A stretch of 64,000 bases of DNA, from the IMG/VR virus record IMGVR_UViG_3300006749_000012, positions 1-64,000 of that record; one strand, given 5' to 3'. This DNA is from a virus. Shown piece by piece: positions 1 through 64,000 of this stretch. Positions within the stretch are counted from its first letter, which is position 1. Each line of letters starts with the position of its first letter. Both the position numbers and the translations under genes were made by a program. The notes beneath the pieces are model-generated. The model was not told the DNA's origin and made no database searches. It saw nothing but the letters and a program-made list of their open reading frames with translations.

Positions 1-2058
1 CCTGAATTTTATAGAACTGAAGCGCAAGGGGCAAGAAAAGGAATGGGTGCAGAAGGTTACAAGTATGGAGGGTTTGACAAAGATACAGTAGTAGAATTAC
101 CATTACCAAGAAATACTGTGCCCTTTTCTTTTAAACAACCAAATAAAGAGCAAAAAGAATTTTTAGAACAGTTTCCTAATTTTAAAGGGGCATCACAATG
201 GTTTGAGCAAAGGGGGCCACCTGCGGGTATTGATGAACTTATAGCAACTGGTAAACTACAGCCGCTATCTTTAGACCAAAGAATACAACCCCATGAAAGT
301 CCATTCTTAGAAGATGATGTTACAAGAAAAGTAGCAAGCGAACCAATGGACATTGCATTCCAATTACTCAAATCAGAAGTCTTACTTTGGCCTAAGCGAT
401 TTGATAATAAACATTTTATGATGGAAAAACCGGGTCCGGGCGGTTTTACTATGAAAGATAAGACAGGTAAACACCGAGCATTCGTATCTTTACCCAATCA
501 AGGTGGCGACTATGGAAAAGATGTTCATAGTATGACTGATGAAGAATTATTAAACTCCTTTATGGAAACAGATGCTCACGAAACTATGCATGAAACATTA
601 GGGAATATCGGAGAAGATTACGATAAACCCCTTCACAATGAATATCCTGCTATGGTAGCGGAGTATCTTCAATATGCAAGACGACCAAGAGAGCAAATCC
701 CAAGTAACGATAAAGTAAGTCAATTGTTAGATGAAGGTATGGATGATAGAGAAATTGCGATGCAAATAGCACAACGAATGGCCCCTATGCATCAACAAGT
801 TTCACCGGGACATAATATTGGTAATATTGCTCGTGTAGTTACCGGGTCACCAAACGAATCGTATGATGATATTCAAAACGGCGAACCCATGGACATCGCC
901 ATGCGGTTGCTTAAAGGTGAATATGAGGACATTCCGAAAGAGGAACACCAAAATTACTATGCAGGTTCGCTCAATGCTTTACCGGGCCATAAACCGGGCT
1001 GCGACTTACGACTGAACGGTTACTACCCTCACTATTCAGCCAGTAAATACTCTGGTAAATGCACCTGTGAGGCTCAATGCGCCAACTGCGGGGCTAAGGA
1101 AAAATGGGGCTATCCTCATAACGATACTGATTTGTGCTTTGATTGTAGCGAGAACATGGCGGGACAAGGTGTGATTGATGACCCGTTAATGAATTGGATG
1201 CACTCACAACCGGACGGTATGCCATTACCTAAAACTGATGACGAAGATTGGCGGTCAAATATAGAAACAGGCGAACCAATGGACATCGCTACGCAGTTGC
1301 TCAAAGCGAGAGTATACGATGTCGGAGGACGAGAGTTACCTGAAACGCAAACTACTCTCACTGGTCAAAGCATTGCTGAAAGGGCTCGTGCTTTGGCTAA
1401 GCCTCCTCCAAGTTCACGAGCACCTAAGCAACACACTGGTTTGAATTACCATGTAACCATACCCAAACAAGACTTAGCAAACCCGCTTAACTCAAGACGC
1501 TATGCTATCAGGCGAGGGGACACTGATGAAATAGTAGGTAGCCTGCCTATGAATCCGACCTATGGTCCGCCTAAACCTGAGTTTACTGGCTCAGGGACCG
1601 AAGATGACCCGTTCACGACTGATAGCCTAGACGAACCCCTTCCTAGAGAAACAAGTAGCATTACTTTTACTGGAGACTACAAGCCGAGTTACTCTAATAT
1701 AGACCCGGAGCACCGAGGTCAGAATCTATACGCAAGAGCACTAATGGGTTTGCTGAGCGCTGGTGATGCAGGCGCTCCGATTGTATCTACTGAGCGAAAC
1801 GCTGCATCTGAGGGCGCTCACCGTTCGCTGATGGACATGTATTCTCGTGCTGGTGGTAACTTAGAAAGTTTGACTGGTTACGAGCCTGCAAGCGAATCAG
1901 ATGCTGTGCGCTACAATCAAATATTCGATGACGGATATGGCTCTCTCAGAACTTTCGACCCCGGAGGCTTACCTGTAAGAGTTATCGATGCACCTAGCAA
2001 GCGTAGTGGAATGGACTTGGCTCAGACGGACCTTGAGGACTTTGGATTGGAAGTGTAA
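1..2058 (+). CDS. Modular polyvalent protein, 5'-truncated (HExxH zincin-like, Cys-rich and GNAT-like modules separated by EPMDIAxxLLK tags)
   Basis: Frame is open from base 1; three EPMDIA(F/M/T)xLLK repeats; HETMH..E at 577-591; CANC..CFDC; IDPEHRGQNLYARAL resembles GNAT motif A. Confidence 0.7.
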   Translation, partial: PEFYRTEAQGARKGMGAEGYKYGGFDKDTVVELPLPRNTVPFSFKQPNKEQKEFLEQFPNFKGASQWFEQRGPPAGIDELIATGKLQPLSLDQRIQPHESPFLEDDVTRKVASEPMDIAFQLLKSEVLLWPKRFDNKHFMMEKPGPGGFTMKDKTGKHRAFVSLPNQGGDYGKDVHSMTDEELLNSFMETDAHETMHETLGNIGEDYDKPLHNEYPAMVAEYLQYARRPREQIPSNDKVSQLLDEGMDDREIAMQIAQRMAPMHQQVSPGHNIGNIARVVTGSPNESYDDIQNGEPMDIAMRLLKGEYEDIPKEEHQNYYAGSLNALPGHKPGCDLRLNGYYPHYSASKYSGKCTCEAQCANCGAKEKWGYPHNDTDLCFDCSENMAGQGVIDDPLMNWMHSQPDGMPLPKTDDEDWRSNIETGEPMDIATQLLKARVYDVGGRELPETQTTLTGQSIAERARALAKPPPSSRAPKQHTGLNYHVTIPKQDLANPLNSRRYAIRRGDTDEIVGSLPMNPTYGPPKPEFTGSGTEDDPFTTDSLDEPLPRETSSITFTGDYKPSYSNIDPEHRGQNLYARALMGLLSAGDAGAPIVSTERNAASEGAHRSLMDMYSRAGGNLESLTGYEPASESDAVRYNQIFDDGYGSLRTFDPGGLPVRVIDAPSKRSGMDLAQTDLEDFGLEV
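340..1305 (+). repeat. Three ~33-36 bp coding repeats GAACC(A/C)ATGGACAT(T/C)GC..(T/C)AAA at 340-372, 880-915, 1270-1305
   Basis: Direct reading of DNA and protein (EPMDIAFQLLK, GEPMDIAMRLLK, GEPMDIATQLLK). Confidence 0.9.
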
Positions 2059-2072
2059 CTAGACTCACCTAC

Positions 2073-2081
2073 TAATTTATT
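2073..2081 (+). promoter_or_regulatory. Putative archaeal TATA box for a leaderless transcript starting near ATG 2106
   Basis: TAATTTATT ~25 nt upstream of an ATG lacking an SD site. Confidence 0.4.
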
Positions 2082-2105
2082 TCCAGCACCGCCTTCGGCT
2101 TCGAC

Positions 2106-2213
2106 ATGACGAGATGTAAACTCTTAGACAGTTGGCTTGATGTGAAATCGAAAGAACTAGACAAAGCAGAAAAGAAAGCAGGAAAGGATTTAATTACAGG
2201 CCGAAAAAAGTGA
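2106..2213 (+). CDS. Small basic protein, 35 aa (MTRCKLLDSWLDVKSKELDKAEKKAGKDLITGRKK); not in ORF track
   Basis: ATG..TGA fills the gap before the lyase gene; TATA-like box upstream. Confidence 0.55.
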   Translation: MTRCKLLDSWLDVKSKELDKAEKKAGKDLITGRKK

Positions 2214-2218
2214 CGGCC

Positions 2219-3055
2219 ATGCGAATCAATGTCTATGAGGTAGGGCCTAGAGATGGCCTTCAATACCTACCTCATACGGTATCTTCGCTTGACAAGCAGA
2301 GGCTTATCAATTCGCTTTACGACGCTGGAATAGAATCTATGGAGGAGGTGTCTTTTGCACATCCGAAAGTCCTACCACAGATGGCAGATGCAGAGCAGGT
2401 GTTTACAGGCAAAGGCGCTGCTTTAGTAATGAACAAGCGTGGGTTTGAGCGGGCTAACTCAGTTGGTGTTGAGAATTTCAACATCGTATTCAGCCCATGT
2501 GAAACTTTCAACATGCGTAACATGGGTAAAAGTCGCAGCGAGATAGTTCTAATGTATAAGACATTCATGGATAAAGTGCCAAAAGAAAATGTCAGAGCAT
2601 ATATCAGCATGGCTTTCGGGAGTCCCTACTCAGGTCAAGTGTCACCTTCGGTTATGAGGAGTTGTGTGCGTGATGCTGCTATGTTTGCAGATACCATCGT
2701 TTTTGCTGATACGGTAGGAGTGGGTTGCGGTAGTGACGTTCAACGATTGGCTAGGCTTGCATTCAAGGAAGGATTGAGGCCAGCCTTACATCTGCACCAT
2801 AATGGTGATGAAAGCCGAGCAGTGTCCTTAGTAAGGGCTGGCTTACTTTCAGGTATGAAAGAATTTGACTCAAGTATAGGTGGTCTAGGCGGCTGTCCCT
2901 TCGCAGAGGGGAGTGGCGCTAATCTTTCAACTGAAACATTAGTTCGTCATCTATACGCATGGGGTTTTGAAGTAGGTGTAGATTTGAAGAAATTGAAATT
3001 AGCATCCAGCATTGCTAACGATATTAAACATGAAGGAATTGTTTTAATATCTTAA
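2219..3055 (+). CDS. hmgL: Hydroxymethylglutaryl-CoA lyase (DRE-TIM metallolyase), auxiliary metabolic gene
   Basis: EVGPRDGLQ, FADTVG, ALHLH metal ligands, GGLGGCPFA with catalytic Cys, ANLSTE. Confidence 0.9.
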   Translation: MRINVYEVGPRDGLQYLPHTVSSLDKQRLINSLYDAGIESMEEVSFAHPKVLPQMADAEQVFTGKGAALVMNKRGFERANSVGVENFNIVFSPCETFNMRNMGKSRSEIVLMYKTFMDKVPKENVRAYISMAFGSPYSGQVSPSVMRSCVRDAAMFADTIVFADTVGVGCGSDVQRLARLAFKEGLRPALHLHHNGDESRAVSLVRAGLLSGMKEFDSSIGGLGGCPFAEGSGANLSTETLVRHLYAWGFEVGVDLKKLKLASSIANDIKHEGIVLIS

Positions 3056-3058
3056 CAA

Positions 3059-3066
3059 ACTTAAAG
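3059..3066 (+). promoter_or_regulatory. Putative TATA box upstream of the gene at 3092
   Basis: ACTTAAAG ~25-30 nt before the ATG in a short intergenic gap. Confidence 0.35.
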
Positions 3067-3091
3067 TGTATAGTGACTTTAGGAGTATAAC

Positions 3092-4165
3092 ATGGGCGTA
3101 AGCCGATACGGATTTGCAAATGCTTGGTCACTTCTCAAGGCCTTACCCGGCCAACAAGGTTACATGGGTTCTATTCCTCCCTCGTTAGTAGGTATGTTAG
3201 AGCGTGGTAGAGAGCAAGGTGTGCCCGGAATACCTAGAGTTAATAGAATGGTAGAGCGTGACCTCAGTCCTATTACGGACGATTATGCTTCCATGCTAAG
3301 TTCGGGCTTTGCGACAGGTGAGCCTAAAGGTAGAGAAAAACCTATGCCATCTGATTTTACAACTCAAATGCAAGACGTAGGTGGTTTCAAGACGGAGCCT
3401 GAAGAAGGATTCTTTACAGGTAGAGAGAAGTTTTTGGCAAGAGAAGGTTTAGAAGCGGCTGCTAGAAGGCAGTTAGGAGGTAACCAACGTGGCGGTAGGG
3501 TCAATGTCCGAGGCGGCTCGCAGTCAGGTATCAACGCACCACTTCGTGGTCAAGACGACGAAGGACAAAGAGTCAATCCAAGAGCAACACGCAGAAGCCC
3601 GTCTACTTTGAGAAACTTAGAAGGTATGCAAACTGGCGCTAAACTTGGCGGGCGCAGCGCAGAATTTATTGAAGAAGAACCTGAATTGACAGACGAGGAG
3701 AAACTCGCTGAGATGATGAGAGATTTAGGCATGGATGCTACTGCACAAGCGGGAGAGCCTGCACAAGCGGGAGAGCAACGAGGAAAGCCTTACAAATCAC
3801 GTATAGGTAATGACGAATTGATGGAAATAGAAGAAAGTTTGACTGCTATACATGGGCCGGAAATGGCAAGTAGAATCGTTCAATCTATGATTGACGACCC
3901 CCAGCCTCCATCCTTTAGGACTGCTGGAGTCCGCCAACAAAATCTTGACCCTCAAGGGGACAGGCCAAGCCTTGGTAGGATTATGCAAGGAGGTCCTGAC
4001 AGAGGTCAGTTCAGACCTGCATTCCCGCCTGATGAGGCGACTCAGGCTATGCTAGGTGGAGGTGCTGGAGGGCAAGCAGCGCTTCAGCAGAGGTTGATGG
4101 ACTTGGCCGCAGTAGAGGGAACAAGGGCCGGTAGAAGTCAAACCCAAATAGACAGACAAGCGTGA
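3092..4165 (+). CDS. Low-complexity G/R/Q-rich protein with N-terminal AWSLLKA tag; putative head-internal protein
   Basis: 357-aa ORF; FANAWSLLK|A at N-terminus; predicted disordered. Confidence 0.65.
   Translation: MGVSRYGFANAWSLLKALPGQQGYMGSIPPSLVGMLERGREQGVPGIPRVNRMVERDLSPITDDYASMLSSGFATGEPKGREKPMPSDFTTQMQDVGGFKTEPEEGFFTGREKFLAREGLEAAARRQLGGNQRGGRVNVRGGSQSGINAPLRGQDDEGQRVNPRATRRSPSTLRNLEGMQTGAKLGGRSAEFIEEEPELTDEEKLAEMMRDLGMDATAQAGEPAQAGEQRGKPYKSRIGNDELMEIEESLTAIHGPEMASRIVQSMIDDPQPPSFRTAGVRQQNLDPQGDRPSLGRIMQGGPDRGQFRPAFPPDEATQAMLGGGAGGQAALQQRLMDLAAVEGTRAGRSQTQIDRQA
3741..3776 (+). repeat. Perfect 18-bp tandem duplication CTGCACAAGCGGGAGAGC x2 (in frame)
   Basis: Seen directly. Confidence 0.9.
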
Positions 4166-4515
4166 TTGACATGAAACCAATTGACGCAGCATGGAGGGTT
4201 CTGAAAGAAGAGGACTTTGATTTACAAGCAGCATTAGATGCTAACATTGACCCAAACGACCCAATGAAACGGATGCTTGAATCAGCAAGATTACGAAATT
4301 CACCGGGTGTTAATTTACAGCCTGTAGATACTCCTCGTGTTACTCAATATCCGAGGTCACCTCGCAACCCATCAGGAGATAACAGAATTGGTATGCAACC
4401 GGCCCCTTTGCAACTTAGGCGATTACCCGATGCTCCTGAAGATATGGCTCAAACGCAATTACCGGCTCAACTAACAGCAGGTGCCACTAGTGTTGGTAGA
4501 GTAAAGCAAGAATAA
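4162..4515 (+). CDS. Hypothetical protein with N-terminal PIDAAWRVLKE tag
   Basis: Overlaps upstream stop (GTGA); alternative ATG at 4171. Confidence 0.65.
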   Translation: MIDMKPIDAAWRVLKEEDFDLQAALDANIDPNDPMKRMLESARLRNSPGVNLQPVDTPRVTQYPRSPRNPSGDNRIGMQPAPLQLRRLPDAPEDMAQTQLPAQLTAGATSVGRVKQE

Positions 4516-4562
4516 TTTTCGTGACACTAAAGTTCAAGTAGGGTTTTGTCCTCGGACTTAAT

Positions 4563-4745
4563 ATGGTGTGGGATTTGATAACAGGCTTGTCGCTTGTTGT
4601 AGGTTTCGGTTTAATCATAGCGACTTGGAAAGAGATAGGTCGCATGAAACAAGAAATAAGCGACTTAACCACCATGGTTAGAATATTCAGATACCGTGCT
4701 TTAGAGGAGGAAAGGGATAAACTTGCAAGGCAAAAGGAAAAGTAA
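4563..4745 (+). CDS. Small single-pass membrane protein with basic coiled-coil tail
   Basis: LITGLSLVVGFGLIIATW hydrophobic segment. Confidence 0.6.
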   Translation: MVWDLITGLSLVVGFGLIIATWKEIGRMKQEISDLTTMVRIFRYRALEEERDKLARQKEK

Positions 4746-4887
4746 ATCTTGCGTTCACTGCGGTCATCACCCCACTAGGCGTGTTTATGTCAAAGTCAAC
4801 AACGTATTCCGAGGAATCGCTTGGCTTTGCAATCAGTGTGATGAGTTTACTAAGGAACCTATGGAACTAAATACTTCAATAGAATAG
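4723..4887 (+). CDS. Small zinc-ribbon protein, 54 aa (CVHC...CNQC); not in ORF track
   Basis: TTG start after purine-rich GAGGAGG/AGGGAT; translation MQGKRKSKSCVHCGHHPTRRVYVKVNNVFRGIAWLCNQCDEFTKEPMELNTSIE. Confidence 0.65.
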   Translation: MQGKRKSKSCVHCGHHPTRRVYVKVNNVFRGIAWLCNQCDEFTKEPMELNTSIE

Positions 4888-4893
4888 ATTAAC

Positions 4894-4963
4894 TGGGTCA
4901 GCAGCCATCCTTTCTAGTGTATTTCAATTGGGCTCATTAACAAACACCTCCGCTGCTGACCCA
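4894..4963. other. Intergenic stem-loop: perfect 12-bp inverted repeat with 46-nt loop (candidate sRNA or terminator)
   Basis: TGGGTCAGCAGC (4894-4905) / GCTGCTGACCCA (4952-4963). Confidence 0.7.
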
Positions 4964-5000
4964 CCCTAATCTTTTTGTCTATGTTTGGCATGGGCGGTCT

Positions 5001-5393
5001 ATGACCGATAATATCTACTGGCTTACAGAAGCCGACGTTATCGGTAAAACAGATTGGTCAGACGTGTCTTTTTGCGACTGTTGCAGTCCGTTAGAACTCA
5101 GTCTTGCAGTCATGAAGGCTAAACGAAAGTCAAAGCCGTTTCATGGTTACAACAAAAACAAACACGCTCGCACTGGAGGACTAAGTGCTAAAGGTCGTGC
5201 TGCTGCAAAGCGAAAAACAGGCGCTAATCTCAAGCGTCCTGTTACTAAGAAGCCAAGTAAACTCAAGCGTGGTAGCAAGGCCGCTAAGCGCCGTAAGTCC
5301 TTTTGCGCTCGTATGAGCGGAGTCAAGGGACCAACCTCTAAACAAGGTAAATTAACACCGAAAGGTGCAGCATTAAAGAGGTGGAACTGTTGA
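5001..5393 (+). CDS. Highly basic protein resembling a marine-phage family (KRRKSFCARM...LKRWNC, DUF6321-like)
   Basis: K/R-rich C-terminal domain after acidic Cys-containing leader ending AVMK|A; family name from recall. Confidence 0.65.
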   Translation: MTDNIYWLTEADVIGKTDWSDVSFCDCCSPLELSLAVMKAKRKSKPFHGYNKNKHARTGGLSAKGRAAAKRKTGANLKRPVTKKPSKLKRGSKAAKRRKSFCARMSGVKGPTSKQGKLTPKGAALKRWNC

Positions 5394-5872
5394 TTTTAGT
5401 CAAATCTTCATCAGAAGATAATTTTAGACCACGACCTATTCTTGGTAACCGTATTCTAACACCTATTAGAGATGATGATAAAAAAGAAGAGCCTAAGTTT
5501 AGACCACGACCTATTCTTGGGTCTATTTTACAAACAGCGACGGGTAACAACAACACACAGATTTCTGCCGGTGGTGATGTAAGGACTAACTTACCTCAAG
5601 AACCAATTCCTCAACTCAGTCCTATGGATTTGGCTATGGAAGAAATCAGAGCAGCGCAAAAGCAACGGGAAGCACATGCGAAACAGTTAGAAGAGCAAGC
5701 AAAACAGTATGCACAGTTTGAGGAGATGATGGGTGGTGCTTTTAGAGATGCTACCGGAAGAATGATAACAGGATTATCCGAAGAAGCAAGAGATTACATT
5801 GGTATTTTAATGGCTCAAGGAATGGATGCTAACGAAGCAGAAGATGCAGCAAGACAACAATTTGGTGAGTAA
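5390..5872 (+). CDS. Hypothetical protein with internal FRPRPILG repeat
   Basis: TTG overlapping upstream TGA after GAGGTGG; 23-bp direct repeat at 5423-5445 and 5498-5520; starts MILVK|S; SPMDLAM tag variant. Confidence 0.6.
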   Translation: MILVKSSSEDNFRPRPILGNRILTPIRDDDKKEEPKFRPRPILGSILQTATGNNNTQISAGGDVRTNLPQEPIPQLSPMDLAMEEIRAAQKQREAHAKQLEEQAKQYAQFEEMMGGAFRDATGRMITGLSEEARDYIGILMAQGMDANEAEDAARQQFGE

Positions 5873-5891
5873 TAAAGAGGTGAAACTGTTA

Positions 5892-6569
5892 ATGTCGGCT
5901 TGGTATGAACTTCTAAAGAAAAAAAAGGATGTAGATTTGACTTTACCACGAGGTAAAGAAATGGTCTTACAAGCCGAAGATAAAGACTACGAAAGAGGTT
6001 TGCTAGTGACACTGCTAAAGAACGGAGGTTATGATATGGCTTACTGGTATGATAAGCATGAACCTTATCCAATAGAAGTATTAGTTGACGGTAAGTCTAT
6101 TAAGAAAGATGCTAAGAAAGTTACAATGAAGTTCCATCCTGAACTGAAGAAATCGGTTTTAGTTACAGGTCGTCGCATCGTAAAAGCAGACATTGAACAA
6201 ATAATACTTGACGAAATAGAAAAAGAGGGTGGTGCTTTGGGTATGAAAAACCTAAGAAAGGTAGTTCCTGACGAGGAAAAATTGAAATCTACACTTGATG
6301 ATATGGTCAGAAGGGGAGTTATATTCATTCACGAAGATGGAGATATTTATACTCACAAACCTACGGATGAGATGGAAAAGGGGTGCGCTTGTGAACACTG
6401 CTTTGGTATAGACAGTGCTTTTGATTTCTTAGAAAAGAAACTTTGTCCAGCAGGTAAAGCCGCAGCCAAGCGCAAATTCAAAGTCTACCCTTCTGCTTAT
6501 GCTAACGGTTGGGCAGTTCAATACTGCCGAGGTAAGTTTAGAAAGAAGAAGAAGGGGAAAAAGAAATGA
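5892..6569 (+). CDS. Modular protein: AWYELLK tag, unknown domain, winged-helix-like segment, basic YPSAYANGW domain
   Basis: ATG 5892 after GAGGTGA; modules bounded by LKK|S, IVK|A, MEK|G, LEK|K. Confidence 0.65.
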   Translation: MSAWYELLKKKKDVDLTLPRGKEMVLQAEDKDYERGLLVTLLKNGGYDMAYWYDKHEPYPIEVLVDGKSIKKDAKKVTMKFHPELKKSVLVTGRRIVKADIEQIILDEIEKEGGALGMKNLRKVVPDEEKLKSTLDDMVRRGVIFIHEDGDIYTHKPTDEMEKGCACEHCFGIDSAFDFLEKKLCPAGKAAAKRKFKVYPSAYANGWAVQYCRGKFRKKKKGKKK

Positions 6570-7519
6570 GTCGCTGCACTTGCTACGATACTTTAGTCAT
6601 TAAGAACCTTAATCGATGGTTCAAAGAAAAGTGGGTAGATGTTAGTAGAAAAGACCCTAAGACAGGTAAGCATCCTCCTTGTGGTAGAAGTAAGGCTAAG
6701 AAAGGTCGTAAAGGCTATCCTAAATGTAGACCAAGTGTAAAAGTTAGTAGTAAAACTCCAAAGACTTCAGGTTCAATGAGCGAGGGTCAAAAACGTGCAG
6801 CCACTAAAAGAAAGCGCTCAAAGAGACAGGGTGTCGGTGGTAAGCCTACGATAGTCAAACGAGACATGTCTCATTGTAACTGTGGTGCGCCCAAAGGGTT
6901 TTCTTGCAAAGCGCATTGTAAAAGCAAACAAATGAAAAAAAGCGTGTTAATAAAAGCACCACGTATACCTCGCAAAAAGGGACAACCCGCTGGCTCAAAG
7001 AAACACTCTGATTTGTATACCGACGAGAATCCAAAAGGCACCATACATGGTCTAGGGTTCAAGAATCCAGCAAAGGCTCGCCAATCAGTATCCAAAATCA
7101 AAAACAGCAGCCGCAGCCACGCTCACAAAACACAAGCAGCGATTGCCATGGAGCAAAGGGCTGATGAAATGGGTAAGAAACAGGAGGCTGCTATTTATCG
7201 TAAATTCATCGAGCAGCAGAAAAAGAAAACCAAACAGATGAAAAAGTCAATATTAGTCAAAAGTCCCAAGTCACCTGAAGCAAAGCGTCACAAGTTAGAG
7301 TATGATAAAAAATACGAATCTACTCCTGAGCGTGTAAAATATCGTGAGGAGTTGAATCGTGAACGTAGAAAGCGTGGTATCTACGGCAGAGGAGGACCTG
7401 ATATGAGTCACACAAAAGACCACACACTAGTAGCAGAAAGCCCTCATGCGAACAGGGCTAGGCACTTCAAAGAACGGGGGACACTTAAATCAAATGACTT
7501 TTATGTCATGGTAAGGTGA
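6566..7519 (+). CDS. Highly basic multi-module protein (WFKEKWVD...PKCRP; HSDLYTDENPKGTI; degenerate HNH-like C-terminal module)
   Basis: Modules bounded by VIK|N, IVK|R, MKKSVLIK|A, MKKSILVK|S. Confidence 0.7.
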   Translation: MSRCTCYDTLVIKNLNRWFKEKWVDVSRKDPKTGKHPPCGRSKAKKGRKGYPKCRPSVKVSSKTPKTSGSMSEGQKRAATKRKRSKRQGVGGKPTIVKRDMSHCNCGAPKGFSCKAHCKSKQMKKSVLIKAPRIPRKKGQPAGSKKHSDLYTDENPKGTIHGLGFKNPAKARQSVSKIKNSSRSHAHKTQAAIAMEQRADEMGKKQEAAIYRKFIEQQKKKTKQMKKSILVKSPKSPEAKRHKLEYDKKYESTPERVKYREELNRERRKRGIYGRGGPDMSHTKDHTLVAESPHANRARHFKERGTLKSNDFYVMVR

Positions 7520-7731
7520 ATCTCTTGAATGACTGGTGGGAAGAATTATTTAAGCAAATGCTCAAAGTCTCTTTGCACAATCTAATTAAAATTGAAGAAT
7601 TGCAAGATGGCTCAATAGAGGCAGCAACGCTCTTGATGGAAGCGGCTGATAATTACAACTTCCTCCAACAGGCTTATCACGATAAGTGTTCTCAGAGTAT
7701 ACATGTCGAGTTCATTCTCACCGATGGATGA
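7516..7731 (+). CDS. Hypothetical protein
   Basis: 71-aa ORF, GTGA overlap with upstream stop. Confidence 0.45.
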   Translation: MNLLNDWWEELFKQMLKVSLHNLIKIEELQDGSIEAATLLMEAADNYNFLQQAYHDKCSQSIHVEFILTDG

Positions 7732-8671
7732 GGCATGGTCGTATTTACAAAGTAACGACAAGATTGAAAAATTAATCCCATTAGTTCCTTTAGCGATTGG
7801 AGCAGGTTTCGGTGCACTCGGTGCCTATACAGGTGCTGGTGGTAGATTTGAAGATGACGAGGGTAACTTTGATTTGAATTTTGGAGGTGAGGCGGGCTTT
7901 CAAGACCCAGTTACAGGTGGGATGCTTTTCGATGTAGGTGCTGGTGACTCTACCGCAGCGAGAATAGGAGGTGGTGCTTTTGGTGCATTACAAGCGTTTA
8001 ATCCGGCAACTGGAATCAAAGCCATAGGTGGTGGCATTAAAGGTTTAAGGTCTGCCTCTAAAGCAAAAAAAGCAGAGCAAGCAGTAAGAGCGGGGAAAGC
8101 AGCAGAACAGGCAGCGTTAGCGGCAGGTCGAAATGCATCTCAAGCAAAGCAAGCGGGAATTTTAGCAGAAGAAGCGATTCTTTATCCCGGTGTTCAAAAT
8201 GTCAAAGTTGCCCCCGGAGTAATTGATTCTACTAGACCGTTAGCAGCACGAGCCAAGGGTGCAGGAGGTGCAGCAGCCGATGCTACTGGTAGAGGATTGA
8301 CTCGTTTAGGCCAAAATCGCCTTGCTAGATTTGCAGGCAGGGCCGCTCAAGTATATGGTCAGGACCAACAGCACGGCTTTGGAGGAAAATTAGGAACATT
8401 AGCCGCTTCAATCATGGCACCTAAATTACCTGATGCAAATGTAAATACTGGTGGATTTGGAACTGTTCAAGGTAGCGGCTCCTCAAACCCAAGTGGTTTT
8501 GGTGCCACAGGCTCAGGCTCAGGTAGGTTTGGAGCGGCTAATAACATGAACAACTTGTCCGCTCAATTTAGCAATAGGACCGCAGGACAAGAAATATTCA
8601 ACCCCGACGCTTTTAGAGGAAATAGGAGAGCAGTGGCGTTTGAACGTCAAAAAGAATTTGGCGGATTATGA
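7703..8671 (+). CDS. Gly/Ala-rich protein with PMDEAWSYL tag then hydrophobic glycine-zipper; putative ejection/internal virion protein
   Basis: SPMDEAWSYLQ...KIEK|LIPLVPLAIGAGFGALGAYTG. Confidence 0.6.
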   Translation: MSSSFSPMDEAWSYLQSNDKIEKLIPLVPLAIGAGFGALGAYTGAGGRFEDDEGNFDLNFGGEAGFQDPVTGGMLFDVGAGDSTAARIGGGAFGALQAFNPATGIKAIGGGIKGLRSASKAKKAEQAVRAGKAAEQAALAAGRNASQAKQAGILAEEAILYPGVQNVKVAPGVIDSTRPLAARAKGAGGAAADATGRGLTRLGQNRLARFAGRAAQVYGQDQQHGFGGKLGTLAASIMAPKLPDANVNTGGFGTVQGSGSSNPSGFGATGSGSGRFGAANNMNNLSAQFSNRTAGQEIFNPDAFRGNRRAVAFERQKEFGGL

Positions 8672-8681
8672 AGGTGATAAT

Positions 8682-8888
8682 ATGTTTGTAAACAGAATTG
8701 GAAATGAAATAAAAAAAGAATTAGACGAAGTGACTCACAAAGCACACTGTATGGGTGATGCTGAGTCAAAGGCCGATGATAAGAAAAAACCTGCTCATGG
8801 TATGGTCATTGTCATTGGCTCAAAAGCAGGCCCCGGTCCTTCAAAGAACGGTAAGCGTGAAAAGAAAGATTCTGAAAAGAAAGATTAA
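8682..8888 (+). CDS. Small basic hypothetical protein
   Basis: ATG 8682 after AGGTGA. Confidence 0.55.
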   Translation: MFVNRIGNEIKKELDEVTHKAHCMGDAESKADDKKKPAHGMVIVIGSKAGPGPSKNGKREKKDSEKKD

Positions 8889-8924
8889 GTCAATTTGAAG
8901 TTGAGTTAGACCTTCGGCCTCACT

Positions 8925-8961
8925 GGGTCGGAGGCGAAATTCCCTCTCGCACCTCCGGCCC
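8925..8961 (+). terminator. GC-rich intergenic hairpin (terminator or regulatory structure)
   Basis: GGGTCGGAGGCGA pairs with TCG-CA-CCTCCGGCCC; AT-rich tract downstream. Confidence 0.55.
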
Positions 8962-9042
8962 GCCAAATTTAGTTATACTTAAATTAAGCAGGTAACTCTT
9001 TATTTAGGGTCGATTACTGCCTTCATCGAGAGGGATATTGAT

Positions 9043-9606
9043 ATGAGTAGTTTAGAAGCACCTCGTGAACATGACCAAGCAGAAATCCGTTTGATGGGTC
9101 TGATATTGACTCAAGCGGTGTCGATAGGTATAGCAATTGCTATATTTGATGCAGAACTTTGGATTGATTTAGACGACCCAACCGTTAATGGAGTGACCTA
9201 TGCAATGGCAGCGTTCGCTGTTCAAGGTCTAGCGTATTATCTTTTCAAAATGTTTTTCCAACAAGGTATGGACGAAAGAGCAAGGATGGCTGCACAAGAA
9301 CGGCAGAGAAGAAATCGATACAGAAGTATGGAATTTACTTTTGACCAACGTCGCCAAGACATGGAAATGAGGATGCAAGAAGCACAGTTAGAGGCTGAGT
9401 TGAACTGGATGCAAAAACACCCCGGTCAAACACCACCTTGGATAGAGGCTAGAATGTATAACGGAAGCACTTCTACCGCAGACTTCATACCTACTGACAT
9501 TAAGCCAAAAGAACCCCTTAGCCTTGGTTTGGACTTTTCGGAAGAAACCCCGTTGAAATTAGACGGGACTCCTGATAAGAGGTATCAAAAGAAAAAAAAG
9601 GAGTGA
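9043..9606 (+). CDS. Membrane protein, 2 TM helices + cytoplasmic coiled coil
   Basis: LMGLILTQAVSIGIAIAIF and VTYAMAAFAVQGLAYYLF, then R/E/Q-rich helix. Confidence 0.75.
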   Translation: MSSLEAPREHDQAEIRLMGLILTQAVSIGIAIAIFDAELWIDLDDPTVNGVTYAMAAFAVQGLAYYLFKMFFQQGMDERARMAAQERQRRNRYRSMEFTFDQRRQDMEMRMQEAQLEAELNWMQKHPGQTPPWIEARMYNGSTSTADFIPTDIKPKEPLSLGLDFSEETPLKLDGTPDKRYQKKKKE

Positions 9607-9612
9607 AGTCGA

Positions 9613-9861
9613 GTGGGTCGGATATTCAAAACACCTTCTGATGATGCAGTTGAAGAAACTCTGAGAAGTATGCATATCGCTAACACGGTAGATGTAGCAT
9701 ACGAAAGAGCAGTGGGCTGGATAAAAGTTGTAATATTTTCTTTAATCACAGCATTTGTCATTAGTGCTTTTGAATTTTATACAGATTGGAATCTTTGGGA
9801 AGTTTCAGGAAACTGGTTAAAAGACACTTTGTCTTCTTGGGCAGACTCTATCTTTGATTAG
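9613..9861 (+). CDS. Small membrane protein, 1 TM + Trp-rich amphipathic tail
   Basis: WIKVVIFSLITAFVISAF. Confidence 0.7.
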   Translation: MGRIFKTPSDDAVEETLRSMHIANTVDVAYERAVGWIKVVIFSLITAFVISAFEFYTDWNLWEVSGNWLKDTLSSWADSIFD

Positions 9862-9869
9862 GTGATATT

Positions 9870-10589
9870 ATGGGCGCAATGGCTGGCTCCGCATTAGTAG
9901 GAGGGATGGTGTTCGCTCGTGAACTTTGGCATTACTTCGTTCCTAGGAAAATTGGAATTTATGGACCTACAACAGTTGGAAAAACTACCTTAGATAGGTA
10001 TATGACAACGCCCGGCGAAATGGAAGATATACCGCTGAATCAACGAACTAAACATTTCAAAGTGCCGGGTATGAATCGGTTTATGTTACCAAGACCTAGT
10101 AGGAAAAGAGTTTCTTACAAAGGTGATACTAGAGTCGTTTATTCTGCCGATATAGGTGGAGAAGAAAGATTTTGGAATCTTTGGTTAGACGATATGGTCA
10201 ATCGACAAGTTGAGGCTGTGATATTTTTGTTTGACCACAAGTGTAACGAAGGCGGTGATGCTGCTATTCAAGCCGTAGGCGGATTCAAATATTTAGTAGA
10301 CTCGATAATTCATAGACAGTATCGCTATCGCAAATTCAGGTCTTGGTTCAAGGGTAAGAAGTATTGTCCAAAAGTCATCATGTTAGTTGCTAATAAAGCA
10401 GACCAGTGGTGGGATGAACAAGCGAATATATTGTGGCAGCAACAAAGATTGGGTGAACATAAAATGTTTGACCCATTCAGAGAAGATTTGATAAGGTTGC
10501 AGAAAGCAGGAGTGCCTACTAAAAGAGGTATGATGGCTACTAAAATTGGTTGGAATGTAGAGAATACAATGCTGGATTTATTAGTATAG
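9870..10589 (+). CDS. Small Ras-superfamily (Arf/Sar1-like) GTPase with N-terminal hydrophobic helix
   Basis: G1 GPTTVGKTT, G2 RT, G3 DIGG, AVIFLFD strand, G4 NKAD, G5-like ATK. Confidence 0.85.
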   Translation: MGAMAGSALVGGMVFARELWHYFVPRKIGIYGPTTVGKTTLDRYMTTPGEMEDIPLNQRTKHFKVPGMNRFMLPRPSRKRVSYKGDTRVVYSADIGGEERFWNLWLDDMVNRQVEAVIFLFDHKCNEGGDAAIQAVGGFKYLVDSIIHRQYRYRKFRSWFKGKKYCPKVIMLVANKADQWWDEQANILWQQQRLGEHKMFDPFREDLIRLQKAGVPTKRGMMATKIGWNVENTMLDLLV

Positions 10590-10595
10590 GTGATT

Positions 10596-11582
10596 ATGAT
10601 GAGATGGAGATATGGACAGGTGCCACAAAGTGATGTCAATTTGGCTAATATGAGTCAAGCGCACTTGATGGCTTTAGGGCAACAGGGTAATACTAATCAC
10701 GAACAGTTGTTAGAAATGCAATCGGCTCAGCAGGGTATGAAACAAGTAGCAGAGAAGAAAAACTTAGAAGTTCCTAAAGTTAATTTTTACCCCAGTAGAC
10801 ATCCTGACCCAAGAAAAGCAAGAAAGCAAGACATAAAGCAGGCTAGAAAGTTGTTGACTCCTACAAAGCGAGCATGGTATAATCCACTTAGGTGGGTTTG
10901 GGGTCGCAAATACAGATATAATCGACAGTCAAATCTTTGTGTTATAGACGGATGTAACTGTGAGGAGTTAATCAAGTATGACAACTTGTATGCTAAAATA
11001 TGTGATGAAGAAACAAGTGAAAGTTTGTGGGATTTGTATTGGAGGAACCCAGTGACAAAGACTCCCGAACCGTTTGTAGCAAGAGAGCAAGTCACTAATG
11101 GTAGAAAGATGAAGGGGACTTATTGCCCTGAACACTTACATCTCTATCATTTACTGTGTAAGTGGGAGGCAGAGGCTGATAAAGACCACAGTAAGACTAG
11201 AATGGGCATGAAAGAAATGGTAAAGAAAGGAGTAAGCACTATTGCTGTCCCTGTTTCGATTATTAGGAAAAAAGACAACACGCCTGAATTTCTGAAAAAG
11301 TATGAGCCTTTCTTTATTGAATTGGAAAAAGACTCAAAGTCTCAAAAGGGAATTAGTTTACTTCATTACAAAAACCCTGAAACTGGAATTAATGACGTAA
11401 CTATGATTGTGTTTGATTTGAGGCTTTTCCAAACAGAAATGCTTTCAGCGACACCTACTGTTGCAGATGCAATTGCTAACTTAGGTATATTACAACTACC
11501 TACTAATAGTCCAATCGATACCAATGAGGTTATCAATCAGAGTGGCTTGCCCCAAGTAGAGCAAGGTATGTTTTCACAGTGA
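10596..11582 (+). CDS. Hypothetical protein with Cys/His cluster (CVIDGCNC...YCPEH), GTPase operon
   Basis: ATG after AGGTGA; coupled to GTPase gene. Confidence 0.7.
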   Translation: MMRWRYGQVPQSDVNLANMSQAHLMALGQQGNTNHEQLLEMQSAQQGMKQVAEKKNLEVPKVNFYPSRHPDPRKARKQDIKQARKLLTPTKRAWYNPLRWVWGRKYRYNRQSNLCVIDGCNCEELIKYDNLYAKICDEETSESLWDLYWRNPVTKTPEPFVAREQVTNGRKMKGTYCPEHLHLYHLLCKWEAEADKDHSKTRMGMKEMVKKGVSTIAVPVSIIRKKDNTPEFLKKYEPFFIELEKDSKSQKGISLLHYKNPETGINDVTMIVFDLRLFQTEMLSATPTVADAIANLGILQLPTNSPIDTNEVINQSGLPQVEQGMFSQ

Positions 11583-11592
11583 GGGATTTGAA

Positions 11593-12216
11593 ATGTTCAA
11601 CAATAATAACACCAATGGAGCGTTAAACTTAGGAGCGACTTCTCCTCAGCCAGCACAGACTAATCCATTTGCCAATCAAAATGGCATGATGCAACAAGCA
11701 AGTCAGAATCCATTCATGACAGGTATGATGGGAGGAGCAGGTATGCAGTCCAATATGATGGGGCAGCAACCGATTGCACCACCATCAGAAATGGATATTC
11801 ATTTGGCTTTGATGAAAACACTAGCACCTATTGACAGATTTATTGCAGGTGGGCAAATGGGTGTTTTACTTCAAATGCTGAATGACTTAGTTTCTTTTTC
11901 AGTTATTGAAATATTGAAAAATGCAACCTTTGTAATCAATGAAGATGACGGCACTATGAAAATGGACATTACATCTCTACCAAGTAATCTCCAAACTATG
12001 AGTGCAGAAAACGTCACAGGTCAATTTAACAGTTTACAAATGACAAGTCAAAGTAATATACAAAATGCAGAAATGCAACAGCAGCAAATCGCTGCGTTCG
12101 CTCAACAATCTATGATGGGTGGAGCATTGAATGCCGCACTACAAGATGATGGTTTCATGAATAAAGCAGGTAATGCTGCCGGAAGTTTCATGGGTAAATT
12201 TATGGGGATGAGATGA
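11593..12216 (+). CDS. Q/N/M/G-rich low-complexity protein, GTPase operon
   Basis: 207-aa ORF after GAGGGA; NPF motifs; amphipathic C-terminus. Confidence 0.7.
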   Translation: MFNNNNTNGALNLGATSPQPAQTNPFANQNGMMQQASQNPFMTGMMGGAGMQSNMMGQQPIAPPSEMDIHLALMKTLAPIDRFIAGGQMGVLLQMLNDLVSFSVIEILKNATFVINEDDGTMKMDITSLPSNLQTMSAENVTGQFNSLQMTSQSNIQNAEMQQQQIAAFAQQSMMGGALNAALQDDGFMNKAGNAAGSFMGKFMGMR

Positions 12217-12458
12217 TGGTAAAAAGTGAGCCTTTCTTAGGTTTTTCAACGACAGCGATGGAGATATTTGCACCAGTAAAAAGTGTTATTGTAGATATGG
12301 TGATGGTCCAATTATTGGCTATCATAGTAACTCTAGGCTTAGTGCTGATTACAGGCGGTGACAACTTAAATAGCGAAACAATGGCTTACTTAGTCGCTGG
12401 TTTGTTCGGCGCTTTCTTTATGCTTGGTGGCATTTATTCCCGAATATCCGACATTTAG
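12213..12458 (+). CDS. Small 2-TM membrane protein (holin-like size/topology)
   Basis: VMVQLLAIIVTLGLVLIT and MAYLVAGLFGAFFMLGGIY; ATGA overlap. Confidence 0.7.
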   Translation: MMVKSEPFLGFSTTAMEIFAPVKSVIVDMVMVQLLAIIVTLGLVLITGGDNLNSETMAYLVAGLFGAFFMLGGIYSRISDI

Positions 12459-12719
12459 GTGAGTTCCCCATTTACCAAGAGGGCATTGACTAGATGTCAG
12501 TGAAGTCTTAACTCGCATCTGACAGCCGCATTCGGTGCATCGGTTACTTCTGTGTTCCCAACTAGGACATACCATACACATGTCCATTCTTAATCGTTTG
12601 ACATCATCGGGCACAAACCTTCTCATCACTATGTCTCTACCTGCTTTAGCCAAGTCTTTCGCAGTATTTACTGATACTGGAACGCCCATTATTTTAGGCT
12701 GTATTCTTGGCAGTTTCAT
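12390..12719 (-). CDS. Cys-rich protein (CMVC...CTECGC...CPLGKW; DUF6171-like), the only convincing minus-strand gene
   Basis: Cys pattern typical of a small phage family; occupies a gap with no plus-strand gene. Confidence 0.7.
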   Translation of the reverse strand: MKLPRIQPKIMGVPVSVNTAKDLAKAGRDIVMRRFVPDDVKRLRMDMCMVCPSWEHRSNRCTECGCQMRVKTSLTSSQCPLGKWGTHLNVGYSGINATKHKESAEQTSD

Positions 12720-12780
12720 GTTCACTCGGTTAAGGTAATCATTCAAAAGGGTTATTGGCATCAATCTCCTCGGATTCGTT

Positions 12781-13482
12781 ATGGCGGAAGGTCGTCAGAC
12801 AAAGCGTTCTTGTCCTTTTTGTCAACATGGCGATAGAGATGCGCTGGAACAAGACATAGTTGATGGTATTTGCAATCCTCAAATCCTAGACAAAGATATG
12901 GGTTGGAGAGCGAATACTGCTGAGCGACACATGAAGAACCATGCAGGTGATTATCATGCAGGTGCAAATCATTCTTGCGTAGTCTGCACCAGTGATGACA
13001 GGCGTGCTTTGGAAGTTGCTTACTTTGAAGGAGAGCGCACGAGTGAGAGTATTGCTGATGAACTAGATTGTAGCGAAGAATTAGTATATAGACACATGAA
13101 GCACCACTTCCAACCACTTGTAAAGAAAAGTTCTGCTGCTATTGTAGCAATAAAGGTTGGAGAAGAAGTTGACATTCTTAGAGGCAATGTCCAAAACTTA
13201 AATGGAAAACTTGCTCAGTTCATGGCAGAGTCTAATGTTCATGACGATGGGGTTATTTCGGATATGGTTAGGCTACACAAAGAAGTTAGAGAGACTCTGA
13301 AAGACCTCACCAATTACAGAGAGAAGTGGGCAGAGCCGACTACTAATGTCGCTAATAATACTATTAACGTCCTGAAACTTGAATTAGGTAAAGAGAGTCC
13401 CGATGTTTGGAAGCGAGTCAAGGCTAGCCTCCTCTCTCAGGCAGACGGTAAGGTAGACGAGGATATTCTTGATATTTTGTGA
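12781..13482 (+). CDS. Tandem zinc-finger/HTH DNA-binding protein; candidate terminase small subunit
   Basis: Two CxxC...RHMKxH repeats followed by coiled coil; first gene of the operon leading to TerL. Confidence 0.55.
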   Translation: MAEGRQTKRSCPFCQHGDRDALEQDIVDGICNPQILDKDMGWRANTAERHMKNHAGDYHAGANHSCVVCTSDDRRALEVAYFEGERTSESIADELDCSEELVYRHMKHHFQPLVKKSSAAIVAIKVGEEVDILRGNVQNLNGKLAQFMAESNVHDDGVISDMVRLHKEVRETLKDLTNYREKWAEPTTNVANNTINVLKLELGKESPDVWKRVKASLLSQADGKVDEDILDIL

Positions 13483-13492
13483 GGTTTAAATT

Positions 13493-14860
13493 ATGCCAAG
13501 AACACCCACCGGCTCTGATACTCGGATGTATAGTCCGAGAAGCGAGTCAAACTTAGGTTATTCTAAGGATGATGACGCTTATGCCTATGGGCAAGGTGAC
13601 CCTGAACAACGAGAGTTGATGCGTGATAAGAAGCAGTCTGAAAAAGAGCAACAGACTTACATAGCGGATTTGCCTCATTTGCAAATATCTATACCTAAAA
13701 CAGCACCTTCAACACCTCCGATGATGCCGGAAGAAGAAGAAGAAGAACCTATGATGGATAATCAATTCAATGAAGGTCAGCAGTTTGGTGCTATGACAGG
13801 CATGCCCGATACAGGTAACTTGAGTATCGGTAACGCAACAGGGACAATGCCAGCACCGGGCGGTATGCTTGCTACCGGAGAGCCGATGAATGACGCTTGG
13901 TCTACTTTGATGAAAGAAGATGAAGATGTCGAAGAAGATGAAGATGATGAAATACCTGATAGAAGGTTTAACAAAAAGCCTCCTATCGATATGAATGCAG
14001 AAATCAACAGACTTAGGAGACTGGCTGCCGAACCTGTAATAGAAATGAGAGAAAATGAGCAAAGAGAGGAAATGATTAGACCCACTGCTCACGGCAATCC
14101 TGACTATTTTAGACAAAGCGAGCCGATGGATAATGCTTGGTCTACTCTTATGAAAGCCCGACTTGACAAAGTTAAGGGTGCTAAAGACAAATCATGGAAG
14201 CAGACTCAATTTGAGATTCAACCGGGCGGCTCGGACATCACTACTGCTAACACTCGCAGAGCAAAATTGCAATCAAGATTCTTACAACCCCACAAAAAAC
14301 GAGGCGTCGACCTAGCACCGTTAAGTGTTCATCGAACTCACTTAGGTATAGAGACTAAGCAACCTCAGAGGCTGTTCCCTCGTGATTATGGTCATCAGAT
14401 GGCTACACAGGCTCGTAGAAAATTGATGGGCAACGTGCCTCAGATACCAGCAGGTCACGGTCTTGGACCTGAACAGGCTTACAACCCGAAGTCACCTAAG
14501 CAATCTTCTTCTAAGGGACTATCGCTAACTGAGCCAAGAACTATTCGTGAAAGGGGTAAATCATTCGCTAAGTCCGTCAAAGAAGATTTGGAAGAAATAT
14601 CAAAAAGAGCAGACTATATGCAATTTACTCAAATGCGAAGACTACTTCGCAGACTAAAAGAACTAGCAGAAAAGAACGAGCGCAGACTCAAATCGAAGGA
14701 ACAAAGCGGTCACGGTAACAATCGTGAAGCCGGACACCGTGAGGCTCAAAATAGCACTACTAAACCTGAAGGTGCTACTGAGAACCTTGAAGATGACCCA
14801 AAAAATTGGGGCGCTCCTTCTACTCTTTTCGCTGCTAGAGGTAGCGGGAGGGTAGGCTGA
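13493..14860 (+). CDS. Acidic/basic modular protein with two EPMxxAWSTLMK tags; putative head-internal protein
   Basis: Repeats at 13880-13915 and 14120-14155. Confidence 0.7.
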   Translation: MPRTPTGSDTRMYSPRSESNLGYSKDDDAYAYGQGDPEQRELMRDKKQSEKEQQTYIADLPHLQISIPKTAPSTPPMMPEEEEEEPMMDNQFNEGQQFGAMTGMPDTGNLSIGNATGTMPAPGGMLATGEPMNDAWSTLMKEDEDVEEDEDDEIPDRRFNKKPPIDMNAEINRLRRLAAEPVIEMRENEQREEMIRPTAHGNPDYFRQSEPMDNAWSTLMKARLDKVKGAKDKSWKQTQFEIQPGGSDITTANTRRAKLQSRFLQPHKKRGVDLAPLSVHRTHLGIETKQPQRLFPRDYGHQMATQARRKLMGNVPQIPAGHGLGPEQAYNPKSPKQSSSKGLSLTEPRTIRERGKSFAKSVKEDLEEISKRADYMQFTQMRRLLRRLKELAEKNERRLKSKEQSGHGNNREAGHREAQNSTTKPEGATENLEDDPKNWGAPSTLFAARGSGRVG

Positions 14861-16782
14861 TGTGGAAGGTCCATCTACCTGCTAGTTCTTATTTAGCAAA
14901 ACAGACACCTTTCTTTGGCACTAACCATTTTCTCAAAGCGTTAAATCCTATCTTATTGAAAAGTGCTGGTTTGACTTTTTTTGGCAGAGGCATGCATGAA
15001 CCTCACGGATGGGCACCGTCTGATGCAGGTATAAATGACGACCCTAATGAGCCGGACCACCCACCTTGGAATCATGACCCTAAGACAGGTGAATTGTTAG
15101 ATGGAGGATTACACCCAATAGATTTCATACTTCGTGATTTACAACAGCGCTTTGGTTACACCCCTGAAGAAGCACAAGGTAAAGTTCAGCAAGCGATTGA
15201 CAAGTATAATCAAGCGCATGGCGAAGATGGTAACCATACCTTACCTAACGTAGACAGTCCACAATGGAGAAAAGTTGTGGTGGGCCCTTACTATGATAAT
15301 AGCGAAGAAACTCACATGAGGAGGGTGAGAGGTAATGAGCCCGCTTACGAAGGAGGGCCAAGACCGTTTGTAACTTACGCTTACAATCGTGGTAACGTAT
15401 CAGGCGGGGCCACAGGTAGGTGGATTGACAGTGGTATGATTCACATGAACAAGGAATTAGGTCAGGTTTTACAGGCTGACGGTAAAGATACAACTGGTTT
15501 GAACTATGTTAGTTACAACCGTTTACTACCCGGTAGTTTGAGTGGCGGAGTAGTTCAATCTATTAGCACTGGTGATTGGAAAAGATACCAGTCAAGTGGT
15601 CAATTACCTGACCATTATCTGACTCCTGAAATGCAACAACAGATGGAAGATAGTCGCTTTCATCCTGAAATACACGCTCATCAACTAGCAAAGTTACTCC
15701 CTGACGCTTTTTTCCATGCTCCGACGGGTAGTGGTGGAGGTAGAGGTTCAGGTCTTACTGGTGAAATGTTAGGTAATCACCTAACTACCATGGGAGTAGA
15801 CCATGGTCTTGATGAAGAAGAATTGAATAAATTCGCTGGCACTAGGGCCATGAAATATTTGTTTCAACCCGGCCATCAGAAGATAGCAACTACTGGCACT
15901 GGTGGAGGGGCAGTTACCACATTACTTAGAGATTTGATGAGGGAAATAGATGCTCACCATGAACATGAGAATTATGGAATGCATTTGAGTCATGCTAAGA
16001 ATGCAAGGGTTGACTCTAATATACCATTAGCAAGGGCTGCTAACGAAAGGTCAAAAGAAGTAGTAGCGCACATGAGTCTTGCTGCTCATAAATTGATGGA
16101 GCAAGGTATGTCTGAAGAAGACGCAATTTCAGAAGTTGCTCGTCGTATGCGTGAGGCTGATATTTCTAAAGGTAGATTTGTAGAAGAAGAAGGACTTAGA
16201 GAAAAGATTGAAAATGTTATTGATTTAATGCTAGGAGCAAGCGGTCATGAAAACTTCAATCTTGGCAAAATACCCACTGACCCTAACGAACATCATCTGA
16301 AAACTCCAACAATCGATGAGTTTGGGCATCATGAAGCGCCTGAACACTGGCATGGTCGTATTATTTCCGGTGAGCATGAATTAGCGCCGATAGGTAACAG
16401 TAAGAGAGAAGAAGAAATCCCTCCTTCACTTGCACCTAAACCCGCACCCGCACCGCCACCTGCTCCCGTATCTGCACCGACTGTGGGAGTTGACCCTGCT
16501 CAAAGATTAATCACAGACCCTCGTAATTATGTCAGACCGGCAGCGCCAGCACCAGCACCAGTAGCATCACCTGCACCTAGAGTAATACCACCTCCTCAAA
16601 TGAGGGCTGCTACGCCTTTAGAGCAAGCATTCCAACAAATGATGGGACAGCCTGAGCAGCAAACCTTTTTTGACATAGGTAGCGGTGCGCTTGTCAGACG
16701 CTCACACGACATCAACGTCGGGATGGATGCGATTAGGAAAAAAATTGGATACTTTGATGGGTTTTTGAGAGGTGAGCGGTAA
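14860..16782 (+). CDS. Hypothetical His-rich protein with Pro/Ala linker; putative virion protein
   Basis: 640-aa ORF; N-terminal LAK|Q, FLK|A, LLK|S sites. Confidence 0.7.
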   Translation: MWKVHLPASSYLAKQTPFFGTNHFLKALNPILLKSAGLTFFGRGMHEPHGWAPSDAGINDDPNEPDHPPWNHDPKTGELLDGGLHPIDFILRDLQQRFGYTPEEAQGKVQQAIDKYNQAHGEDGNHTLPNVDSPQWRKVVVGPYYDNSEETHMRRVRGNEPAYEGGPRPFVTYAYNRGNVSGGATGRWIDSGMIHMNKELGQVLQADGKDTTGLNYVSYNRLLPGSLSGGVVQSISTGDWKRYQSSGQLPDHYLTPEMQQQMEDSRFHPEIHAHQLAKLLPDAFFHAPTGSGGGRGSGLTGEMLGNHLTTMGVDHGLDEEELNKFAGTRAMKYLFQPGHQKIATTGTGGGAVTTLLRDLMREIDAHHEHENYGMHLSHAKNARVDSNIPLARAANERSKEVVAHMSLAAHKLMEQGMSEEDAISEVARRMREADISKGRFVEEEGLREKIENVIDLMLGASGHENFNLGKIPTDPNEHHLKTPTIDEFGHHEAPEHWHGRIISGEHELAPIGNSKREEEIPPSLAPKPAPAPPPAPVSAPTVGVDPAQRLITDPRNYVRPAAPAPAPVASPAPRVIPPPQMRAATPLEQAFQQMMGQPEQQTFFDIGSGALVRRSHDINVGMDAIRKKIGYFDGFLRGER

Positions 16783-18380
16783 TGGGTAAAATATTGGTGA
16801 AAAAGTCTGTCGACGTGCAATATCCAGTATCAGGTCAGCCAATACTTGTCACCGGCGGTGGCGGAGGTGGCGGCGCTTCTCCAAGGGGGATGACCCTTCA
16901 AGAAAGATTAAGTCGAATAGGAGGGGGAACCCTTGGTGCACTCGCTGCTGCGACAGGTCAACATCGCAGTTTAGGTAGCCTCGCACAAGGTATGGTATCA
17001 GGAGCCGCTCAAGGAAAGGCTATCGGAGGAGGTCTTGGACGAATGGCTACCACTCGTGCGGGCCAAGAGCGTGCTAATTTACGAGAAAGGTTGAAGCAAG
17101 AAGCAGCGGAGGGTAAAGCAGCCAAGCAGATAGCGAGGCGGAACCGAGGAGAGGGCTTTTTAACAAATTTACTCAATCCAATAGGTGCATACAACAGGCG
17201 AGTAGCAGATAGAGCAGCGGGTAGACTTGACTTTGCTCGACAGATGAATCGAGAGGCCGAAGATTATAGTCGAAATATGGCGGAACTATACCGTGATGTT
17301 GGTAGAGAACAATTCAATCAAATACGCAGACCTCAGTTGCAGCAAGAAAGAGCCAAATTACTTGCTGCTGCTAAAGCAAGAGGTGGAGAATTAGGTGCTG
17401 AACAAAAAAGAAAACTGGAAATGTTAGACAGTTTGGTGCAACGAACTGGCGCTCCTAATTTGGAACAGGCACTCGGCATATTGTCTAGCGTTAATCAAAC
17501 AGCATCTCCTCCACCGGAACAAGTAGGTAGTAACGTAAACATGGTAGGGGGTAAACTTACGGTAAACGGTCAAGAAGTCCAACCTGACGCTCAGGGTAAT
17601 TACAGTGCGCCGGGAGTTAGCATAACTGGTTCTTCCATAGGTGGTGGTGGTCCTGAAGAAACTGCTGCTGCTAAAAGAGTAATGGGTAAGGTTTTGGCTG
17701 CTGGCGGTAGTAACGCTGACGTTAAAGCCGCTATGACGCAACACATAGGGGAAAGAATAGCACAACAAAATAACGTAGGAGCAGTAAACCCTTCTGAGAT
17801 GACAGAGTATAATGCAAAAGCAATACGTGACACTATGGCAAGGCGTAATGAAAAACCACTTGCTACGGAAGAAAGCCATCCTACTCAACAAAAAATAGGA
17901 ACGGCTATTTCAAACGTATTGGCTACTCAAGAGCCTGAAACAGGTAACCCATTGGGTAATTTTACCAGTCCCGAAATGACTAATTCTCCTTTAGCGACAC
18001 AGGGATTAAGTGCAGCAAATATGGTTGCACCGCCCAGTGATGGCGTTGTCGCTGAAACTACGGCAGATAAGCAAGCGGAAAATTCACAAATGAACCTTGA
18101 CACTACCCCTGAGCAAAACTTACACAGTCTTTTTGAAGCATTAGGGCCACCGCAAGAAGCCCGTAGTGCTGAACCTATTGGCACTGGTTACAGTGGTCCT
18201 AATCCAAACGTGCAAGCCTCAGAGAAAGCCGCAAAAGATATGGATTTAGCAGGATTTTATGCAGCGGCGGAAGAACAAAGTAGACCTATCGAGTATGATG
18301 AGTTTGGATTTCCAATACGAACAGGTGAGCCGATGGAATTAGCATTTAGATTACTCAAGATGATGATATTCAACAGGTGA
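16782..18380 (+). CDS. Glycine-zipper/coiled-coil protein with C-terminal GEPMELAFRLLK tag; putative ejection protein
   Basis: IGGGTLGALAAATG..GAAQGKAIGGGLG; tag at 18321-18359. Confidence 0.65.
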   Translation: MGKILVKKSVDVQYPVSGQPILVTGGGGGGGASPRGMTLQERLSRIGGGTLGALAAATGQHRSLGSLAQGMVSGAAQGKAIGGGLGRMATTRAGQERANLRERLKQEAAEGKAAKQIARRNRGEGFLTNLLNPIGAYNRRVADRAAGRLDFARQMNREAEDYSRNMAELYRDVGREQFNQIRRPQLQQERAKLLAAAKARGGELGAEQKRKLEMLDSLVQRTGAPNLEQALGILSSVNQTASPPPEQVGSNVNMVGGKLTVNGQEVQPDAQGNYSAPGVSITGSSIGGGGPEETAAAKRVMGKVLAAGGSNADVKAAMTQHIGERIAQQNNVGAVNPSEMTEYNAKAIRDTMARRNEKPLATEESHPTQQKIGTAISNVLATQEPETGNPLGNFTSPEMTNSPLATQGLSAANMVAPPSDGVVAETTADKQAENSQMNLDTTPEQNLHSLFEALGPPQEARSAEPIGTGYSGPNPNVQASEKAAKDMDLAGFYAAAEEQSRPIEYDEFGFPIRTGEPMELAFRLLKMMIFNR

Positions 18381-19867
18381 TGAGGTTGTCCGATGTTAAC
18401 AAACTCATACTTGAAATGGATATGGAAATGTCCAAGAAGTCATTTGAGTATTTCTTCACTGACATTTTAGGTTTTGATTTCTCAGACCACCACAAACAGT
18501 GGCTTGATGGATTGAATGGAAATAGATACTATTGTGTCAAAGCAAGCCGTGACCACGGTAAATCTGTTTTCTTTATGTCGTATGCGTTGTGGTTAGGTGC
18601 TTTCAATCCTAATACTCACATCATGGTGTTTAGTCACTCTCTTGAACAAACGCTTGAACACATGAGGTTTATTCGCAACAATATAGAAACGACTGACATC
18701 CTCAAAGGATTGAAACCGCAGGGTAAACCTTGGGCTAAGTCTTACTTTGAATTTACTAACGGCTCTCGTATAATGGCAAAGTCTGTTGGTGGTGCTACTC
18801 GTGGTTTCCACCCTGACGTTGTAGTATGTGACGATATTCTTTGGGGAACCACCACTTCAGAATTAGCAAGAGCGGCTGATTGGTTCTATACTGTCTTGCT
18901 TCCTGTTCTGCATCACACGGGTCGATTAATGATGGTAGGCACTCCTTTCAGTTATAACGACCTGTATGCTGAATTAGAAGATAAAGATACCTTCACGGTA
19001 GAGACTTATCCTGCTATTTTACCTAATGGCGAACCGCTTTGGCCCGGCAGATGGCCGCTAGATGCATTGAAAGTTCGTGAAGAATCTATGCCTGCAATCA
19101 AATTCGCTCGTGAATATCTTTGTGAGCCTATTCACGATATGTCAAGTATGTTTCCAATGTCACTTCTTGAAAAGGCAAGGGACAAAGAGTTGATTTTACT
19201 TGATAAGGCCGAGCAAGAATTTGATGAAAATGGCGACCCTAACGGAATATTCGGCCAACACTTTGTAGGTTGGGACCCTGCTATTGCTTCGGATGCGAAC
19301 GCTGACTACACTGCTATGGCGGTAATCAGAATGTTACCTGACACAGATGAAAAACAGTTGATACACGTTGTCAATCAAAAAGGTCTGAACAGTATGGCTC
19401 AGAAAAGACAAATCATTATGCTCAATAGTAGATTCCAACCTGACCTTATTGAACTTGAAGGTAATAATTTCCAACGTATGTTTGAAGCAGAATTGAAAGA
19501 AATGAAAGAAGATATACCAATTAAGACATTTATGACTACTCGACAAAAGAAGGAGTCTATGTTTATGAGTTTACTTTTAGCGTTTGAACAAGGTCAAATG
19601 AAAACACCTTGGGGAGATGAAAGAAGCAAAGAGTTTACAAGAGCGCTTGAAACCCAACTTAGCAGATTTGGAATGCAAAAGAATGGTAGGTTAGAGTCAG
19701 TAGGCTCCCATGATGACTTGGCTATGGCTTTGGCTTTGGCTAACTGGGCGACTAAAGAGTTCAAAGGTAGCATAGTATTACTAGATGATTACCTTAACGG
19801 ATTCGATGATTGGTTTGGAGATGTATCTCAAAGGCACGTTGCTGGTGCAAGGTGGTTTACGATATAA
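18380..19867 (+). CDS. terL: Terminase large subunit
   Basis: Walker A ASRDHGKS, Walker B VVVCDD, motif III VGTP, RNase H-like nuclease VGWDPA...HDDLAMALALA. Confidence 0.95.
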   Translation: MRLSDVNKLILEMDMEMSKKSFEYFFTDILGFDFSDHHKQWLDGLNGNRYYCVKASRDHGKSVFFMSYALWLGAFNPNTHIMVFSHSLEQTLEHMRFIRNNIETTDILKGLKPQGKPWAKSYFEFTNGSRIMAKSVGGATRGFHPDVVVCDDILWGTTTSELARAADWFYTVLLPVLHHTGRLMMVGTPFSYNDLYAELEDKDTFTVETYPAILPNGEPLWPGRWPLDALKVREESMPAIKFAREYLCEPIHDMSSMFPMSLLEKARDKELILLDKAEQEFDENGDPNGIFGQHFVGWDPAIASDANADYTAMAVIRMLPDTDEKQLIHVVNQKGLNSMAQKRQIIMLNSRFQPDLIELEGNNFQRMFEAELKEMKEDIPIKTFMTTRQKKESMFMSLLLAFEQGQMKTPWGDERSKEFTRALETQLSRFGMQKNGRLESVGSHDDLAMALALANWATKEFKGSIVLLDDYLNGFDDWFGDVSQRHVAGARWFTI

Positions 19868-19873
19868 TTATAT
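19863..19873 (+). promoter_or_regulatory. Putative TATA box upstream of LAGLIDADG-domain/portal genes
   Basis: TATAATTATAT ~25 nt before ATG 19897. Confidence 0.45.
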
Positions 19874-19896
19874 GACACCAAAAATTGGAGATTATT

Positions 19897-21204
19897 ATGT
19901 GGTCAAGTTTGAGTGTTGGGGATTCAGGGACTCATATCGAAATGGGTCACGATATATTGAATATAATAGCATCAAGTCTAGTAAGTCATCCTTTAGTAGA
20001 CGAAAACATTGCTAAATCAATTGCCTCTCAAAGCGTGATTGTTACTAAAGAAAACACTCCTAAGATTCAATACATGCCGTTTGCTCCCACTGGCGAGGGC
20101 TGGTTTGAGGATAAAATAGGCAAAAGTGCTAACAGTATTATCAGAGATTTGAGGAAAGCACGTAGGATATTCAAAGAAGATAAGGAAGAAATAGACAATA
20201 TCATATCAAATGTAAGAGCGTTAAAGAGTTCTGAAGTAGATGCTACTTTAGCACTGCTTTCTTGGGGAGACAGTTACAAAGACTCTATGCGTAAGATGGG
20301 ATTATCTGACAAAGATTTGAGGTCGTTAAGATTATTCGGTGATGCTAGGAAGTCTAGTTTGATTAGAGCATGTAATCTTTGGAACAGTGCAGAGGATGCG
20401 TTAGTTAAGTTAGACGAATTTGAAGACGTTTGGGGTGAAGAAGAAAAGAACGCATGGGTCAATGCTATGCAGTTGAAAAAAGACGCTAGGTCTATGTGGA
20501 GAAGCGCCCTTCACCAATTTGATAATATATCAAAAGAACAACAGAAGTGGTTAAATTTGTCAAAAGAAGAACTCAAACAAAAAGGTGCCATGTCTGCGAG
20601 GGCTATCGCTAGTAACTTGATTGAAAAAGGAGTTAAAAGACTGAACTCTAATAGGTTGTCAGGCTTGTTGAATATGTATGGTGAAGAAATCAATATCATA
20701 AAAGGGCACAGAAAAGGCGAGTATGTGTATATGGGCCGTGATGGTCTTATAATCAAAGACAATTGGGCTTATGCGGCAGGGTTTCTTGATGCCGATGGTT
20801 ACATTACTATAACTGAAAGAGGTGAGCCAAGAGCGGGATTTTTAGCAACAGGTGACAGAGGTCGTATGCATTGCGAAGAATTGCATAAAAATATAGGTGC
20901 AGGGGTTTTGCAATTAGACCAAAAGATATTTTCAAATAGTCAGAAAAGCCAGCATAGGGTTACTTTTTATGCCAAAGATGATTTGAATAAACTATTGAAT
21001 AACCTAACCCCTCATTTAAGGATGAAAAACATGCAAGCGAAGGCAGTTTTGGCATATATCGAAGAAAGCGACCCAGTAAGAAAAACTCAATTAAAGCGCT
21101 TTGTGCAATTTTCTAATAGAGACGGAACTACCAAAGGTGAGGACTCTTTGCGTCAGTGGGGAGTAGACAAAGATACTGTGATAAGTTGGGCGGAGGGATT
21201 GTGA
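19897..21204 (+). CDS. Protein with helical N-terminus, winged-helix-like segment and C-terminal LAGLIDADG endonuclease domain
   Basis: WAYAAGFLDADGYITI motif, then LTPHLRMKNMQA typical of LAGLIDADG folds. Confidence 0.8.
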   Translation: MWSSLSVGDSGTHIEMGHDILNIIASSLVSHPLVDENIAKSIASQSVIVTKENTPKIQYMPFAPTGEGWFEDKIGKSANSIIRDLRKARRIFKEDKEEIDNIISNVRALKSSEVDATLALLSWGDSYKDSMRKMGLSDKDLRSLRLFGDARKSSLIRACNLWNSAEDALVKLDEFEDVWGEEEKNAWVNAMQLKKDARSMWRSALHQFDNISKEQQKWLNLSKEELKQKGAMSARAIASNLIEKGVKRLNSNRLSGLLNMYGEEINIIKGHRKGEYVYMGRDGLIIKDNWAYAAGFLDADGYITITERGEPRAGFLATGDRGRMHCEELHKNIGAGVLQLDQKIFSNSQKSQHRVTFYAKDDLNKLLNNLTPHLRMKNMQAKAVLAYIEESDPVRKTQLKRFVQFSNRDGTTKGEDSLRQWGVDKDTVISWAEGL

Positions 21205-22970
21205 TGGCAGAGAAAAAAGGAAGGGTAGGTAGACTGTTAGAGACTATCGCTAGTCCATTCCGTAGACGAGCCACTCCTGAACCTCAAATGCCACTTTGGA
21301 CTACTGGTATACAAGAGCCAGTATTAGTTCAAGGAATTACCATACCAGCGCTATATGCAGTGGCTAATGAAAATTTAATTTTAAGAACAGTGCTCACTAC
21401 TCTACAACAAGAAATATTCAGAAGGGGATATTATTGGGAAAAGAAGTTTCATAAGAAATGCACAGATTGTGATAAAGAATACCAACACGATGTTGAAACT
21501 TGCGTTGAGTGTAGTGGTGACGTTCGTGACCCTGACCCGGACCAACTTGTTTACGGCAGGTGGCTGTTGGAACAGCGCAACTCCATGGAGCAAACATTCA
21601 TGGATGTCTTGCGTGAAATTGAGTATGACTTGAATATAACTGATGATGCTTTCTTAATTCTTATTAAAGAATATTACATAGACCCTGAGACAAACGAAGT
21701 ATCATTTTATCGTGTAAAAGAGATAGTGAGAGGCGACCCCATTTTTATGAGGATAATAGCAGACAAGCGTGGGGTTAGAGGGGGCCGTTTCAGAGTTTGC
21801 CCTATCCATCGTAGTCAAGTAAAGTCTTACTCCGAGCAAGAAAAATATTGCGAAATATGCGGTGGTGAGATGGAAGATGTTCATCACGTAAACACAGCCG
21901 GTAGTGGAAAGACTCAATATTATTTGAAAGGAGAAGTAATACACGTCAGTAAATACCAACCATCTAAATTATATGGGCGCAGTCCCGTATCTACACTTTG
22001 GCGACAGGCTATGACGTTGACCGCTATGGACAACTACATGTATACTGCTTACTCAAAGCGTAGAATACCTAGAGGTATATTGAGTGTGAGCACTGACAAT
22101 CTTGAGTCAATGAAATCTTTCTTCAAGGCTACTGATGAAAAATTAGAGCGTGACCCACACTACATTCCTAAGATTGGTGTTGAATCCAGCACTGGTCGTG
22201 GTGGCATTAACTGGGTCAAACTAATGGACAGCCTAGAGGAAATGCAGTATATACCTGCGAGAGATGAAATGAGGCAACGTATAGCAGCCTTCTATGGTGT
22301 ATCTAATGTATTTATGATGGACACTGGTAAATCCGGTGGACTCAACAATGAAGGTATGCAGATACTCGTTACTAACAGAGCAGTTGAGTTCGGACATAAA
22401 GTATACAAAGACCACTTGTTCCCAAGATTATCAGAGCAAATGGATATTACAGATTGGCAAATCACTCTATATCCAAACGAAGAAGAAGACGAGGTTACTC
22501 GTTTACGCCGTGATGAAATGGAAGTAAATATAGCACAACGTATGATGATGATGGGCTACCAACCTAACTTAACAGAGGATGCGAATCGAGACATACGTTT
22601 CATTTACAAGCAACCTGAGCCGGGCCAACAACCTCCTGCTGGTCCACAGCAAGGTAGAATGCCTCCGGGCGGAATGCCTATGGGAGGTATGCAAATGGGA
22701 GGAGGCATGGGAACTCCCGGCGCTCTCCCTAGTCGAAATATTTCACCTCAAGGGGCCGCTCAGTTAGCAAGGCAATCGCAAATGGGTATGGGTCAACCCG
22801 GAGGAGAGGGGATGGGACTAAGGAATAGAGGCCCTGCTAGCCCTCAAAATAGAACCAGTATGGGGGCGGGTGCGCCTTTTTCTAGCGTCCAACAAAGAGG
22901 CCCTCAGCCTAGTGGTGTCCAGCAAGCAGCACAAAGTGTAGTTAATGCGAGAAATCCAAGGGGTGCTTGA
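21204..22970 (+). CDS. Portal protein with two zinc-ribbon insertions
   Basis: Position after TerL; YGRSPV, IPRGIL, RIAAFYGV portal motifs; CTDC..CVEC and CPIH..CEIC; G/M/P/Q-rich tail. Confidence 0.9.
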   Translation: MAEKKGRVGRLLETIASPFRRRATPEPQMPLWTTGIQEPVLVQGITIPALYAVANENLILRTVLTTLQQEIFRRGYYWEKKFHKKCTDCDKEYQHDVETCVECSGDVRDPDPDQLVYGRWLLEQRNSMEQTFMDVLREIEYDLNITDDAFLILIKEYYIDPETNEVSFYRVKEIVRGDPIFMRIIADKRGVRGGRFRVCPIHRSQVKSYSEQEKYCEICGGEMEDVHHVNTAGSGKTQYYLKGEVIHVSKYQPSKLYGRSPVSTLWRQAMTLTAMDNYMYTAYSKRRIPRGILSVSTDNLESMKSFFKATDEKLERDPHYIPKIGVESSTGRGGINWVKLMDSLEEMQYIPARDEMRQRIAAFYGVSNVFMMDTGKSGGLNNEGMQILVTNRAVEFGHKVYKDHLFPRLSEQMDITDWQITLYPNEEEDEVTRLRRDEMEVNIAQRMMMMGYQPNLTEDANRDIRFIYKQPEPGQQPPAGPQQGRMPPGGMPMGGMQMGGGMGTPGALPSRNISPQGAAQLARQSQMGMGQPGGEGMGLRNRGPASPQNRTSMGAGAPFSSVQQRGPQPSGVQQAAQSVVNARNPRGA

Positions 22971-22999
22971 GGAACATTAAAGTTATGAGGTGTGTTGGG

Positions 23000-23341
23000 A
23001 TGACTATGGACCTGAAAAAATTAGACCCTATGGCTCGTAAATTGAGGACGCATGTAGACGGGTTTTACAAGGCACTAGAATCAAACGACGGTATGTCTGC
23101 TCGCAATCACATTGCTGAAGTAATGAAGTATGCTGATTACCTAAGTAACGACATAGAAAGCGCTGTCGTCAAAGAAGACCATGTTTTGGGAGTCAACGAC
23201 CGATTCGCCGGTGGAGTTCCTGTTATGAAAATGACAGAAGTTCAAAGCGTTCACGAAACCACAACAAATGTTCTACCGGGAACCATTCGCACTTCTAGGT
23301 TTGGTAATATCAACAGGCGACTATCTAATAGAACATTGTGA
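23000..23341 (+). CDS. Hypothetical head-region protein
   Basis: ATG 23000/23006 after GAGGTG; AVVK|E site. Confidence 0.6.
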   Translation: MTMDLKKLDPMARKLRTHVDGFYKALESNDGMSARNHIAEVMKYADYLSNDIESAVVKEDHVLGVNDRFAGGVPVMKMTEVQSVHETTTNVLPGTIRTSRFGNINRRLSNRTL

Positions 23342-23350
23342 GGTGATTAC

Positions 23351-23722
23351 GTGAGCGATGAGGGGGAGAATGTCGCAGAGCGCCTTATGGGTGCTTTGAT
23401 TACTAAAATGGAAGTTATGGATGCGGGTATCCAAACACTGAAGGCTGAGAATCAACAACTTAAAAAAATGATTCAGAATCCTGCGGCACTTTTGAAAAAA
23501 GCAGGTTTCGTATCTATAACCACTCAGATGCCATCGGACGTAACAGTAGATGGCTTTAGGGGAGATGTAGACGATTTTATACTAAAAGGTGAAGGTGGAG
23601 AGATAATAGACGTGCCTACTAGCAACGCAGATTTCCACAAAATGGAGTGGGCTGATATTCACGCTTTGGCCGAAGAAGCCAAGCAAAATGGTGCGATAGG
23701 GAATCAAATAGGAATGGAGTGA
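23351..23722 (+). CDS. Coiled-coil protein with scaffold-like C-terminal motif
   Basis: GTG after GAGGTGA; C-terminal MEWADIHALA resembles MSWDDVHSLA of the protease-scaffold. Confidence 0.65.
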   Translation: MSDEGENVAERLMGALITKMEVMDAGIQTLKAENQQLKKMIQNPAALLKKAGFVSITTQMPSDVTVDGFRGDVDDFILKGEGGEIIDVPTSNADFHKMEWADIHALAEEAKQNGAIGNQIGME

Positions 23723-23726
23723 TATT

Positions 23727-24119
23727 ATGAGGCCAAGATTTGAATTAGCAAACGACCAAGCGTATGAATTGTTGAAAGCGGCTAAAGATTTAGAAGCAAG
23801 GATAGCAAAGAAAGAAGGTAGTATGCCTGACTATACTAGTCAAAAAGAAGGCTCTGACGTAGGTCACTATCGATTTGAAACAGCAGTTGGTCAAGTTCCT
23901 AACACATTTTACTATACAAACAATACAGTTCCAAATGTAGAGGACATTGCCAACAAAGGAGCAATATCTGAAAACAGCGACGTTTTGACTAGAGAATCTC
24001 CTTACTATCCTACTGCGTTTAGCACGACAGGTGCTCTTGAAAACTTCAAGGGTGGCGACGGTCCGACCATGACCGATGTAAAGAAGTCACTAGACCGATT
24101 GTCCAGCCGTCTGAATTAA
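23727..24119 (+). CDS. Hypothetical head-region protein with AYELLKA tag
   Basis: DQAYELLK|A; C-terminal VKKSLDRLSSRLN resembles scaffold helices. Confidence 0.65.
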   Translation: MRPRFELANDQAYELLKAAKDLEARIAKKEGSMPDYTSQKEGSDVGHYRFETAVGQVPNTFYYTNNTVPNVEDIANKGAISENSDVLTRESPYYPTAFSTTGALENFKGGDGPTMTDVKKSLDRLSSRLN

Positions 24120-24135
24120 ACGGCTGGTGGTGTTA

Positions 24136-27100
24136 ATGCGAGAAGGTCCACTTGATACCTTAGATAGGCATCGCTTAACCTTCGTAGATTCACTATTCGA
24201 CGGTATAGGGAAAGCAGATGCCGGTGCTGATTTTTATTTGTCTGCAATAAGTGCAGAAAGAAAGGGGTATAAATTAAGCGTAGATGATGAAACTCTTATC
24301 AAAATGTTTGGCAGTATAATTGCTAAACAGGACGAGCAAGAAGTTACTGGTTCGCAAGTATACGACTTAGGTAACGAGGTAGAAGATTCAACTCTTAGAG
24401 AAACTGGAGTTTCACAGTTTGATGTGGCTACTGATTTAGGTAGTAGAGGAGATGCTTTGTCAGATAATCCTTCTTACAAAACAGACCGAGTTATGCATGC
24501 TGAGCCGGGAAGTGCTGGTAATTTAGCAGGTCATAAGTGGAATATGGAAGACGGAGATTTGGTTGAAGACCCGCATGCTACAAGTAATTACATTGGAGAT
24601 GTGCAAGAAAGGTTTGTTGACCATTTAGGTGACTTTTTTCTTGCTGATAATCCGATAGATGAATCGCAGTCTCAAATAGACCATCACAAAGAATCCTCTT
24701 GGGAGGACTGGACTAACAGTAATGAGCATGACTTTTTACTAAATGAACATCATTTCGGTAGGTTAGGGACAGTGGGTAACGATTACCTTACCAATCACAG
24801 TCTTTATCAACATCATTACAATCAATGGGAAAGAGATAACGCAGACAGGATTGATGAGAGAAAACAAATACTATCTCAGCAAGGTATGGACGATAATGAA
24901 ATCGAACACGAGATGCAAAAAATTCACATGGACCAAGTAAAAAGAGATTGGCAAGAAAATTTAGGATTCTTAGATTTCATGCTTGGATTAGAATGGCTTA
25001 CTCCTGAAGAAAGAAAGTCCTTTTATGACCATGTTGAGGAATACGGTGCATCTGATATTACTCAACCTTTCAAATTAAACAGGCACAATATGGCGGGAAA
25101 TCCTGATTTCATACCGAGAGCGAAAAGAAACTTTGCTCAAAGGTTTTCAGGACTCTACGACTCTTGGACTAGGGGCGCAGCCTACCCCGGACAGGGTTTG
25201 AGAAAAGAACCAATTGGATTGCCCGATGATGTTCGGGTAGTAGAAAGAGCGCACAATACTCTTGCGTTAGATGAACATAGAAGTCCCGGTAAGACTGGCT
25301 CTGCTATGGAAAGGGCCATTGCCTACATGAATGAAATGATGAGAGATTATTACTTTGACCAAATGCCTAACCAAACGCCTCCTCAATATAGTGCTAGCGA
25401 TATACCTACATTTACAGAATTAGAAGATGGAAGTTTCGATGTCGATACAGTTCCTAGATTTAAAGCAGATAAAAAAAGCAAATTCGGTGGTAGATACAGT
25501 CATGTTTCTTATGATGCGTTAAAACTCATGCTTGGTATAGATGAAAATAATCAAATCTTTGAAGATAACTCTCATCCGGTATGGGGCTCATACTGGAAAA
25601 AGGATAACGCCCCTTTCTCTCAAGAAGAAGTGGACAAGATAATGGATAGTAGGGGCAAGGCTGCTAAGCAACTAGCGGCCTCCGGTAGAATGAGTAAAAA
25701 CCATGGCTACATGCATTATGGTCATCACATAAATGGTGACAAATACGATTACTCAGATGATGATAATACGCTTGCTACTTATTGGCACAGTATGTATACT
25801 GGAGGAGGATTAGGTAAAATGCCTAATGATTTGTTTGATTTGATACATCATCATAGCGTATTGTTTGAGCCGGACTACGCTTCTGACGAAGGGGCACAGA
25901 CTGAAGAAAAAACTGCTAGGCAACTGCAAGCAGAATTAGATGATGAGAAGGACTTTTTATCCGCTGCACAAATAGATGAGAGAGAGGAGCAGATACGAAG
26001 TAAAATTCGTGAAGAAATGTTGAGGGAGGAATACGGGGAAGAAGAAACTTCGACTGATGACATTCCTCTGAAAAGAAGAATGGATGGGGCACAAGAGCAT
26101 AGTCTATTTTTCTCAAGAACTGGTAATAGCATAATGCCTAGGGTTAGATTAGATAGTCAGTTAGAAAGAGTGGACTCAGGGTTATCTTCTCTATTAGGTC
26201 CTTTTGGTCAACCTGAACTAGGTTTGTTCAATATGATTGCTGGGCAAGGTAAAATGGACCAAGTTAGTTTTAGAGGTGACATTCAAGATTCTTTGAAAAA
26301 TATGGGACCTTCTAATGTTAATTTTAGCAGAAGTCAGAAGGGTTCATCAGGTGAAAATCTCGATATGGCTAGACACAGCGGAACGGTTGACAGCGCTCAT
26401 AAAAACAAAGTATTTGGTGAATACAACAGTGCTACCCAGTCAGGTAATTACGATGAGGAGGCTAGACAAGCAGCCCATGCTGAGATGATTGGTCGAGATT
26501 CAATAGGGTTGAGTATCCATAATCCCTTCGTTAGCGGTGCGGGTAGATTCGATGAAATGGGTCAGCGGAACAGAAATGCTCACCATCACAAACTTACATC
26601 TTATCTTTTGGGATTTGCTAGACCGCCTATGTCTCCTTTGAAACAACCGCTAACTAGAGAAATGAGTAGGCGACCTGAGCACCTTGAACATCACCCCTTA
26701 GCGAACCCTGAAGATATGGAAAGTATCAAGAGAAGGCAACTAACTTCTTCTAAATTTGATATTGAGCAGGAATTATCTAATTTAAAAGAAGAATACGAAA
26801 CTAATTTGAGTCGCACAGATGACGAAGATAAACGTCAAGAACTCAAAGAAGAATATGAGAGAAGAAAAAATAGACTAGAATCCGATGGTCAATTCGTATC
26901 AGAAGACGCTGTGAGAGAAGGAATTGTGCAACAACCACCCGGATTACTTTACAGTAGATTGAGTGCGAGTGAACCTATTACAGAAGAAGAAGAACGATTT
27001 ATCACTTTGTCAGATTTATCTGCTACTTTACAAAGTAGGTTATTTGAATTACAAGACCCTGAAGGCTTTGCTAGAGACAGCCAAAGTAGGGGTATCAAGC

Positions 27101-30100
27101 AAGTCGCTGACGAGTTAGGTCAAACTAGTTCTTTGCAACGACAAACTAGTGAGGAACGTGAAAAAGACTTCACAGAATTAGGCAGCATGCTCGGCTTAGA
27201 TATGAGTGACCCTGACGCAGTTCAAAATAAATTGAAAGAACTAACTGGACAACTAAGTGAATTGGAGCCAGCGCTGAATAGACTTGGTGGAGGTTTAGGT
27301 ATGGTGGGTATGAGAAGACTACCAAAACACCAAGATGCCTATGTGAGTCGCTTTAGAGACAAATTACATGCTGACACTTTAGCGATAAGAGATGCAGCGA
27401 TTCATTTGGTTGAAAATGAAATAGACCCCAATATATTATCTGAGATTCTTAACCCTAACTTACCAATTGAAACAGTAGCAGCCAACGTCAGAATGTTGGC
27501 TAGAATGGCTAACGAATATTTACACAAAGCACCTCATCAAGACCATGGTATACACACTTTAGGGCACGGTGAGCACAATGAAGAAGGAGATTCTGCACAA
27601 CAAGCACTGGGTCAAATCAGAACAGATTTGAATAACCACGATAACAGTTTGACTCCCAGTGATAATTTAAGTTTAATACAGGCTAGTCAAAGTGACTCTC
27701 CACAAGAAAAACAAGCCTTGCTAAGTCAACTTGCTGATAAATTAGGTATAGACAAAGATGACCCAAGGCAAATTGATACTTTGGCTAGGTTAGCAGATGA
27801 ACACATGCTCGATGCCATAAAGCAAAATGGCACTGGTTATTCTCCACCTATAATGACCATAAGGCAATACTATCAACAACAGTATCCTGATTTCAATATA
27901 GAAGAAGCCCTGACTTCTCTTGGTAGATTTCGCAGTCGTGAAAAGGGGTTAGAATTGTTTAACAATTTGAAAAGACTAGAATCGAGTCTTAGCCAATCTC
28001 CTGAAAAATACGGAGTTAAATTGCACACTGCAAACAACTCGGACGATAGAGAAATTGGACCTGAAAAGACTTTGAGGAGGAAGGGTAAGATTGGAGACAA
28101 CGAATACACTGTAAAACCAACCAAAGCAGGCGGAAAGTCATCTGTAAAAAATGAAAGTCAGGTATTCAGAGCCAAACAGATGTTAGATTCTATTTTGGTA
28201 GGTATGCCTGAAGTAGAAGAAATCGATACTAGTGTAACTAGAAGGGGTATGGGCAGAGTCCCTGTTGATAGATTCGGGCCTAATTCTCATTCCGTCCATA
28301 GTCTATATGATTCGGCAGGGTTTAGGCACGAGCAAGGTGATTTATTCCGTCCTAATTTCAATTTCAAAATAAACCCTAGGGGTAAAGTCAAGTTAGAATT
28401 AGTTGACCCTATGAACAATCCTCAAAAACTGTTGCAACCCTTAGAGTCTTTTTGGGAGGCAGCATTATCAGATAAATCAAAACTCTTTCCTCCCGAATGG
28501 TTAGAAATGTTAAGAAACCCTGAACACGCTATCGCAAGGGAAAGCCTCAACAATCCTTTCAGATTTGCTGCTCAAAGAAAACCAAATAGTATAGATGCTA
28601 CTAGGAACCAAGATGCTCACTCCACTACTAAGTCTGAAATAGGGTTAGCAGACTTAACTAATCCTGACATAATCCGTAAAGAACTTGGTAGTAAGGTTCC
28701 CTTGTTACAACCAATGCATCGCATTTTTAACATAAGTGATTTAGAGCATCTTCGTGGATTTACAGGCGACTGGATAGTTTCTCACATGCCTGAAGGCGAA
28801 AGAGGATTTGTAGAAAAGAAAGACGACGAAGTTTCATCCAAGAGTTTTGATTTATCTGATGATGATAAAGATAATTTCAAAGAGGTAACCGACGAAGATT
28901 TCAACGCTGATGTAATTAAATTAGAAGACGGATACTACATATTTGATGTCATTGAGTTTGCTGGTAAAGAAGTGCACGATGTTCCATTAGATGACCGTAT
29001 CAAAATACTTAGAGGTGGTATGGAAGGAGTAGAGAACGTCCATCTCCCAAGCGCTAGTGACACGAGATTGTCAGACGATATAGGTTTGAAATCTGTGGTT
29101 AAAGATTTGCAAAAAGAGCATGAGAATATATTGCTTAGAGATGCAAAGTCAGTTTATATGGCTGGCGAAATGCGTCACCCAAAGTGGGTCATGTTGAAGC
29201 CGGGTAGAGATGTGGTTCTCAGGGTATTGGAAAAAAGGGGAAGCGGACCCTACACTTACAGATTAGGAACAGGACCTATTACACAAGATGACAAGATAGG
29301 GGATAGAGCAGTTCAATCCGATGGTGAAACTTACATGGACTTAGGCGCAGCCTTCAATAGTCCTGACAAGTATAACGTCGGTGACCACGTTAGAGTGAAC
29401 GTCGCTAATGTGAGTAAAGTAGAATCTGCTGAAGATGATACGATATATACATTGACAGGTTCAGAAATAGAAGGAGAAGCAGAAGGCGAGGGCTTAGTTA
29501 GTCAAGAGACACTTGGTATGCTAGCCAAGTCAGATAACATTCAATGGTTGTGCGAAGTTCATAGAGCCAAAAGTGGAATCAGAGTGGTAATGCCACAAGG
29601 CGATGTAGTTTACAAAGCCACTGAATCTTTGGGAGCATGGACTGTCCATAGTCCATTAGCATCGAATAACTATCTCATTCGACTGTCTGAAAGTCAGAGA
29701 GTATACTGGAGTCCTATTGCTGGTGCTTTACTGAAAGCAGATTTAGAAGTAAAAGAAGAAGTTCATGAAAGCAAAGGAGATGGCAAGCCCCTCATACCTC
29801 CTAAGAAAATACAAGATGCACAGTGGTGGAGAAAGAAAAAAAAGCAAAAGATTCTAGTCAAAGGATTAACCTTGATTGATAAATTTATGAAAAGTGGAGT
29901 AGGTGCAGTTGGTCAATCGAGCACTGGCGCTATGGGGTTAGGTATAGGATACGCTACTCCGATAGAATCTCCTATGGGTCCAACTAATTTGCATGATGAA
30001 AAAACTATGCCTGATTATGATAATCGCAAACGACCGGGTGAGGATTCTCCCATAGAGCCTGATACAGAGGAAAAAGACGAAGATAAACGCATGACTGTGC

Positions 30101-36844: not shown

Positions 36845-38925
36845 GTTTTGGCGCTCATTACAAGGGTGACGTATCCGAAGTCACCATGGGTCATGAGACT
36901 GGCTTGTTAATTGAGCATGACCAACCAAGGACTTTTACTGCGGTATCTGCTACTGACCACACTAAAATAGAGTTCAGAGGCGTTACCAACGTAGGCAATA
37001 CGAGTATATTTGAAGCCGCTAAGCCGATACTAAAAGTTCCACTAGGTATGCTGATAGGTCAAAAGATGACCTTTCATTCTACTGCGACAGGAACTAATGC
37101 ATTTTCTAGTTATTATAACGACTCATTCAAAAGTAGAGTCTACACCATTGTAGACCACACATTAGAAAACAACACAGATGGCTCACCTACGGCTGCTACA
37201 ATAATAAAGATAGTTCCTGCGTTGAGGTTTCCAGCAGGCACTACTTCGATAAGTAGTGGCACAGGTGATGCTATATTCTTACATTCGCTAGGTCTACCCA
37301 CTGTTCAAGGAGATAATAATTTTGCAATGAATACTGCGGCATCTTCATCCAAAGAAACTAGCATGATTGACCAATTCATAGGACTTGCCAGTTTCATGAC
37401 ATTACCTGACACTACCGTAGATTTGCACAGTTATCATGTTGTAGGATTAGGTAGGCAAGTGGCTGTTCAGCAAACTGGTAAAGTCCATCACATGGGAGGC
37501 TCTTTGGAATTACCATTACACAGTCCTAAGTGGTTATTTTACAGTCTAGGCAGAGAGGTGGTAAGTAAAGATAAGTGTGGTGCGTTAGCGCATTCTTCTA
37601 GCCCAGTGCCTACTATATTCGCTAATGTTGCACCCGGCCAAGGGTTTATCGACGTAACTAGCAGTCAAAGCGCTAGCGTTAGATTTGGTTCAGGAACTGA
37701 TGCGGCAGTAGGTGATTACTTACTTATCAAAGATACTACACTTGTTCCTACAACTACATACAAAACTCCACAAAAAAGCACCGATAAATATTGGCCTCCT
37801 GAATCTTCAGGTTCTAATTTAGGCAGTGACAGCCATCACTTTGAGTGGTCAGAAAGCAGTGAGTGCAGGCGAATAAGTGCAATCGAAGGATTAGGAAGTA
37901 GTCGATTTCGATTGTATGTAGATGGCCCTTGGCAGTTCCAACATACAACCGGTGACACTCTTGAATTGAGACAATACCACGACTCTAATACCAACGGTAG
38001 CCCTAACGTCAATACTACACGCACAATCACTAACCCGATACATAGGTTGCTTTTCTCTGCTGAAACTATACCTAGTTTCTCCATAGAGCACAGTATAAGA
38101 AATCGAGACTTGGGCTCATTCAATGCAACTAGTGAATCTACGGTAGCACCCGGCAATTCAGGCGACAGTAAACAACTTACTCGTATCTTCAAAGGTTGTA
38201 AAGTAGTTGAGTGGGAATTGTCATCGACAGTAGATGCTGAATTGAAATACAGATGTGTGTTTGATGCACTTGCTTGTTATACAGACACTGGCAGATTGGA
38301 GTCTAGTAGCAAAGGAGACAGATACACTGCACATCGTATGTTCCAAAACACTGCTGATACTTTGAAGGGTAGAAAGGCTAGTGGGATAGCGGATAAATCA
38401 GAAAAGCCTTTTATGTTTTACAACGGAACTATACAGGCGTTTGACCAAAATCTAGCATTCGTCACGGCGTTTGAATTAAGAGGTAAGACTGGTGTAGAGT
38501 TATTCCATACCATACAAAGCAATCCTGTCGCAGAGTCAGTTGATTCATCGACTAATCTCAGCCTAAAACAAATACCTTACGGGGGAACTCGCAATGCTAG
38601 TATAGTCAGAGAAGGTAGGGAAGATTTTGAAATGGAAATAACATTGGCCTTAGAGGACCAAACTCTATTCCACGAATTAAGAACTCACATACAAAGAAGC
38701 GGCACTGTCAATGCACAAGGTGGTGTCATCATGTTACACTTTACCAAGCCAGTAACTACTGGAGATTCCGGCACCACTCCTAGTCTGAGGGTAATGGTTG
38801 ATGATTATTTCATAACCGAGTTACCCATACCTATGCCTGATGACAAAGGTCTGCTGTTTACTACCATGAAGATAAAGCCTCAAAACATTAAAGTGATAAG
38901 TGAGGATACGGAGTATCATTGTTAG
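36841..38925 (+). CDS. Major tail (tube) protein with inserted domains
   Basis: Position before chaperone pair; PSFSIE, RIFKGCKVVEWEL, PFMFYNG, REDFEMEITL tube-like motifs. Confidence 0.7.
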   Translation: MSFGAHYKGDVSEVTMGHETGLLIEHDQPRTFTAVSATDHTKIEFRGVTNVGNTSIFEAAKPILKVPLGMLIGQKMTFHSTATGTNAFSSYYNDSFKSRVYTIVDHTLENNTDGSPTAATIIKIVPALRFPAGTTSISSGTGDAIFLHSLGLPTVQGDNNFAMNTAASSSKETSMIDQFIGLASFMTLPDTTVDLHSYHVVGLGRQVAVQQTGKVHHMGGSLELPLHSPKWLFYSLGREVVSKDKCGALAHSSSPVPTIFANVAPGQGFIDVTSSQSASVRFGSGTDAAVGDYLLIKDTTLVPTTTYKTPQKSTDKYWPPESSGSNLGSDSHHFEWSESSECRRISAIEGLGSSRFRLYVDGPWQFQHTTGDTLELRQYHDSNTNGSPNVNTTRTITNPIHRLLFSAETIPSFSIEHSIRNRDLGSFNATSESTVAPGNSGDSKQLTRIFKGCKVVEWELSSTVDAELKYRCVFDALACYTDTGRLESSSKGDRYTAHRMFQNTADTLKGRKASGIADKSEKPFMFYNGTIQAFDQNLAFVTAFELRGKTGVELFHTIQSNPVAESVDSSTNLSLKQIPYGGTRNASIVREGREDFEMEITLALEDQTLFHELRTHIQRSGTVNAQGGVIMLHFTKPVTTGDSGTTPSLRVMVDDYFITELPIPMPDDKGLLFTTMKIKPQNIKVISEDTEYHC

Positions 38926-38935
38926 GGGGAGTTTT

Positions 38936-39154
38936 ATGCCAATGAGAACATGGATTTCTTTAACCCCTGATTGCTATTATGCTATTCCTATCAATGACGA
39001 AGAAGAAGAAGGAGGAGAATACCTCTTTGACCCGGAAGCAGGGAGAGCCAGCGATGACCCGTTCGCTCACCTGAAAGCGGAGGAGTCCCCCGATAATTCG
39101 GCGGATTCCGGTAAGGAAGTGAGTAAGTATGTCGGAGGAACAGAAGAAGAATAA
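38936..39154 (+). CDS. Small acidic hypothetical protein
   Basis: ATG after GGGGGAG; fills gap between tube and chaperone genes. Confidence 0.5.
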   Translation: MPMRTWISLTPDCYYAIPINDEEEEGGEYLFDPEAGRASDDPFAHLKAEESPDNSADSGKEVSKYVGGTEEE

Positions 39155-39494
39155 AATAGAAATAAATGGCCTACCTTTTGAAATTACAGCGAAACGCTTG
39201 ACATTCTTTGATATTCAAGCAGTAGCGCCGTTACTTATGGATGGGACTATGGACTTTTCTCGATACTGGCGACATGCTTTCAATAACTGGCTAATCTATG
39301 ACGATTACTTCGACATGGAAAGTTTGACTCCCGAAGAAGGTAACGCATTGGCTGCTTTACTCCCTGACCCTAGCACAGTGATGGAGTGGTTGGTTTTTCG
39401 GGAAGCGAAGTCGGTAACATCAAACAGTTCATTCACGGACGATTCGTCAATGACAGGCTTCGCTACCAAAGGGAAGGAACAGAATATCTCTTGA
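39129..39494 (+). CDS. Tail assembly chaperone (gpG-like)
   Basis: Position after tail tube; overlapped by a -1 frame ORF at a slippery site. Confidence 0.7.
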   Translation: MSEEQKKNKIEINGLPFEITAKRLTFFDIQAVAPLLMDGTMDFSRYWRHAFNNWLIYDDYFDMESLTPEEGNALAALLPDPSTVMEWLVFREAKSVTSNSSFTDDSSMTGFATKGKEQNIS

Positions 39495-39658
39495 TGACAC
39501 ACTATAATATGGGGCTGAAAGAAGTGAGGGGACTAAGTGTGGACGATGCTAAGCAATTGATGCACTGGGCACAGGCGATGCATGGTGAAGAAAAATTACC
39601 TGATAACGCAGTTTATTTGGGCTATGACGTAGTGCCACCAGTGGAGGAAATAGCATGA
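39386..39658 (+). CDS. Tail assembly chaperone C-terminal extension (gpT-like), probably made by -1 frameshift
   Basis: -1 frame relative to 39129 ORF; LMTHYNMGLKEVRGLSVDDAKQLM resembles gpT-type helices. Confidence 0.65.
   Translation: MVGFSGSEVGNIKQFIHGRFVNDRLRYQREGTEYLLMTHYNMGLKEVRGLSVDDAKQLMHWAQAMHGEEKLPDNAVYLGYDVVPPVEEIA
39392..39398 (+). promoter_or_regulatory. Candidate -1 ribosomal frameshift site G-GTT-TTT
   Basis: In-frame TTG GTT TTT CGG at the start of the overlap with the -1 ORF. Confidence 0.6.
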
Positions 39659-39849
39659 CTGTCGTAAGGTGTCTACTTTGTAATAGTGAAGAATTAGAAA
39701 ACGATACTGTAATTATGCAAGGTAAATGGAGCAGGTTGGTTAATTATGCAAACAAAAGATATAGTGCTATCAGTTGTAAAAATTGCGGATACACTATGTT
39801 ATTCAAAGAAGGTGCTAAATTTAGTATACTTGAGGCTATGGTAGGGTGA
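39655..39849 (+). CDS. Zinc-ribbon protein (DUF2082-like)
   Basis: CLLC...ISCKNCGYTMLF; SD GGAGG. Confidence 0.7.
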   Translation: MTVVRCLLCNSEELENDTVIMQGKWSRLVNYANKRYSAISCKNCGYTMLFKEGAKFSILEAMVG

Positions 39850-39853
39850 ACAT

Positions 39854-40333
39854 ATGGTAGAAGGAGATATTGACCCACGTTCCGTCGAGGCTATGGATAA
39901 GTTCAAAGATTACAGTAAGGCTGCTAAAGAGAATATGGAAGCACTACAACAGCAAATGGACAAATTCACCAACTCAATGGCAATGACTAAAACTCACACT
40001 AAAGACTTGACTGCTTCTTTGAGAGACTTGAGTAATTCGGAGCCCTTTCATCATATAGAAGAATCCATCAAAGAAGTGCAGAGTGGTTTAGAGCAGACTA
40101 TGAATCGCACTCAGTCACCAGCCGGTGGCCCTGCTCGTGAAACTATGACGGCTGGCGCACAAGCGCCTAGTGTTCCTGATGTTACAGTCAATTTGCGTAT
40201 AGATGTTAGTGGAGTAACTGACAAGACAGATAAAAGAAATCTAGCAAAAGAGATAGGAAATATGGTCACTAAAGAATTGAGGACTAAGATGGGCGGCTCG
40301 CTTACTCAGAGTGGGTTCAATAGGAGTGGTTAG
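39854..40333 (+). CDS. Very short tape-measure-like protein
   Basis: Occupies TMP slot; N-terminal coiled coil; TMP-type C-terminus VTVNLRIDVSG...LAKEIGNMVTKEL. Confidence 0.55.
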   Translation: MVEGDIDPRSVEAMDKFKDYSKAAKENMEALQQQMDKFTNSMAMTKTHTKDLTASLRDLSNSEPFHHIEESIKEVQSGLEQTMNRTQSPAGGPARETMTAGAQAPSVPDVTVNLRIDVSGVTDKTDKRNLAKEIGNMVTKELRTKMGGSLTQSGFNRSG

Positions 40334-42853
40334 ATGGCAGACGAAGGAGAAAGAATGCCGGTTAGACTTGTTCAAGAGAACGGTGATACCATCTCACTTG
40401 ATGCAACTAGTATCGATATAGTTGTAGAAAGACAACAGTCCAACTTCGGCATACCTTTCTTTGATGCTAGAAAAATGGCAATAGACCTTAATCAAACCCA
40501 AGTGGCAGTAGAGATAAATGGTATACTAGCAGACGAGGTAGGTCAAGAAGTAACCGCTCAAGCGACCGCTACGGTAGACCTCTATCAACCTCAACAACTT
40601 GTGAATTGGGGGCAACCAATTAACAGCGGTGGCGGAGTCAATACCGTTGCTGTATCTTCGTCTTTCAACAGCGGGTCTACTTCTACTGGTATAGGTAACA
40701 CTGGCTCTTTTGGTTCTTCTTCTTCAGGATTTGGCGGCTCATTGGGCACGCCTCCGACTGATTTCAAAGATTTAGGAAATAACATTTTACAATATTGGAA
40801 TAAGCGCTACATAGATTTCCCTGTTGCTTTTTGGGTAGAAGAATCGGGCGCTTTAGGTGTCCCCGTTACAAATGGTTTACAATTGAACTTGAAGTCGGAT
40901 TCGCTTGCTAGCACTTTATCTCATAATGATTTAATAAACAACTGGACAGACAGTAGTGGAAACGGTAGAAACGCTACTCAATCTAGCACAATTGCACAGC
41001 CTAGATACAAAAAGGCCTCAGAGTTTGATTCTTATATCCAGTTCGATGGAGTCAATGACTTCTTGACTATATCTAATGAGCCTTTTCTTAACTCAGAAGA
41101 ATTTACTTTGATAGTCGCTTGTAAAAATAGTCATTTCAATGGAGTTCGACCAATAATAACATCTAGTGATGCTTCTAACAGCGGCTATGCTTTGGTGATA
41201 GATAGAGGTAATACTAAGGGTCAGTTCAAGTGGGAAGGGACTTCTTCAAATACATTAGACACCAGCGGAATATCTGTTAGACACGAGCCGCACATATTTT
41301 CTGTTGTTATGAAAGACAGTGATTCTGATGCACAGTCTGATACAGTTACTTTGTTTATAGATGGAATTTCTACTCAAACTACTTCTACTGATTTTACACC
41401 TGAAGATAGTTCTGCATTTAACATAGGCAAAGACGCTAGTAACTTTTTCCGAGGTGCTTTGTATGAAATATTATTTTACAATAGGGCTTTGACGGACAAT
41501 GAACTTCAAAGTGTAGAGGGCTATCTTTCTCGTAAACATGACATCAAAATTAGAGAAGAAGGGCATGATTATTATGAAAATAGTTCTTACAACTTTGATA
41601 CCAAGCACATCAGAGTGGCTTTTGATAGTAAAATGGTGAGCAGTCAGCAAGAGCCTTACGGGTTCTTGAATCAAAAAAGAGTCATTAATGGTATGACTAT
41701 TTCTTCACTGAGCACTGATAAAAAGACTATAACTGTAACAGGTGGCAATCCTCAACAGTTTTTTGAGGTTGATGAAACCGAAAGACCTTACTTAATATCA
41801 TTTCAAAGCAGCACAGGTGTTTGGCGCAAGAGCGGCGGTAGAATATACAAAGGGCAGGTTACAGCGGTAACCTCAAATACAATTTCTGTGGAATTTGTTG
41901 ACCTTTATGGTAATTCTGCTGTCCATAGCGCTGGTGATAAGATATACATAATGCCCATAGATTATGGTATAAGTCGCTTACATAGCACAGAACTGACACC
42001 CGTTATAATTCTACCAATAAAAAACGCTGATACTTTTGATGAGCAAGCCCTTCCTGAGAAAGCGGTGGGTCCTGAATTTCCCAATCACCAAGATACCAGC
42101 GGTAGAGATAGTGGTAATAATCTAACTAGAACTGATGAATATATTACCTATTTATTATCAAAGGCGTTGACTGCCAGTTACATAGATTTGAATCGCCCGG
42201 TTGATTCAAGTGGTAACACGACGCTAAACAAAGTATTCTCGACTTCTATATCCAATTCTTTTAGTGAGCACGCTAGTAGACTAACTATAACTCAGTTACA
42301 TGCTACTTCTCTTGGTAGTTTATCTGATACTATAAACAGTGATTTAGGGTCAGGTCAATTACCTGTCATACAAGGTTTCTCAGGCGGAAGAAGCGGAAAG
42401 CGAGTCAAGAGTGGAGGAGATAAAGCACAAGACCTCATAGGTATACTTTCTAACAGTAACAACTATGCTACCAATCCTGATATGAATTTCGTAACAGACG
42501 CTTTACAAATAGGGCTCGATTTCTTATCTAATCAAATAGGTGCCGCTGACATGGGTGGTGATTTCATAAGAGGTATACAGATACCTTACAATTCATTCAA
42601 TACTAAAGGTAAAAATGTATTAGACGCTGAAGTAGCCCAGCGCAATTTTTTCTTAACAACAGAAGGTAGCACTTCAGACAAACTATCTAGTGCTAATACA
42701 GTTCATGCTTCAAGGTCTTTTGTGCATTCAGCCGAAGGTCATTTTAAAAATGGAATAAGCGGACTGGTCACTGATTTGAGTTTGCAGCGAGACGCTGAAA
42801 TGAAAGCCTACGATTTCAGTTTGAAATTCATAGCAGCGGATATAATTTTGTAA
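40334..42853 (+). CDS. Distal tail/baseplate-like protein with LamG (ConA-like) insertion; paralog 1
   Basis: WTDSSGNGRNA, FDGVNDFL, FRGALYEILFYNRAL, VEGYLSRKH. Confidence 0.7.
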   Translation: MADEGERMPVRLVQENGDTISLDATSIDIVVERQQSNFGIPFFDARKMAIDLNQTQVAVEINGILADEVGQEVTAQATATVDLYQPQQLVNWGQPINSGGGVNTVAVSSSFNSGSTSTGIGNTGSFGSSSSGFGGSLGTPPTDFKDLGNNILQYWNKRYIDFPVAFWVEESGALGVPVTNGLQLNLKSDSLASTLSHNDLINNWTDSSGNGRNATQSSTIAQPRYKKASEFDSYIQFDGVNDFLTISNEPFLNSEEFTLIVACKNSHFNGVRPIITSSDASNSGYALVIDRGNTKGQFKWEGTSSNTLDTSGISVRHEPHIFSVVMKDSDSDAQSDTVTLFIDGISTQTTSTDFTPEDSSAFNIGKDASNFFRGALYEILFYNRALTDNELQSVEGYLSRKHDIKIREEGHDYYENSSYNFDTKHIRVAFDSKMVSSQQEPYGFLNQKRVINGMTISSLSTDKKTITVTGGNPQQFFEVDETERPYLISFQSSTGVWRKSGGRIYKGQVTAVTSNTISVEFVDLYGNSAVHSAGDKIYIMPIDYGISRLHSTELTPVIILPIKNADTFDEQALPEKAVGPEFPNHQDTSGRDSGNNLTRTDEYITYLLSKALTASYIDLNRPVDSSGNTTLNKVFSTSISNSFSEHASRLTITQLHATSLGSLSDTINSDLGSGQLPVIQGFSGGRSGKRVKSGGDKAQDLIGILSNSNNYATNPDMNFVTDALQIGLDFLSNQIGAADMGGDFIRGIQIPYNSFNTKGKNVLDAEVAQRNFFLTTEGSTSDKLSSANTVHASRSFVHSAEGHFKNGISGLVTDLSLQRDAEMKAYDFSLKFIAADIIL

Positions 42854-42862
42854 GGTGATGAA

Positions 42863-44872
42863 ATGGCTATTCCAATAAAAATCTTGGCAGGGCACGATGG
42901 TGAAATAGCAGTAGATTTAGAGGCACAAAGTATTGATATGGTGATAGACAGAAACGTATCTGCTTTCCCAACCCCTAATAATTTATTAAAACGCATAGCG
43001 ATAGATACTAACATACCTAGAGTTACAATGGAAATCAATGGTATACTAACAGATGACGAAGGTATAGATGTGACACGGGCTTCGGGCGTGGAAGATTTGG
43101 TTTCTGTAACTCCTATGAGAACTTTGATTAATTTCGGGAGCCTCATGCCCACTGAACCTAATTCAAACTTTACACCTGTTAAAAGAGCGCTTGGGATGAA
43201 ACGACCAGTTTCCGATACGCTTGAGTTGTCTGTCCGCAATTCTCTTAGTAGAAACTCTACTAACACCGTTGAAGATTTACATATTGACCCAACTCTCGTA
43301 ACGGCAGCCGGTGTTTTACAACTAGTTACTAAAATACAGACTAACTTAAAATTTACTGGGGCTCATAGCGTAGGTGCAACCGGCGCTCTTGCAGTTAGTG
43401 CTAAAATCGTAGGAGTGTCTACTCCTGCAAATATTCTCATTAGCAAGGACGATAGGATAGTGAAAAGTTCAGGAGAATTGATTGGCATAGTGCAATCGGT
43501 AACTAATACAACTGTTACGTTTACTGCGGGCATCGCTCACTCCATAAGTGCGAATGACAAACTTTTCGCTAGCGCTAAGTGTTTTAATCACAGAAATGAA
43601 TTTTTAGGTTATACTACTAATTTGACATTTAACACTACGGGTGCTAAGAATATAACGTCAGTTGATTTAACACTGGATAGAAAAATAGAAAGTGACATAT
43701 TGGCGGGAACTAAGTTAACTTTTAACAAAAGCAATGACTCCTTAGAAAATTTACTGCATTATAATTGTATAAAGATAATTCCTTCTTATTGGTTGGAGGA
43801 CCCAAGTCGTGGCCCAACTGGTAGTGACCCACGAAGCGATGTAGCGTTTAGTAACAATGTGTATCCTAAATACGGTATCAAGTTCATATTTGACGCTACT
43901 AAGACACCTACCATTGCCGGAGGTAGTGATACGCCCGCACTAAATACTGGCAACCAAATATTTGAAAGAACTTCTTATCATCAAGGTTATTGCACTCCAC
44001 CGACTCTTGATGCTGCGTTTAGAGATTTAGAGATATTGATACCAATCAAAGGTATAACTTCTTTGCCCGACAATCAAAGTCCGGCTGAAGGGTTGGCCTT
44101 ACTATTATCACAAGCGCTCGCTCTAACGACTACTTTTACAAAAACCGCAACGAATGATTCGTTTACACTAAATCCAACTGACACATCTACTTTGGCGGCT
44201 ACATTCAACGTGACCCGCAATAATTCTATTGTATTGATTGAGCAAACATACAAACCCCAAACACCAGTAGAGCATCCTGAAGTCTTCAATGATAGGCTAA
44301 AAGAAACTGTAAACATCCAAGCATTCAATTCTATAAGTGCATTTTCTTCTCTTGGAACTAAGTCTGCTGGAGATAAAGCGCAGGATTTGATTGGTTTGAT
44401 TTCCAACTCTAGCACTAACACAGGTGATTTATTCAAAGGTATTCAAATACCATACGATAGTCTAATCACAAGTTCGGGAGTTACAGGGGTTGCTCGCAAT
44501 TTCTTTTTGACCTTTGGAGAAATACCCGCATCAGAAAAAACTTCTTTGAGCAATACTCGTGCAGCATCGGACACTATGTTAGGGCTGCAATTGACTGGAG
44601 ATGCTGGCGGAAATAAAACTGACAGAAGCAATAATGAAAAGTCACTTTTAGAAGAATGGTTTGGCAGTGCAGGTGAGGCAATTGAATCGTTAGTAGGCTT
44701 TGTAACAACGGCTATATCTGATATTTTTATAACACTAAAGAGTGACGCACATGGTAATGATGGCGGAATACGCATCATACCTGAAAAACTTCATGTGCGC
44801 TATGATGCTGGGAACAACTACTACGCATACAGTTTACTTCTAGTAGCGACAGACTTTGTGATAGGTGTATGA
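42863..44872 (+). CDS. Distal tail/baseplate-like protein; paralog 2
   Basis: Shares EINGIL, KSxGDKAQDLIG, GIQIPY, RNFFLT blocks with 40334-42853. Confidence 0.7.
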   Translation: MAIPIKILAGHDGEIAVDLEAQSIDMVIDRNVSAFPTPNNLLKRIAIDTNIPRVTMEINGILTDDEGIDVTRASGVEDLVSVTPMRTLINFGSLMPTEPNSNFTPVKRALGMKRPVSDTLELSVRNSLSRNSTNTVEDLHIDPTLVTAAGVLQLVTKIQTNLKFTGAHSVGATGALAVSAKIVGVSTPANILISKDDRIVKSSGELIGIVQSVTNTTVTFTAGIAHSISANDKLFASAKCFNHRNEFLGYTTNLTFNTTGAKNITSVDLTLDRKIESDILAGTKLTFNKSNDSLENLLHYNCIKIIPSYWLEDPSRGPTGSDPRSDVAFSNNVYPKYGIKFIFDATKTPTIAGGSDTPALNTGNQIFERTSYHQGYCTPPTLDAAFRDLEILIPIKGITSLPDNQSPAEGLALLLSQALALTTTFTKTATNDSFTLNPTDTSTLAATFNVTRNNSIVLIEQTYKPQTPVEHPEVFNDRLKETVNIQAFNSISAFSSLGTKSAGDKAQDLIGLISNSSTNTGDLFKGIQIPYDSLITSSGVTGVARNFFLTFGEIPASEKTSLSNTRAASDTMLGLQLTGDAGGNKTDRSNNEKSLLEEWFGSAGEAIESLVGFVTTAISDIFITLKSDAHGNDGGIRIIPEKLHVRYDAGNNYYAYSLLLVATDFVIGV

Positions 44873-44873
44873 T

Positions 44874-47800
44874 ATGACGCTAACGATTGACCCCGGATTT
44901 GGAATAAGATTCAACGGTATAAGCGATAGCATATTAGTTCCTGTAAACACTAAACTTATTCACGGAGTTCAAACCGAAGAACGTAGAGGATTACCTAAAG
45001 CAATAAATTCGTTTACGATAGAAAGTTGGTTTATACCGGATTGTGGAGGAGTAATATTTGAGCAAGAAAATGTCATGCGATTGACAGTAGGTAGCCCTAG
45101 CAGCCCTGCACCCGCCACGTTTGAAGTTCGGTTAAGAAATCCCGCAAGTGGTAGAGACGCAGTTTATACTTTATCAACTGCTAAACCAATTACCAAAGTA
45201 AATGGTAGGATTGCATATTATGAAGGTATACAGTTCCCGGTAACAGATTCTCTACATGGTTCTTATTTAGCAACTGATGTTGATAGAAACGATGTCACTG
45301 CCTTTAATGATGGGGCTAGAGAATTGTTAAATGTGACTGTGATGTTTGATAGAAGAACAATAAGTATGTTCGTGAATGGTGATTTAGCCGTATCTCAGGA
45401 ACTAGAGGAAGAACATGAGTTAGTGACTCAACAGAATAGCATTTATCTTGGAGGTAGAGGCGGTGATTTCAGAGGAACATTAGAAGCCATACATTGGTCA
45501 AAAGGTGCGTTAACTTCAGGCTATCAACAGTATGCTCCTATGAAAAGTGACAACACTATTGGGCTTTGGAGGTTTGAAGAACCAGTGAATCCTATAACTC
45601 TGATTACTACAACTCCTTCTATCTCTGCATCTACTTCGGCTACTTCTTCGATTAATATAGGGTCATCTGCGGCACAGTCTCTGATAGACGAACTCAGTGG
45701 TCAAAGTGGACTTACGTCAATTAATTTTACAGCCAGTCCTTATAGTGGAGGCAGTTACAGCGTCAAGGTTCAATCCGCTTCTTCATCTGCTACTGTAAGT
45801 ATACCAAAGGTGCCCTACAATATTTTAGTCAACCCGTTAGGGTATAGTCAAACCACTGGTAAGCCTACTAATAAATCTCCTGAAAGACTAAGGTTGATGT
45901 CGGCAGATTCCAGTGCTGGAACTATAACGGTTGAGTCTATACACCTTGATTTTGCATCTAACGCTAGCAACGGCAGGAGAGGTGTTTTGTCTAACCACGA
46001 TGCTGGTAGATTTGTAATTATCACAGGCGATTGTATAATTGATACTGGTAACGGTAACGAATTTCAACCTTATGGCACAGGCACACAGTTTTCTCAAAGG
46101 CAAGGTCAAGTGATTATAGATGAAAGTGACTTTGCTAATAATGGAATAATGTTTTCTCAAAGCATGGCAATAGACAGTCATGAATACAACAAATTCTCTG
46201 CAAGTTCTGCAAATATGGGCTCTCAGTTCTTAGCAGGTCATTCGGGTAGACACACTCTGAATCATGTAACTAGCCATCCGTTCATGGGCGTGTTACCGCC
46301 CACTGAGAGTCACGTAGTAGAGAAAAAGTTAGACATAGGCAGTGACGTAATATCGGCTTCATTTCCTTCACAATTTTCTGACATTAGGTCAACTGTCCCT
46401 ATGAATAGTATAGTTTCCAGTTATGACACTAGCGGTAACATCAAAATCAAATCTGTAACGAACCGTGCTGAAATAACTTCGGTGGTAGAAAATGGAATGT
46501 CAGACATCGACGATACGCAAAGAGGCATTTTGGCAGTAGGTGGACTCAATTTTAATGTAGAACCTTTCCTAATAAGGTCTTTATCTTCTAATAATGAACT
46601 TGATTCTTCTAAACATGCTATTCCTTCTACTAGAAATAGAATAGCAATACTATCTGTTCCTGATTTAGCGACTTACAATTACGCTCCGTTCGTGCAATTG
46701 CATTACAATGCAGTTGATTTAGACGGAAGTCAGTTTGGGACAGGGGCTACCTCTCGTTTAACGGCTAACATAACTGGTGGTAATACTGTTTTAACTTTAC
46801 AGAGCGTTAAATCGTTTGGATTCGACGGTGAACTTATACCAGCCTCGCTGATAGATATAAACGGCACACCTGCTTCTAGTTTAAGCGATAACACCGCAGA
46901 AATAAATTACTCTGCAAAGACACTGACATTTTCAGCAGCGGCTGACTCTGCTTTCAATACACTGGCTGTAAGTGGTAACATAGTCAAAAAGTCCGATACC
47001 GGGGCTAAGATTTTAGTAACTGATACGCTACCTAAAGTGAGCACGATAGTGACAGGTAGCACGTCCATACTGGACTTGATTAGAACAGCGCTAGACGCTA
47101 GCCCGTTAGAAATATTCTCTCCCGGTGCAGTTATAGAATTTGACAAACCTGAAATGTTCGGGCTTTCTGACGGTGATTTAGAAGGAGAAAGTAGCGAAGG
47201 GCAGGTAGCCGAAAGTGTCCTTAACAGAGATTTGTCACCTGAAAATTATTTACCGTTGACATCGGCTGATTCTCCACAAACTACTCCTCAAGCAATTTCG
47301 TTGGCTACTTCGGAATTAGTCGAAAGAGGCTCGGTCCTCAATAGAATTTTAATTAGGAGCCATAAGACTAGCATAGGTAACTTTGAAGAAAACGCAGGTA
47401 TTACACTCCAAAAGTCTACTAATGGTATAAGACCTAGAAGTGGTGTAAAGTTGAATAATGGCTCAGGATATGCGGCTTCTACCACTGGCGCTATGACAGT
47501 CGACGGAATAGACGCTACTGCGGTAATCAATGTAGGAAGTTCTATCTTCAAAGCAAATGGTAAAAACTTAGGAACTGTAACTGCGGTTACAAGCACTTCT
47601 GTTACTGTGGGAGCAGGAACCTCTGACGCTTTAGTAGATGATGAAGAAATATTCACACAGCCTCAAATGGTAGGTAAAGGAACTATAAATCAAAGCAGTT
47701 GTGTCCATGAATATTTTGACATAATCGAACACAATAGCAATGAGAAAAAGGTCAAGTTAATTATACAACCTAGCGATAATAATCGCTTTAATTTAGGTAG

Positions 47801-50800
47801 AAGGTTATCAGCATCTGCTAGTTTTGCTAATCGTATAAGTATAGAGAACTTAGTCTCTCGTGGCAGAATTGTTTCTTTCGCTAATGGCGACGAGGGTAGC
47901 ACCATTATGAGAGCACACGGAGTTATAGGCGACTTGGCATCATCCAGTGTTTATGTAAAGGGCTCTGCTTCGCCCGACTCCCATATCGTGAAAGAAATAA
48001 TGCCGGGAGCGCCCGTAGTCACTATGACACTAGGTGGCCCCGGACAAGGTGCCGTCAATACCAAAGACACTTGGACTCCAAGTCCGTTATCTAGGATGGC
48101 TTGGAATACTCGTAGAGATTGTCAGACTCGTGTAGAATTTACAACCAGCACTACAATAACAGTTGCACCGCTGAACAATCAATCTACTGATTTGCAATCT
48201 TGGGGCACATATTGTTTTCCTAAAGAAGGTAGGGTGTATTTAGAAATAGAGGGCAATCAAGGTGAACAAAGGCGGTTTGCAAGTGCCGCTTATGCCAGTA
48301 AAACAGGTGATGTTTTTACTTTCACATCTAGCCCCCCGTTAGGAAGTGGCACTCTTATAGCGGCTGATGGTAGTGAAGTAGATACATTTGCCAACTGGAT
48401 AACATCTACCGGTATAACCGCAGGTAGCGTATTGCACGTTGATGACAAATTCGGAGAAGAATCGATGTGCAATGACGGCACTACTATCAATGACAGGTTG
48501 TTTCAAACACTTGATACTGTTCAACACGACTACCAATTAGGAACGCAGTATGCAAGCACTCGTGCTTTAGTAGAGATACCACTGTTCAACGATTTCTTTT
48601 TCGATAACCCTGATAAAGGTATTTTCCCCGGCCCTAATAACAGTATGAAATTACACGTAGACGCTACGCAAACAGCACATTCTTGGAGCCCTAATCCTGT
48701 CGGGAGAAGGCCCGAATCTATATCACCACAGGACCCTGAAGTGTTTAGTGCGTTTTCATTCACTATACAAAACGAAACTCATCGCACAGGGACAAAAGTA
48801 ACTCAACCTTACGATTCAAGTAACAACCGAATATATGTAGAAGATATAGGTATATTCCCGAAGGCTTCTGCTCCTCCCATAACAGTGGCTAGTTTAGGAG
48901 GCTCTGCTAGATACAGAAGGGCTTTCTTAGGTAACGGAGAGTGGGTAGTTTACGACGGTCTACACACCGACGGTTACTTAGATTTGGCAGGTTCTTCATC
49001 TAGTGGATATATAGCCAGTGCTAATTTCTTCCGTGATTTAAAAGTAGGCGCTCATCTATTCCCAGCACCGGGGTATCAAGACATGAGTTATTCAGGTATT
49101 GCTGATAACCCCTCTCTAATTAGCGCTGGTTATGAAAATAGACGTTCGTTTTACTTTGACCGTTCTAATGTAATGACCCAAGGTGGTAATACTGATTACG
49201 GGTTAAAGCAATATGTTAGTGCAATAGAACTGAGAGCCGGGCCAACAATAAACCCACATCTACCTAAGATTATCAGTAAGCGACCAAGAGCGAAGGTGAT
49301 TTCTGTAACCGGAAGCCCTGCAACTTCTTTGACATTAGACGATGCTAGTTTGTTTCCAATAAGTTCACCTGACTCGGATTACAAATTCAGAGTAGCATTT
49401 AGGAATGCAAGTGGCATTGTCAATCGTGGATTTTACGATAACAGGGTAAATAGCGTGCTCACCATAGTTAGCCCTGATAGTGGTTTCACTCCATCTGTTG
49501 GAGATGAGATATATGTCGAAGATTTACATGCCACTGCTTCAGCCACCTATCCTAAAGTGAAAGAGACTTTCTTGAATAGAGCATGGTCACATCCTTATTG
49601 CAACGGTGGTCTGAGACAAGGTGATACAATTTGGATGAACATGCATTACACTAACCCTCATGCTATAGAAGGCTTGTTTTGCAAAAGTAGAGGCACACTA
49701 AACGAGGCTGAAGTAGTCGATGTGTTCAATGGCGGAGAGGGCTCTTTTGACGTTAGTCCAAGAAATAGTATACCTATGGAAAATTTCTTGATAGGTAATA
49801 CTTGTATAGAAACGGCTCAGAACCTGATGCAACATATAAACAAAACAGTATCGTTAAATTATGATGCGATTGGTTTGACAGAAACTCCTCCAACAATCGC
49901 TTACTTAGACCCTTACCAGTGCACTGAAAATTTTGCTAGAGTTTTATTATACGATGTAGAGCATGACCGTGAGTTCATTGCATTCCAAGATATACACATG
50001 CAAGTTCAATCTAGTCCAGCAGCGGCTAGTATTGGTAAAGAAGATACTGGCAAAACTGGCTTTGTTAACAATTCAGTTACAGGTTCAGGCTCTTTGTTAG
50101 ATGTAGCGGCAGGTTTCCCTACTGAAAACAAAAGGCTCAACATTACTGAGAAATCAGATTTCATAGAGGCATCTTACGCTCACAAGTCTACTTGGAACTC
50201 AAACGTGCCGAATGTAAACTTAGAGCATGTTGTAGGAGGAGTTGACAATACTGCTACTAATGGTTACACAGACCGCACTAACAACGCTGTCACTCTAAGT
50301 GGCAGTGCCTTGACTAAGCATCAAGAGATAGATTCATCAAGTCGAGAACAGTCTACGTTCTTTGATACACCTGACGGAACTAGAGTTATACCTGCATTCT
50401 TAGCAATGAAAGGTATAAGGAACAGTAAATTGACTTTAGATGATACTAGACTGAACAACCTTGACCAATGGACAGATATGGATTTCGTTAGAAGGTTGAC
50501 GATTGATATGGGGGAAGTCCGCCTCAAAGATGGAGTTACCAACATAGAGTCAGCCGCTAGAGAAGTAGTAAGAATGATTAATCAAGCGGGTGCTAAAAAC
50601 GGTAAGACTCATGCCAAAAAACCTGCTGACCAATATTTAGGTAGAAGTGATAACTTTGACCCCTCCTCTCCTCATAAAAATTCAGACTTTGCTGCCACAG
50701 CATCTACACACGACCCCTCCCCATTTTGGGATGTGAAGAAAGCATTCTCTAGCCATGACAGAGGCACTCACATGGGCTACGTCCGTGCTCACCTTGGTAG

Positions 50801-53800
50801 AGTGGTAAAGGATGAAGAAGGCGTAGAAGAAGGATTCTCTATTGTAATACACTCTACCGTTCCGGGTGCCGCAGGTCGTAACTTTTGCACATGGCTAGAC
50901 AATAGTAAATCACAGACTACTTACAAGCCCGAATACTTAATTGGGCACGGTGGTAGATTTAGGAATTATTGGTGCCAACCTGATGAAATTACTGGAGAAA
51001 ATATGCACCCGGCTCCTATGCCAATCAATAGATTCGGTAGACCGTTTGCTCCTATAACTACTCTGAAAGAATACTTACCACCTGAAAGCCCTGACGATGC
51101 CTTGTTGAATAATGTCAATTTAGGTGCGGACATAGTAAATAGTTTTGGAGTCATCTCTACTTCTAACACAGAAATGGTAAGTGGTAGAGATTCTAATACG
51201 GTATTGAACGAATCGTTTGAGACAAAAAGTCCCGCATCTGTCTTAGTAGATGGTCTTAGAGTAGGAACTAAAGCGAAGGCTAGAATCAATTTCGGAGGAA
51301 TGACTCAGGCCGGAATACCCGGATGGGCCCCTGATGTTTCTAAATGGGGATTCGATAATGACGGAACTACTAACGTAGCAAGATACGGTAATGCTAGTAA
51401 CGCAGCAACTGCAATGACTAACACAACTGAGCAGGTTAGTGGTAACGGTTACATACCAGCAGATGATATGAAAGCAGAAAACATTGGTCAAAGTCCAATT
51501 TATGGATTGAGATTTACGGACCATAGAGGTGATAATCACACTATAAGATTACTTTACAGACGGTTTGGAGAAAACTTTGCTAGTGACAACACTTACTTAC
51601 CATCTACGCTTGATGAGGAGATAATCATACACTTTGACGATAGAGACGTAGGTCAAGGTGGGTTTACGATTGGTCGTCACATGGTGGGAGTGGGAGAGGT
51701 ATGTGGTGAAAAAACAGGTGGTAACCCCATAGAGTTTAAGGGTAATCTTTGGAACAATTACCCTTCTCCGATAGTAGGTGCTAAAGTAACCACTAGTTAT
51801 TCAAGTGGGACTATGACTGTCACGTTTCACGAGCCTTATGGTAGTGGCGGTAGTGGGACAGTTCCTTCTACATTACAAACGCATCCTGACATTTTGGGAT
51901 ACTTAGGTTTCCCTGAAACGGGCATGTTTCAGTTATCTAAGCATGGAACTGGAGGCTCAAATCACCAAGGGTTACCTTTCTACTACACTAGCAGAACGCA
52001 CGAAAATCACAGCGGAACTCACAAATTCTTTGGAGTGATAGGAGGAGCGGGAAGTCATGCAAATGGTGATTGGCTTTTGAGTCCAAGAATAAACTTCACA
52101 TGCTTACTAACTGATGAGGTCATCGCTGCCGCAGTAGAGCACGCAATCAATTTACCTAGTAACGATAGTGATGTCACGTTCGACTGCACTGATATGTTTG
52201 CACCCGATGGGAGAACTCTAAAAGAATGGAACGTCAGTTCTGAGGCTATCCGTATAGTTACAAGGGCCGATAAGAAAACTCCTATGAGCAAATTCTTTGA
52301 GGCTAAAGTTACTAAAGACTGGGGGTTGCAAAATGGAGCAGCAACAGATGCAGCGGTAAGCGGACATCACACTGGAGGATTGAGTGACAGTGAAAAAGAT
52401 GCGGGCACTAGATTAGATGTAGGATACATACCTAAAACGGTGCTACATGTAGATACTAAATTCCGTGGAACTAACGCTAACACAGCCACTCCTGTATTAG
52501 TCGATAGTCAAAATAACATAGTGGACATTACTACTTGGCAAAGAAATCTAAGAGGAGAAAATTTCACTGACGTAGCGGGTGACCATATCATACCAAGAGT
52601 GGATTCACCTTGCGTCGAAGTAGATTCTTTTTCTGACCCTGACATTAGTGTGGCATCAAACGAATCTTGGGCTTTATTAGGCAAGCCCGCTAGTGTTGCT
52701 AATGGTTGGGGAGAGCCGTTTGTAGTATGGTATAGTGATACTTCTTGGGCAAGGGTTAGAAGCAAAGTCGGAACTACTTCTGAAATAACGGTTAGTATAG
52801 AACATAAGAGTGCAAATCCTGTCGCATTTGCTAACCCTGTGCAACATGATATATTGTGGAAAAGAAATGCTAGTGCTTACAAGTTTTTAGATGTAGACGG
52901 AGTTCGTAGGGCGGGGAGTAAGAACTCTAGTCCTTTCCTTTACTTTAGAGGTGGGCGAGATAGCCCTGACCACTGGGTGCCTCTTTATTTCGGAGGTGGT
53001 TTTAGTGGTGCAGTTGTAGATATAAACGACGGGACTCAAAACGACTACTCTGAGTTTTACACTCATCCTTATTCTTCCGGCCCCACGGGTAGCGCAGGCT
53101 TCCAAAACATAGGAGAGGTGGCGGGCTCATATGCATTATTAGACGCAAATGCTATGCTAGCCATGTTCCCCGGCACACCTTATCTTGACCAGCATAGAGG
53201 GCAAAATAATCCACCTTATTTCAACCAAGACGCTATATTGCCATTTGATATGGCTAAGGGTTCCAATTCAAAGGTCACAGGGTTAGATTATACCGACGGT
53301 CAGAACACAGTATCTGTCAACATACCTAGTCCAATCGTCATAAGATTTGCCCATCCTAATGCAAGATACAGCCATACGGGTGATAGCGATGACCAAACTA
53401 CATACATGATATTCGGTCCCGGTCAAGCGTTCCCTCACAACACTGCTTCGTTTGAGCCACAAGGAAAAGACATAATCACAGCAGGTAATGGTTATAGTGC
53501 AGTTCCTATCTATATAGACGGCGACCCCGGCTTAGATACTTTTCTTCCTAATCAACTGGCTAACGGTGACACAGCAGAGCACAGTGGTCTCAACAGGATT
53601 TCTGAGGTTTCTGCTCATTTACCTATGACTACCTTTTTCCAACAAAATAAACGCTCAGGCTACAACTATGTTATGAACTGGGAGCCTGCTAAAGGATTGC
53701 CGTCTACTACGACATCTGTTGCCGGTAAAGTCTACTCCCAAGCCTATAATCATGCATTCTATTACGAAGGCACACCGGGAACCACTGCTAATTTACCTAA

Positions 53801-56800
53801 GCACTATCATCCTTTCAGTGAAATATTCAGCGATATTAGCAATCAAATAATAGGGACTGGAGCATTCCCTAAAACAAGAAAATCAGCAGTAATATGGCAC
53901 ATGGATGGAGGCTATCACCCCGGCGGTCATTTCTTAGATGACCACGTAAATAAGAATCCTAAACAAACTGTTGCTAACGCTAGAGTGATAAATGGTAGTG
54001 GTGCTAAGAAAAACACTACTGTATTCAGACCATGTGGTCTATTATCAAAAGCCTACAAAACAAAGTATGGGGGAGATGGCTCTACTCAAGATGTAGATGA
54101 AAACATAGTAATTGTAGACGCCACTAGATGCCAAAATGCAGAAGAATTAGGCGCTGTAATCAGCGGTGCTATCAATACCTTCCCCGGTAAAAACCCATTG
54201 AAGGCGATAGGTGGGACGTTTATGCCTAGTATGCAAAACGCTCACAAACAAGATAGATATGGCTGGGTGCAATTAGACATTGATTCTTATCAAGCAGAAA
54301 ACAGTGGGAATCCGGCCACTCTAACTGCAATTAACTCTGCCACCACGTTGCCTGAATATGGGTGGTTGAGAGTGAGTAACGGTATTGAGTCAGGCTACGC
54401 ACCGTATATAGCCACGAGTATATCTCATCCTAACACGGCATTTGTGCTTGGTAAAAATGCCACAACTTCAAACACTAACATTGTCAATCCTGAAACTAGG
54501 TTAGCCATAGCACCCGATGCTTCTTTCAAGGCTTTTATTTGGACTAAGGCTGGAACTCATAGATTCAACAACACAACAACTAGTCACAGGGACCACATTT
54601 GTCAAGTGCATTACAGTGGATTTGTAGACGCAGTAGATAGAACAAAGCCGGTAGGAGCAGTGGGTTGGGCCGGAGAAGCCTACTCATACTTCAATTCTTA
54701 CGAAACCGATGCCATAGGTGCACGCATTCATCCAGCAGGATTAGGTGCTTGGCATCCTTTCTTAGGTTTCAATCCTTATGGTGCCGCTGAAACTTGTTTA
54801 TCAGCCTCCTCTCCAGTGGGTTCAGTTGAAACTCCACTCGCCGCTTTCTATGCAGATTACTGTGTGAACGGATTGTCCAGTAGACATTTGATTGCTATAA
54901 CTCACGAAAGTGAGTTACCCTTAATCGCTAAGGCTGATAGGGACGGAATAACTTGTGCGGGTGATTGGCTAAAAGTAGCAGAGACTGGAACTATAACTCA
55001 TGCTGGAACTATTGCTTGGGATACTAGTAAAGTGCACAATAAGAGTAGGTATGTGGGACCTGCCACTGCTGGCCCTCATGTCGAAGCGCAAATGCATAGC
55101 GGATATTCAAGACCTTCCGCTGCTAGCGATTATCCTAATTCAGGCTCTGCACCAACAGATGGGCAATTGCATAGAGCAATACAAAGTGGTGACATGGTTA
55201 GGTCGAACGCATGTAGATTTGCCACAGGAGATTTGTTTTGGGATGAAAGCGTAGTCAAACAATCTGCATTCCACGAAGATGCTGGCACTTACGGTGTAGA
55301 GTGTGTGGGTGTGAGTAACCATGACCATTACTTAGACGTAACCGCTACTCCACATACTGGTTTATTTGGCTATTACGGAGGTAGACACCCTTCTCGTAAT
55401 TTTTTACCTGAACATGTAGTTTGGAAAAGAATGGATGGCGGCGGCCTGACTATGCCAGCAGTCAATGCTAGAGGGCTAGGTATGGTGCCTTGGGTAAAGC
55501 GTAAAGATGGTGGTAGTTACAAGTTAGTAGGCGAAAAGGTGTTAGGTAATGTTAGATTTAGTTTTGAGACAACTAATGCTGCTATGTTCCCTGTAATACA
55601 AGCACAAGAACTGAGTCATCCTCAGTTAGCCGAACAGCATCCGATGAGAGTCACTAACGCTTTACTTATACCAAACGAACACATGCAATTTGAAAGCGTG
55701 CAAGTAATAGATGACACAGGTCAAGAACATAGACTAGAAGGAGGTAGCCCTCTAGGAACTGTGATATTAGATTTCAGACACATTAGTGATAGAGAAATAG
55801 AAGGTTTAGCGCCAGCGTTAGCGGGCGCTGGTGTATCTCCTAACTTGAAAATAAGGTTACCCAACCCTGACGAAATACCCGGTAACATAGTAGTTAGGTC
55901 AGGATTTGATAGAATACAGTCGTATCAAAATGAAACAGTTGGTTCAGGAGGATTGCAGCACCCTGCTCAACAGGTGTCTAATATTAGAGAAATGTTCAAC
56001 AACGATTACAGCGGCCCTCGTCTTTGGCCTACTTGGGAGAACAACGGGTGGGAACATTTGAGTCAAGATGGCTCTGATATTTCTACGACTAAAAGTAATA
56101 GTCGTTTGAAATTCCCAGCATCTACTAACGAAGGATGGTCAGATTACACTGACAATGCGCCGTTAAATTCGGCTTATGAGCCTCATGATAGAAGTCTATA
56201 CTTCCATGTTACACGGATGGGTGTAAGTATGACTCACCGTTATGATGTAGATGAATTGTCATTCAGCGGATATGACGAAACTAACAGTGAGATTGACGTT
56301 ACCTCTACTCCTGAGTCAGGCACTTGGACTGATACTAGCGAGCAGAGTGGAGGTAGGTATTTCCTAAGAGTGTATGACCCTACAACTGACAAAGGAGTAT
56401 TGGCCTCATACACAGGGGTAGGCACGAACAAATTCACGAGCGTCGTTGTTTCTCCCGACTTTGTGTCATTTGTGACGGGGAAGACTGGATTGAAAGTAGT
56501 TCCTAGTTACTACATGCCTGCTGGTAGCACTCGCATGTTCGCAGCAAGAAGATTACGTGACCATAGTGAATATAGTGGCGCAAGTCCTGATATGAAAAAA
56601 ATAGATTGGTTTTCGATGTTTGATAATTTACCAACGTCTACCGGGGCTATGGTAAATCCGTCACAAGCCCACATAGCACTGTCTAAGCCCAAGATGACAC
56701 CTATGCCTATACCTCGTATGGGCCACCATTACATTACACCTACAATGGCACTCATGCCCGGACATTATGCACATCCTGCATACCAAAGAATATACGATTT

Positions 56801-59800
56801 GAATACTGCTTGTAAGAGTTCAAATCATGAACCGATGTCTAATAGTTTGGTAGGAACTTTAGAAACAGCAAGGACTAGTGGCACTAACACTTTAGATAAT
56901 CAAGGGTTTGGACGTGACCCACTTGTATGGTTCTCTACACCAACAGCAGCGTTCTCTCCTAGCGACATACATGGTGGTGCGTTTACTTTATTGACTGAAA
57001 CTAAAGTCAAGTATGAAGGATATGGTATAGCGGCTAGTTCAGGTAGTAATGCAGGGACAATAAACGCTTCAGGCGGACACACCTTGGTATTAGAAGCGGC
57101 TGCATCTTACACACTTAACAACCATTTCCCTGACCCACTAGAAGTAGGCGCTTATCAAATCATCATTCAACCTAATTTGTTTAAACAGCAGTTGAAAGGA
57201 TTTCACGCAAACGGACCTGCCACTGATGTCCCTGACGGTAGTGTAGTAGAACTAACTGGGCAACAAGTCAATACTGTGATTGCAATAGAGAAAAACGTCA
57301 ATACAAGAGGGGCTTATGCTCTTATTTTAGCAGAGGCTACAATGGCAGATGTTAGGGGTTGTGAAGTAATATTGAACGAAGTTATACTGGACATAGAACC
57401 TGACGCAGGTAGTCAATTCACTAACCTTCCACCACTTGCTTTATACAATCCGCTAGGAGTTCAAGAAAGCACAAGTCCTTCGTTCACAAGGAGAAGTCTA
57501 CCGTATAGACCGGGAATGTTCGTTAGTTCAACGCCGGGCAGAACTCTAACTATACCTTGGTGGGGTATACTTCACAAAGCCGGTGCTAGTGGCGCAGGTG
57601 CTAGTAAGTTCAGACACCTTGAATGGCATAAGCCCGACAATTACTACGAACTTTGTAGAGCAAACTTCGGATGTGTGGGGGCGCAGATTACTCTAGCAGG
57701 TTACCCTACATCTTTCCTCGACATTTACGAAACTCATAAGCGACTAAGAAGTATGAATCCCAATTGTGTAGTTTTGTCTGACAACCAAAGTGGTAGCACT
57801 ATAACAGTTGACAATAACGACTTATTCCCTGTCACTCCGTATTATGGAGAGGTGTTAGAATACACCAAAAATGGTGTAAGATATACCGCTACTTATTCAA
57901 ATAGAACTGGAACTTTAGCACACGCTACCCTAGGGGCTTCTACTACTTTTTCAGGCGTATCAGGTAGTGCAGCGTTTTGGCTTGGTCTGAATGGTGACGC
58001 TGACGCAGGGGACAATACAATTCTTAGATTAAGCAGACCTTATGACAATGGTGTATCTGATGACTTGTTCACTGACCTCAAGACTAGTATAATGACGAGA
58101 AACTTAGAAGACCTCGCTAACGGAACTAGAGACACTAACTCGCTTAATACAGCAGATTCTTTCTTGTGTATGTGGCATCCTAACTTAGGTAGACCGTTTA
58201 CTTGGTATAGCGATACGGCAGATGGGGGAAGCAGGGCCTTCTACACTAACGCTGGCACAGCCGATACACCTGTTGACCAAAAGGGATACAACCACATACC
58301 TGAACACTTTGAAACTATACACTATCAAGATTACAACTATGTTGCGAGCAAAGGTCCATTTGGCTTAGCGATGAAATGGGTTGCACCACCACATGATGCT
58401 GATAACAACCCACTTACTGATTTATTTCACAATGGTAATATATACACTGCTGCACAGATGGATGCCCTTGTTGATGGATTTGGAACCCTCGACCATCAGG
58501 GAGGAACTATTAGTTCAAATAAATATAACTTCAACGGGTTTTGGCCGGGCGGCTCACATGGTGGAGGCGCAGTCAGTAGATTAGAGTCATACGGACACTC
58601 TTTGATTGGTTGGGGTAGTGACACATTTGGAATGGATTGTGAGACTTACCAAGACTCAACTGGTGTTGCTACTCTAAGTCTACCTAACGACAGGAACAGG
58701 TGCTTTGGTTATCGCATGGCTGTTAGGCAATTGTATAATCGACCTCGATGGTCACCTTACATTCGTGGTTGGTTAGAAGTCGCTAACAGTAATGCTATGT
58801 TAGGTTATTACCATGGGCCACTTATACAACATGATTCTAAAACAAATGGATGGGACTATGTAGGCTCAGATGGCACACAAAGTGACAAAACATTTGACGC
58901 TATGTATGTAGGTATTCTTGAGAGAATAACACAAGTGTCTAGTTTACTAGGCCAAGACCAAATAGGCAGACAAGTAAGATACAGTGACGGAAGAAGAATG
59001 ACTGGCTCATTTGGTTGCCCTGTAAGAACTTTAAGAAACGCTTCAACTACTACACGCCTTTATCCTAATGACGAGGTAGGTCAAGGTATAGAGGAATTAG
59101 CAAGAGCACACCGTCACTACATGGTAGATTGGTGGGGCAATACTCGTGGTGAAGATGTCAGGCGTTTCCCCGTTAGAGGATTCGGTTTGCGCCCATGCTG
59201 GGACCCCGAAGATGCATACAAAGACACCAATGTGACTCACAGACCAGCAGCGCATGATTTGTTTGGTGGAGACGGGACAGACAGATATAGTGGATATGAC
59301 AATTCTGCGAACAATGCTGCAAGTAATATGGGAACCTCTGACTGGTTTAATCCAGCCAGTGCTCTGAGAGTAGGTGACCGAGGCGATGGTCGCGGAGTTA
59401 GATGGCCTACTGTATTCAATGAAAGTTTACTTATGGCAGTCAGTGAAAATCATGATGCCACAGGACTAGTCCTATCTCATAGCACAGCAGAACCTATACT
59501 AGGACAGGGATTGGTTAGACCAAGTAACGATGTTCTACAAGGTGGGGAAATAGAACGGGGTATAAGTGACAGAGTAGATTTGAACTCAGATGACGGTTTA
59601 CTAAAACCTAGTGCACATGTAGGAGAAGCGACTGAAACAGTAAACGCTGACACAAGAGGAGCAGAGCCTGTATCGAGAAATGATGTTAGATTAGGGTTAG
59701 ATGTAGATACAATGGCAGAATTGAACGATGGTGTCAGTCGTGAATATGTAGTTATGTCAACAGAAGCAGCAAGTCTGCATACAGACAGAGAAGTCGGTCA

Positions 59801-64000: not shown

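Follow-up and report, generated by a model that had tools for sequence, protein, structure and literature searches.

RESULTS

A compact cassette of six co-directional genes

The window that we analyzed is the whole 64,000-nucleotide stretch at positions 1 to 64,000 of the IMG/VR virus record IMGVR_UViG_3300006749_000012. The initial annotation had described six tightly coupled genes in it, and their coordinates, common strand, and short spacing were all confirmed (Table 1). All six are co-directional, with gaps of 6, 8, 0, 10, and −4 nucleotides in order from ORF1 to ORF6, and the start of ORF6 overlaps the stop of ORF5 (ATGA). The true start of ORF4 is probably the ATG at 10596 or 10599, and the Atlas copy of the protein begins at residue 3. 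Because the cassette is syntenic in 79 to 80 of 80 related loci (clade 1) and dN/dS for all six ORFs lies between 0.04 and 0.19 (with dS saturated), it is far beyond chance; the six genes are genuine, and purifying selection acts on them strongly.

The putative control region upstream of ORF1 has a predicted fold of −26.9 kcal/mol (z = −1.8). When close relatives were compared by eye, the hairpin arms and the TATA-like box were seen again 5′ of ORF1, and no second copy of the box was found elsewhere in the window. Internal SD-like sites, start/stop overlaps, and a single upstream control region would fit with the six genes sharing one transcript.

TABLE 1 Features of the cassette and its upstream region (window coordinates; ORF3 motifs in residues)
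Feature	Position	Strand	Length	Remarks
Upstream control region	8924–9042	+		Read from sequence; putative function
GC-rich hairpin	about 8924–8962	+		Arms GGGTCGGAG/CTCCGACCC
AT-rich TATA-like box	8968–8983	+		TTTAGTTATACTTAAA; read from sequence
SD-like sequence	directly 5′ of ORF1 ATG	+		GAGAGGGA; read from sequence
ORF1	9043–9606	+	187 aa	
ORF2	9613–9861	+	82 aa	
ORF3	9870–10589	+	239 aa	
ORF4	10590–11582	+	330 aa	
ORF5	11593–12216	+	207 aa	
ORF6	12213–12458	+	81 aa	
ORF3 G1	residues 32–39	+		GPTTVGKT
ORF3 G2	T60	+		Probable
ORF3 G3	residues 94–97	+		DIGG, followed by E98
ORF3 conserved Trp	W105	+		Eleven residues past the G3 Asp
ORF3 G4	residues 175–178	+		NKAD
ORF3 G5	residues 222–225	+		MATK

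The source genome is that of a magrovirus

Profile searches identified genes for tailed-virus morphogenesis in the genome, namely, those for the large terminase, portal, prohead protease, and major capsid protein. Its PolB is nearest to the PolB of haloarchaeal tailed viruses, a 2009-aa protein of the head block contains a ligase-domain match, and clade 2 relatives carry a thermosome gene. The genome therefore combines tailed morphogenesis genes, an archaeal-type replisome, and a ligase within the structural block, which are the defining features of magroviruses, members of the order Magrovirales that rank with the most abundant viruses in surface ocean waters (PMC5434244). It is thus a magrovirus, a tailed virus infecting Marine Group II archaea; the same paper and the PolB relatives bear out the initial view of an archaeal tailed virus. 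The host, assigned from the literature and from archaeal-type replication genes, is uncultivated.

ORF3 is a divergent small GTPase closest to the Arf family

ORF3 had been read as a GTPase with motifs G1 to G5, and G1, G3, G4, and G5 are indeed intact, G2 being only probable. Across 59 family members, G32, G37, and K38 of the GxxxxGK[ST] pattern in G1 are invariant, as are D94 and G97 of G3 and N175 and K176 of G4, and D178 is present in 58 of 59. G5 reads SA[KR] in most other members and in the other clades. W105 is kept in 58 of 59 members, and a Trp eleven residues after the G3 Asp is a signature of Arf, Sar1, and G-alpha. Position 98, which follows DxxG, is the Sar1-type His in 34 members and the Arf-type Gln in 11; another 12, the window protein among them, have Glu, and Asp and Ala occur in 1 each. 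The Arf switch II signature is therefore found in most of the family, with its catalytic-residue part missing from the window protein. Because Glu98 replaces the catalytic Gln of Arf or His of Sar1, the GTPase cycle of the window protein may be unusual.

The AlphaFold model of ORF3 (pLDDT 87.6, pTM 0.83) has a Ras-like alpha/beta G-domain fold and, as a single predicted structure, resembles GTP-bound forms. It places a helix at residues 2 to 23, immediately before beta-1, and every family member has a hydrophobic/aromatic segment of 22 to 28 residues at this place (hydrophobic moment, 0.22 to 0.58). The N-terminal hydrophobic/amphipathic helix of the initial annotation was thus upheld; in ORF3 the segment is too short and too weakly hydrophobic for a transmembrane (TM) helix. 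It aligns with the helix of GerdArfR1, at the position typical of Arf, and may insert into membranes.

To place the family, its profile was compared with the PDB. The best match was 8oun (E = 7.7e-6), followed by Arl8A/B at about 1e-4, and the alignment with 8oun spans the N-terminal helix and the P-loop and also switch II. This entry is GerdArfR1, an Asgard archaeal Arf-related GTPase (bioRxiv 10.1101/2024.02.28.582541). In structure comparison against pdb_via, the best 11 entries were all from the Arf family, and the best 5 in a wide structure search were Arf6, Arf6, Sar1, SR-beta, and Arl2. The structural margin of the Arf family over Rab was about 2 Z, and Foldseek by itself showed no preference for the Arf family. 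No Pfam model passed its threshold for ORF3; the match to Arf (PF00025) had an E value of 0.45 and 10.4 bits against a cutoff of 22.3, and the best PF00025 match among 30 family members (E = 0.0048) was far from curated-cutoff quality. Because the PF00025 threshold was not reached, we file ORF3 as Arf-like, outside the curated family. Judged by profile and predicted fold, ORF3 is a genuine small GTPase nearest to Arf/Arl/Sar1, an affinity that the initial annotation had drawn from the DIGG motif.

Among Arf/Sar1-like GTPases, ORF3 is very divergent. Only 75 relatives were found among 1.84 billion representative proteins, and the search for a close cellular relative of the family gave only misbinned viral contigs. 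With the Arf family (Arf1, Arf6, Arl1, Arl6, Arl8, and Sar1, and the Asgard proteins GerdArfR1 and HodArfR1) it has in common the Ras-like G domain with G1, G3, G4, and G5, the helix directly before beta-1, DxGG followed by Gln or His in most members, and the Trp at +11. However, identity is just 16 to 20%, and the viral protein has about 25 extra residues between alpha-1 and beta-2 and extra helices after beta-4. Its gene also belongs to a virus whose archaeal host lies outside the Asgard group, and its partners are unrelated to known GEF, GAP, or coat proteins. Small GTPases of giant viruses, such as mimivirus Rab (PDB 5xc5), stem from recent capture of Rab, Ran, or Ras genes of the host and are highly similar to cellular proteins, whereas the magrovirus family lacks any close relative in cells and belongs to a virus of prokaryotes. 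The small-GTPase matches listed from the BFVD viral structure library were all from giant viruses of eukaryotes.

Five partner proteins without a match to a known family

ORF1 had been described as having two TM helices and a coiled coil. TM1 is clear (residues 17 to 35; KD, 2.2), and the second hydrophobic helix (about 51 to 72) is conserved yet weaker. The helices are followed by a charged, coiled-coil-like helix, RRxDMELRMQEAQLExEL, and a basic C-terminal tail. ORF1 was found in 79 of 80 loci, with a homologue in clade 2 (E = 1e-9) and proteins of the same architecture in clades 3 and 4. We rejected ORF1 as a SLATT 2-TM effector: SLATT_4 matched just 1 of 19 orthologues, and the ORF1 matches to SLATT (E = 0.018 in Pfam, 0.0013 in NCBIfam, and 0.023 in PADLOC) were all far below cutoffs. 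ORF2 combines a hydrophilic conserved N terminus (MGRIFKTPxDDxVEETLRxMH) with an acidic tail and, as annotated, a single TM helix, which hydropathy places at residues 33 to 51. It too was found in 79 of 80 loci; its clade 2 homologue has an E value of 1e-7, and clade 3 retains the AYER..GW motif and the TM helix.

ORF4, annotated as a Cys/His protein, does contain 6 Cys and 8 His residues, of which C117, C122, C179, and H182 are conserved; C117/C122 and C179-x2-H182 are probable zinc ligands. It is a soluble orphan with a Q-rich N terminus, a conserved C-terminal domain, and the conserved basic stretch PDPRKARKxDIKQA.KLL.PTKR. No relatives were found in Pfam, PHROG, NCBIfam, PADLOC, or the PDB. 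Metagenomes yielded 636 homologues, and homologues occur in clade 2 (E = 2e-24), clade 3, and clade 4 (hhalign, 94%).

The N terminus of ORF5 is rich in Q, N, M, and G and carries NPF at residues 24 and 39, in agreement with the initial description of a low-complexity protein, and in addition the protein has a conserved helical core (about residues 62 to 150) that is not low complexity. An APPSE motif is conserved as well, and the protein further contains a Q-rich helix and a C-terminal tail rich in Gly and Met. We know of no reader of NPF motifs in archaea. ORF5 was present in all 80 loci, with a clade 2 homologue tied to clade 1 (E = 1e-5) and a clade 4 match at 92% by hhalign. ORF6 has the two TM helices ascribed to it (residues 29 to 47 and 56 to 74 by hydropathy). 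It is retained in clades 1 and 3, and its slot is filled by unrelated genes in clades 2 and 4, several of which encode small membrane proteins in clade 2.

The core block recurs in four virus clades

Synteny in relatives had been proposed as a refuting test of the initial reading. We ran it and found that a core block of ORF1 to ORF5 types is kept across four distant virus clades, between which GTPase identity is 30 to 40%. The core block sits in differing genomic neighborhoods, usually within or beside structural genes. The cassette of clades 1 and 3 immediately precedes a gene for a conserved 233-aa HTH protein, with the large terminase gene a few genes on, and clade 3 keeps the core together with both ORF6 and the 233-aa protein. 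The clade 2 block follows the thermosome gene. In clade 4, 1.2 kb separates the block from the major head protein gene upstream of it, and further large genes without assigned function are on its other side. The five-gene core thus travels as a unit through four clades.

Comparison with lysis cassettes and with ArvABC

The initial annotation had seen no canonical lysis gene and no cargo tag on the six proteins, and our searches agreed on both points. No lysis enzyme was found by Pfam in the window ORFs scanned or by PHROGs in 19 of those, and no hydrolase or peptidase that might degrade a wall or S-layer was found by Pfam, PHROGs, or NCBIfam in ORF1 to ORF6 or their immediate neighbors, or by Pfam in the remaining window ORFs scanned. 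A regular expression written for the tag motif had no match in any of the six ORFs; its hits were limited to the two best copies of the motif, and both of these lie in the next large gene. None of the five partners matched a known holin, lysin, coat, GAP, or GEF family. The cassette resembles the holin cassettes of tailed phages in its small proteins with one or two TM helices and charged tails, its tight operon, and its late/terminase neighborhood, and ORF1, ORF2, and ORF6 appear holin-like in size and topology alone. Charged tails on small TM proteins are a generic feature. Unlike holin cassettes, the magrovirus cassette has no endolysin, spanin, or holin-family match, it codes for two large soluble proteins and a GTPase, none of them present in any known lysis cassette, and its host is without murein. 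For tailed archaeal viruses, the machinery of egress has been called completely uncharacterized (PMC10791045).

ArvA, a small GTPase of archaea that carries an amphipathic helix at its N terminus, drives vesicle formation, and ArvA-ArvB-ArvC (OapABC) of Euryarchaeota is linked to membrane deformation (PMC10927574). The viral operon likewise joins a small GTPase and such a helix to small partners, and in each system one partner has a zinc-type Cys pattern. However, OapB/ArvB (PF09846) and OapC/ArvC (PF09845) had no match at E ≤ 1 across the 79,956-bp record, in a search that recovered both families in Haloferax volcanii. In addition, the viral operon encodes two or three membrane proteins for which ArvABC has no counterpart, and its GTPase has no specific similarity, as compared via the family profile, to PF01926, under which ArvA is annotated and which weakly matched 7 of 30 viral GTPases. 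The link to ArvA made in the initial annotation stands as an analogy alone, without the ArvB and ArvC partner families.

DISCUSSION

From architecture and gene position, we infer a function for the cassette in egress, vesiculation, or another process. The reading that we tentatively favor, as possible rather than probable, is that it encodes a virus-made, GTP-switched machine that works on the cytoplasmic membrane of the host, probably during late infection. Like the switch of Arf and Sar1, the GTP form of ORF3 would free the N-terminal helix for membrane insertion. Membrane-bound ORF3 would meet the cotranslated ORF1 and ORF2 and would then recruit ORF4, which probably binds zinc, and ORF5, with its helical core and Q-rich low-complexity arms; ORF6 may be a lineage-specific accessory. 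The most likely output would be local membrane bending followed by loss of integrity, timed by the nucleotide switch, and membrane failure would free virions from a host without a murein wall. Membrane binding, partner contacts, late timing, and a role in egress would all be expected of such a machine. Its position within the morphogenesis block suits assembly as well as egress. Because the clade 2 cassette follows the thermosome gene, which Philosof et al. put in the replicative cluster, late expression is not assured.

A more specific reading, which we consider rather unlikely, is that the cassette provides tailed archaeal viruses with their long-sought lysis system, with the GTPase as both timer and membrane-inserting trigger. 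The co-encoded membrane proteins, triggered by the GTPase, would rupture the membrane of an S-layer-bounded cell. If true, this would be a GTP-gated functional analogue of the holin clock and the first small-GTPase membrane machine from a prokaryotic virus, with no cellular source lineage in sight.

The cassette could instead remodel membrane without lysis, by vesicle budding or by forming a platform or compartment at the membrane in which replication or assembly takes place, in analogy with vesiculation by ArvA or with the recruitment of coats by Arf/Sar1. The Arf-like fold and N-terminal helix of ORF3, the ArvA precedent within Euryarchaeota (PMC10927574), the thermosome gene adjoining the clade 2 cassette, and the Q-rich low-complexity arms of ORF4 and ORF5, which could scaffold assembly, would all suit this idea. 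We nevertheless regard it as unlikely, since ArvB/ArvC homologues are absent, no coat-like protein was recognized, tailed viruses have no envelope to acquire, and magroviruses are reported to be lytic (PMC11706807).

It is distinctly unlikely that the GTPase serves head, packaging, or tail steps as a checkpoint or as a chaperone of assembly, with the membrane proteins as an anchor only. The neighbors of the cassette speak for such a role, both the 233-aa HTH protein and nearby large terminase of clades 1 and 3 and the major head protein and further large genes of clade 4, but the block changes neighborhood as an independent unit. Moreover, a small Ras-type GTPase is part of no known tailed-virus assembly pathway, all six proteins lack the tag motif of the neighboring putative virion proteins, and two or three membrane proteins are hard to square with cytoplasmic assembly. 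Quite improbable as well is host takeover or exclusion, in which the envelope would be altered against superinfection, or host GTPase-controlled division, vesiculation, or secretion disturbed (or, as a variant, viral membrane proteins targeted in an SR-beta-like role): small membrane proteins are typical of exclusion systems and the variable catalytic residue could suit a noncycling mimic, but exclusion genes are usually variable whereas this block, with GTPase identity of 60 to 89%, ranks with the best conserved of the region, the PADLOC library gave nothing significant, no SR-alpha/SRX-like partner was found, and SR-beta use is not known in archaea.

We found no description of the cassette in the literature searched. 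Based on sequence and predicted structure, it is a candidate for the means by which these viruses remodel or rupture the membrane of the host. The route by which any tailed archaeal virus exits the cell is an acknowledged blank (PMC10791045), and for the question of egress the cassette offers a concrete and conserved set of five or six genes that can be cloned. The GTPase is small, its switch residues are clear targets for mutation, and it can be assayed without culture of the host, in liposomes, Haloferax, or yeast. More broadly, viruses of Marine Group II archaea carry a distinct and deeply divergent Arf/Sar1-like lineage beyond eukaryotes and Asgard archaea, which, within the reach of the BFVD search, would be the first in a prokaryotic virus and which bears on debates over the origin and spread of membrane-trafficking GTPases.

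A divergent GTPase of Arf/Sar1-like type

ORF3, the third gene of the cassette, encodes a protein with the GTPase motifs GPTTVGKT (G1), DIGG (G3), NKAD (G4) and MATK (G5). When 59 members representing every clade were aligned, G32, G37, K38, D94, G97, N175 and K176 were invariant, and T60, present in 57 of the 59, is likely to be the switch-I threonine. A Trp eleven residues past the G3 Asp was found in 58 members, and the residue after DxxG was His in 34, Glu in 12 and Gln in 11; we take His at this position to be the Sar1 state and Gln to be the Arf state. Both features agree with an Arf/Sar1-like placement of the GTPase. The window's own ORF3 has Glu98 after DxxG, and its hydrolysis chemistry may therefore be atypical. 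All members carry a hydrophobic/aromatic segment of 22 to 28 residues before β1 (hydrophobic moment 0.22 to 0.58), judged by hydropathy to lack both the length and the hydrophobicity of a transmembrane (TM) helix; it fits what would be expected of an in-plane anchor.

Compared with PDB sequences, the family profile matched most strongly the Asgard Arf-related GTPase GerdArfR1 (8oun, E 7.7e-6; bioRxiv 10.1101/2024.02.28.582541), in an alignment spanning the N-terminal helix and P-loop and also switch II. The next matches were Arl8A/B, Rab33B, Arl5, SR-beta and KRas. An AlphaFold model built from the 59-sequence, four-clade alignment (pLDDT 87.6, pTM 0.83) predicts a helix at residues 2 to 23 followed by a Ras-like G domain, in which about 25 residues are inserted between α1 and β2 and extra helices lie past β4. 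After re-ranking of Foldseek's best 1000 structural neighbors, the first eleven entries all belonged to the Arf family: Arl8b (score 17.6), Arl1 (17.3), Arl8 (17.1), Arf1 on membrane tubules (17.1), Arl6 (17.0), GerdArfR1-GTP (16.8), Arf1 in the AP-3 complex (16.6), HodArfR1-GTP (16.1), yeast Arf1 (15.8) and Arl2 (two entries, 15.6). Rab5 and Rab8 followed at about 15.2. The initial annotation had read ORF3 as an Arf/Sar1-like GTPase with G motifs and an N-terminal helix, and the profile, the re-ranked model and the aligned residues uphold that reading; we therefore call ORF3 Arf/Sar1-like. No Pfam or NCBIfam model matched ORF3 above its cut-off, and individual members gave weak Pfam matches to Arf (14/30), Roc (13/30) and MMR_HSR1 (7/30). 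Since the curated Arf threshold was tested and ORF3 scored below it, we keep ORF3 out of the curated Arf family.

The GTPase family is large but narrow. It comprises 474 close homologs and 140 more in another clade, carried by contigs reaching about 138 kb. A search of 1.84 billion representative proteins returned only 75 matches at an E value of <1e-3, all with at least 29% identity to the query; all 75 look like members or fragments of the same family, and no distant canonical small GTPase was among them at this threshold. Homologs were absent from isolated phage and archaeal-virus genomes (tblastn), and a search of IMG/VR recovered neither of the divergent members P0129 and P0162. All 50 matches listed from a viral structure library belonged to giant viruses of eukaryotes, and several of the 50 were small GTPases.

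The cassette has the anatomy of a single operon

ORF calling placed the six ORFs exactly where the initial annotation had them, all on the plus strand. The window as a whole is a single tailed-virus block with a strand bias. The gaps from ORF1 through ORF6 are 6, 8, 0, 10 and −4 nt. An SD-like GGAG, GAGG or GGTGA lies a few bases 5′ of each of ORF2, ORF3, ORF5 and ORF6, and ORF4 starts at the ORF3 stop or just past it. Each of the six ORFs gave a dN/dS of 0.04 to 0.19 in pairwise comparisons with eight relatives, at saturated dS, and these low values argue that even ORF2 (82 codons) and ORF6 (81 codons) are real genes.

Positions of the cassette genes and of neighboring features in the window
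Feature	Position	Strand	Basis
HMGL-like gene	2210-3055		
Basic 317-aa protein	6566-7519		
Hairpin and AT-rich box	8924-8983		
ORF1	9043-9606	+	ORF calling
ORF2	9613-9861	+	ORF calling
ORF3 (GTPase)	9870-10589	+	ORF calling
ORF4 (Cys/His protein)	10590-11582	+	ORF calling
ORF5 (Q-rich protein)	11593-12216	+	ORF calling
ORF6	12213-12458	+	ORF calling
Cys-rich ORF	12390-12764	−	
233-aa HTH protein	12781-13482		
455-aa protein	13493-14860		
2009-aa head-block protein	24127-30156		

Within the 154-nt spacer 5′ of ORF1 lie a hairpin rich in GC, a TATA-like box rich in AT and the SD-like GAGAGGGA. The hairpin arms, GGGTCGGAG and CTCCGACCC, are followed by TTTAGT[TG]ATACTTAAA; this arrangement is kept 5′ of ORF1 in close relatives, and more distant relatives have another inverted repeat there. 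The fold z-score of the hairpin was only −1.8. Hairpin and box may serve as terminator and archaeal promoter, or else form an RNA element with a regulatory role.

At the other end, a Cys-rich ORF of 124 aa with a CxxC...CxxC-type pattern is the sole sizeable minus-strand ORF here to fill a gap between plus-strand genes. It is convergent with ORF6, overlapping its last 69 nt, and by tblastn it was present in 56 of 80 related loci (31 to 76% identity) and on L088, a contig from a metagenome-assembled genome (MAG). It matched no family and may be a small zinc-ribbon regulator closing the operon. Together, the upstream signals, the internal SD-like sites and the closing minus-strand ORF make up the anatomy of a single operon.

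Partner proteins

Hydropathy analysis upheld most of the topology in the initial annotation: it gave one TM helix in ORF2 and two in ORF6, as originally described, and in ORF1, described with two, one strong TM helix plus a weaker, conserved hydrophobic helix. Besides these two helices, ORF1 conserves a charged one (RRxDMELRMQEAQLExEL) and a basic tail. We considered ORF1 as a SLATT-like pore former and rejected the idea: matches in three libraries were weak, and SLATT_4 was hit by 1 of 19 orthologs. ORF2 conserves a hydrophilic N terminus and its single TM helix.

ORF4, the second-best conserved protein of the cassette, has a basic stretch, C117, C122, C179-x2-H182 and a conserved C-terminal domain; in clade 4 the Cys/His set is CxxC...CxxH. 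No relatives of ORF4 were found in Pfam, PHROGs, NCBIfam, PADLOC or the PDB (the last by profile), a second homolog search returned close relatives only, and the ESM Atlas yielded nothing for ORF4 or ORF5. ORF5 had been described as a low-complexity protein, which is true of its Q/N/M-rich arms and not of the conserved helical core between them; its motifs are APPSE and SLPSNLQTMSAEN. In clade 2, the ORF4 homolog of locus L085 (8714-9490) has lost its His ligands (CPQALQLF versus CPEHLHLYH), and the ORF5 homolog of locus L082 (9487-10305) carries a newly acquired Cys cluster (CQYC...CQMC) at its C terminus. This loss and gain indicate that the putative metal sites of the partners are evolutionarily mobile.

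The cassette is conserved as a unit in four clades

The proposed operon proved to be syntenic in relatives, its order being kept in clade 1 and its core in three further clades. In clade 1, the window's own lineage (80 IMG/VR loci, GTPase identity 60 to 89%), ORF1 to ORF6, the 233-aa HTH protein and the next gene stand in the same order in 79 to 80 of the 80 loci. The core is retained in the other three clades, at 30 to 40% GTPase identity. The clade 2 loci (L082 to L085) encode a 2-TM/helix protein, a 1-TM protein, the GTPase and homologs of ORF4 (E 2e-24) and ORF5, directly 3′ of a thermosome gene and with different genes downstream. All six genes and the 233-aa protein are present in clade 3 (13 loci). 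In clade 4 (140 stretches), the block lies 1.2 kb downstream of a major head protein gene (phrog_24667, E 1e-25); profile comparison recognized its ORF4 and ORF5 homologs at 94% and 92% probability, and the pair of membrane proteins encoded upstream match in architecture and show no detectable sequence similarity. The four-clade comparison therefore defines an invariant core, the three soluble proteins, with a 2-TM/charged-helix protein and a 1-TM protein ahead of it in every case. The cassette moves as a modular unit from one neighborhood to another, in most cases inside the structural genes or next to them.

Encoded directly 3′ of the cassette, the 233-aa protein combines an HTH with a CxxC/His cluster at its N terminus. 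It weakly matched sigma-70 region 4, HTH_20 and, among PHROGs, a small terminase (E 0.048). All 80 clade 1 loci have it, as does clade 3, and we regard it as a candidate for a small terminase or a late regulator.

Searching prokaryote genomes with the GTPase gave only three matches, on GTDB MAG contigs of 8 to 16 kb binned as Maricaulis (L086), Promethearchaeati (L087) and Parvibaculum (L088). Each carries the whole cassette and downstream viral genes and is for this reason almost certainly viral DNA misbinned into a MAG. We therefore rejected the idea that these contigs point to a cellular origin or tie the virus to a host, and their labels are no evidence on the host.

The carrier is a magrovirus

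The IMG/VR record (79,956 bp, estimated 77% complete) encodes a large terminase, portal, prohead protease, major capsid protein and tail tube protein. Its 2009-aa head-block protein has a weak match to an ATP-dependent DNA ligase domain (PF01068, E 1e-4, residues 1597 to 1691), in agreement with a published oddity of magroviruses, a ligase gene embedded in the structural module (PMC5434244). The family-B DNA polymerase was closest to those of haloarchaeal tailed viruses (24 to 25% identity), and a thermosome gene is present in relatives. Structural genes, ligase domain, polymerase and thermosome match what has been published as characteristic of magroviruses, the tailed viruses attributed to Marine Group II archaea (PMC5434244), and identify the genome as a magrovirus. 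All DNA runs holding the cassette came from marine or aquatic metagenomes.

Three other genes of the window drew attention. An HMGL-like (HMG-CoA lyase family) gene (PF00682, E 1.5e-18) looks like an auxiliary metabolic gene, of which magroviruses had none according to early descriptions. A very basic 317-aa protein (86 K+R, 8 Cys) matched DUF5872 (E 1.7e-9), phrog_6437 and phrog_23735, and parts of it are 80 to 92% identical among otherwise divergent relatives, more than the cassette genes are. The 455-aa protein, two genes 3′ of the cassette, contains the near-identical motifs EPMNDAWSTLMK and EPMDNAWSTLMK, the best copies of a genome-wide cargo tag noted in the initial annotation. A regular expression for the tag found none in ORF1 to ORF6, just as had been stated for the cassette proteins.

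Proposed function and novelty

We propose that the cassette would act as a GTP-switched membrane machine. Arf-like switches with N-terminal helices act by nucleotide-gated membrane insertion, which is one reason for this reading; the others are that the GTPase is translationally coupled with two or three membrane proteins, that the block is autonomous and strongly conserved, and that late-type genes usually accompany it.

The single most likely output of such a machine, we infer, would be virion egress. Pfam and PHROGs gave no other lysis candidate among the window ORFs scanned, matching the earlier remark that no canonical lysis gene is visible; magroviruses are considered lytic (PMC11706807), and no lysis machinery has been characterized for tailed archaeal viruses (PMC10791045). 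These three points favor egress. Of the alternatives, non-lytic membrane remodeling or vesiculation by the cassette stands first and is itself unlikely. A role in morphogenesis is somewhat less probable again. Host takeover or exclusion, with an SR-beta-like role in targeting as one variant, is equally doubtful. Taken together, the alternatives outweigh any one reading.

The closest known proteins to ORF3 are Arf/Arl/Sar1 GTPases, Asgard ArfRs included. By its logic, the cassette most resembles the ArvABC system, from which the viral record differs in having no ArvB or ArvC; with OapB and OapC absent, we rejected membership of ArvABC. We found no mention of a magrovirus (or Poseidoniales virus) GTPase in the literature searched. 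The cassette would be a membrane switch of Arf-like type whose carrier is new and whose partners are entirely so.

Follow-up and report, generated by a model that had tools for sequence, protein, structure and literature searches.

The DNA analysed here, hereafter the window, comprises bases 1-64,000 of the 79,956-bp IMG/VR record IMGVR_UViG_3300006749_000012, for which CheckV gives a completeness of 77%. All long ORFs in positions 1-64,032 are encoded on the plus strand, and the head genes among them specify a large terminase, a portal, a prohead protease, and an HK97-type major capsid protein. In the 16 kb beyond the window, the record has minus-strand genes, including a thermosome-type chaperonin (PF00118, E 8e-128) and a block with a family B DNA polymerase, a PD-(D/E)XK nuclease, and an RFC-like AAA+ ATPase. 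A weak minus-strand match to the primase large subunit (E 4.9e-4) falls below the Pfam cutoff. The record thus displays the HK97-type head module, the thermosome, and the archaeal-type replication block on the opposite strand that characterize magrovirus group A (Apasviridae, Magrovirales), and its gene set agrees with the published accounts of this group, which was described with a thermosome (PMC5434244, PMC12999244).

Judged by gene content, the window matches published descriptions of group-A-like magroviruses, and it would belong to a tailed dsDNA virus of marine group II (Poseidoniales) archaea. In the surface ocean, viruses of the group A type rank with the most abundant viruses of archaea, and we know of no image or proteome of any magrovirus particle. 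The "helical tail" attributed to magroviruses in the literature is deduced only from their kinship with haloarchaeal siphoviruses (PMC12999244). Among these, the Druskaviridae have siphovirus morphology, and their capsid and portal proteins group with the magrovirus ones (PMC8651126). A literature search found no paper discussing a magrovirus tape measure protein (TMP).

The tail block of the window contains the following genes, in order:

34659..36371, plus strand: probable head-tail connector or neck protein, 570 aa (ESM Atlas leads; no sheath family)
36371..36844, plus strand: tail terminator or completion protein, 157 aa, assigned by position only, directly upstream of the tube gene
36841..38925, plus strand: major tail tube protein, 694 aa, of the double-tube-domain type with extra decoration domains, assigned by predicted fold
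38900..39154, plus strand: small acidic protein, 84 aa, lying between the tube gene and the chaperone pair and conserved across 72 of the 80 relatives
39129..39658, plus strand: putative tail assembly chaperone pair, gpG/gpGT-like, 121 aa plus 90 aa in the -1 frame (frame and slip site)
39655..39849, plus strand: Zn-ribbon (DUF2082) accessory gene, 64 aa (PF09855, E 2.9e-11)
39854..40333, plus strand: miniature TMP, 159 aa, with predicted N-terminal amphipathic helices (8-60 and 64-85), a variable linker (86-120), and a C-terminal module (about 110-150)
40334..42853, plus strand: candidate distal-tail (Dit-like) protein by position, 839 aa, with a LamG/ConA-like insertion (PF13385, E 7.7e-11)
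42863..44872, plus strand: paralogue of the 839-aa protein, 669 aa, with common N- and C-terminal domains and a different middle
44865..60575, plus strand: giant tail-tip or fibre protein, 5236 aa, rich in Gly, Ser, Thr, and Asn

Sequence and conservation of the 159-aa protein

The ORF at 39854-40333 begins with ATG, ends with TAG, and has a Shine-Dalgarno-like GGGTGA 4 nt upstream. The earlier note, prepared from the nucleotide sequence, had stated that the TMP position holds just 159 aa without repeats or transmembrane segments, and hydropathy and repeat analysis agree. The highest 19-residue Kyte-Doolittle mean of the protein is 0.5, compared with 2.8 in a 571-aa homologue, so no hydrophobic segment is present; no tandem repeat was found either. 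Hydrophobic or transmembrane segments, or a lytic domain, are common in TMPs, although they are not universal. The 159-aa protein has no direct match among the TMP families of Pfam and PHROGs. Its match to Pfam Fib_alpha (E 0.0088) is far below the cutoff and was taken as coiled-coil noise. In a tblastn search of a phage collection, neither the 159-aa protein nor the tube protein gave a match.

An IMG/VR scan yielded 252 relatives, of which 80 loci were examined for gene length and order. All 80 encode a homologue of 135-163 aa, and all 80 keep the order tube gene, chaperone pair, 135-163-aa gene, and tip genes. A comparison across relatives, through which the earlier note proposed to check its claim of a miniature TMP, therefore finds the short length conserved. 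A search restricted to proteins of near length recovered 167 clusters, and those listed range from 124 to 163 aa; many come from marine assemblies, Tara Oceans among them, with contigs that reach 104 kb.

In an alignment, the mini family divides into three: residues 1-60 are conserved, the middle varies and has indels of about 20 aa, and the C-terminal 50 or so residues, which include a ..IDVSGVTDKTDK..LAKEI.. motif, are strongly conserved. Conservation of the N-terminal helix equals that of the C-terminal module. The lengths in the relatives (loci L003-L082) fall into two classes, 135-142 aa and 154-163 aa, with about 20 residues around helix 2 present in one class and missing from the other. 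Both classes are scattered over the clade when it is sorted by tube-protein identity, and the gap between them corresponds to roughly one tube ring's worth of ruler.

Relationship to long tape measure proteins

In a sister magrovirus lineage (loci L084, L088, and L090), the head-tail module is collinear with that of the window, and a protein of 567-573 aa occupies the slot of the 159-aa gene. Identity between the two lineages is 70-74% for the capsid protein, 46-51% for the protease, 45-47% for the 570-aa protein, 61-62% for the 157-aa protein, and 37% for the tube protein. Downstream of the gene for the long protein, the sister lineage has a gene for a 387-aa protein and next a giant ORF. Just upstream of the gene for the long protein, at about 8985-9413 in the three loci, lies a 142-aa ORF with a SAP domain (PF02037, E 5e-15).

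The long protein is a TMP by several lines of evidence. A search among longer proteins recovered proteins of 341-571 aa that carry the C-terminal module of the mini family at their extreme C-terminus. These module-bearing proteins match many PHROG families annotated as "tail length tape measure protein," with E-values down to 6.5e-25, and one of the sister-lineage proteins (P0134) matches annotated TMPs in 225 phage records. Hydrophobic segments are numerous in the members of 539-571 aa and number at most one in those of 341-343 aa. In a profile-profile comparison with hhalign, the mini family aligns with the group of about 570 aa at a probability of 98.4% (E 8.5e-15), through the C-terminal module only. 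The homology to TMPs thus covers the last 40 or so residues, about a quarter of the 159-aa protein. The match between the N-terminus of the 159-aa protein and the long TMP is collinear and insignificant (E 5.8).

When 1.84 billion representatives were searched exhaustively by profile, 134 proteins matched significantly. Of the approximately 115 matched representatives that do not belong to the mini family, many of them 250-600 aa long, nearly all have the module at the C-terminus or within a few residues of it. The mini family itself is represented by full-length members of 145-195 aa and by fragments. Five other short proteins (P0152, P0164, P0209, P0175, and P0157) were considered as further miniature TMPs and set aside, as they look like C-terminal fragments of long TMPs.

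The sister TMP and the 159-aa protein therefore share their slot in a collinear module and a homologous C-terminus of about 40 residues. They differ in that the sister TMP has about 400 more residues, many hydrophobic segments, and a GPEAV-type motif common to bacterial phage TMPs that is absent from the 159-aa protein, and their N-termini have no detectable similarity. The 159-aa gene is thus the positional orthologue of an undoubted TMP in a related genome. Because positional orthology and the homologous module coincide, the sequence comparison gives good support to the 159-aa protein being a genuine, strongly shortened TMP orthologue, and the identity proposed in the earlier note stands. 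Since bacterial phage TMPs have the centre of the long form in common with it, the simplest reading is that the mini form arose from a long TMP by losing about 400 central residues.

The tail tube and its accessory genes

The 694-aa protein matches Pfam Phage_tube_2 with an E-value of 6.9e-6, just under the curated cutoff. Its AlphaFold2 (AF2) model has a pTM of 0.72. Foldseek comparison of the model with the PDB retrieves the P74-26 tail tube (8ed0, E 3.8e-7), T5 pb6 (7qg9_A, 5ngj, and 9iny), and the DT57C tube (8hrg); across these matches, E-values range from 4e-7 to 3e-4, with a probability of 1.0. The predicted structure thus identifies this large protein, strongly conserved among relatives, as a major tail tube protein like T5 pb6 and that of P74-26. 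Profile searches against PDB sequences returned nothing usable for the 157-, 694-, 570-, 839-, and 669-aa families.

The two chaperone ORFs, 39129-39494 and 39386-39658, overlap, and all 80 relatives have the second one in the -1 frame. At about 39393-39401 lies GTT TTT CGG, a putative slip site. The overlap conserves TGG YTR NTT TTT CGG, and the most divergent clade alone has a canonical A AAT TTT C. The probable slip site of the window is non-canonical, with GTT TTT followed by a CGG Arg codon, yet it is conserved at the nucleotide level. Because the -1 frame is invariant and the T-run is conserved, the pair fits a chaperone frameshift of the gpG/gpGT type. In the sister lineage, the last two ORFs between the tube and TMP genes overlap in the +1 frame, not the -1 frame, and a C CCT TTG site sought in this overlapping pair is absent.

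Two small genes accompany the chaperones. The 84-aa protein has no family match. The 64-aa Zn-ribbon gene between the chaperone and TMP genes is found in only 11 of 80 relatives, which marks it as an accessory insertion in an otherwise fixed module.

The 157-aa protein upstream of the tube has a mean column identity of 81% among relatives. The 570-aa gene, which precedes it, is conserved in 71 relatives and in the sister lineage. The C-terminus of the 570-aa protein matches phrog_17057, a family without an assigned function, and ESM Atlas offers, as leads only, gp6-like connector or head completion proteins (scores 0.84-0.87). This protein is probably a head-tail connector or neck protein rather than a sheath. 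In relatives, it ranges from 430 to 773 aa, with conserved termini and a hypervariable middle, which suggests a neck or connector protein with an exchangeable, outward-facing domain. No tail-block protein matches a sheath family in Pfam or PHROGs. The siphovirus-type tail gene set proposed in the earlier note is accordingly borne out by the tube fold, the -1-frame chaperone pair, and the lack of a recognizable sheath in the block.

Tail-tip genes

The 839- and 669-aa proteins are homologous over their C-terminal 200 or so residues (hhalign 99.9%, E 3.8e-35) and also have N-terminal domains in common. Their large middle insertions differ, and one is LamG-like. The C-terminal region of the 839-aa protein is also homologous to the single 387-aa protein of the sister lineage. 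The group A lineage therefore has two large paralogues where the sister lineage has one gene. For the 387-aa protein, ESM Atlas returns tube-like families at scores of at most 0.82, which is chance level. The Dit, Tal, and terminator assignments are made by position only.

The 5236-aa protein has a LamG-like N-terminus and no family match in Pfam or PHROGs. The sister lineage has a homologous giant ORF after its Dit-like gene; there it spans at least 2,900 codons and is still open at the end of the locus. The earlier note had paired the miniature TMP with a huge tip complex, and this part of its reading does not hold as a specific association: the lineage with the 570-aa TMP has the giant ORF as well, so the giant tip protein does not compensate specifically for the short ruler. 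The earlier note further proposed that membrane-crossing functions had moved to head cargo, and no support was found for this. Two Gly-rich proteins of the window (7703-8671 and 16782-18380), considered as candidates for such relocated parts, show little conservation even between members of group A.

Search for another tape measure

A profile of the long TMP, searched against the entire 80-kb record, matches only the 159-aa ORF, through its C-terminus (E 2.2e-13). In five relatives of 97-109 kb that are 91-100% complete, only the mini gene matches. The TMP families phrog_991 and phrog_1535 have no match in five records (this record and four relatives that are 93-100% complete), compared with matches in 10 of 14 and 13 of 14 control genomes, respectively. 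Two long ORFs were considered and rejected. The 5236-aa protein is not taken as a TMP because of its high content of G, S, T, N, and P and its lack of any family match. The 2009-aa ORF is flanked by the portal and protease genes, and its sole match, a weak one, is to a ligase domain. The earlier note had reported no other TMP or sheath candidate in the window and had proposed a search of the rest of the genome for a long TMP; neither another TMP nor a sheath candidate was found in the window, in the remaining 16 kb, or in the five relatives, complete ones included.

Predicted structure and tail length

The AF2 model of the 159-aa protein is of low confidence (pLDDT 62). It places helices at 8-60, 64-85, and 124-146 and leaves residues 86-120 disordered. 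In the N-terminal helix, hydrophobic residues are spaced 3-4 apart. The predicted protein thus has the extended alpha-helical, coiled-coil character of a TMP, within the limits of a low-confidence model.

To our knowledge, the TMP sets tail length in every long-tailed phage studied. The classical rule assigns 0.15 nm of tail to each TMP residue, a figure that may not apply to the 159-aa protein because about 35 of its residues are predicted to be disordered. Two short TMPs of known context provide further scales. In the archaeal siphovirus HFTV1, the TMP gp40 has 341 aa and accompanies 11 tube rings and a tail of 56 nm; its C-terminal 25 or so residues dock in the baseplate hub, and a coiled coil lies in the tube (bioRxiv 10.1101/2024.12.09.627619). 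In RcGTA, the gene transfer agent of Rhodobacter capsulatus, the TMP g11 (Rcc01694) has about 216 aa and fills a tail of five tube rings; its helix of 113 residues is followed by 83 non-helical residues and a C-terminal helix of 20 residues (PMC7296036). The tail sizes calculated from these scales are as follows:

Classical rule, 0.15 nm per residue: about 24 nm for 159 aa and about 20 nm for 136 aa
HFTV1 scale, 0.164 nm per residue: about 26 nm for 159 aa and about 22 nm for 136 aa
HFTV1 scale, 31 aa per tube ring: about 5 rings for the mini family
RcGTA scale, 43 aa per tube ring: about 3-4 rings for the mini family

By analogy with these systems, there is a strong case that the magrovirus tail would be a non-contractile tube of about 3-5 rings, some 20-26 nm long.

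Alternative explanations

The short gene could in principle be an artefact, whether of assembly collapse, of a truncated call, or of reading as an independent ORF what is the N-terminal part of a 999-aa fusion produced by TAG read-through. In the window, the 159-aa ORF and the in-frame 839-aa ORF are indeed separated by a single TAG, and one database protein (P0122) is such a fusion with Tyr replacing the stop. This 415-aa protein, from a 97-kb contig, joins a miniature TMP in frame to a Dit-like protein and could reflect a sequencing error or a natural fusion. However, the TMP and the next gene are in different frames in 73 of 78 relatives (the same frame in 5), with TGA, TAA, or TAG as the stop; the 839-aa gene has its own AGGAG site; and TAG terminates other genes of the window too. 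Read-through was therefore rejected, as the shared frame is not conserved and the downstream gene has its own ribosome-binding signal. Assembly collapse, which the earlier note had named as a risk to its reading, is excluded by contigs from four public marine runs, of which three may represent the source sample and one (X5) is independent. These contigs cover 38800-41300 with 0-3 substitutions, no indel, and no joint, and the mini length recurs in 80 independent assemblies. An artefact of any of these kinds can for practical purposes be set aside. A contractile tail is highly improbable. Here, the 570-aa protein would be a very divergent sheath, and the short TMP would measure a short tail of the myovirus type. 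The succession of a 570-aa and a 157-aa gene resembles sheath and tube in size, and the 570-aa protein has no confident family assignment. The tube fold, however, is found in the 694-aa protein and not in the 157-aa one, and its best matches are double-domain tubes of siphoviruses. Moreover, the only leads for the 570-aa protein are head-tail connector families, no sheath family was matched in Pfam or PHROGs, and the related Druskaviridae are siphoviruses (PMC8651126). It is also very unlikely that the 159-aa protein is no TMP and acts instead as a small scaffold or tail-assembly factor whose short C-terminal motif resembles that of TMPs by chance, even though the homology spans only about 40 residues and no TMP family is matched directly. 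The gene sits in the exact TMP slot when compared with the sister lineage, between head and tail genes that are 37-74% identical; the motif is at the extreme C-terminus of short and long proteins alike; and the complete genomes contain no other TMP.

A different possibility is that the 159-aa protein descends from a TMP and has ceased to act as a ruler. Such a remnant would plug the tube or start assembly at the tip, and a longer tube would have its length set by another factor or be loosely controlled. In keeping with this, only the C-terminal module, of the hub-docking type, is demonstrably conserved with long TMPs, the middle of the protein is disordered and variable, and the tube protein is large and strongly conserved. 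Other observations count against it. The N-terminal helix is conserved as well as the C-terminal module, and the chaperone pair, which normally serves the TMP, is retained together with its frameshift. The lengths of the homologues cluster narrowly at 135-142 and 154-163 aa, the complete genomes yielded no alternative ruler, and the established role of TMPs in setting length speaks for a ruler as well. We regard a remnant of this kind as unlikely, with a small yet appreciable chance of being correct.

Proposed model and implications

The preferred reading is that the ORF at 39854-40333 encodes the TMP of a group-A-like magrovirus, reduced to a minimum and serving as a short ruler for a tube of few rings; we put its probability at about 0.7. 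According to this model, an ancestral TMP of about 570 aa would have lost its hydrophobic centre of about 400 residues together with the GGxV..PTLAxxGExGPEAVxPL motif. What remains in the 159-aa protein would be an amphipathic helical rod of about 80 residues at the N-terminus, then a variable linker, and lastly the C-terminal module of about 40 residues, which, as in HFTV1, probably anchors the protein in the tail-tip hub. The tip complex, formed by the 839- and 669-aa paralogues and the giant protein, would bind the TMP C-terminus, and the frameshifted chaperone pair would coat the helical part. The double-domain tube protein would then polymerize ring by trimeric ring up to the end of the short ruler, with the 157-aa protein capping the tube. 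The predicted outcome is a non-contractile tube of podovirus length made from siphovirus parts. In this scheme, the oligomeric state, the action as a ruler, and the number of rings are deductions, as is any account of how the membrane would be crossed by a virus whose TMP lacks hydrophobic segments.

A broader proposal, to which we give somewhat less than even odds, is that group-A-type magroviruses are "pseudo-podoviruses," with a T5-like trimeric tube of 3-5 rings, the smallest TMP known (136-163 aa), and a tip complex of more than 7,000 residues. If so, the loss of all hydrophobic segments would mean that the membrane-channel role of the TMP is dispensable for infecting an S-layer archaeon, and a single tube ring would separate the two recurring length classes (135-142 and 154-163 aa).

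The conserved 136-163-aa ruler predicts how these very abundant marine viruses would appear by electron microscopy, namely as short-tailed particles with large fibres. Sister lineages with rulers of 570 and about 150 aa on homologous tubes also constitute a natural experiment on the ruler mechanism, and the pair bears on whether the hydrophobic centre of the TMP is needed for genome delivery.

Comparison with known tails

The tube proteins of T5 (pb6) and the Thermus phage P74-26 have the duplicated tube domain seen in the 694-aa model and form trimeric, pseudo-hexameric rings, although their sequence identity to the 694-aa protein is only 9-16%. T5 and P74-26 have very long tails and TMPs of more than 1,200 residues, whereas here the same tube type is paired with a ruler of 159 aa.

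HFTV1 gp40 is also an archaeal-virus TMP without enzymatic or transmembrane domains, and the 159-aa protein likewise lacks a hydrophobic segment. This likeness is drawn from the published description. Unlike the 159-aa protein, gp40 has 341 aa; it is hexameric and works with a tube of hexamers of a single-domain protein.

The closest precedent is RcGTA g11, a very short TMP in a siphovirus-type tail with the same three-part layout as the AF2 model of the 159-aa protein. The protein described here differs from g11 in that it is shorter (136-163 aa across the family), is combined with a double-domain tube, and belongs to a replicating archaeal virus of about 100 kb. If the model is correct, the magrovirus tail would be the shortest ruler-built tail that we have found described, below that of RcGTA.
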